Of a stretch of DNA of 39,413 nt, positions 1-39,413 are shown piece by piece. How positions within the stretch are numbered: the first letter of the stretch is position 1; each line of letters starts with the position of its first letter. Made by a program: the position numbers and the translations under genes. The stretch spans positions 23,958,609-23,998,021 of the forward strand of contig NC_069006.1 in NCBI RefSeq assembly GCF_001194135.2. The letters are read 5' to 3'. Source of the stretch: Octopus bimaculoides (taxonomy: Eukaryota). The notes below the pieces were generated by a model that was not told the origin of the DNA, ran no database searches, and saw only the letters and a program-made list of their open reading frames with translations.

Positions 1-246
1 CTTTGTTATTTGCTACAACCACAGCTGTGGTGTTGCAATCATCATCCTCACCACCACCACTGCTGCCTTAACTATCATGTCATCAGTAGTAACAGCATCA
101 CCACCACTACTGCTGCTGCAACTGCCACCTATGCTGTCACCATCACCACCACCATCGCTGCTGCCGCCACCACCACCACCACCACTATGTGGGACCTCAG
201 AACGTGTTGTGTAGTGGGATTGAACTAGAAACCATATAGTTACATA

Positions 247-850
247 TGAGGTGGTACCAATAACTTCCCAGACTAGTTCTGTAGCATGCCAACAGATGGC
301 AGCACATGGTTGCATGCACAGTGAGAGCTAGCAGTGACCTTCATGAGGCAGTGAACTGAGTGACATTGCTGTGTTTACTTTGCAAGTTGTGAAATTTGCA
401 TTTTTGTGGTCACGTCTCTGCTGTAGTCAAGGATTTCTGTCCTGGACAGGAACAAAGATCCAACGTGTAATTTTGTATTAAAATTGGGAAGTCTGCTACA
501 GAGACATTGAGCATGCTTTGGCAAGCTTACAGTGACAAAGCAATGGGTCGTGTGGAGTGTTTTGAGTGACACAGGTGCTTCAAAAGCAGAAGAAGACGAT
601 CAGTGATCTGGAAGACCTGCCATGAGCAGCACCCCACCACCAAAAATGTGGCATTGTGCATTGAGAACTCGTCCCCCAGGGCCGGACTGTCAACTGAGAC
701 TTCTACTGTAATATTATGACGTGTTTGAGGGAGGACATTCAGCAGAAGCAACCGGATCAGTGGAGCGTGAAGAATTGGATTCTTCAAGAGCACAATGCAC
801 CCTGTCACCAAGCTCTCCTCACTCATGAGCTTCCCACCAAAGAACAACAG
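247..850 (+). mobile_element. Tc1/mariner (mariner-type) transposon, 5' part, internally deleted and pseudogenised
   Basis: From 450: EQRSNV*FCIKIGKSATETLSMLWQAYSDKAMGRVECFE*HRCFKS, then after a frameshift EDDQ*SGRP. This is the mariner N-terminal HTH (typical EQR..IKFC.KLGKSATET..ML..AYG....R..CFEWH.RFK.GR...EDD.RSGRP). After a deletion: GIVH*ELVPQGRTVN*DFYCNIMTCLREDIQQKQPDQWSVKNWILQEHNAPCHQAL (catalytic region; HDNAP-type motif decayed to EHNAP). TA at 245-246 is followed by a TIR-like TGAGGTGGTACCAATAACTTCCCAGACT. Confidence 0.9.
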
Positions 851-1756
851 GAAAAAAAAAAGGTACAATTGTGAGCAGGGCAGCCGGGTTGGATAGCGAA
901 GGGGGTGGAGGAGCAGGTGGGAGTGGGGGTGGGGTAAAGTAGCCAGAGTTCCTCAGCTAGGAACTGTTGTTTATTATCAGCTTAAGTTCCTCCCTCGCCC
1001 ACCACTGCTGCCATTGCCACCACCACCACCACCACTGCCACCATGATCACCACACCTATCACCTCCACCCTCAAGAACAGATAATTTTATCTTATTTTAT
1101 TTTTTTTCTGCTGTTTTTCATTCTTCAAAACAACATANNNNNNNNNNNNNNNNNNNNNNNNNNNNNNNNNNNNNNNNNNNNNNNNNNNNNNNNNNNNNNN
1201 NNNNNNNNNNNNNNNNNNNNNNNNNNNNNNNNNNNNNNNNNNNNNNNNNNNNNNNNNNNNNNNNNNNNNNNNNNNNNNNNNNNNNNNNNNNNNNNNNNNN
1301 NNNNNNNNNNNNNNNNNNNNNNNNNNNNNNNNNNNNNNNNNNNNNNNNNNNNNNNNNNNNNNNNNNNNNNNNNNNNNNNNNNNNNNNNNNNNNNNNNNNN
1401 NNNNNNNNNNNNNNNNNNNNNNNNNNNNNNNNNNNNNNNNNNNNNNNNNNNNNNNNNNNNNNNNNNNNNNNNNNNNNNNNNNNNNNNNNNNNNNNNNNNN
1501 NNNNNNNNNNNNNNNNNNNNNNNNNNNNNNNNNNNNNNNNNNNNNNNNNNNNNNNNNNNNNNNNNNNNNNNNNNNNNNNNNNNNNNNNNNNNNNNNNNNN
1601 NNNNNNNNNNNNNNNNNNNNNNNNNNNNNNNCACTATTTAATAAGTTAATCTGTGAATACATACACTTAACTTACCTATGTATATATAGACACAACTATA
1701 CATATGTTCATAGACAACTATATATATATATATATATATAGTTGAAATATATCGTG

Positions 1757-2078
1757 TGGCCCACTGTTGGTTACGATGACGAGGGTTCCAGTTGATCCAA
1801 TCGACGGGACAGCCTGCTCGTGAAATTAACGTGTAAGTGGCTGAGCACTCCACAGACACGTGTACCCTTAACATAGTTCTCAGGGAGATTCAGCGGGTGA
1901 CAAGGCTGACCCTTTGAATTACAGGCACAACAAAAACAGGAAAAAAGAGTGGGAGAAAGTTGTGGTGAAAGAATACAGTGGGGTTTGCCGCCAACCTCTG
2001 CCAGAGCCTCGTGGAGCTTTAGGTATTTTCGCTCAAAATACACTCACAATACTTGGTCTGGGAATTGAAACCGCGATC
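1757..2078 (-). mobile_element. tRNA-derived SINE, family A, 5' head truncated
   Basis: Reverse complement matches the copy at 5965-6310 (GTGGAGTGCTCAGCCACTT...TTAATTTCACGAGCAGGCTG...GGATCAACTGGAACCCTC). Confidence 0.9.
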
Positions 2079-2136
2079 GTCGCTCTAAAATGATGCTCCA
2101 GTATGACCACAGTCCAAGGTAAAAGAACGTTATAAT

Positions 2137-2420
2137 ATGCACACATGCACATACAATGACACACACATACATACGCATACAATTACACACACAACCACAG
2201 ACACACATCCACATACAACTACAGATACACACACACACACATACATGAGTTACAACTACAGACACACACGCATGCAATTAAAGACACACATACACACATA
2301 TAACTATAGACATGCAAATACACACACACACATGTGCATGCATATGACTACAATCACACACACACATACACAATTAAAGACACACATACACAATTAAAGA
2401 CACACATACACATGCATACA
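2137..2420. repeat. Compound (CA)n-derived degenerate satellite
   Basis: CA tracts punctuated by recurring CAATTAAAGACACACATAC / CAACTACAGA units. Confidence 0.85.
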
Positions 2421-2724
2421 TTTTAACAAATATTATCCCTTCGCTATCCTACTTCTTCTGTTGCTGATGCTACAAGGTTCCTAGGGGACAAGACAAGATA
2501 TCTGAACAATGTAAGCAGGCTCCCTAAGATGGGGGGTGATGAGTGGGGCAGGAGGCAGGATGATGGTTGAGATGTGAGATATGATTAAGGGCAGCTGGTG
2601 ATGGTGGTGGTGGTGGTGGTGAAATCCGTGTCTGTGTGTGTGTGTAATGATAACTAGGGTGAACTGGATTGAAAGTAATTTTGGTGGGGTTTATCTCATG
2701 TGGAAAATAGAAAGATATATAAGG

Positions 2725-2814
2725 AGATGGATAGATAGATAGATAGGATAGCTAGAGGGATGGATAGTTATATAAATAGATAGATAGAAAGATGTATATG
2801 TATGTAAAGATAGG

Positions 2815-2846
<32 letters not shown>

Positions 2847-3440
2847 CAGAGAGATAGATAGATGGACAGACAGAAAGACAGATAAATAGATAGATAGATG
2901 AACAGATATGCTGATAGATAAAGGAATTAATATCAATAACCAGATAAATTAATGGATATATGTGTGTGTGTATAGGTAGGTAGATAGATAGAGTGATAGA
3001 TAGATAGACAGAGAGAGAGAGAGAGACAGACAGACAGATAGTTAGACAGATAGACAGATAGATAGATAGATAATTGGATGCATGGTTAGAAAGAGAAATA
3101 AACAATTTGTTCCCTAAGGGAATGCTATGAAAGTGAAGAATGAAGTTTGGTATGAGTGTGTAGTGGGGAAGGGGACGGAGGAAGTTAAAGGTAGGAAACA
3201 GATTGGTGGTGGTGGTGGTGTTGGAGGTGGTAATTGGAATATAGCTGATGGAATGGTAAAAGAGAGATGAAGAGGAGAAGAAAGAAGAGAAGAAGAAGAA
3301 AAAGAAGAAAGGGAAGGAAAAAGAGATGAAGAAGATGAAAGAGAAGACGTGGAAGAAAAAAAGAAGGGAGAAGAAGGAGATGAAGATGGAGAAGTAGAAG
3401 ACAAAGAAGAAAAGTGAAAGAGAGAGAGAGAGAGAGAGAT
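2725..3440. repeat. (TAGA)n/(CAGA)n microsatellite followed by purine-rich (GAA/GA)n low-complexity DNA
   Basis: Directly visible; it generates the SIYL/FFFF ORFs in the track. Confidence 0.95.
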
Positions 3441-4548
3441 GAAAGGGTTTCTGCACGAGCTCTTAAGACTTTAAAGTTTGTAATGTTCAGAAAAAAAAAA
3501 AGAAGCCCAACTAGGTTAATGTAAATAAATAAATCTGTAAGAGATGTATGAAGAAGGGTGAGGTGTGGGGGTGGGGGTGAATAAGAAAGAGAAGGGTCTT
3601 GGATGGGGGTAGGTCAGAAGTACTTAAAAGGGAAATTCTTGTGATCCTAGACCCTAATACAGATCATAAAGCTCTATAAAGGGATGAGAGAGAAATAAAG
3701 AAAGATGGGGATTTTTGTGTTGCAAAGAGAGATAATATCCCCAAGGCTAGAGAGCATGACACTTGTGTTGATAACTTACCAATATTTAACGATTTTTTTA
3801 CTAGATTCTATCTGAAATCACAGAATTCCATAAAAGGAAGGTGGAATAATGTTTGACTCCCAAGAGAGAGTAATAAATAGGTTGGGGTTGTTCTGTGATA
3901 ATAAGCAAATGAGAGAAGAACCTTCCCATGGCTAGGCTACCAGACTATTCTTGGTAACTTAAACTGGTCACCTGATCTGAATAACTGCACAACAAAGTGG
4001 ACCCTGTTAAAGGCAGCTCCCATTGTGCCGGGGGGGGGGGGTTAAACTGGGTGACTGACCTTTACAGGACCTCTTAGAGGGAGAAAGATATGCTAAAACC
4101 AGAGACTGGGTTTAAATGCTTGCAACAGAGTGGACTCTATTAAAAACACTCATTTTGTCAGGTGGTGGTGCTAAACTGGGTCACCTTTACAGGACCACTA
4201 AGACTGGAGAGAGTGTGCGTACGCATGTGTGTGTGTCTGTATGTGTTCTGGTTTATATTTGTATCACCATGCCTGTGTTTATGTTTACTGATGCAAAAAA
4301 AAAAAAAAACTCCACGAAAAACAACAGTAATGTGTGAAAGAGTGTAGATTAGAAATTTGAGAAATATGGTTTGATAAAACAAATGCCAGCCTGTAAGAGG
4401 TTTTTATATGATCTACTAAATTAAGCATGAAAGGCAACAGCCCAGCGTAGCTGTAGCTGAATAACCAAACTTGTCCCTCCCATGTTGTCTTCTCAATAAA
4501 TAATTAAGTATATAAATAATTGTGATTGTATGTGATATATATATATAT

Positions 4549-4587
<39 letters not shown>

Positions 4588-4679
4588 TAATAATATAAAT
4601 ATATAGATATATGCATATATCCATACATATATGTACATACCTACATCTATATGTATACATACATGCATATGTGGGTACA

Positions 4680-5030
4680 GAACATTAAAAAAAACGTTAA
4701 ACACAATGAGAAACGAAAAACGAAAACAGAAAACGAACTTTTTTCGAACAACGAAAAAAAAAACAAAAAAAAAACAAACGAGACATGCAACATACAGAGA
4801 ATATCCCTTCGTCAGTTGTCCCTGTTTCAGCTACTCTGCATTGAGAGAGAGAGAGAGAGTGAGAGAGAATTTATTCTTGTGGTTGTCAGAAATTGCTCAT
4901 GATTATTGATTGATAAATTTAATTTAATTAAGGATTCTGAACGTTAAGAATTTTGTGGAAAAGCATAGTCTTTATCAACTCAAACGACCCCCTAAAACGA
5001 CAAATAATAAAAAAGTCAGGAAATCCAATT
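4680..5030. repeat. Unclassified interspersed repeat fragment
   Basis: CpG-containing A-rich segment (AACGAGACATGCAACATACAGAGAATATCCCTTCGTCAGTTGTCCC) resembling octopus repeats as remembered; no second copy in this window. Confidence 0.35.
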
Positions 5031-5057
5031 TATGAGTGAAAAGATTAATATTAATAC

Positions 5058-5272
5058 TGGTTTGATAATTTTGGCGCAAAGCCAGCAATTTCGGGGGAGG
5101 GGGTAAATCGATTACATGGACCCCAGTGCACAACTGCTACGTATTTTACCGAACCCGAAAGGGAGAAAGGAAAAGTCGACGTTGGTGGAATTTGAACTCA
5201 GAATGTAAAGACTGACGAAATGCCGTTAAGCATTTTGCCCGACGTGCTAACGACTCTGCCAGCTCAATGCCT
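5058..5272 (-). mobile_element. tRNA-derived SINE, family C
   Basis: Minus strand: GAGCTGGCAGAGTCGTTAGC (A-box region) ... GAGTTCAAATTCC (B box) ... TTTCCTTTCTCCCTTTCGGGTTCGGTAAAATACG core. Homologous to the copies at 12520, 24480 and 32136. Confidence 0.9.
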
Positions 5273-5964
5273 CAACATTAATACTGATATTCCTAGTCAT
5301 AGTAAACAGTCAAATGATGTTGAATTCCTTAACGAAATATATTTAACAGGAAGCATTTTATGATCTCGTGCTCTCTCTTACAAAAGCTATAGTAAAAGCG
5401 AAGTATATAAGAGTTGCCTCCCTTGCTGACAGCACAGTCACACTATTTTACATAAGATATATATCAGACCTTTCACACTCGCGCTCTATTGCTTGACTCT
5501 GGCTTCTGTAATGTTAGGGCAAATGATAAATGTCTTTTACACTTGGCATGAATCTTGCTATAGTTGCATTTTAAAGTAATATTTCTGGAAGCGTTCTATA
5601 TATATACTCCATACAGTTGGCTGAACACGAGCAACGTCAATTAACAGATATTGCTTTGTTGTCTCCCCTTAAACAAGGTAGATTACTCTACTTGACTCAG
5701 ATATTTAAAGCGATCTTACTCGATCAGACAGAAAAAAAGCTGGTATCTCCAGCTGTAAATAACATCATCTTTCCATCTTACAGGAAGTAACAGAACAGGG
5801 TCCCGGCAGAATGATGTCTTAGCTTTTGAATAAATAAATAGATAAATAAACAAATAAATATTCTCTCTTTATTGCATGCAATGAATACCTTTTCTCTCGC
5901 TTGTTAAACCAAAGACACATTTACGTACACACACACACGTGCGTACATATTTATATACGTACAT

Positions 5965-6310
5965 GTGGAGGCGCAATGGCCCATTGGTTAGGCAGCGGAC
6001 TCGCGGTTTCGATTCCCAGACCGGGCGTTGTGAGTGTTTATTGAGCGAAAACACCTAAAGCTCCACGAGGCCCCGGCAGGGGATGGTGGCGAACCCTGCT
6101 GTACTCTTTCACCACAACTTTCTCTCACTCTTACTTCCTGTTTCTGTTGTGCCTGTAATTCAAAGGGTCAGCCTTGTCACACTGTGTCACGTTAAGGGTA
6201 CACGTATCTGTGGAGTGCTCAGCCACTTGCACGTTAATTTCACGAGCAGGCTGTTCCGTTGATCGGATCAACTGGAACCCTCGACGTCGTAAGCGACGGA
6301 GTGCCACAAG
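5965..6310 (+). mobile_element. tRNA-derived SINE, family A, near full length with small internal deletions
   Basis: A box TGGCCCATTGG, B box GGTTTCGATTCC, body shared with the copies at 1757, 7044 and 25494; ends in a (TA)/(TG) tract. Confidence 0.92.
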
Positions 6311-6347
<37 letters not shown>

Positions 6348-6789
6348 GAAGTGCATATGTTAATGCATGTGTTTTTTTATTGGTTAGAAAGTGTTGCATT
6401 TATATGTAGTTGTGTGTGTGTGTGCGTGCGCGCGCGCATATGAGTGTGTGTGAGAAGAGGGAACGTTCCTGCTTAGATTAGGTTGAAAAAAGAGAGAGAG
6501 AGAAATAATCCTTGTCTGTCGTTGAACTCCCCACCAACACCATAACCCCTTTATTGCCCCAGTCACTCCCTGTTACCACCATCGTCCCCATCACTCCTTC
6601 GTCCCATTAATCAAACAAACAAACCTTACACATTATCAATACCTGCTCTATCTGTATTTAATCTACAATGTTACACAACTTAAGAACACCAATACATTCT
6701 GGTTTCTGTTTACATTTGCATTGGAACTATTTTCTCAAGGTTTCCTGAATTTATAAAGCTATCATTATTATTATTATTGTTATTTTTTT

Positions 6790-7040
6790 TTCTTCTTTCT
6801 TCAAATTTTCCTCCATTTCTCGCCGAGTGTTTTCCGTACACCTAGGGCAGAGACGCTCATTGTACGCATTCCCAGATTACACACGCAAATTCACAGGTAA
6901 AATATGTATTTAAAAAACTTAATAAATAAATTCATGAATGGATGTTGTTTTCACAGCGATAATGCTCTTCTCAGTACATGAGTCGTTCCAGTTAACACGA
7001 CCTTTTGCACTTCCTGTAGGGATGGTAAGCTTGGTATCAT
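6790..7040. repeat. Unclassified interspersed repeat fragment
   Basis: CCATTTCTCGCCGAGTGTTTTCCGTACACCTAGGGCAGAGACGCTCATTGTACGCATTCCCAG resembles a recurrent octopus repeat from memory; single copy here. Confidence 0.3.
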
Positions 7041-7043
7041 TTT

Positions 7044-7352
7044 CAAGTGGCTGAGCACTCCACAGATATGTCTACCCTTAACATAGTTCTCGGGGGAGAT
7101 TCAGCGTGACACAGAGTGTGACAAGGCTGGCCCCCTTTGAAATCACAGGTACAACAGAAACAAGAAGAAAGAGTGAGAGAAAGTTGCGGGGAAAGAAAAC
7201 AGCAGGGTTTGCCCCCCCCCCTCCTGCCAGAGCCTCGTGGAGCCTTAGGTGTTTTCGCTCAATAAACATTCAGAAAATTCAGTCTGGGAATCAAAACCGC
7301 GATCCTATGACTGCGAGTCCACTACCCTAACCACTGGGACATTGTGCCTCCA
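7044..7352 (-). mobile_element. tRNA-derived SINE, family A, 3' tail missing
   Basis: Reverse complement of the 5965 copy, including the head GGAGGCACAATGTCCCAGTGGTTAGG ... GGTTTTGATTCCCAGAC. Confidence 0.92.
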
Positions 7353-7784
7353 TGTATATATATATGCACCTGCATGTTTTGGATTTTCAATGTGTGTATA
7401 TACACACACACACACATGCTGATACCTTCAAGTACACTCCCCAATCTGCTTCCATCACCAGACTTTAAGGAAGTCAGGGATGGGTGGGTACAGGGAACAG
7501 ATACCCATAATCTTCATCCCTGCCGCTGCTTCCTTCACAGTCTTATCCAGCCAGTTTATCTATCTCTGATTACCTGCTTATCTTTTATCCCACTATCGGC
7601 ATCATTCCATCAAACTGAGAAAGAATAAGGGTGGAATAAGGGTAGAAAAAGGGTGAAATGAAGACGGAGTAAGAGTGTTGGGAAGACATAATGATTTCTT
7701 CCTTAGCTACAGGAATACTTTTAGTTTTCTAAGGCAGAGAGAAGTCTCAGCAAGGTAACACAGTCTGCTGGATATTCTGTCCAT

Positions 7785-8050
7785 CCGTCTATCCATCCAT
7801 CCATCCATTGATCCAGCCAGCCAGCCAGCAAGAGAACTAAGGCAACCTGACAACCAGCCAACAAACCAAGCAAGCAAGCAGCCATCAAACTGAACAATCA
7901 GACAACCAATGAAAAATAGCTAACCAATTAGCCAATTAAGCAATCGGGTAACCAGTGAACAAGCCAGCCAATTGGGTTAACTAACAAGACAATCAACTCA
8001 TCAGCTAAACCAGGCAATTAAATCAATTAATCAGGCAATTAACCAATCAA
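7785..8050. repeat. Degenerate tetranucleotide array (TCCA/GCCA/GCAA/ACCA/ATCA)
   Basis: Visible gradient of related 4-mers. Confidence 0.85.
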
Positions 8051-8340
8051 GCTATTTAATGAGGCAGTTAATGAATTAATCTGGCAACTGACCAGTGAAA
8101 TTAATTGTGCAATAAAATGATAATTGTAAATGTGACAAGCTAGAAATATAAATATATGGAGGATGTGGTTCATTAGAATTTGATGTCATCAAATGTTTTA
8201 TTGTTGTCAAAAGGGTCCCAAATGCACTCAGGATATTTTTAGCAACCCTGCTTAATATTATCAACTCGTTGTTGTTACTTGTTACAGGAAAGGCTCTATT
8301 CCAAAAGCAATCACAATAATAACCTTCTGTTTTGTGTGTA

Positions 8341-8745
8341 GGAGTGGCTGTGTGGTAAGTAGCTTGCTTACCAACCACATGGTTCTGGGTTCAGTCCCAC
8401 TGCGTGGCACCTTGGGCAAGTGACTTCTATTATAGCCTTGGGTTGATCAAAGCCTTGTGAGTGGATTTGGTAGATGGAAACCGAAAGAAGCTTGTCATAT
8501 ATATATAATATATGTGTGTGTGCATGTATGTTTGTGTGTCTGTGTTTGTTACCCCCACCATCGCTTGACAACCGATGTTGGTGTGTTTATGTCCTCATAA
8601 ACTAGCGGTTTAGAAAAAGAGACCAATAGAATAAGTACTAGGCTTATAAAGAATATGTTCTGGGGTCAGTTTGTTCGACTAAAAAGGTGGTGCTCCAGCA
8701 TGGCAAGTCAAATGACTGAAACAGGTAAAAGAATAACAGAATAAA
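8341..8745 (+). mobile_element. tRNA-derived SINE, family B, full length with internal (TA)/(TG) tract
   Basis: Head GGAGTGGCTGTGTGGTAAG...GGGTTCAGTCCC (A/B boxes), CCTTGGGCAAGTG segment, internal microsatellite and 3' domain ...GATAGAATAAGTACTAGGC...CAGTCAAATGACTGAAAC shared with the copies at 14285, 34560, 35310 and 36175. Confidence 0.92.
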
Positions 8746-8839
8746 AGAATATATGTGTGTGTATGAATGTTTGTGTACACACACACACACACACACATGA
8801 ATATATATACATGTACACACTCTTACATACACACACAGA

Positions 8840-8871
<32 letters not shown>

Positions 8872-9489
8872 AGGATGTGTTAGTGTAAGAGTGTGTAAGC
8901 ATGTATGCAAGTCTGTAACTTACTGAATCTTTCAAACTTGAATTTTTAAAAATAAATGAATAAAATAAGATAAAACAGAAATCAACAACTGCAACCCCCA
9001 ACCCCCCCGCCAGAGTCTTCCCTCCTCCGAACACTTTTCTTTTTTTCTTTCTTCCCTAAATTCAACTTTGAAAATTTCAGGATATTACGTGTGCCCTCCC
9101 CCCCCAACACACACTCATCTATACATACACACACAGAGAGACAAACACACACAGATACACACAGACACAAACACACACATCTACATGCATACATACACAC
9201 ACAAACACACATACACACAGACACATTCATTCCTACAGCTTCTTCTTCAGGGTGAGAGTTTGTCAGTGTAAATGGTGTGTGGGACATATATTTCATTGTT
9301 ATCTTATTTTGAAAGTTTCCTGACAGCTGGCTGTAGAGCGGCACACTTGAGAATGAGTAGTGTGCGTATGTTAGGAAGAGATAATCTTTTATTTGTATGT
9401 ATGTGTGTGTGTGTGTGTATGTGACTAAGTGATAGCATGTGTTTTTGCACCAATGCTCATATTTATGATAGCATGTTCATATATAAATA

Positions 9490-9897
9490 TCATCGTCATC
9501 ATCATCATCGTTTAACGTCCGCTTTCCATGCTAGCATGGGTTGGACGATTTGACTGAGGACTGGTGAAACCAGATGGCTACACCAGGCTCCAATCTGATC
9601 TGGCAGACTTTCTACAGCTGGATGCCCTTCCTAACGCCAACCACTCTGAGAGTGTAGTGGGTGCTTTTACGTGCCACCAGCACAAAGGCCAGTCAGGCAG
9701 TACTGGCAACGGCTACGCTCAAGATGGTGTATATATATATATGACATATGGCAGCATCCACCTTACATACAGTCACAAAATTTAAGTGAGGTTGAAGGCT
9801 ATAGTAAAAGATGTTTTCCCAAGGTACTTTACAGTAGAACTGAACCTGGAATCATGTGGTTGGGAAGCAAACTTCTTAACCACACAGCCATGCCTAC
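9490..9897 (-). mobile_element. SINE, family D (B-type tRNA head at 9790-9897 plus 3' tail ending in (GAT)n at 9490-9729)
   Basis: Tail matches 31830-32133 and 27104-27475 (GGGCATCCAGCTGTAGAAA...CCAACCCATGCTAGCATGGAAAGCGGACGTTAAACGATGATG); head matches the 8341 head. The tail is probably LINE (RTE-like) derived (inference). Confidence 0.85.
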
Positions 9898-10267
9898 TCC
9901 CTAATAACACAGCTGTGGATGGAACACAACTATTATTCATACACACACACACTATGTTAATCACCACCACCACCACTGCCATCATCTTTACCACTGCCAC
10001 CACCACCACCACCGCCGCTGGACACCAGACATGAGAAGCTGGGATTGAAGTGAAGCAGGAAGACCTACAGGATACAGCGATTTCTTCCCAGGCATCACAA
10101 TCACCACCACCACCGTCTCCCCACTCATCTTTCCCCCCTTCCACCCACCCCACAGCCAAACCAGCAACATCATTTGGAGTGATGAGGAGGCAGCTAGCGT
10201 GCACACCCGCACCCATACACATACAGAGTGGTGCTGTACCCTGAGAGAGGTGTGCATGTGTGTGTAA

Positions 10268-10307
<40 letters not shown>

Positions 10308-10847
10308 AAGAGCTGGGAGTGGGGATATGTGTGGAAACAGGAAGTGTTTCCCATGCTGCTACCAAATTTGATAGTTCAAGGGGCAATCCATCATCCTTCA
10401 GGGGTCAACATTTTATCATCATCATCATCATCATCATCATTATTATTATTACTATCGCAGAGGGAAATGTCACATGTGGTAGGGTGGGGAGGGAGTTGGG
10501 TCCCAAGGTTCACCAATTACACACACACACGCACATGTATAAACACAGACATACATATGAACACATACAAGTCATATATAGACACACACATGCATATAAA
10601 CACACACATATACGTGTATACACACACAGATGCATACGCATTCATATACACGACACATACATCTATGGTAGAAATTCCCCACCAGCAGCGCCACCATCAT
10701 CATCCCCCCACCCCCCACCACCAAGAACTGGCAAACCAGAGAACTGCACCAGGCTCTCTTCTCAGCCCTTCTTTAATGCCAACCACTTTACATAGTAAAT
10801 TGGGTGCTTGTTACATGGCACCGGTACCAGTGCTTTTTATGTGGCAC

Positions 10848-11002
10848 CAGGGCAGGCTCTAGGGTTGCTGGCACCCCAGGCATGCTGAACTTCGGTGCCC
10901 TTACAAGTATAATTTTTAAGGAGAAAAACTGAAAGTGTGGCCTAAAAAACACACGGCACCCAGGGTGACTTCCCAAGTTGCTGGTACCTTGAGCTGGCCC
11001 TG
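10848..11002. mobile_element. hAT-superfamily MITE, 155 bp, nested in a family-D SINE fragment
   Basis: TIRs CAGGGCAGGCTCTAGG / reverse complement CAGGGCCAGCTCAAGG (13/16). Flanking 8-bp TSD TGTGGCAC (10840-10847) / TGTGACAC (11003-11010); an 8-bp TSD is typical of hAT elements. Confidence 0.8.
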
Positions 11003-12059
11003 TGTGACACCAGCATTTTTTTGGGGGTCCCCAAATAATGACGTTTTGAGCCTAAACTCTTTGAGAGAAAGAAATGACAGGAAAATAAAATGGAGAGAGA
11101 ATGACAAAAGGAGGAGGGTGAAGACGGTGATGATAATGTTGATGATGATGATGATGACGATATTACTGGGGAAGGAGGTGGTGATGAAGGTGATGGGGGA
11201 TCATAGTGAAGATGATGACGATGAAGGTAATAGATAGAAAGGAAGGTGATGGTGATGACGGTATTGGTTTTCATTTGCGCTGCCAGTGATAATGAGGATG
11301 GTGATAATAACAATGATTACAATGGTGGTGGTGGTTGTCTTGATGATGACGATGATGATGATGACAGTGATGGTGGTGGTGGTGGTGACAATTATGAAAG
11401 ACTCCAGGTCAGAAAGACTTTTACAGGTAAACCATCATGTGATTGCTAGAACATTGCAAACAGGTTTGTCTCAAACAAATACCCTCACATGCTACACCCC
11501 CCTCCCCCCACTCTGCCTTATTTGTAAACACTTGCATGTGTATACACAGAAACATACACACACACACACACACACACAAAAACATATGCGAGCACAGTGA
11601 TGCTTATGAATACACACACACACAAATGAACACACAGAACCACAAACATACACATATGCACATTAAGAAACATGCACACATATATATGAACACACAGAAA
11701 CACACACACTCATATGAACAAACAGAAACATATACACACACACACAGAATCATACACATGTGCGCACACATAAGTATACACACACACACACACACCGAGT
11801 CCTCTGCTGAAGTGTGCCTATGACAATAACAATTATTTCTTTTCTTTTTAATAACAAGAGACAAAGGCAGGAATTATAAGCACACGTGACCTTTAACTCC
11901 CCCCCCNNNNNNNNNNNNNNNNNNNNNNNNNNNNNNNNNTCTCCAATCACTTCTCTCTACCTACCACTCCCCTCCCATCCCCCTTGCCATGCAGTCATAA
12001 TAAACTATCAATAGACAATATCTGATTCATGAAAGTCACATGGTACTGGAGGGGGGATG

Positions 12060-12093
<34 letters not shown>

Positions 12094-12519
12094 GGTGGGG
12101 TGGAGGAAGAGGGTGTTGCTGGTAACAAGTTGAGTCTCAAGAAAACTGGAGAAACATGAGAGATACAACAAGGAACCCAAGAAAGAAACCGCTTTTTTTT
12201 TTAAATTCTTGTAAACATCTTCAGAGGAAAGATTGAAACCGTATCGCCATCTCCATTTGTTGTTAAAGATGCAGGGGCAGATAATAAGGAGATGTGGTGG
12301 TAGTAGAGAGCAGAAGGGGTAGCGTAGTGCATTGAAGTGTGGTGGCAGTGTAGCAGTGTGGTAGTTGCTGTTATAGTTTAGCAGTGCTGATGTATATTGG
12401 TGGTGTGGAGTCGGGGCAGGGGTAGCGGTAGACAGGGGTTGGTTCTTGAGGTCTAAGTAGGAACCCTTGATTATCTGCTGGGTTCCTACAGCAGATAATC
12501 TGTAGGAACCCAGCAGAGG

Positions 12520-12691
12520 GGAACAGCTGATTACATTGACCCTAATACTTAACTGGTACTTAATTTATCGACTCCAAAAGGATGAAAGGCAAAGTCGACC
12601 TCGGCAGAATTTGAACTCAGAACGTAACGGCAGACGAAATACAGCGAAGCATTTCGCCCGGCGTGCTAACGTTTCTGCCAGCTGTCCACCT
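12520..12691 (-). mobile_element. tRNA-derived SINE, family C, 3' end replaced by an inverted-duplication cluster
   Basis: GAAGGTGGACAGCTGGCAGAAACGTTAGCACGCCGGGCGAAATGC...GAGTTCAAATTCTGCCGAGGTCGACTTTGCCTTTCATCCTTTTGGAGTCGATAAA on the minus strand. Confidence 0.9.
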
Positions 12692-13627
12692 TCACATACC
12701 TATTTAATAATAATGACAAAAATATTTGACTAAATTCCTCAATATTTTCAAAATTAATTGAAACAAAAGCAGTGTATCTCAACAGAATTAATGTTCTGTT
12801 AAAATCAAGGTGTTGATGGTTGTCTATAGAATAAAGGCAGGGGTTCTGTGATTTTGTTTTTTGGGGAAATCATATATGGATGGGATCTGAGTAAAGTATG
12901 TGTGGGAGCTGCTGGTCTAATCTGGTGGAATAGGGAACGGTGTTGGCGCTGTGGTGAAGTATTTGGTGTGATATGCCTTGTGGAGGGAACGATGTAAAAG
13001 TGCAGTGGTGTGGAGGGCATGTGGCAAAGGGTTGGAAGAACAAGGAGGCGCAGTGGAGGAATGTGGAGTGGGTGGTGTCTGGTGAATTCGGCGAGGAGGT
13101 GGGATGCTGAAGAGGGATGGTTAGTGAGGGTGCACCATGGTGAGGAGACGGAAAGGCTAGGAGATGCAATGGACGGATGCAGAGGTGAGTGGTGTGTGAT
13201 GCTGAAGTCGGTAGGGTGGGGTGTTGATGGTGTGGGGGTGTTGTCAGTGTGGGAGTGTTGTGTCGGAGTGTTGTCGGTGTTGGGGTGTTGTGGTGTGGGA
13301 GTGTTGGTGGTGAGGGGGTGTTGGTGGTGTGTGGCTGTTGCTGGGGGGTGGTACGGGGCACAGTGATGCATCAACGGTGTATATGAAGGAGAGTGGCATG
13401 TGGGTGCAACATGGGCCGTAGTTAGGTATGGAGATGGGCAAGGAGTTATGGGTGGTGTAGATTGGTATGGTGGTGCAGTACCATGACATGGACGGGAGGC
13501 GGCGGAGGTGGTGGGAATGGATATTGTAAATAGCTGAGTGACTGTAGTTTGTTTAGAAAGAACATCACCCCTTCTGTAAACAGGAGTGATGGCTGATGAT
13601 TGATGACATTGACAACGGTTATGAAGA

Positions 13628-13850
13628 TTGATGATGATGATGATGATGATGAAGATTGATGATGATGGTGATGATGATGATGATCAGAAGATAACTATGA
13701 AGTTGATAATGATGATGATGATGATAATGATGATGGTGATGGTGGTGATAACAGTGATGATGATAATGGCTATAATTATGACGATGGTGATGGTGATGAT
13801 GAAGACTATGATGATGATGGTGGTGATGGTGATAGTAATGATGATGATGC
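13628..13850. repeat. Degenerate (GAT/GGT)n trinucleotide array
   Basis: Directly visible; source of the poly-Met/Asp/Ile ORFs. Confidence 0.95.
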
Positions 13851-14284
13851 TGGGTTTTATCATACCTGACACATTAAGAAAGCTAAAATGGTGGAAAGAC
13901 AATAAATAGTAAGGTGATGATGTCAGTGGAGGTGGCGTGAAGGTATTCAGTGGGATTGCATTAAAAGAAATAGTTTTTAATGTTTTACCGGGTTTTTTTT
14001 CTCTTTGCCTTTCCCTTATTACATGTTGTTTATTTTATGCTATACATACATATATATATAAATATATATATATATATGGTGTTTGTTTTATCTTTCAGTT
14101 TTGTTGTTGCTGTTGTTGTTGTGTGTTGCATGGCAACAAGCAAGCAGCCGGCAGAGTAGCATGAAGGGCGATGGTGTAACAGTTAAACAGTAGAAGAAGA
14201 AAAATGACACATAGAGGAATGGATGAAGCATTAGGAGGCTACCAGTGCACAGATCTCAAGTTCAACTCTCCAGACAGCGTTTCA

Positions 14285-14362
14285 AAGTGTGTCTGTGTCC
14301 CCCCCCCTCCATCACTTGACAACTGATGCTGGTGTGTTTATGTTCCCACAACTTAGCAGTTC
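14285..14362 (+). mobile_element. SINE family B, internal fragment
   Basis: CCATCACTTGACAACTGATGCTGGTGTGTTTATGTTCCCACAACTTAGCAGTTC matches 8555-8610; truncated at the Tigger relic. Confidence 0.8.
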
Positions 14363-14369
14363 AACTGGC

Positions 14370-14625
14370 TCGAGAAGGAACAAACAACAATATTATATCC
14401 GTTTTCTGAATCACTTTCACTCGCATCAGACTCATGCACAGCATCACTTGTAGATGCGATTGCTGATTCACAAGAACTCGTAGACGGACTTGGTAGATTT
14501 CTTTTTAAGAAAGAGGTCTAGAGTTGTTTGCTTAGAAGAAGCCTTTTTTTTCGCTCTCCCATTTCTTGGAAACTTTTGCACTTCGTTCAAAATTTGGGTC
14601 TTGTTCTTGAAAACTAAAACTTGTA
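14370..14625 (-). mobile_element. Tigger/pogo-type transposase C-terminal relic (frameshifted)
   Basis: Minus strand gives FQEQDPNFERSAKVS, then after a frameshift KKKASSKQTTLDLFLKKKS and an acidic/Ser tail (SDAVHESDASESDSE). This matches the remembered Tigger/TIGD-type C-terminus (QDPN.ER..KV ... KK.T.QT.LD.FF). Confidence 0.7.
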
Positions 14626-15047
14626 AATTCAGGGTCTCTTAAAGTGTCTCAGAGATTATTTAAGTGTCTCAGAGATTATTTAAGAAGCAGAGACCAAAAT
14701 CTTCACAAGACTTGAATGGAAAGAGGAAGCTTTGTCTTTTCAGAGATAATCTACAAGTAACATCCACATTAGAAGAAGTACAGGTCTTTATTTGCTGGAT
14801 TTATGGCCAAATCTCTAAGCTGAGGATTAGAGTTTGGAATAATTTCCATTACTCAACCACCATAGGAATTCTCCAGTCTGCAATACTGACAGAGGCCACC
14901 TGCTGCATATTTACACACACATACACATACACATGCATACTCACACACACACACACACACACAATAAAGATGTGTGAGAAATATTTACAAGTGCAGTGTA
15001 GGTGTGTAGGTGTGTGTGTGTATGTGTTCACAATTGTGAATATGTAA

Positions 15048-15078
<31 letters not shown>

Positions 15079-15389
15079 NNNNNNNNNNGAGAGAGAGAGA
15101 GAGAGAGAGAGATTACTTACCCAGGTACAAGTCCATACACATTTTCATGTAAAGACTGATCGACACCTGGCAGTGAGAGGTTTATTTCAGTGAAAAGAAT
15201 GTTGTTAACCAAGAGTTATTTTTACCCGGGTGTTTATAGAGAACGTGCTAGTATCAATACACATTAACACACTCCTGCCCTGTATCTACCCCATATTTCT
15301 ACCCAGTTCCTCTTTACTGCATTATTAAACAAAACACAACACAGTGTACTCTGCTTTACACAGCTGCCATTTCAACATTATTGTAAAAG

Positions 15390-15730
15390 TAAGGACTCCC
15401 CACCCCCTGGTCACGAATGACCATCAGATTGCACCTAGAAAGTTCCCCTCTGGGGCACAAATCTGGGCAAGGTTGTTTATGGAAGACCAGCAGTCACCCA
15501 TGCATACCAGCCTCCCCTCTCCACACCACTAAAGTTATCCAAGGGAAAGGCAAAGGGGCCAATACAGCTTGGCACCAGTGATGCTGCAACTCATTTCTAC
15601 AGCTGAATGAACTGGAAACTGTGAAAAAAAGACTTGCTCAAGAACACAACACACAGCCTGCCCAGGGAATCAAACTCACTACCTCATGATTGTGAGCCTG
15701 ACGCTTTAACCACTGAGCCATGTGCCTTCA
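15390..15730 (-). mobile_element. tRNA-derived SINE, family E, near full length
   Basis: Minus-strand head GAAGGCACATGGCTCAGTGGTTAAAGCGTCAGGCTCACAATCATGAGGTAGTGAGTTTGATTCCC (A box TGGCTCAGTGG, B box GAGTTTGATTCC), followed by a ~270-nt body. Confidence 0.85.
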
Positions 15731-15888
15731 GCATTATAGTAATATGTTTAGAAAACAAAAGTTCACCTTTACCCCATCTTCATACACAGGGCTGCATGAT
15801 ACAGGCACATACTTGACTTCCTTTAGTGCAGATGGTGCACCATTGCTGTTTCACTCTTAGGAAGAATGTCATTGACAAGTGATGTTGC

Positions 15889-15983
15889 ACTTACCTGTGG
15901 AAAGAAAAGAAGAAACAAAAAAAAAAATGGATATAAAAGAGAACAAAAAGAAAACAAAACAAAAATCTCATCCAAGGTTAGTA
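15889..15983 (-). other. Strong 3' splice site (branch point + polypyrimidine tract + CAG) immediately followed by GTAAGT; candidate recursive splice site
   Basis: TACTAAC at 15983-15977, ~70 nt T/C-rich tract, CCACAG ending at 15895, then GTAAGT at 15894-15889. Confidence 0.55.
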
Positions 15984-16566
15984 AAAATGAGTACCAGTCA
16001 TATTCCTGGGTGAAAGTTGATTTGGTTGACTGCATGCCTTTCCCTGAAAATGTATAGCTTTGTGTTGGTGTGAGAAATCAACCCAAACACAGTACTGCAA
16101 ACAACAGCAACCACCACCACCACCACTATGACCATCATTACAACTACTTAGATCAGTTTCGGCCGGAGTTGTCCCAGTCCATGGCTAACTTAAAAGCATC
16201 ACTACTACTACTGCTACAAACATTAATACCACCACCACCACAATTACGACTCATTTCCAGACGAAGCTTCCACCCCCAAGGGGTACGGTTTTTGTTGTTA
16301 TTACTAGCAACCAGGCAAAACAAGGCGCCACCATTCCCCACCACTCTCTACACTCAGTAAACTCAAACGCTGAAGGTTAACCCTAACTTGTATAATAGAG
16401 AGCAGTTTTAATCACTCCTAATCCCCATCTCAGCCATTTTAATGACAGAATCACCGAGACAAGGAAGGGCACCTTTTACTGGGGTACCATTTTTTGACTG
16501 CATGTGGCTGCTGCCACTGCTTCTCCTGTTGCTAAAGTCTGATTATGTAAGTAATTATAAAATTTG

Positions 16567-16940
16567 ATATTGTTGTATTTGGGGATGGTCATTTTGCCAA
16601 TGAACGCACAACACACACACTGTTTATTTGATCTTCACTTTATCAGCATAGTTCTTTCATCACATATTGAGACCTCTTCAATGATTATCTGCTTTTTTTT
16701 TTTGTTTTTGTGTCTCCTCTCATCTCTGGTCGTGTCCTGTCTATTTCACAGGACAAGAACAGAAAGAAGTGGAAACATGGAGAATAGGCAGTCATTGAAG
16801 GGGTCACAAAATATGTGACAAAAGACCTCTAACAAATAAACAATAACAATTGCTAATAATGGTAAAGCTGAAGTGAAGGTCATATAAATAATGCACGTGT
16901 TTAATTGACGTAAGACGACCATCCCCGAATATAACAATAT
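16567..16940. mobile_element. Fold-back (palindromic) MITE-like element
   Basis: Left arm ATATTGTTGTATTTGGGGATGGTC... versus reverse-complemented right arm ATATTGTTATATTCGGGGATGGTC...; similarity continues inward to TGTCCTGT-CTATTTC-ACAGGACA at 16733-16755. Confidence 0.8.
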
Positions 16941-17157
16941 TTGTTTCAACACACGATTTCCCATCAAGAAACTTGCAAAACAAATACATTGATTAGGAAT
17001 AGTCTTTCCACTGTCAAACCCAGCACCGGATTAACCATTAAGCAAAATAAGCACGCGTTTAGAGCATCAAGGGACAAGGGCACCACAGAAATGGTAAATG
17101 GTTTACGGCACAAAAGAAATCACTTTGAATTTGCTAAAATAATATTTGTAATGCCTT

Positions 17158-17280
17158 AAGGTGGTGAGCTGGCAGAAACGTTAACATGCCAGGTGAAATG
17201 CTTGGTGGTATTTCGTCTGTCTGGGACTGAACCCAGAACCATGTGGTTGGTAAGCAAGCTACTTACCACACAGCCACTCC
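17158..17280. mobile_element. Tail-to-tail fusion of a family C 5' fragment (+, 17158-17222) and a family B head (-, 17223-17280)
   Basis: The B head is identical over 58 nt to 8341-8398; the C fragment matches the starts of 32136 and of 12691 (minus). Confidence 0.85.
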
Positions 17281-17286
17281 TGTGCC

Positions 17287-17318
<32 letters not shown>

Positions 17319-17979
17319 TACATATGCATACATATATGCACACACACACATACACACGCATTGTCTAAAACCATGCTCGCCTAGATTGTAATAATATTGT
17401 GTTTGATTAGGAACAAGTTCATCACCATATGACACCGTGATCAGGGTGTGTGGGTGTGCATAACGACTGGATGGAGAAGGTGGGGGTGGGGGTAGATTTA
17501 AGTGGAAAACAAGATGTTCAGTTATATACACAAACTACTGTGTGTAGAAGCAAGACAGATGGCTGGGTCGTGTTTTCACACTGGAGACCCGAGGAAACAT
17601 TTAGGTACAATTACACTCAGCTACACATGTTGTGCATGTACATTCTACACACAGTAGTTGTCTGAACAGACTGGCAAAACTACGTGTATATATACATATA
17701 TATACACACACATATATGGTTGGTTTGTTAAATAAATAGAGAACATAATTTACTCAAGAACCTTGCAGCTGCTGGTGTTGTATTGGACACCATAGCATGC
17801 ACACGCACATACACATGTACACACATACAAACGTACACACGCATGCACATATACACATACAAACGTATAGACATGTATATTTCCTTGTGTTTTATATTTG
17901 AAATCTCTCACCAATGGAGAAAGAACTGGGTTCTAGTCTGGAAACAAGACTCTTTCATTGGAATTACTTATTTTTGCCA

Positions 17980-18097
17980 GCAGAGTAAATTGAAGCAACA
18001 CGAAATGAAGTGTTTGGCTCAAGAATACAATGCATTGTCTGGTCGAGGAATTGAAACCACAATCTTACAATCACGAGTGCAACATCCTAACCATTGA
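17980..18097 (-). mobile_element. tRNA-derived SINE head fragment (family E-like)
   Basis: Minus: GACTCAATGGTTAGGATGTTGCACTCGTGATTGTAAGATTGTGGTTTCAATTCC...CATTGTATTCTTGAGCCAAACAC. Confidence 0.7.
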
Positions 18098-19219
18098 GTC
18101 AAGCATCTCTGCAATGTTCTATGNNNNNNNNNNNNNNNNNNNNNNNNNNNNNNNNNNNNNNNNNNNNNNNNNNNNNNNNNNNNNNNNNNNNNNNNNNNNN
18201 NNNNNNNNNNNNNNNNNNNNNNNNNNNNNNNNNNNNNNNNNNNNNNNNNNNNNNNNNNNNNNNNNNNNNNNNNNNNNNNNNNNNNNNNNNNNNNNNNNNN
18301 NNNNNNNNNNNNNNNNNNNNNNNNNNNNNNNNNNNNNNNNNNNNNNNNNNNNNNNNNNNNNNNNNNNNNNNNNNNNNNNNNNNNNNNNNNNNNNNNNNNN
18401 NNNNNNNNNNNNNNNNNNNNNNNNNNNNNNNNNNNNNNNNNNNNNNNNNNNNNNNNNNNNNNNNNNNNNNNNNNNNNNNNNNNNNNNNNNNNNNNNNNNN
18501 NNNNNNNNNNNNNNNNNNNNNNNNNNNNNNNNNNNNNNNNNNNNNNNNNNNNNNCTTGGAATGAAAGAGGTGGGGGTGAGTTAGTGAGTGTAAGAGAGTA
18601 AGTATATTTATGTCTGTCTGTGTGTGTGTGTGTGTTGGTGGTGGGGTATGGAGCGGGGGTGGGGAGCAGGGGGAGGAGGCACAAGAGAAAGACAGAAAGA
18701 GAAAAAGTAAACCAGTGGCAAACGTGGACAGACAGACAGGCAAACAGACAGGCAGACAAACAGACAGACAGACAGGCCTCTTCCCCAACTTCCTGAAGAG
18801 TTTATAGTTAGCATGGGTCTTTCTATTATTTTTTTTGTATTCTTCAGTAGCAGCTCTACAAACCCAGAATGGAAGTTTGTGTGAGTGAATGTGTGTGTGT
18901 GCATGTGTATATGGGAAGTGTGTGTGTGTGTGTGTGTATGCATGGGAAGTGTATGTGTGTATATATGTGTTTTTGTATGTGTATGTATATGTATGGGTGT
19001 ATGTGTGTGTATGTATGGAGAGTATGTTTATGTATGTGTGTGTGTGGAGGAGGAGGTGAAGGAGGAGAAAGAGGAGGGGTCACATCTATCAGCTTCCAAG
19101 TCTCCAAACATTATCTGAGAGAAGTCAGAAACCAAATGCTACGGCAGAGAGGACAGGTAGAGCAGGGACGCAGTGGGGGGCACGGCTGGGAAGGACTAGT
19201 AGAAATGGTGACATGGGGG

Positions 19220-20150
19220 TGGGGTGGAGATGATGGTGGTGGGTGGTGTTGGCGATGGAGATGTTGGTGATGGTAGCAGTGATAGGTGCAGGGTGGGAGG
19301 GTTTATGGTGGTGATTGCATGGAGGTGGTGGTGATGATGACATGGTGGTGGTGGCGGTGCAGATAATGACATGGTGGTGGTGGTGATGGTAGTGATTGGT
19401 GAAATGTGATAGTGAGGGTGGAGGTGATGACGACGACGACGACGACGACGACGATGATGATGATGCCTGTTGCAAGGATGAAGATTATGACATTAACAAT
19501 GGTAGTAACGTGTCTGGTGCTGGTGGCAGCCAATCTATTGGTGGCGGAGGTGGAAGCAGCAGAAGCAGAGGTATCAATGAAAGTATTAAGTGATGGTGGT
19601 GGTATCAACCAATGCGTTAATGTTAATAGGGGGTGGTGTTGGTGGAGTAACAGGGGTCTCCTTCTCTACATGTTATGGTGACGGTGGTGGTAGTGGTGAT
19701 GATGATAATGGTGGTGGTGGCGGTGGTGTCAAACGAGGGAGTTAATACAGTGATGGCAATAAAAGTAATGGTATTGGTATTAGCGGCAGTGGTTTATAAC
19801 ATAATGTGGATAATAACAGGGGTGGTCTACATGTTGTCTTAAAAACCCGTGGTGGTGGTCGTGGTGTGGCAATAATAGAGATCGAGGGTGGTCTACATGT
19901 GTTAACAGCAGAGGTGAAGGTGGTGGCAGTAGTGGCAGTGGTGGTGATGATGGAGATGGTTGTAGTGGCGATGGCAGAAGATCCTGGTGATAATGGAGAG
20001 CCGGTGGAGATGATGGGGGGGGGAATTCGTGGTGGTGGTGGTGATGACAGAGGTGGTGGTGGTGGCGGTGGAGAAGGAAATGGCAATGGTGGTGATCAGG
20101 ACGATGATGATGATGATGATAACAATGGCGGTAGTGGTGATGACAAGACA
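19220..20150. repeat. Long degenerate (GGT/GAT/GAC)n low-complexity block
   Basis: Directly visible; gives overlapping poly-Pro/Gly/Thr/Val ORFs on both strands. Confidence 0.9.
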
Positions 20151-22039
20151 GTCGGAAAAGTGTGAATGCTTAAAGAAACTATTACCACCACCACCAACAC
20201 CACCATTTTTAAATAATCGTCTTTGTTTTAGACATGTACCCCTCATTCTTTTTTTCTTATGACTTCTTTTTCAAAATGGTACATGAAGAATTTGCAGAAA
20301 TTTGTCTGCTAACAGGTCAAATGGCCTGTGGTGCCTCTGTGTGTGTGTGTCAAAAGATCAGAAAACAAGCTGATAGTGGTGGTGGTGGTGGTGATGACGA
20401 TGATGATGATTATGTAATGGAACAGTGGTGTTGGTAGTGGTGATGACGATGACGATGATGATGATGATGCCAGTTATGTACACATGGAGAGTGAAGGAAG
20501 AACTAAGCACATTTCATGTTGGTATTCAGTGATGCGCGCATGCTTCCTGTAGAAACACAGCATGGCAAGGGACAGGGAGGGTCGGGGGAAGACGAGATGC
20601 TGCTGTCAACCCTCAGTGAACAGAAATGCGATCAAAGACATTCTGACCACGACTACCCGTTTGCATAATCGTCATAGTGGTGTTGGTTGTAGCAGTGATG
20701 TTGATGGTGATGATGGTGGTGGTGGCGGTGGTGGTGGTGGTAGCATTGACAAACGTTTGATGGTGGTGAGTAAATGAAAGGTGAACAGCTTCATGCAAAA
20801 GTAGGGAGGTAGTGTGTATATGTGTGTGTATATGTGTATGTATGTATATATATATATATATATATATATGACCATCTCTTCATTCTTTTGATTGATAGAC
20901 AGATAGATAGAAAGATAGATAGACAGACAGATAAACAGACAAACAAACAAGCAGATAAATAAATAGATGGACAGATAGATAGATAGACAGACAGACAGAC
21001 ATATAAATATACATATATTCAAGCTGGTAGGGAGTGAGTTAAAGGAAAATTTACGTCTATTTCTAGCAGACTGCATGACCACACAGAAGCTGCCTCCCTA
21101 TGTAGTTGATGTATGTGCAGAAAATAAATTGCTAGCAGTGGTGATAGTATGGCGGTAGTACTACACAGTAAAGATGGTGGTGGTGATGACGATGATGATG
21201 AGGGTGGTGGTGATGATGATGATGATGTGGGTGATGGTGGTGATACATATAGTTAAGACATAGGGATAGACAAGCTGACTTTTATCAGTACAGTTCAGGG
21301 AGATGCTGGCCTGGAGTTTGAAGCAGGAGTAAGCTGTACAGGGGCAATACCCTTACCCCGACCCCAACACCGTTCCTTTCTATTTTACCCCCATTTTACA
21401 TCTAACCAAGGACTGTAATCAGATAGTAAAGTTATAACGTAAAGAACAAGAAAACAAACAAACAAACAAAACGAAATATATACAAAAACTGAAGACTGGA
21501 GTATAACAAAACCTGGTTAGTTGGCTGGGTGTAAGGGTAGATGCAATGGAGAAGCTGGGTAGACGGGATTATGGTGATAAAACACACGCATTCAGTCACA
21601 ACATAGATATGTACAGAAATCCGAGACACACACTAATAAATAAACACATGCATAAGTGCACACACACATGCATAAACACACACATATACAATTAGTCACA
21701 GCATAAATATGTACTGAAACATACACACACAAACATACATAAAAACACATGCACACAGACATGCATAAGCACATATATGCATTCAGTCACAACAGAAATT
21801 TGAGACACACACAGCCACTCACATACATGAACACTAGCAAATACATGCATAACATACACATACAATACATACACACAGTCGGCACTTTCAAGTGAGAGAT
21901 GCCCCAAGTGCAAACACAATCAGGAACTTGGTTCATCGTTTTTAGAAACAAGGGGCAGTAAGTGATCTCCCACAACATGGGAGACCTCACCCTGTCAGAA
22001 CCGATGATATAGCTGACCGTTGACTGAACACTATTCAAT

Positions 22040-22202
22040 TTTTTTTTCTCCGTGTTTTTCTCCTTGTCTCCGTATTCTTTCTGTTGAAGAGCGTAGCTCG
22101 AAACGTCAAAGACTTTCCGTATTCCCGAGCGTCATACTAATATATCCTTTTGTTATTTACACCACCTGTCCTCGTCTGTTGTTATTATTTGTATATTCTC
22201 CC
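22040..22202 (+). mobile_element. Penelope-like retroelement terminal fragment containing a hammerhead-like motif
   Basis: TCTTTCTGTTGAAGAGCGTAGCTCGAAACGTCAAAGA (PLE-type ...GA...CGAAACGT signature), followed by a T-rich tail running into (TA)n. Confidence 0.6.
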
Positions 22203-22213
22203 ATATATATATA

Positions 22214-22251
<38 letters not shown>

Positions 22252-22319
22252 NNNNNNNNNNNNNNNNNNNNNNNNNNNNNNNNNNNNNNNNNNNNNNNNN
22301 NNNNNNNNNNNNNATATAT

Positions 22320-22497
22320 GATGTGATGGAGGCATTAAAAGGCATCCCTTTGCAAGAGTTGCAGCAGAAAACATGCCTGGACTGATGCATTACTTCAAAT
22401 GGAGAATATTTTGAAGGTGATAAAAGTGTAAACATGTAAAACTAAGTGGATAAAATAATATTGTGAAATTCCGGTTTCTTTTGGGTACTCCCCTGTA
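22320..22497 (+). mobile_element. mariner transposon 3' end with TIR and TA target
   Basis: VMEALKGIPLQELQ-QKTCLD*CITSNGEYFEGDK is the mariner C-terminus (..WKKR.DKCIASNGEYFEGD type). Terminal ATTCCGGTTTCTTTTGGGTACTCCCCTG + TA (22496-22497). The 5' side is lost in the gap and (TA)n. Confidence 0.85.
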
Positions 22498-22569
22498 CAT
22501 GAATACATACACACACACACACACACACATACATACATATATATATAACACCATGCATACAAGTCTCTA

Positions 22570-23012
22570 TGTGGTTGTTCAACCTGTTAATGCAATTTGC
22601 AATGTTCAAAGACACTGAATGGTAAAGAGGAAGGACACATTAAATGATGCAGTCCCAGGTACACAATATCCAAAAAAGTAGATGAGATGGTCACCATTTG
22701 GTCATAGGTTCTGCTCAATCATTACTGACCTGGGGCTGAACAACAAAATCAACAACAACAGCAACAACAACTACACATGATACAACACAGAAGCCTTTCT
22801 TGTTGCTTGATCTGCTAGAAATAGCAGTCAAATCTCCCTCAAACTATATCTTACTGTTTAACAAAAAAACACAGGAACGACACATTAAATAATGTAGTCT
22901 CAGGTACACAATACCTAAAAAATAGATGAGATGGACGATGTTGGAATGCATTTGATCATGGGTTCTGCTCAGTCATTAATGTCCCGGGGTTAAACAACAA
23001 CAACAACAACTA
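22570..23012 (+). mobile_element. Two tandem degenerate copies of a (CAA)n-tailed SINE-like repeat (family F)
   Basis: Shared GACACATTAAAT..T.CAGT..CAGGTACACAATA....AAAA.TAGATGAGATGG...GGTTCTGCTCA.TCATTA..G.CC.GGGG.T.AACAAC in 22570-22770 and 22790-23012; an inverted fragment (CTATTTCTAGCAGA) lies at ~21045-21110. Confidence 0.7.
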
Positions 23013-24454
23013 CGACATACTTATGAACACCATAGCCCCACATCCACATTACATTCGCCCCCTTCTAAGGCAGGGCAGGGTGGCAACAGATTGATTATGT
23101 TGGAATATTAAGAGGGGTTAAGAAGAAAAGTGTTGGGTGTCACAGAATTGCTCCCTAAATGATTCTCAATCTCACGTTTCCTCCTTGTACCGGAAACTCC
23201 TTTGATAATATGTGAGCTTGCTCTTTCTCCTCTCCCGCTCCACCCCAGGCTCTCCACTGCCAGGCATCGTCTTACTTCTTCCCTCGTTAACCCAGGCAAA
23301 AAAAGAAAAAACAAAAACAAAAACAAACAAGAAAACTCTAGAGACTAAAAAAAAAAATTATTGTATGTATTTAACACAATTATGTATGGTAATTAGTAAT
23401 TTGAAATAAAAACATTAGTTAATTTGATTTTCTTTTATATGTGTTTTAAACATTCTATATAATATCATATTAACAAATATTTTCATGTTTGCATTAAAAA
23501 ATTGTCTGCTAATTATAAAACATAGACAACAAACATACATATACACATACACCTATACATACACCTTTTCTTATACACACACACACACATTTAAATGTAC
23601 AAAGAAAGGAAAGGTGAACTCAACACACTGTATATGACTTATATTTGAAAATTAAAAGTTATCGGAAGAAACAGGCAGAATGTTAAGCTATGTAATTGTA
23701 GTGAATGTCTTTCCGAGAAATTATATACTAAAGCCTTCCACATTGTCCATTACCAGAAAATCTAGACAAAGATCTCTGGCAATTATTGATGAGGTTCTCT
23801 GGTAAAGAAAGCGTAAACAGAATATTGCAGAAAGTGGAGAGTGCTCGTCTGTGGCACTGTGATGTGATCTGTGGCACTTTTCTGGAAAGGATATTTGTTT
23901 CTTTCTGTCTGACTGTTTATCTATGCAATAGAAGGTGCATAGAAAATGCTTGACAGTACAGTAACCTAAAGGACCATAAGTAGTGAGGGAGTTGGGGAGA
24001 TGAACAACTATATGCATGTAAGTCAGCAGATGTGTGTGTGTGTGTGAGCATGTATGCCCATGTGTATGTGAGAAGGTGTTTGAATGAGTCTGACTATGTA
24101 TATGTATGTCAGTGAAAAGTAAAGAGTGTGTGTGTATGTGCGCGGGTATCTGGTGTATACAGATTAAAATGGAAATGTAAAGAATGAGAAAAATTAAGTC
24201 AAACAATGTATTTTGTGGTGTGAAAAAATGAATTAGAGCAGTGAGAAATTTAGAGAAGAATAAACTATGTGACCTTCAATTTCTTGTTCTTTTTTCATTC
24301 TTTTCAAACTGGTTTTATGTACATTTTTTCATGTTAACACTATAAAAGCCTAGCGTGAATGATTTCTGACACTTGAACACAATTATGTGGCAGGCAAATA
24401 ATTATATTATATGGTTGCTGCAGAATTATTGGTATTTGAATAACCACAACAATG

Positions 24455-24680
24455 ATAATAATAATAATAATAATAATAATCCTTTCTGCTATTGGCACAA
24501 GGCCTGAAATTTTGGGGGAAGGAGGAAGTTGACTACATTGACTCCAGTATTTATTTTCATCAACCCCGAAAGGATGAAAGGCAAAGCTGACCTTGGCGGA
24601 ATTTGAACTTAGTAAGGACAGATGAAATGCCACAAAGCATTTTGCCTGGCATACTAACGATTCTGCCAGCTCGTTGCCTT
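24455..24680 (-). mobile_element. tRNA-derived SINE, family C with (TTA)n tail; a second 3'-only fragment lies at 24730-24792
   Basis: Homologous to 5058-5272 and 32136-32352. Confidence 0.88.
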
Positions 24681-25493
24681 AATAATAATAATAACATCAA
24701 TAACAACAATAAGGACAATCATAATTAATAATGGTTTCAAATTTTGGTACAAGGCCAGCAATTTTGGGGGAGGGGATGAGTCAATTACATCGAAAGTTTG
24801 CGAAATGTTTTGTTGAGTGAGTGTAGTGTAAAACAAGAGGCAAAACAAATAATTAATTTGAAGGTTTGTTTTCAGTGTTACTGTTGGTGAAACAGATTTA
24901 TTCTGTAATAGGAGACTTATTTTAATGGACTGAACACACGATTTGTGCAACCAGATTATAAGAAGAATAAAATTTAAAAAACAATAACAAAATAACCAGC
25001 ATGATATTTGAGATAGTTTCAATTTACCAGTTTGCAAAACAAAACAAAACAGCAAAAAAAAAAAGTGTTGTCATGGGCAACGATCAATTACTGTTTTTCT
25101 GTTAATTTTAATTACATAAGCATTTTGTTTGTTTCTTGTATTTTTGTCTTAATTTTTTTTTTATCAAACAGAGCAAAGTCTAAGAAGTAGCAAGACTCCT
25201 GATTATCAAAACGAAGGCAAACCATCAATTTGGGGGTCGTTAATACCAGTCTCTTGTTTCACAAATGTCTTTTAAGAAAGTTATGAGTATCACCTAATCT
25301 TGTTCACCCCTTTTATAAATTTCTACCCTTGACTGCATTTCAAATATTCCTCCACCCAAACTCTGAGATAAAAAGATTATATTTGCCATAAATACAGGAA
25401 AATAGAAGCCTTATGCAATAAGGAAACTATTGTAGAATATCCTACACAGGGCTATAGATATTTATGGTAAAGAATAACAGTTATTAGTATAAT

Positions 25494-25639
25494 TGGCACT
25501 CCATTGGTTGGGACAAGGAGCTTCCCAGTTATCTGATCAACAGAACAGCCTGCTTGTGAAATTAATGTGCAAGCAGCTGAGCACTTCACAGACCCTTAAT
25601 GTAGGTCCCAGGGAGAACCACTAGACCACGTGCCTCCAC
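25494..25639 (-). mobile_element. SINE family A, old internally deleted copy (5' tip joined to 3' half)
   Basis: GTGGAGGCACGTGGTCTAGTGG head tip followed by GAAGTGCTCAGCTGCTTGCACATTAATTTCACAAGCAGGCTGTTCTG...GGAGTGCCA. Confidence 0.75.
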
Positions 25640-25777
25640 TACCCTAGAATACCATTCTAAAATTAACAGTTACCTCATCAAAATCTCAAAGCTATGAGAT
25701 AATACCTGATTAATTCAAAACATAATGAATAAATAAGCATTACTTTTGAGAGAATAATATGAATGCTAAAGGGTTAA
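25640..25777 (-). mobile_element. piggyBac-like MITE terminus
   Basis: Minus strand begins TTAA + CCCTTTAGCATTC (TTAA target plus a CCY terminus); the other end was not found. Confidence 0.4.
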
Positions 25778-26519
25778 ATGATTGCAGGAGCACTCAACTG
25801 AATAATCTGTGGATGTCCAGTCTCAGCCAAGAAAGAATGCTTTTTCAGGTCTGACAGGGTTGGGGGCTTCATGTGCAATGGAAGTTTGACCAGCATTATG
25901 TGGTGTAAACATACAATTTTGCAGCTGCAGTAGAGTTAGTGGTGCCAGTTGGAACTGCCTCAAGACTAAACAACAACAACAACAAGACAAAAGCAGCAGC
26001 AGTGGCAACAACAACAACAACAACAATAACAACAGCAAGACGAAGAGCAACAGCAACAGGTGTTGATTTGCTATGATTTCAAGCAAAACATTGATGGCAC
26101 CAATCTCACTGCTCTTGGAGGTATGGCGAAGGCCATGCATGGGTGGAACTGCTCCACCCTCAGGACCCAGCAAATAAAAATATATATAAAAAAAAAAACA
26201 ACATATGGAAGAACTATAGGACTGACTGTAAGATGTGAAACAACTCTGACAGGTGTTTTTTTTTATTTATTTATTATGATAGCCCCCATCCCCAATTAAT
26301 TACTGGTACACAATGTGACAAGGTGGAACTAAAGCAAGCAGCCAGCCTCAAAGACAAGCTGTATTGGTACCAAGGATTGCCCAGCTCACGTTTCAGGAGA
26401 TTGGGGGCAGAAGGGTTATGTAGGGGCCCCGTGAGTACAAGTACCTTGCCTCCAGACCAATCTAATAAAAAAAAAAAAAAAAATAAACGTCATGTGTGTT
26501 CTCCAAACTGTCTTGTAGT

Positions 26520-26790
26520 AGTGGTGGTAATAGTAGTAGTAATAATCGTAGCAGTAATAGTAGTAATAGTAGGAGTAGGAGCAGCAAGGGAGAAGAGGAA
26601 GCAGAAGCAAAGAAAGAGAAGGAAACAACAAAGATGGAAAAGAAGAAGAAAAAGATGATGAAGGAGATGAAGAAGAAAACAGTAAAGAAGTTGAAGAAGA
26701 AGAAAAAAAGGGAGATGAAGAAGACGATAACGATGGCAAAGAAAGAGAAAATGAAGAATAAAGAGGAGGAGGTGGAGAAGAAAGAGTGGT
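26520..26790. repeat. (TAG)n then (GAA/GAT)n purine-rich low-complexity DNA
   Basis: Directly visible; source of the Ser/Lys/Glu-rich ORFs. Confidence 0.9.
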
Positions 26791-27103
26791 GGGGATGGAC
26801 GGGGGAAAAAGCAACAGAGTCTCCAGTTTCACCAAATTACACACTGCAGTCCAATCAATAAGATTCGAATGACCCAACTGACCTACAAAAATCAGGGCCA
26901 CCCCGTACATTGGTAAACTAGATACAATGTTGTTGTTTAGTAGTTTTAAACTGGTACACTGGATGTATATATATATATATATATATATGTGTGCTGTTTA
27001 GTAGTTTTCCACAACTTTTAGATTATAGTTATCGTACGCTTTCAGATTTTAAACTTGTAGTCAGACTTAACAAACACAGATGTTAATAGATTACTCACAC
27101 ACA

Positions 27104-27475
27104 CATCATCATCGTTGTTTAACGTCCACTGTCCATGCTGGCATGGGTTGGACGGTTTGACTGAGGACTGGCAAGCCAGAATGCTGGACCAGATGCCAAT
27201 CTGATCTGGCAAAAGTTTCTACAGCTGGGTGCCCTTCCTAGCGCTAACCACTCCGAGGGTGTAGTGGGTGCTTTTTACATGCCACTGGCACAGGACTAGT
27301 CAGGCAACACTGGCATCGACCACGCTCGAATGGTGCTTTTTATGTGTCACTGGCATCGGCCACAACAATGGCTTCACTTGACTCAATAGGTCTCCTCAAG
27401 CACAGTTTATTGCCCAATGATTGAAGGGTACTCTTAAATGGGCTGGTTATGCTGCACTGGTATAGGCCATGGTTA
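27104..27475 (-). mobile_element. SINE family D, 3' portion
   Basis: (CAT)n-CGTTGTTTAACGTCCACTGTCCATGCTGGCATGGGTTGGACGG... matches 9490-9729. Confidence 0.88.
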
Positions 27476-27769
27476 TATATAGTCTTAACTTGATATCCTT
27501 CGATTTGACTCTTTAAAGATTTTCTTTTATACACACACACACACATATAAATTTTAACATCTTCTCTTCTCCATTTTTAACAAATTTGTTGAGTTCTATG
27601 GGATACCTTTCCATAAATTCACATAGCACACCATATACAAATATCATTTTCACATTCGCAAACTTCTACTAGTAAAATATGAAGAATCTTTATTAGAAAT
27701 CATTTTTTGGAACCGTCCAAATTAAAGGACGAAATATAATTCAACCTTTTCACTCATATGTATACATAT

Positions 27770-27993
27770 ATGCATGCGCTGGTGTCACATAAAAAGCATC
27801 TGTACTGGTGCTGTGCAAAAGCACCCAGTACACTCTGTAAAATGGTTGGAGTTAGGAAGGGAATCCAGCCCTAGAAACCATGCCAAAACGGACAGCTGGA
27901 GCCTGAACAGCCCTTCAGCTGATCACCTGCTGTCAAACCGTCCAACCCATGCCAGCATGGAAAATGGATGTTAAATGATGATGACGACGATGA
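27770..27993 (+). mobile_element. SINE family D-related 3' portion, diverged
   Basis: AAAAGCACCCAGTACACTCTGTAAAATGGTTGGAGTTAGGAAGGGAATCCAGCC...CCGTCCAACCCATGCCAGCATGGAAAATGGATGTTAAATGATGATG. Confidence 0.85.
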
Positions 27994-28724
27994 CAATGTA
28001 TGTGTGTGTGTATATATGTATGTATACATGTACATAAATTCTCCATCATTTTTACTGTTATTTGCCAATTTATATTCAAATCTAGAAAAAATTTCATAGT
28101 TGTTGATTGTTTGTGATACAACAATATTCCATCTAATGACTAACTCTCATAATGTCCTACAGTTGGCTACCCTTGTTAACAAAAGTAAAAAAGAAAAAAA
28201 GTGGTGGCCCAATTAATGACAATGGTTACCTTAATACCTTTGCCTCCCATCATCCCCCACCCACCATTATTTACATCAAAGTGTAAGTGACAGAATCATT
28301 TGTCTGGAAAATTCTCATGAAAGACTTTCCCCGCACCCCCGTTGATATCTGGTGATTTTCCGAGAGAAGAAAGAAGGGACTTAAATGTATCAAAACACAT
28401 TTGATGGCAACAATTACCTGAATGAGAATACAGCAAAATGTACAATAAAAAAAAAAAATCTAATTAAAGGTGTACTACCTGAACCAGGTGAGTTTTATAA
28501 GACAGGTAATAAAGACCGTGGAAAACTGAGTCAGTAATATAGGTTTGATTCCTTGATTACTCTTGCCATTGTACCTACCTTAATCATTGGTTCAGGCATA
28601 AACATCACAGCTTCTATTTTCCCTTATCTACAAATTCAATAGAACTGATCTCCTGCTGAGAGAAGTAATTGATTATGAGGGGATCAAATAATCGTTCCCT
28701 TACATTATTGATTTATATATGTTT

Positions 28725-28960
28725 TCATTCTTTTATTGGTTTTGGTCATGATGGAGCACCACCTTAAAGGGCGGCTTGGTCAAATGTATTGATCTCAGTA
28801 CTTACTGATCCTGTTGAACCTAGAAAGAATCATGTGCAAATCGGATTTAACATAAAAGGGACATAACTCAAGTAGAAGTAGATTTTATTATTTTCATTTC
28901 ATTTTCATTTTATCCAGTTTCAGCTCATGAGCTGTGGCCATGCTGGGGCACCGCCACTTT
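28725..28960 (-). mobile_element. Degenerate SINE B/C-related 3' fragments
   Basis: GGTCATGATGGAGCACCACC and GCTGTGGCCATGCTGGGGCACCGCC resemble the inverted 3' end of family B. Confidence 0.55.
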
Positions 28961-29828
28961 GTGTTGCTACACAATTTTACTTCAGGAATTGACATTTGGT
29001 GCATGAGAGAGTTTGATGCAGCTGCTCTCATCTGCACCTCCTGCCGTGAAGTTGATTCATCTGGGACACCTGACAGATATATTTTTTTTGGTTCACTGAT
29101 TCTGTTCATACCACACACGTNNNNNNNNNNNNNNNNNNNNNNNNNNNNNNNNNNNNNNNNNNNNNNNNNNNNNNNNNNNNNNNNNNNNNNNNNNNNNNNN
29201 NNNNNNNNNNNNNNNNNNNNNNNNNNNNNNNNNNNNNNNNNNNNNNNNNNNNNNNNNNNNNNNNNNNNNNNNNNNNNNNNNNNNNNNNNNNNNNNNNNNN
29301 NNNNNNNNNNNNNNNNNNNNNNNNNNNNNNNNNNNNNNNNNNNNNNNNNNNNNNNNNNNNNNNNNNNNNNNNNNNNNNNNNNNNNNNNNNNNNNNNNNNN
29401 NNNNNNNNNNNNNNNNNNNNNNNNNNNNNNNNNNNNNNNNNNNNNNNNNNNNNNNNNNNNNNNNNNNNNNNNNNNNNNNNNNNNNNNNNNNNNNNNNNNN
29501 NNNNNNNNNNNNNNNNNNNNNNNNNNNNNNNNNNNNNNNNNNNNNNNNNNNNNNNNNNNNNNNNNNNNNNNNNNNNNNNNNNNNNNNNNNNNNNNNNNNN
29601 NNNNNNNNNNNNNNNNNNNNNNNNNNNNNNNNNNNNNNNNNNNNNNNNNNNNNNNNNNNNNNNNNNNNNNNNNNNNNNNNNNNNNNNNNNNNNNNNNNNN
29701 NNNNNNNNNNNNNNNNNNNNNNNNNNNNNNNNNNNNNNNNNNNNNNNNNNNNNNNNNNNNNNNNNNNNNNNNNNNNNNNNNNNNNNNNNNNNNNNNNNNN
29801 NNNNNNNNNNNNNNNNNNNNNNNNNNNN

Positions 29829-29881
<53 letters not shown>

Positions 29882-30285
29882 CAAATACACACACATATAT
29901 GCATCCATCCATCCATACATATATCTTTACAGTTGTGAATATGAAAACAACTAACCCCGCCCCCCGTACCACCGAGATGTCTGTCTGATACTCACATATT
30001 TTATTCCAGTCAAACTCTTTAGATTCTTTGATCATGAAAAATATTAAAGTCAGTACCTGCCCTATTTTATAAGGTCTGCCCTATTTCTGGATGGAATTCA
30101 GAAGGGGGAAGAAAACGGAACAACAACAACAACAATCACAGCAGTATAACTAGTGGAAGGTATCTTCGAAAAGGGAGTGTCAACCGACGACGTTACTACG
30201 GTGTGTATGTGTATGTTGCATACTCTCTCTCCTGCACACTTTATATATACATATATATATACACACATACATATATGTATGTATG

Positions 30286-30328
<43 letters not shown>

Positions 30329-30554
30329 NNNNNNNNNNNNNNNNNNNNNNNNNNNNNNNNNNNNNNNNNNNNNNNNNNNNNNNNNNNNNNNNNNNNNNNN
30401 NNNNNNNNNNNNNNNNNNNNNNNNNNNNNNNNNNNNNNNNNNNNNNNNNNNNNNNNNNNNNNNNNNNNTGTGTGTGTGTGTGTGTGCACGTGCATGTGTG
30501 TTTTTGTGTGTGCATATACACATAAACACACTGACACATATATACATATGTATG

Positions 30555-30715
30555 CATAGATAGATAGATGGAGAGAGGTAGATAGATAGACAGACAGACT
30601 GATAGACAGACAGACTGATAGATAGATAGACAGACAGATGGATAGATAGACAGACCGATAGGTAGATAGACTGACACATGGATGGATGGATAAATAGATA
30701 GATAGAGAGAGAGAG
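30555..30715. repeat. (TAGA/CAGA)n microsatellite
   Basis: Directly visible. Confidence 0.95.
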
Positions 30716-31029
30716 AGTCTAGGCAGAGTTCAAGAAAGAGACCATATAAGAGGAGGAGGAGGAGGAAGAGAAGATAACTGAAGACGAAGAGGAAGAGAGA
30801 ATGCATATGCATGTTTGTGCAAGTGTGTGTGTGTGTGTATGGCGTGTCATGTGTAATGATAGAAAGAGAATCTATGTGAGGTATGTGTGTATATTGCAGA
30901 AAGAAAGAAAGAGAGAAAATAAGCATGCATTGTATGTGGACATGTTTCCATGGAAACGGAGGGAGAGAGAGCAAAAGAGAGGGAGATTGAATGCATGTGT
31001 GAATGTGTGTGTGTATAGAATGTGACAGT

Positions 31030-31061
<32 letters not shown>

Positions 31062-31829
31062 AGGTGCATTGCTGTGTTTTTCTGTTTTTGTGTATTTTTA
31101 AGATAATTTTTGTCACATGAGGCAGAGGAGTGATAGCCATGTCAGCTCAGCCGTCGTCGTCATCGTCATCGTTCGAAGCCCCTCCACCACCCCCGACCCG
31201 AATTAGTAAAACTGATACAGCTGACTGATGTTCACTTTTTAGACTCTTCTATATACGTTGACATCTACAGGGAAACGTGAGCAGAGAAAATACTAGGGGC
31301 CAGGGTTGTAGGTTTGTAGTTCTGGGAATAAACGGTGGGTCGGCAGTGTGTGGCACTGGTGGGGCTGCTCAAGAGAAATCTGGTGGACTGAAGTGGAGGA
31401 GGGCATGTGTATGTGTGGTGGTGGTGGTGGTGGGGATAGTTGGTATACCCCGTTTTGTAGTTTAAGGGTGCAACAACTGTGGANNNNNNNNNNNNNNNNN
31501 NNNNNNNNNNNNNNNNNNNNNNNNNNNNNNNNNNNNNNNNNNNNNNNNNNNNNNNNNNNNNNNNNNNNNNNNNNNNNNNNNNNNNNNNNNNNNNNNNNNN
31601 NNNNNNNNNNNNNNNNNNNNNNNNNNNNNNNNNNNNNNNNNNNNNNNNNNNNNNNNNNNNNNNNNNNNNNNNNNNNNNNNNNNNNNNNNNNNNNNNNNNN
31701 NNNNNNNNNNNNNNNNNNNNNNNNNNNNNNNNNNNNNNNNNNNNNNNNNNNNNNNNNNNNNNNNNNNNNNNNNNNNNNNNNNNNNNNNNNNNNNNNNNNN
31801 NNNNNNNNNNNNNNNNNNNNNNNNNNNNA

Positions 31830-32133
31830 AGGATTTTCGAGCGAGATCGTTGCCAGTGCCTCTGGACTGGCTCTTGTGCGGGTGGCACATAAAATACACC
31901 ATTTTGAGCGTGGCCGTTGCTAGTACCGCCTGACTGGCCTTCATGCGGGTGACACGTAAAAGCACCCACTACACTCTCGGAGTGGTTGGCGTTAGGAAGG
32001 GCATCCAGCTGTAGAAACTCTGCCAAATCAGATTGGAGCCTGGTGTAGCCATCTGGTTTCACCAGTCCTCAGTCAAATCGTCCAACCCATGCTAGCATGG
32101 AAAGCGGACGTTAAACGATGATGATGATGATGA
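31830..32133 (+). mobile_element. SINE family D, young copy (5' end in gap)
   Basis: Nearly identical to the reverse complement of 9490-9729; CpGs retained; (GAT)n tail. Confidence 0.92.
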
Positions 32134-32135
32134 TT

Positions 32136-32395
32136 CAGGTGGTGAGTTGGCAGTATCATTAGCATGTTGAAGGAAATACGTAGTGGCATTTCTTCTGACT
32201 GTTTATGTCCTGAGTTCAAATCTTGCTGAAGTCAACTTTGAATTTTATCCTTTTAGGGTCAATAAAATAATGTACAAGCCAAGTACTAGGGTCACTGTAA
32301 TCAATGAAACTACCCCCTCTAGGAATTGCTTACTTTGTGCCAAAATTTGAAAGAACTATTATCGCTGTTGTTGTTGTTATTATTATTATTATTTG
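32136..32395 (+). mobile_element. tRNA-derived SINE, family C, diverged, with (GTT/ATT)n tail
   Basis: AGGTGGTGAGTTGGCAG...GAGTTCAAATCTTGCTGAAGTCAACTTTG...TCAATAAAATAATGTAC...CCAAAATTTGAAA. Confidence 0.85.
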
Positions 32396-32489
32396 GAGTG
32401 GTGGTTTTGTTTGAGTATGAGAGTCAGACAAACTGAATGTTAAAACTGGACAAATTCCTTCACTTACAAGAAGTGGAATGATTTGAGGC

Positions 32490-32590
32490 TACGGTAAATC
32501 ACACTTGCCAGAAATGCAATACAATGAGAATTGAATCCAGGACCTTGGAATTGCCAAAAACGTTTTTTAACCATTTGGCCATGTTGCATC
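32490..32590 (-). mobile_element. Old tRNA-derived SINE head fragment
   Basis: Minus: CATGGCCAAATGGTTAA ... GGTCCTGGATTCAATTC (A/B-box remnants). Confidence 0.5.
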
Positions 32591-32623
32591 CATTTAAGTG
32601 TGTGCTTATAAGAGTGATTGTAT

Positions 32624-32674
<51 letters not shown>

Positions 32675-33867
32675 GACAATGGACGATGTTATTGAAAAAA
32701 GAGAGAAAAAGAAAACTAACAAAAGTTTTTATTCATAAGTTCCTGTGGAATTAGAAATATTTTTTCTCTCCCTATTTTAAGACACTAATAAACCAAAAAT
32801 ATTTCTATTTTTTTGTTTTTTTCCCTTGAGAGCACATTCCGAAATGGTTTCTGCTATTTTAAAATAACCATTACTTTGAAATTCCACAAGAAAATACTGA
32901 AATTCTCTTTGCTTGTTAGGTATTCCTAAGGTTTGCTCTCAATTCTGTTACTTCACCACTAGAATGTCTTTTGTATTATTCTTCAAGTCTTTGGGTTGCA
33001 CCACACACTTTGCCAGTCAAAGACAGAGAGCATACATATAGCAAAAAATGGAAAATGAAATATTGGAGATATTGGTAAAGGAAAGGTAATCGTTGTGGCT
33101 GAAGACTAGCCAATCCATTCACGTGAGCGATCGAGTGAAAGGTTGGTGGATCATAATTCTAACACCAGTCATTCATTAAAAGACACAGTCAGTACATTTA
33201 TTGATCAAGGTGAACGGGTGGATGGGACAGCATCTGTCTATTCCACCGTTCACAATGGACTGGTTCTATTATATAAGGTGTGAGAGGGTTTGGGGGAGGG
33301 CGTGAGAGTGAGGGTGAGAGAGAATAGGAGTGTGTGTGTGAGAGAGAGAGAGAGAAGGAAATCAGAGAAAAGTTCAAAGTATGGTAAATGGCATCACCTA
33401 GAACACATTCATCAGTGAGTAGACATATTCACACATACGTGCACATATATTGACATATACATATATATATAGAACATACAAGCACACACAAACAGAAAAT
33501 CACACATAAAAATATATACATACATACATACATGTATACACACCTACAATCAAGTAACCAAACACATTACATACACTTTCACACACACATATACATACAT
33601 ATTTATATACATACAATGTACTCCGTTGTCAGAATCAGGCAATCACATACACCACATACAGTTCCTTCATATGCATAACTACAATCAACCACACACACAC
33701 ACATGTACACATACACACACACTCAGGTATGATTAATGCAGATATACACGTGCGCAAACACATGAACATATGGAAAAATACACATGTGCACAAACACATA
33801 CACACACAGACAAACGCATATGTGCACACACTCAGGTAGACATATGCACACATATACGTGCACAAAG

Positions 33868-33930
<63 letters not shown>

Positions 33931-34559
33931 CATACAAAGACATACATGTGCACAAACATACACACACACACAAAATCTTATCAACACAATCTCAGGCTCA
34001 CACACATACACACATAATCCCAGAGTCTTACCCCCACAATCTCAGGCTCACACACATACACATAGTCAAATGATCACACGATGACACATAAAACTCAGCC
34101 ACACACACACATCCACATAAACATGCAACACATACCTACGCAATGACACACATCACTGCACAAACTCACACCATACTGCACACACACACATTCGGTGATA
34201 CAAAAGAGGCAGTGGGTGGGGATGCAGAGATTCCACGCATTGCGTTCATTCTTTCGTTCATTCATTCCGTCACTCATTCATCACTGCCTTTCTTTGTTCT
34301 GTTCTGGGGACAAGAATGGTTAGAAGACCCAGGATGATAGAGTACTGCTGAGAAAGGCCATGCACACATCATACCTCATCCCACCTCCACCGACACACAC
34401 ATCCACATACCAACAAGGTGAGAGATTATTGTAGTCTCCTGCTTAAAATATTATCAGCAGCAGTGGAACCAGCAGCAGCACAATAGAAACTATAAAAGCA
34501 ACAGCTTCAGCACCACCAGCAGCGGCAGCAGTAACATTGACTATAAGACAATGAAAGAA

Positions 34560-35210
34560 ACGTCTTTGTGTTCTGTCTTTTGCTTGTTTCAGTCATTAGA
34601 CTGCGACCAGGCTGGAGCACAACCTTGAAAAAACTTTTAGTCAAATGATTCAGTTCCAGTGCTTATTTTTTTTGTTTTAAAAGCCTGGTATTTATTCTGT
34701 CAGTATCTTTTGCCAGACTGCTAAGTTCTGAGGATGTAACCACAATAATACCAGATGCCAGGTGGTGGTGGGGGACAAACAGACAGACAGGCACACAATG
34801 GGCTTATTCCAGTATTCCACAGATGTGTATTCTTAATGTAATTCTCAGGTAGAATCAATATGACACAGTGTGTGTGTGTGTGTGTATGTTTGTCCCCCCC
34901 ACCCCCACCCATCACTNNNNNNNNNNNNNNNNNNNNNNNNNNNNNNNCGGCAGCAGTAACATTGACTATAAGACAATGAAAGAAACGTCTTTGTGTTCTG
35001 TCTTTTGCTTGTTTCAGTCATTAGACTGCGACCAGGCTGGAGCACAACCTTGAAAAAACTTTTAGTCAAATGATTCAGTTCCAGTGCTTATTTTTTTTGT
35101 TTTAAAAGCCTGGTATTTATTCTGTCAGTATCTTTTGCCAGACTGCTAAGTTCTGAGGATGTAACCACAATAATACCAGATGCCAGGTGGTGGTGGGGGA
35201 CAAACAGACA
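34560..35210 (-). mobile_element. SINE family B 3' domain, present twice (34560-34785 and 34985-35210) because of an exact duplication
   Basis: Reverse complement of the 3' domain of 8341-8745. Confidence 0.8.
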
Positions 35211-35309
35211 GACAGGCACACAATGGGCTTATTCCAGTATTCCACAGATGTGTATTCTTAATGTAATTCTCAGGTAGAATCAATATGACACAGTGTGTGT
35301 GTGTGTGTG

Positions 35310-35520
35310 TATGTTTGTCCCCCCCACCCCCACCCATCACTTGACAACTGATGTTGGTGTGTTTACATCCCTGTAATGTAGCAGTTCGGCAAAAAGAGAC
35401 CGATAGAATAAGTACTAGGCTTTGAAAGAATAAGCCCTGGGGTCGATTCGTTCGACTAAAAAGGCAGTGCTCCAGCATGGCCGCAGTCAAACGACTGAAA
35501 ACAAGTAAAAGAACAAAAGA
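35310..35520 (+). mobile_element. SINE family B 3' domain
   Basis: CATCACTTGACAACTGATGTTGGTGTGTTTACATCCC...GACCGATAGAATAAGTACTAGGC...CAGTCAAACGACTGAAAACAAGTAAAAG. Confidence 0.9.
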
Positions 35521-35619
35521 ATCTTAGCCACTAAGGCACAGACCTTCACCCAGCCTGGATGACTGGAACGTCTGTGACGGTTGGTTTGGTCAATCAGTGC
35601 AGGTTACAAGCTAGGCAGC

Positions 35620-36030
35620 AGCAGTGAATGCAACAATGACGGCTGCACCAGTAGCAGCAGTAGTAGAGGCAAAAAGCATTGTCAGCAGTAATAGATATTA
35701 ACAGCAGCAGCAGTAGCGGCAGTAGCGGCAACAGCAGCACTAGTTGAAGTTCCACAGACACAACAGAGGCTACAACAGCAGCAGCAGCAGCAAGAGTGAT
35801 AACAACAGCTGCAGTGTGAAGACATACAAGTGTAAATGCAGTTTGGAATGTCATTATTGATGGTGGTGGTGGTGGTGGTGATGGTGGTTCTGGAGGTGGT
35901 AGTGTTGGTGGTGATGGTGTTGGTGGTTCTGGTAGTGTTGGTGGTGGTGGTGATGGTATTGGTGGTAGTGTTGGTGGTGGTGGTGGTGGTGGTGTTGGTG
36001 ATGGTAGTGTTGTTGTTGGTGGTGGTGAGC
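35620..36030. repeat. (CAG/TAG)n then (GGT)n degenerate arrays
   Basis: Directly visible. Confidence 0.92.
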
Positions 36031-36174
36031 GATGTTTCATGTCGACAAAAACATGACACCAGACTGGAATGTCTGAAGAATTATCCGATTGATAATAAAT
36101 TGTCAACTTCACAGATTCTTTATTTCTCTCTTGTATTGATTACGTCAGCATTAGACACGTTGCTTACGTACAGT

Positions 36175-36382
36175 CTTTTACTGGTTTCAATCATCAGACT
36201 ACTGTGGCCATGATGGAGCAACGCTGTAGCACCACCTTTTAGTCGAGCAAATTGACCCCAGGACTTATTCTTTGGAAGCCTGGTACTTATTCTATTGGTC
36301 TCTTTTGCCGAACCGCTAAGTTACAGGGACATAAACATGTCACCATCGGTTGTCAAGCGATTTTGGAGGGGACAAACACAGG
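36175..36382 (-). mobile_element. SINE family B 3' domain (head probably in the adjacent gap)
   Basis: Reverse complement of 35310-35520. Confidence 0.88.
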
Positions 36383-37149
36383 CACACAAACATATACACA
36401 CACGCAACTACATACATACATACATACATATACATACATACATATAAACATATACACATATACACATATAGATATACATATATNNNNNNNNNNNNNNNNN
36501 NNNNNNNNNNNNNNNNNNNNNNNNNNNNNNNNNNNNNNNNNNNNNNNNNNNNNNNNNNNNNNNNNNNNNNNNNNNNNNNNNNNNNNNNNNNNNNNNNNNN
36601 NNNNNNNNNNNNNNNNNNNNNNNNNNNNNNNNNNNNNNNNNNNNNNNNNNNNNNNNNNNNNNNNNNNNNNNNNNNNNNNNNNNNNNNNNNNNNNNNNNNN
36701 NNNNNNNNNNNNNNNNNNNNNNNNNNNNNNNNNNNNNNNNNNNNNNNNNNNNNNNNNNNNNNNNNNNNNNNNNNNNNNNNNNNNNNNNNNNNNNNNNNNN
36801 NNNNNNNNNNNNNNNNNNNNNNNNNNNNNNNNNNNNNNNNNNNNNNNNNNNNNNNNNNNNNNNNNNNNNNNNNNNNNNNNNNNNNNNNNNNNNNNNNNNN
36901 NNNNNNNNNNNNNNNNNNNNNNNNNNNNNNNNNNNNNNNNNNNNNNNNNNNNNNNNNNNNNNNNNNNNNNNNNNNNNNNNNNNNNNNNNNNNNNNNNNNN
37001 NNNNNNNNNNNNNNNNNNNNNNNNNNNNNNNNNNNNNNNNNNNTTTAATTAATCTCTGCCATTTCATTAGCGCCACATCACATTCTTGTTGACAAACCAT
37101 TTTTTTTTTATTACCAATATAAACTTTTATTTTCTGTTCTTTGTGTTTG

Positions 37150-37169
37150 TGTGGGGTATTTGTGCATGT

Positions 37170-37209
<40 letters not shown>

Positions 37210-37570
37210 ATGAGTGAATTGTGGGTAATTGTATGTGTGTCTAAGTGGGTTGCAGGGTGGTAATTGTACACTGTGCATGTGTGTGTGTGTGTGTATGAGT
37301 GAATTGTGAGAAGTTGTACATGTAAATGTGTATGCGTGCATGTGTGTTTTGAGTGTGTTGTAGGAGGTGGGTAACTGTAGATGTGTGTATGAGTGAATTG
37401 TGGATAATTGTATGTGAGTGTGTTGCATGTGTGTGTGTGTGTGTGTGTGTCTGAATGTGTGTGTACCTGAGTGTGTGCGTGTGTGTGCATGTCTGTGTTT
37501 GTGTGTGTGCCTGAGTGTGTGTGTGTGCATATGTCTGTGTTTGTGTATGTGTGTGTGTGTGTGCACATGC
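37150..37570. repeat. (TG)n-embedded degenerate minisatellite (ATGAGTGAATTGTGGGTAATTGTA unit)
   Basis: The unit recurs at about 37210, 37295 and 37390, with partial copies between. Confidence 0.8.
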
Positions 37571-38739
37571 ATATGTCTTCTTTGGTATGGTTTATACAGC
37601 TGGATGCTCTTTCTAATGTCAAGCACTTAACAGTGTGCTATGTGCTTTCTTTTTGTGTTACCAGCACTAGTGAGGTCACCTTGTGAGTTGCAAGGCTAAG
37701 GCCCTAAATAAGAATTTAATCAAAATCTTGCATAGATGTAAATACTCAGATATTTTGCCTTTCTAAAGACGAAATTATAAGTTAAACAAAAGTCATATAA
37801 TTGTAGCACAACACAGATCGGATACTTTGAGAAAAAAAAAAATAAATAAAAAGCCAAACAAATAAGAAAGGTTCTTTCAAATCCTGATTTTGTGAGGCAA
37901 ATCCTATTCGTGGGTCCCCTGTCTAGGGTTTAATTATTTGGTCCTCAATCAGAACTGTTTGCTCAGCTACAATGAATTGGTATAAAATTGAGAATGCTGA
38001 CCTTAAACATGTAAATCGTGCACGAGAGCATATGTGAATGTATGTATAAGCATGTATAAGTGTGTGTGTATATGGCAGGTTATAACAGAGTTTTTTTTTG
38101 TTTTTTTTTGCTAGTAAAAAGTCAGACAAACAAAAGTGAATCTGTTAGGAAAGCAATTATGAAACTACTTGTGATCCTCACTGCTGTTAGAATAAATAAT
38201 TGCATAGACACAAAGAACTTGTGAGATTGGGAATTGTGATGGNNNNNNNNNNNNNNNNNNNNNNNNNNNNNNNNNNNNNNNNNNNNNNNNNNNNNNNNNN
38301 NNNNNNNNNNNNNNNNNNNNNNNNNNNNNNNNNNNNNNNNNNNNNNNNNNNNNNNNNNNNNNNNNNNNNNNNNNNNNNNNNNNNNNNNNNNNNNNNNNNN
38401 NNNNNNNNNNNNNNNNNNNNNNNNNNNNNNNNNNNNNNNNNNNNNNNNNNNNNNNNNNNNNNNNNNNNNNNNNNNNNNNNNNNNNNNNNNNNNNNNNNNN
38501 NNNNNNNNNNNNNNNNNNNNNNNNNNNNNNNNNNNNNNNNNNNNNNNNNNNNNNNNNNNNNNNNNNNNNNNNNNNNGTATTTGACTTCCAGAAGATAAAA
38601 GTCAAACATAGATGCATATGTAAATGAATCAATGATTCTTTATTATTATTATTATTATTATTTTTTTTTTTTCATGATTTAACTTCTAAAAAACTCGAAC
38701 CATGTCAAATGTGGGTGACGAAGACAAATGAACATCACC

Positions 38740-38923
38740 ATTATCATCATTTTAATGCTTGCTTTTCCATGCTTACATGGGTCAAATGGAACTTATCAAG
38801 ACAGATTTTCTATGGTCAACTCGAAGCTGTAGTAGAAGGCATTTGTCCAAGGTGCCATGAAGTGGGACTGAACCTGAAACCATGCAGTTATGTAGCAAAC
38901 TTCTTAACCAGACAGCCATGTCT
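38740..38923 (-). mobile_element. SINE family D, old internally deleted copy (head + tail tip)
   Basis: Head ACATGGCTGTCTGGTTAAGAAGTTTGC...GGTTCAGTCCCACTTCATGGCACCTTGGACAAATG joined to CCCATGTAAGCATGGAAAAGCAAGCATTAAAATGATG. Confidence 0.75.
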
Positions 38924-39079
38924 GTATCCTTGAACTTTTTTTATTATATCTCTGCATAAGATTTATATATATTATAATTAGATTGGTACCCATTGATGGT
39001 ACCCTGAATAGAATTGAATGGGTAATGAAGGACAAGTTACAGAGCAACTGAGAAACAATATGGTTCACCTCCATTATAT

Positions 39080-39113
39080 TAGCAACAACAACAGTGTCAA
39101 CAACACTGACAAT

Positions 39114-39144
<31 letters not shown>

Positions 39145-39325
39145 GCAACAACAACAGTAACAACGACAGCAACAAACCATCACTACTGACAACAAAACGT
39201 TACCATCATCATCCTCCTCAACAACAACAGCAACAACAAAACATCACCACCACCTCCAACGACGACAACAACAACAACAACAGCAACAACAAAACACCAT
39301 GACCAACAACAACAACAACAACCAC
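39080..39325. repeat. (CAA)n degenerate trinucleotide array
   Basis: Directly visible; gives the poly-Asn/Gln ORF. Confidence 0.95.
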
Positions 39326-39413
39326 TTTGATGTCATTGTAAAATAAATTCCCCTCATATATTTACCCCAGCAAGAAAGAAAACAAAAAAAATAAAACAGG
39401 CACAAATAGTTTG

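What the first reader, a model, noticed from the sequence alone, without database searches (positions are those of the whole stretch)
15807..15983. Candidate recursive-splicing ratchet point with a poison RS-exon (minus strand)
Seen: a perfect TACTAAC branch motif (15983-15977), then ~70 nt of T/C-rich DNA with no AG except one just after the branch site, then CCACAG|GTAAGT (junction 15895/15894). A second donor, AA|GTATGT (15812-15807), would close an 82-nt exon with stops in all three frames. Established: YAG|GTAAGT junctions followed by a short cryptic exon are the hallmark of recursive splicing in long Drosophila and vertebrate neural introns. Inference: this window is part of a very long minus-strand intron removed stepwise; I do not know of this being described in cephalopods. 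Alternative: an ordinary terminal exon that begins with GTA (VSATSLVNDILPKSETAMVHHLH*). Caveat: poly-T tracts are common in this genome.
Basis: partly seen in the sequence, partly recalled or inferred. Interest (0 to 1): 0.75.

Follow-up and report, generated by a model that had tools for sequence, protein, structure and literature searches.

The report
Real rare exon starting with GTAAGT
The flagged CAG|GTAAGT is a genuine splice acceptor that opens a rarely included, stop-filled 122-base exon deep inside long introns, so it has the anatomy of a "recursive-splicing exon", but the recursive step itself has not been seen.

Summary
A strong acceptor context directly followed by GTAAGT is expected only about 0.001 times per window by chance.

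RNA contigs from three runs of the source species show that the site is used. One joins 55 nt of foreign sequence to 15894, and another joins 120 nt ending in ...CAACA(AG). A third runs from 15895 to 15773 and then jumps to a downstream exon.

The real exon is therefore 15894-15773 on the minus strand, 122 nt long. It has stops in all three frames and is not a multiple of three. It is single-copy, evolves at least as fast as its flanks, and appears in only 3 of 15 contig-kept RNA runs.

None of the three partner sequences lies in the window, so the flanking introns exceed 15.7 kb and 23.5 kb. Joining to ...CAACAAG recreates AAG|GTAAGT, which matches the donor consensus 9/9, against 5/9 for the exon's own donor.

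This meets the sequence definition of a putative RS-exon. Use of the regenerated donor could not be tested, because there were no sawtooth, lariat or skip-junction data. The host gene is unidentified.

This is a new member of a known kind, of moderate interest.

The parts
15977..15983 (-). TACTAAC, candidate branch point (branch A at 15978), 82 nt upstream of the acceptor AG
   Evidence: Sequence only; use as a branch point was not tested. It reads TACTGAC (15979 changed) in the orthologous contigs of runs X16 and X17. TACTAAC frequency in the window equals chance.
15897..15966 (-). 70-nt AG-free polypyrimidine tract (61 of 70 pyrimidines)
   Evidence: Only 5 of 3,983 AG sites in the window have a comparable tract. 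It is low-complexity sequence that matches thousands of other loci (contig word depth 2,000-6,500).
15895..15896 (-). AG of the 3' splice site; splice junction at 15895/15894
   Evidence: The X27 contig matches 15799-15894, then continues for 55 nt unlike the window. The X26 contig matches 15774-15896, then continues for 120 nt unlike the window.
15773..15894 (-). 122-nt internal exon (putative RS-exon). Stops in all three frames, length not a multiple of 3, single-copy
   Evidence: Perfect-match RNA contigs in X25, X26 and X27 at depth 2.7-5.2. Translation. DNA word depth 12.6, the single-copy level. It differs at 5.7-9% of positions in related species, against 1.5-4.5% in the upstream flank.
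15889..15894 (-). GTAAGT at the 5' end of the exon. With the upstream exon ...CAACAAG it recreates AAG|GTAAGT, which matches MAG|GTRAGT 9/9
   Evidence: Sequence plus the X26 loose end. Unchanged in four related genomes, but that is expected by chance with P about 0.45. Its use as a donor was not observed.
15767..15772 (-). GTAAAG, the donor actually used by the exon (GGG|GTAAAG, 5/9 match to consensus)
   Evidence: The X25 contig matches down to 15773, then carries 28 nt of a downstream exon (minus-strand sense TTTGTTAACCCCGAGCAGATTGGTTATG). The -2 position reads A (GAG|GT) in X16 and X17.
15807..15812 (-).
   Evidence: Contigs X25 and X26 run uninterrupted through it. The site carries substitutions and 6-nt insertions in related species.
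15621..15735 (-). High-copy repeat, SINE-like by eye, in the downstream intron 37 nt after the donor (context only)
   Evidence: DNA word depth up to 32,450 against 12.6 for single-copy sequence. Abundant in RNA contigs. ARAGORN and Rfam find no match.

Best explanation
Shown:
- CAG|G at 15895/15894 (minus strand) is a working 3' splice site.
- It opens a 122-nt internal exon (15894-15773), which is closed by the weak donor GGG|GTAAAG.
- The exon is joined to at least two different upstream partners and to one downstream exon. All three lie outside the 39-kb window.
- The exon is rare in RNA, has stops in all frames and shows no sign of constraint.

Inferred:
- The exon is recognised by exon definition, through a very strong acceptor (long pyrimidine tract, CAG) and the downstream donor.
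- It is first ligated to the upstream exon. With the partner ending ...CAACAAG this recreates a consensus donor, AAG|GTAAGT.
- That donor matches the 5' splice-site consensus MAG|GTRAGT far better than the exon's own donor (9/9 against 5/9 positions). In most molecules it should therefore be used for a second splice, which removes the exon together with the downstream intron. That is recursive splicing through an RS-exon.
- The contigs seen here would then be the minority that used the weak donor. They would give a non-productive or non-coding isoform.

I put the reality of the exon at about 0.9. I put the re-splicing step at about 0.5.
For: - Junctions fall exactly at AG|G and G|GT in three runs from two studies, and the exon is single-copy.
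- The partner sequences are absent from the window at up to 3 mismatches. The introns are therefore longer than 15.7 kb and 23.5 kb.
- The regenerated donor matches consensus 9/9 against 5/9 for the exon's own donor.
- In flies, competition between the two donors decides whether an RS-exon is included. [quoted passage not shown]
- Any exon that rebuilds a 5' splice site at the preceding junction counts as a putative RS-exon (PMC6224609).
- Inclusion is rare. Exon words are held by 3 of 15 contig-kept RNA runs of the species, at depth 2.7-5.2. There were no reads in three sampled raw runs.
- There are signs of low-level unspliced transcription of the region. X26 has a perfect 151-nt contig at 13886-14036. 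X26 and X48 hold 9-11% of the words of 22400-29100, against 2-3% in other runs. A related species has unspliced contigs across the site.
Against: - No product or intermediate specific to recursion was seen. There is no lariat with its 5' end at 15894, no sawtooth and no measured skip junction.
- Every RNA molecule observed retains the exon, including one with the perfect AAG|GTAAGT junction. The regenerated donor is therefore not always used.
- In human cells 94% of putative RS-exons are constitutively included, because the exon junction complex blocks the regenerated donor.
- The motif is unchanged in four related genomes, but that is uninformative (P about 0.45 by chance).
- The host gene is unknown. 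A peptide spanning the hypothetical skip junction matches nothing among 5.8 billion proteins, so 'poison exon in a coding sequence' is unsupported.
Confidence: 0.5

Rival explanations
1. This is an ordinary, rarely recognised cassette or cryptic exon (a pseudoexon, or a lineage-specific alternative exon of a UTR or lncRNA) in a long intron. The GTAAGT at its start is coincidental. It is not used as a donor, or it is blocked after ligation. The exon is missing from most transcripts simply because it is usually not recognised at all.
For: - All RNAs seen contain the exon, including one with the AAG|GTAAGT junction.
- Expression is very low.
- The exon body shows no constraint, and the motif conservation is uninformative.
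- Tens of strong-acceptor-plus-GTAAGT conjunctions are expected genome-wide by chance (my arithmetic).
- 3.6% of human exons rebuild a 5' splice site, and most of them are not recursively spliced.
Against: A consensus donor placed next to a much weaker competing donor is expected to be used. Strong acceptor, long introns on both sides, an out-of-frame unconserved short exon and a weak downstream donor together form the described anatomy of cryptic RS-exons.
Confidence: 0.4
2. The contigs are artefacts (chimeric assembly, genomic DNA or a paralogous copy), and the site is a chance motif in DNA that is not spliced.
For: The contigs are short (151-243 nt) and shallow (depth 2.7-5.2). Two of them are one read length long. 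The raw RNA runs show no reads.
Against: Three runs from two studies break exactly at AG|G and G|GT, with perfect identity inside the exon. The exon is single-copy in DNA. Genomic DNA would continue colinearly, as the contigs of the related species do.
Confidence: 0.04
3. This is the reader's alternative: an ordinary terminal coding exon beginning with GTA and encoding VSATSLVNDILPKSETAMVHHLH*.
For: That frame is open for 23 codons.
Against: The exon is internal. Contig X25 leaves it at 15773 for a downstream exon, and no contig continues into 15772 and below.
Confidence: 0.01

Closest known systems
Cryptic RS-exons at intronic ratchet points of long Drosophila introns (Burnette 2005, Duff 2015, Joseph 2018/2021, as summarised in PMC8605326)
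   Same: Both have a tandem acceptor|donor (Y-tract CAG|GTAAGT) in long intronic sequence. Both have a short downstream exon closed by a weaker donor. In both, the exon content is unconserved and out of frame.
   Different: The fly exons are about 50 nt and almost never appear in mRNA, and their motifs are ultraconserved with sawtooth and intermediate evidence. Here the exon is 122 nt and is seen in mature-looking RNA. Conservation is only testable at about 5-9% divergence, and no intermediates were seen.
Vertebrate RS-exons in long neural genes (Sibley 2015, e.g. CADM2; recalled from memory and as cited in PMC6224609 and PMC8605326)
   Same: In both, the RS-exon is defined first and the regenerated 5' splice site competes with the exon's own donor. 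In both, the RS-exon carries premature stops and is included in a minority of isoforms, with alternative upstream exons. Two upstream partners are seen here: ...AAG| and ...AAC|.
   Different: The host gene, tissue and intron length are unknown here. There is no evidence that inclusion depends on which upstream exon is used.
Expressed or annotated putative RS-exons (Ubx mI/mII; about 3.6% of human exons, Blazquez 2018, PMC6224609)
   Same: [quoted passage not shown]
   Different: Those exons are mostly constitutive coding exons protected by the exon junction complex. This one is rare, stop-filled and unconstrained.
Pseudoexons and poison exons in long introns (e.g. DMD pseudoexons, PMC7175933, listed and not read)
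   Same: It is a low-frequency, non-productive exon in a very long intron.
   Different: Such exons do not generally begin with a consensus donor. Regulated poison exons are usually highly conserved (my knowledge), and this one is not.

Membership tests
Recursive splice site (ratchet point) with RS-exon | Juxtaposed 3' splice site and 5' splice site, (Y)n CAG|GTAAGT | tested here: met
   a 70-nt tract with 87% pyrimidines and no AG, then CAG|GTAAGT. About 0.001 such conjunctions are expected per window.
Recursive splice site (ratchet point) with RS-exon | An upstream exon is spliced to the first base of the GTAAGT in vivo | tested here: met
   the X27 and X26 contigs join foreign sequence at 15894 and 15896. 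X26's partner ends ...CAACA(AG).
Recursive splice site (ratchet point) with RS-exon | Location within a long intron | tested here: met
   none of the three partner 28-30-mers is in the window, so the nearest exons are more than 15.7 kb and more than 23.5 kb away. Caveat: 3,148 N in assembly gaps.
Recursive splice site (ratchet point) with RS-exon | A downstream 5' splice site defines an RS-exon | tested here: met
the donor GGG|GTAAAG at 15773/15772 gives a 122-nt exon.
Recursive splice site (ratchet point) with RS-exon | The regenerated donor is stronger than the RS-exon's own donor | tested here: met
   Matches to the MAG|GTRAGT consensus are 9/9 (AAG|GTAAGT) or 8/9 (AAC|GTAAGT), against 5/9 (GGG|GTAAAG). 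This is a consensus count, not a MaxEnt score.
Recursive splice site (ratchet point) with RS-exon | The regenerated donor is actually used: a second-step lariat with its 5' end at the site, sawtooth intron coverage, and intermediates exceeding inclusion | not testable with these tools
   The raw RNA runs gave zero reads on 15726-16200. The other runs are only available as contigs. The read-laying runs are exhausted.
Recursive splice site (ratchet point) with RS-exon | The RS-exon is normally excluded from mRNA | tested here: inconclusive
   The exon is in 3 of 15 contig-kept RNA runs at depth 2.7-5.2. The skip junction lies outside the window and could not be counted.
Recursive splice site (ratchet point) with RS-exon | The acceptor|donor motif is strongly conserved while the exon body is not | tested here: inconclusive
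   positions 15889-15897 are unchanged in four genomes of related species. With 25 of 297 sites variable, that is expected by chance (P about 0.45). The exon body is 5.7-9% diverged.
NMD 'poison' cassette exon of a coding gene | An internal exon that introduces a premature stop or a frameshift | tested here: met
   122 nt (3n+2), with stops in all three frames.
NMD 'poison' cassette exon of a coding gene | It lies between coding exons of a protein-coding gene | tested here: inconclusive
   the peptide read across the hypothetical skip junction (TFGKLLTGNKFVNPEQIGY) shares no words with any of 5.8 billion proteins. Other reading frames were not tested. The host gene is unknown.
Terminal (last) exon | No downstream donor is used, and the transcript ends in or after the exon | tested here: not met
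   X25 splices from 15773 to a downstream exon.

The most novel reading that the evidence does not exclude
The site is a true, routinely used ratchet point. The rare 122-nt inclusion would be leakage or a switch coupled to the choice of upstream exon. I know of no described case of recursive splicing outside insects and vertebrates. No paper in the library holds both 'recursive splicing' and 'octopus'.
Probability: 0.25. Interest if true: 0.55.

Novelty: new member of a known kind. Interest (0 to 1): 0.4.

Why it matters
If the regenerated donor is used, this locus is a concrete, primer-ready case for asking whether recursive splicing exists in a third animal lineage.

The exon, both junctions and three partner sequences are now defined. 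RT-PCR for intermediates, lariat sequencing and donor mutagenesis can therefore be designed directly.

If the donor is not used, the finding is an ordinary cryptic exon. It then shows that motif-only calls of ratchet points need junction and lariat evidence.

Tried and rejected
- **Whole-window repeat search:** dominated by microsatellites and of no use for this site.
- **Self-BLAST of 15400-16400 against the window:** no second copy of the exon or the tract.
- **Raw RNA reads:** at 95% likeness, 97% of the reads laid were partial repeat matches. At 98%, none lay on 15726-16200.
- The plan to look for further exons or intronic reads in 1-20000 and 22400-29100 therefore failed.
- **Host gene search:** protein searches with the 19-aa peptide were rejected for their settings or length. 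The X-padded query found no candidate.
- **Extending the window with the look-up of encoding contigs:** two end ORFs were not on record.
- **Open reading frames:** six-frame translation of the window (stop-to-stop stretches of 50 aa or more) gives only low-complexity sequence, so there is no coding exon to anchor a gene.
- **Structured RNAs:** ARAGORN on 15500-16100 and Rfam on the whole window found nothing.
- **Second AGGTAAGT at 1677-1670:** rejected as a ratchet-point candidate because it has no pyrimidine tract.
- **Exonised antisense retroposon idea:** I considered whether the exon and tract are an antisense retroposon whose A-tail supplies the tract. The exon body is single-copy at 85% identity or more in five genomes, so there is no support.
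- **Possible lariat read:** X27's partner ends ...GCACAAC, which is unusual for an exon end. It could be a lariat branch junction rather than an exon. This cannot be decided because its genomic position is outside the window.

Full report
**1. Observation**

On the minus strand the window reads TACTAAC (15983-15977), then cttggatgAG. A 70-nt AG-free tract follows at 15966-15897, with 61 of 70 pyrimidines. Next comes CCACAG|GTAAGT, with the junction at 15895/15894, and further on GTATGT at 15812-15807. The 82-nt stretch it proposed does carry stops in all frames.

TACTAAC by itself occurs at the chance rate: 2 in the window against 2.0 expected. AGGTAAGT occurs twice against 0.93 expected. The conjunction is what is unusual. 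Only 5 of 3,983 AG dinucleotides on both strands have at least 85% pyrimidines upstream and an AG-free zone of at least 40 nt. GTAAGT occurs at 2.3e-4 per position, so about 0.001 such coincidences are expected per window. By my arithmetic, and assuming a genome of roughly 2.7 Gb, that still allows tens of chance cases genome-wide. The motif alone therefore proves nothing.

The second AGGTAAGT (1677-1670, minus strand) has no pyrimidine tract.

**2. What the RNA shows**

Public runs of the source species are coded as 'organism A'. They were found.

Three large raw RNA runs (X24, X44, X45) were sampled at about 6% each. They gave no read at 98% identity or more on 15726-16200. At 95%, 97% of the reads laid on 13500-18500 were partial repeat matches.

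A search with only the unique core (15735-16095) showed that three RNA runs of organism A hold 10-20% of its words: X25 and X27 from study P13, and X26 from study P14. Twelve other contig-kept RNA runs of organism A hold none.

Laying their contigs on the region gave three perfect-match pieces with clean breaks:
- **X27:** a 151-nt contig covers 15799-15894. It then continues for 55 nt unlike the window. In minus-strand sense this reads ...ACGCCAAGTCTGTCACATACGTTGCACAAC|GTAAGT.
- **X26:** a 243-nt contig covers 15774-15896 and continues for 120 nt unlike the window. This reads ...TTACGTTTGGGAAACTGCTCACAGGCAACA, then AG, then GTAAGT. The partner exon therefore most simply ends ...CAACAAG.
- **X25:** a 151-nt contig covers 15895-15773. 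It then carries 28 nt, TTTGTTAACCCCGAGCAGATTGGTTATG.

The breaks fall at AG|G (15896-15895 | 15894) and G|GT (15773 | 15772-15771). Those are GT-AG boundaries only when read on the minus strand.

The site is therefore a real acceptor. The exon it opens is 15894-15773, 122 nt long, closed by GGG|GTAAAG.

The exon is internal, which refutes the 'terminal exon' alternative. It is single-copy: DNA word depth is 12.6, against 32,450 in the neighbouring high-copy repeat.

**3. Context**

None of the three partner sequences occurs in the window at up to 3 mismatches. The neighbouring exons are therefore more than 15.7 kb downstream and more than 23.5 kb upstream, unless they are hidden in the 3,148 N of assembly gaps.

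Six-frame translation of the window (stop-to-stop stretches of 50 aa or more) yields only low-complexity sequence. Rfam finds nothing.

There are traces of unspliced transcription:
- X26 has a perfect 151-nt contig at 13886-14036.
- X26 and X48 hold 9-11% of the words of 22400-29100, against 2-3% in other RNA runs.
- In a related species (organism D), three RNA runs of one sample each contain colinear, unspliced contigs over roughly 15633-16106 at depth 6-12.

The host gene is unknown. A peptide read across the hypothetical skip junction (TFGKLLTGNK|FVNPEQIGY) shares no words with any of 5.8 billion proteins. So there is no evidence that the neighbouring exons are coding in that frame. The transcript may be a UTR or a non-coding RNA.

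**4. Properties of the exon**

- Its length is 122 nt (3n+2), with stops in all three frames.
- Its own donor, GGG|GTAAAG, matches MAG|GTRAGT at 5 of 9 positions.
- Ligation to ...CAACAAG rebuilds AAG|GTAAGT, a 9/9 match. Ligation to ...CACAAC rebuilds AAC|GTAAGT, an 8/9 match.

Orthologous DNA contigs came from four runs of three related species labels:
- Positions 15889-15897 are unchanged in all four. With 25 of 297 alignable sites variable, nine invariant sites are expected by chance with P about 0.45.
- TACTAAC reads TACTGAC in X16 and X17.
- The donor reads GAG|GTAAAG in X16 and X17.
- The exon body differs at 5.7-9% of positions, against 1.5-4.5% in the upstream flank. The exon sequence therefore shows no sign of constraint.

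**5. Mechanism**

Shown: use of the acceptor, the exon, its donor, two upstream partners, one downstream partner, and rarity in RNA.

Inferred: the exon is defined by its strong acceptor and weak donor and is joined to the upstream exon. The rebuilt consensus donor then out-competes the weak donor, so the exon is usually removed in a second step.

This inference follows the donor-competition model established by mutagenesis in Drosophila. In that model, cryptic RS-exons are short, unconserved and out of frame (PMC8605326).

It also fits the operational definition of a putative RS-exon as any exon that rebuilds a 5' splice site at the preceding junction (PMC6224609).

That second paper also supplies the main caution. 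About 3.6% of human exons meet the definition. Of those, 94% are constitutively included, because the exon junction complex blocks the rebuilt donor.

Here one observed molecule keeps the exon despite a perfect AAG|GTAAGT junction. No sawtooth, lariat or skip-junction measurement was possible.

I put the reality of the exon at about 0.9. I put re-splicing from the rebuilt donor at about 0.5, and a routinely used, evolved ratchet point at about 0.25. The main rival is an ordinary, rarely recognised cryptic exon whose GTAAGT is incidental, at about 0.4.

**6. Comparison and novelty**

The anatomy matches cryptic RS-exons of fly ratchet points and vertebrate RS-exons. It differs in three ways: the exon is longer (122 nt against about 50 nt), it is visible in RNA, and it lacks demonstrable deep conservation.

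It fails no defining feature that could be tested. The decisive feature, use of the regenerated donor, was not testable.

No paper in the searchable library combines 'recursive splicing' with 'octopus'. One paper mentions 'cephalopod' in passing. I could not verify the species name because the tools code it.

This is a new member of a known kind, of moderate interest.

**7. Caveats**

- The contigs are short and shallow, and two of them are one read length long.
- Contig depth is a poor measure of expression.
- The strand is inferred from splice dinucleotides, not from stranded reads.
- X27's partner ends ...CACAAC, which is atypical for an exon end. It could even be a lariat branch junction, but its genomic position lies outside the window.

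Noticed in passing
window 15621-15735 (minus strand): A very high-copy repeat lies 37 nt downstream of the exon's donor. By eye it has tRNA-like A and B boxes, so it looks like a tRNA-derived SINE. DNA word depth reaches 32,450 against 12.6 for single-copy sequence, and it is abundant in RNA contigs of several species. ARAGORN and Rfam do not call it.
   Followed up: partly
window 17174-17340: This repeat has an enormous RNA signal: raw depth about 1,100-1,700 and contig word depth 137,000-224,000. Its upstream continuation is consistent in all runs (TAGAAGACACTTGCCCAAGGTGCCACGCAG before 17222, agreement 0.76-0.93). It is an abundantly transcribed repeat family next to a TA/CA microsatellite.
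   Followed up: no
window 15337-15620: This is another repeated element. RNA contig word depth is about 800-14,000, and many variant positions are shared across species.
   Followed up: no
window 15633-16106 in organism D RNA runs X31, X29, X40: A related species has colinear, unspliced RNA contigs across the exon, tract and flanks, at depth 6-12 in three runs of one sample. No spliced form was seen there. The contigs end in the high-copy repeat and in a GGT microsatellite. This could be pre-mRNA, a retained intron or a different transcript structure in that species.
   Followed up: partly
window 15735-16100, runs X15 and X17: Two runs carry the same species label (organism B) but clearly different orthologous sequences. 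X15 shares its variants with organism D (X20), and X17 shares its variants with organism C (X16). This suggests mislabelling or a species complex.
   Followed up: no
window 15982-16019: Just upstream of the TACTAAC, DNA depth rises slightly (16-20 against 12.6). One DNA contig shares this stretch and then diverges at 15982, which lies inside the TACTAAC, into ...TCGACTCGAAATGATGAAAGGCAGAGTCGA (minus-strand sense). The sequence around the candidate branch point may therefore be an old fragment of a dispersed repeat.
   Followed up: no
window 9492-9732 and 31894-32134; also 1897-2076 and 6001-6180: There are long inverted repeat pairs: 241 nt at 95% complementarity, 22 kb apart, and 180 nt at 88%, 3.9 kb apart. 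They are probably copies of dispersed elements in opposite orientation.
   Followed up: no
window 11100-11400, 13680-13860, 19230-21260, 35840-36030: Extensive imperfect GAT/GGT/GAC trinucleotide-repeat tracts are all G-rich on the plus strand. They account for the strong GC-skew blocks in the composition profile.
   Followed up: no
window 14120 and 16507: All three raw RNA runs show 150-220 reads that match about 21 nt on each side of an apparent 2,386-nt skip, with the same 21 inserted letters (CTCCTGTTTGATATTGCTGCT). The ends are GT..TG, so this is not a canonical intron. It is most likely an abundant transcript from elsewhere that shares short repeat words.
   Followed up: no
window 1670-1677 (minus strand): This is the second AGGTAAGT in the window, on the same strand. 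It sits in TA-rich sequence with no pyrimidine tract, next to an assembly gap, and is not a credible acceptor.
   Followed up: yes
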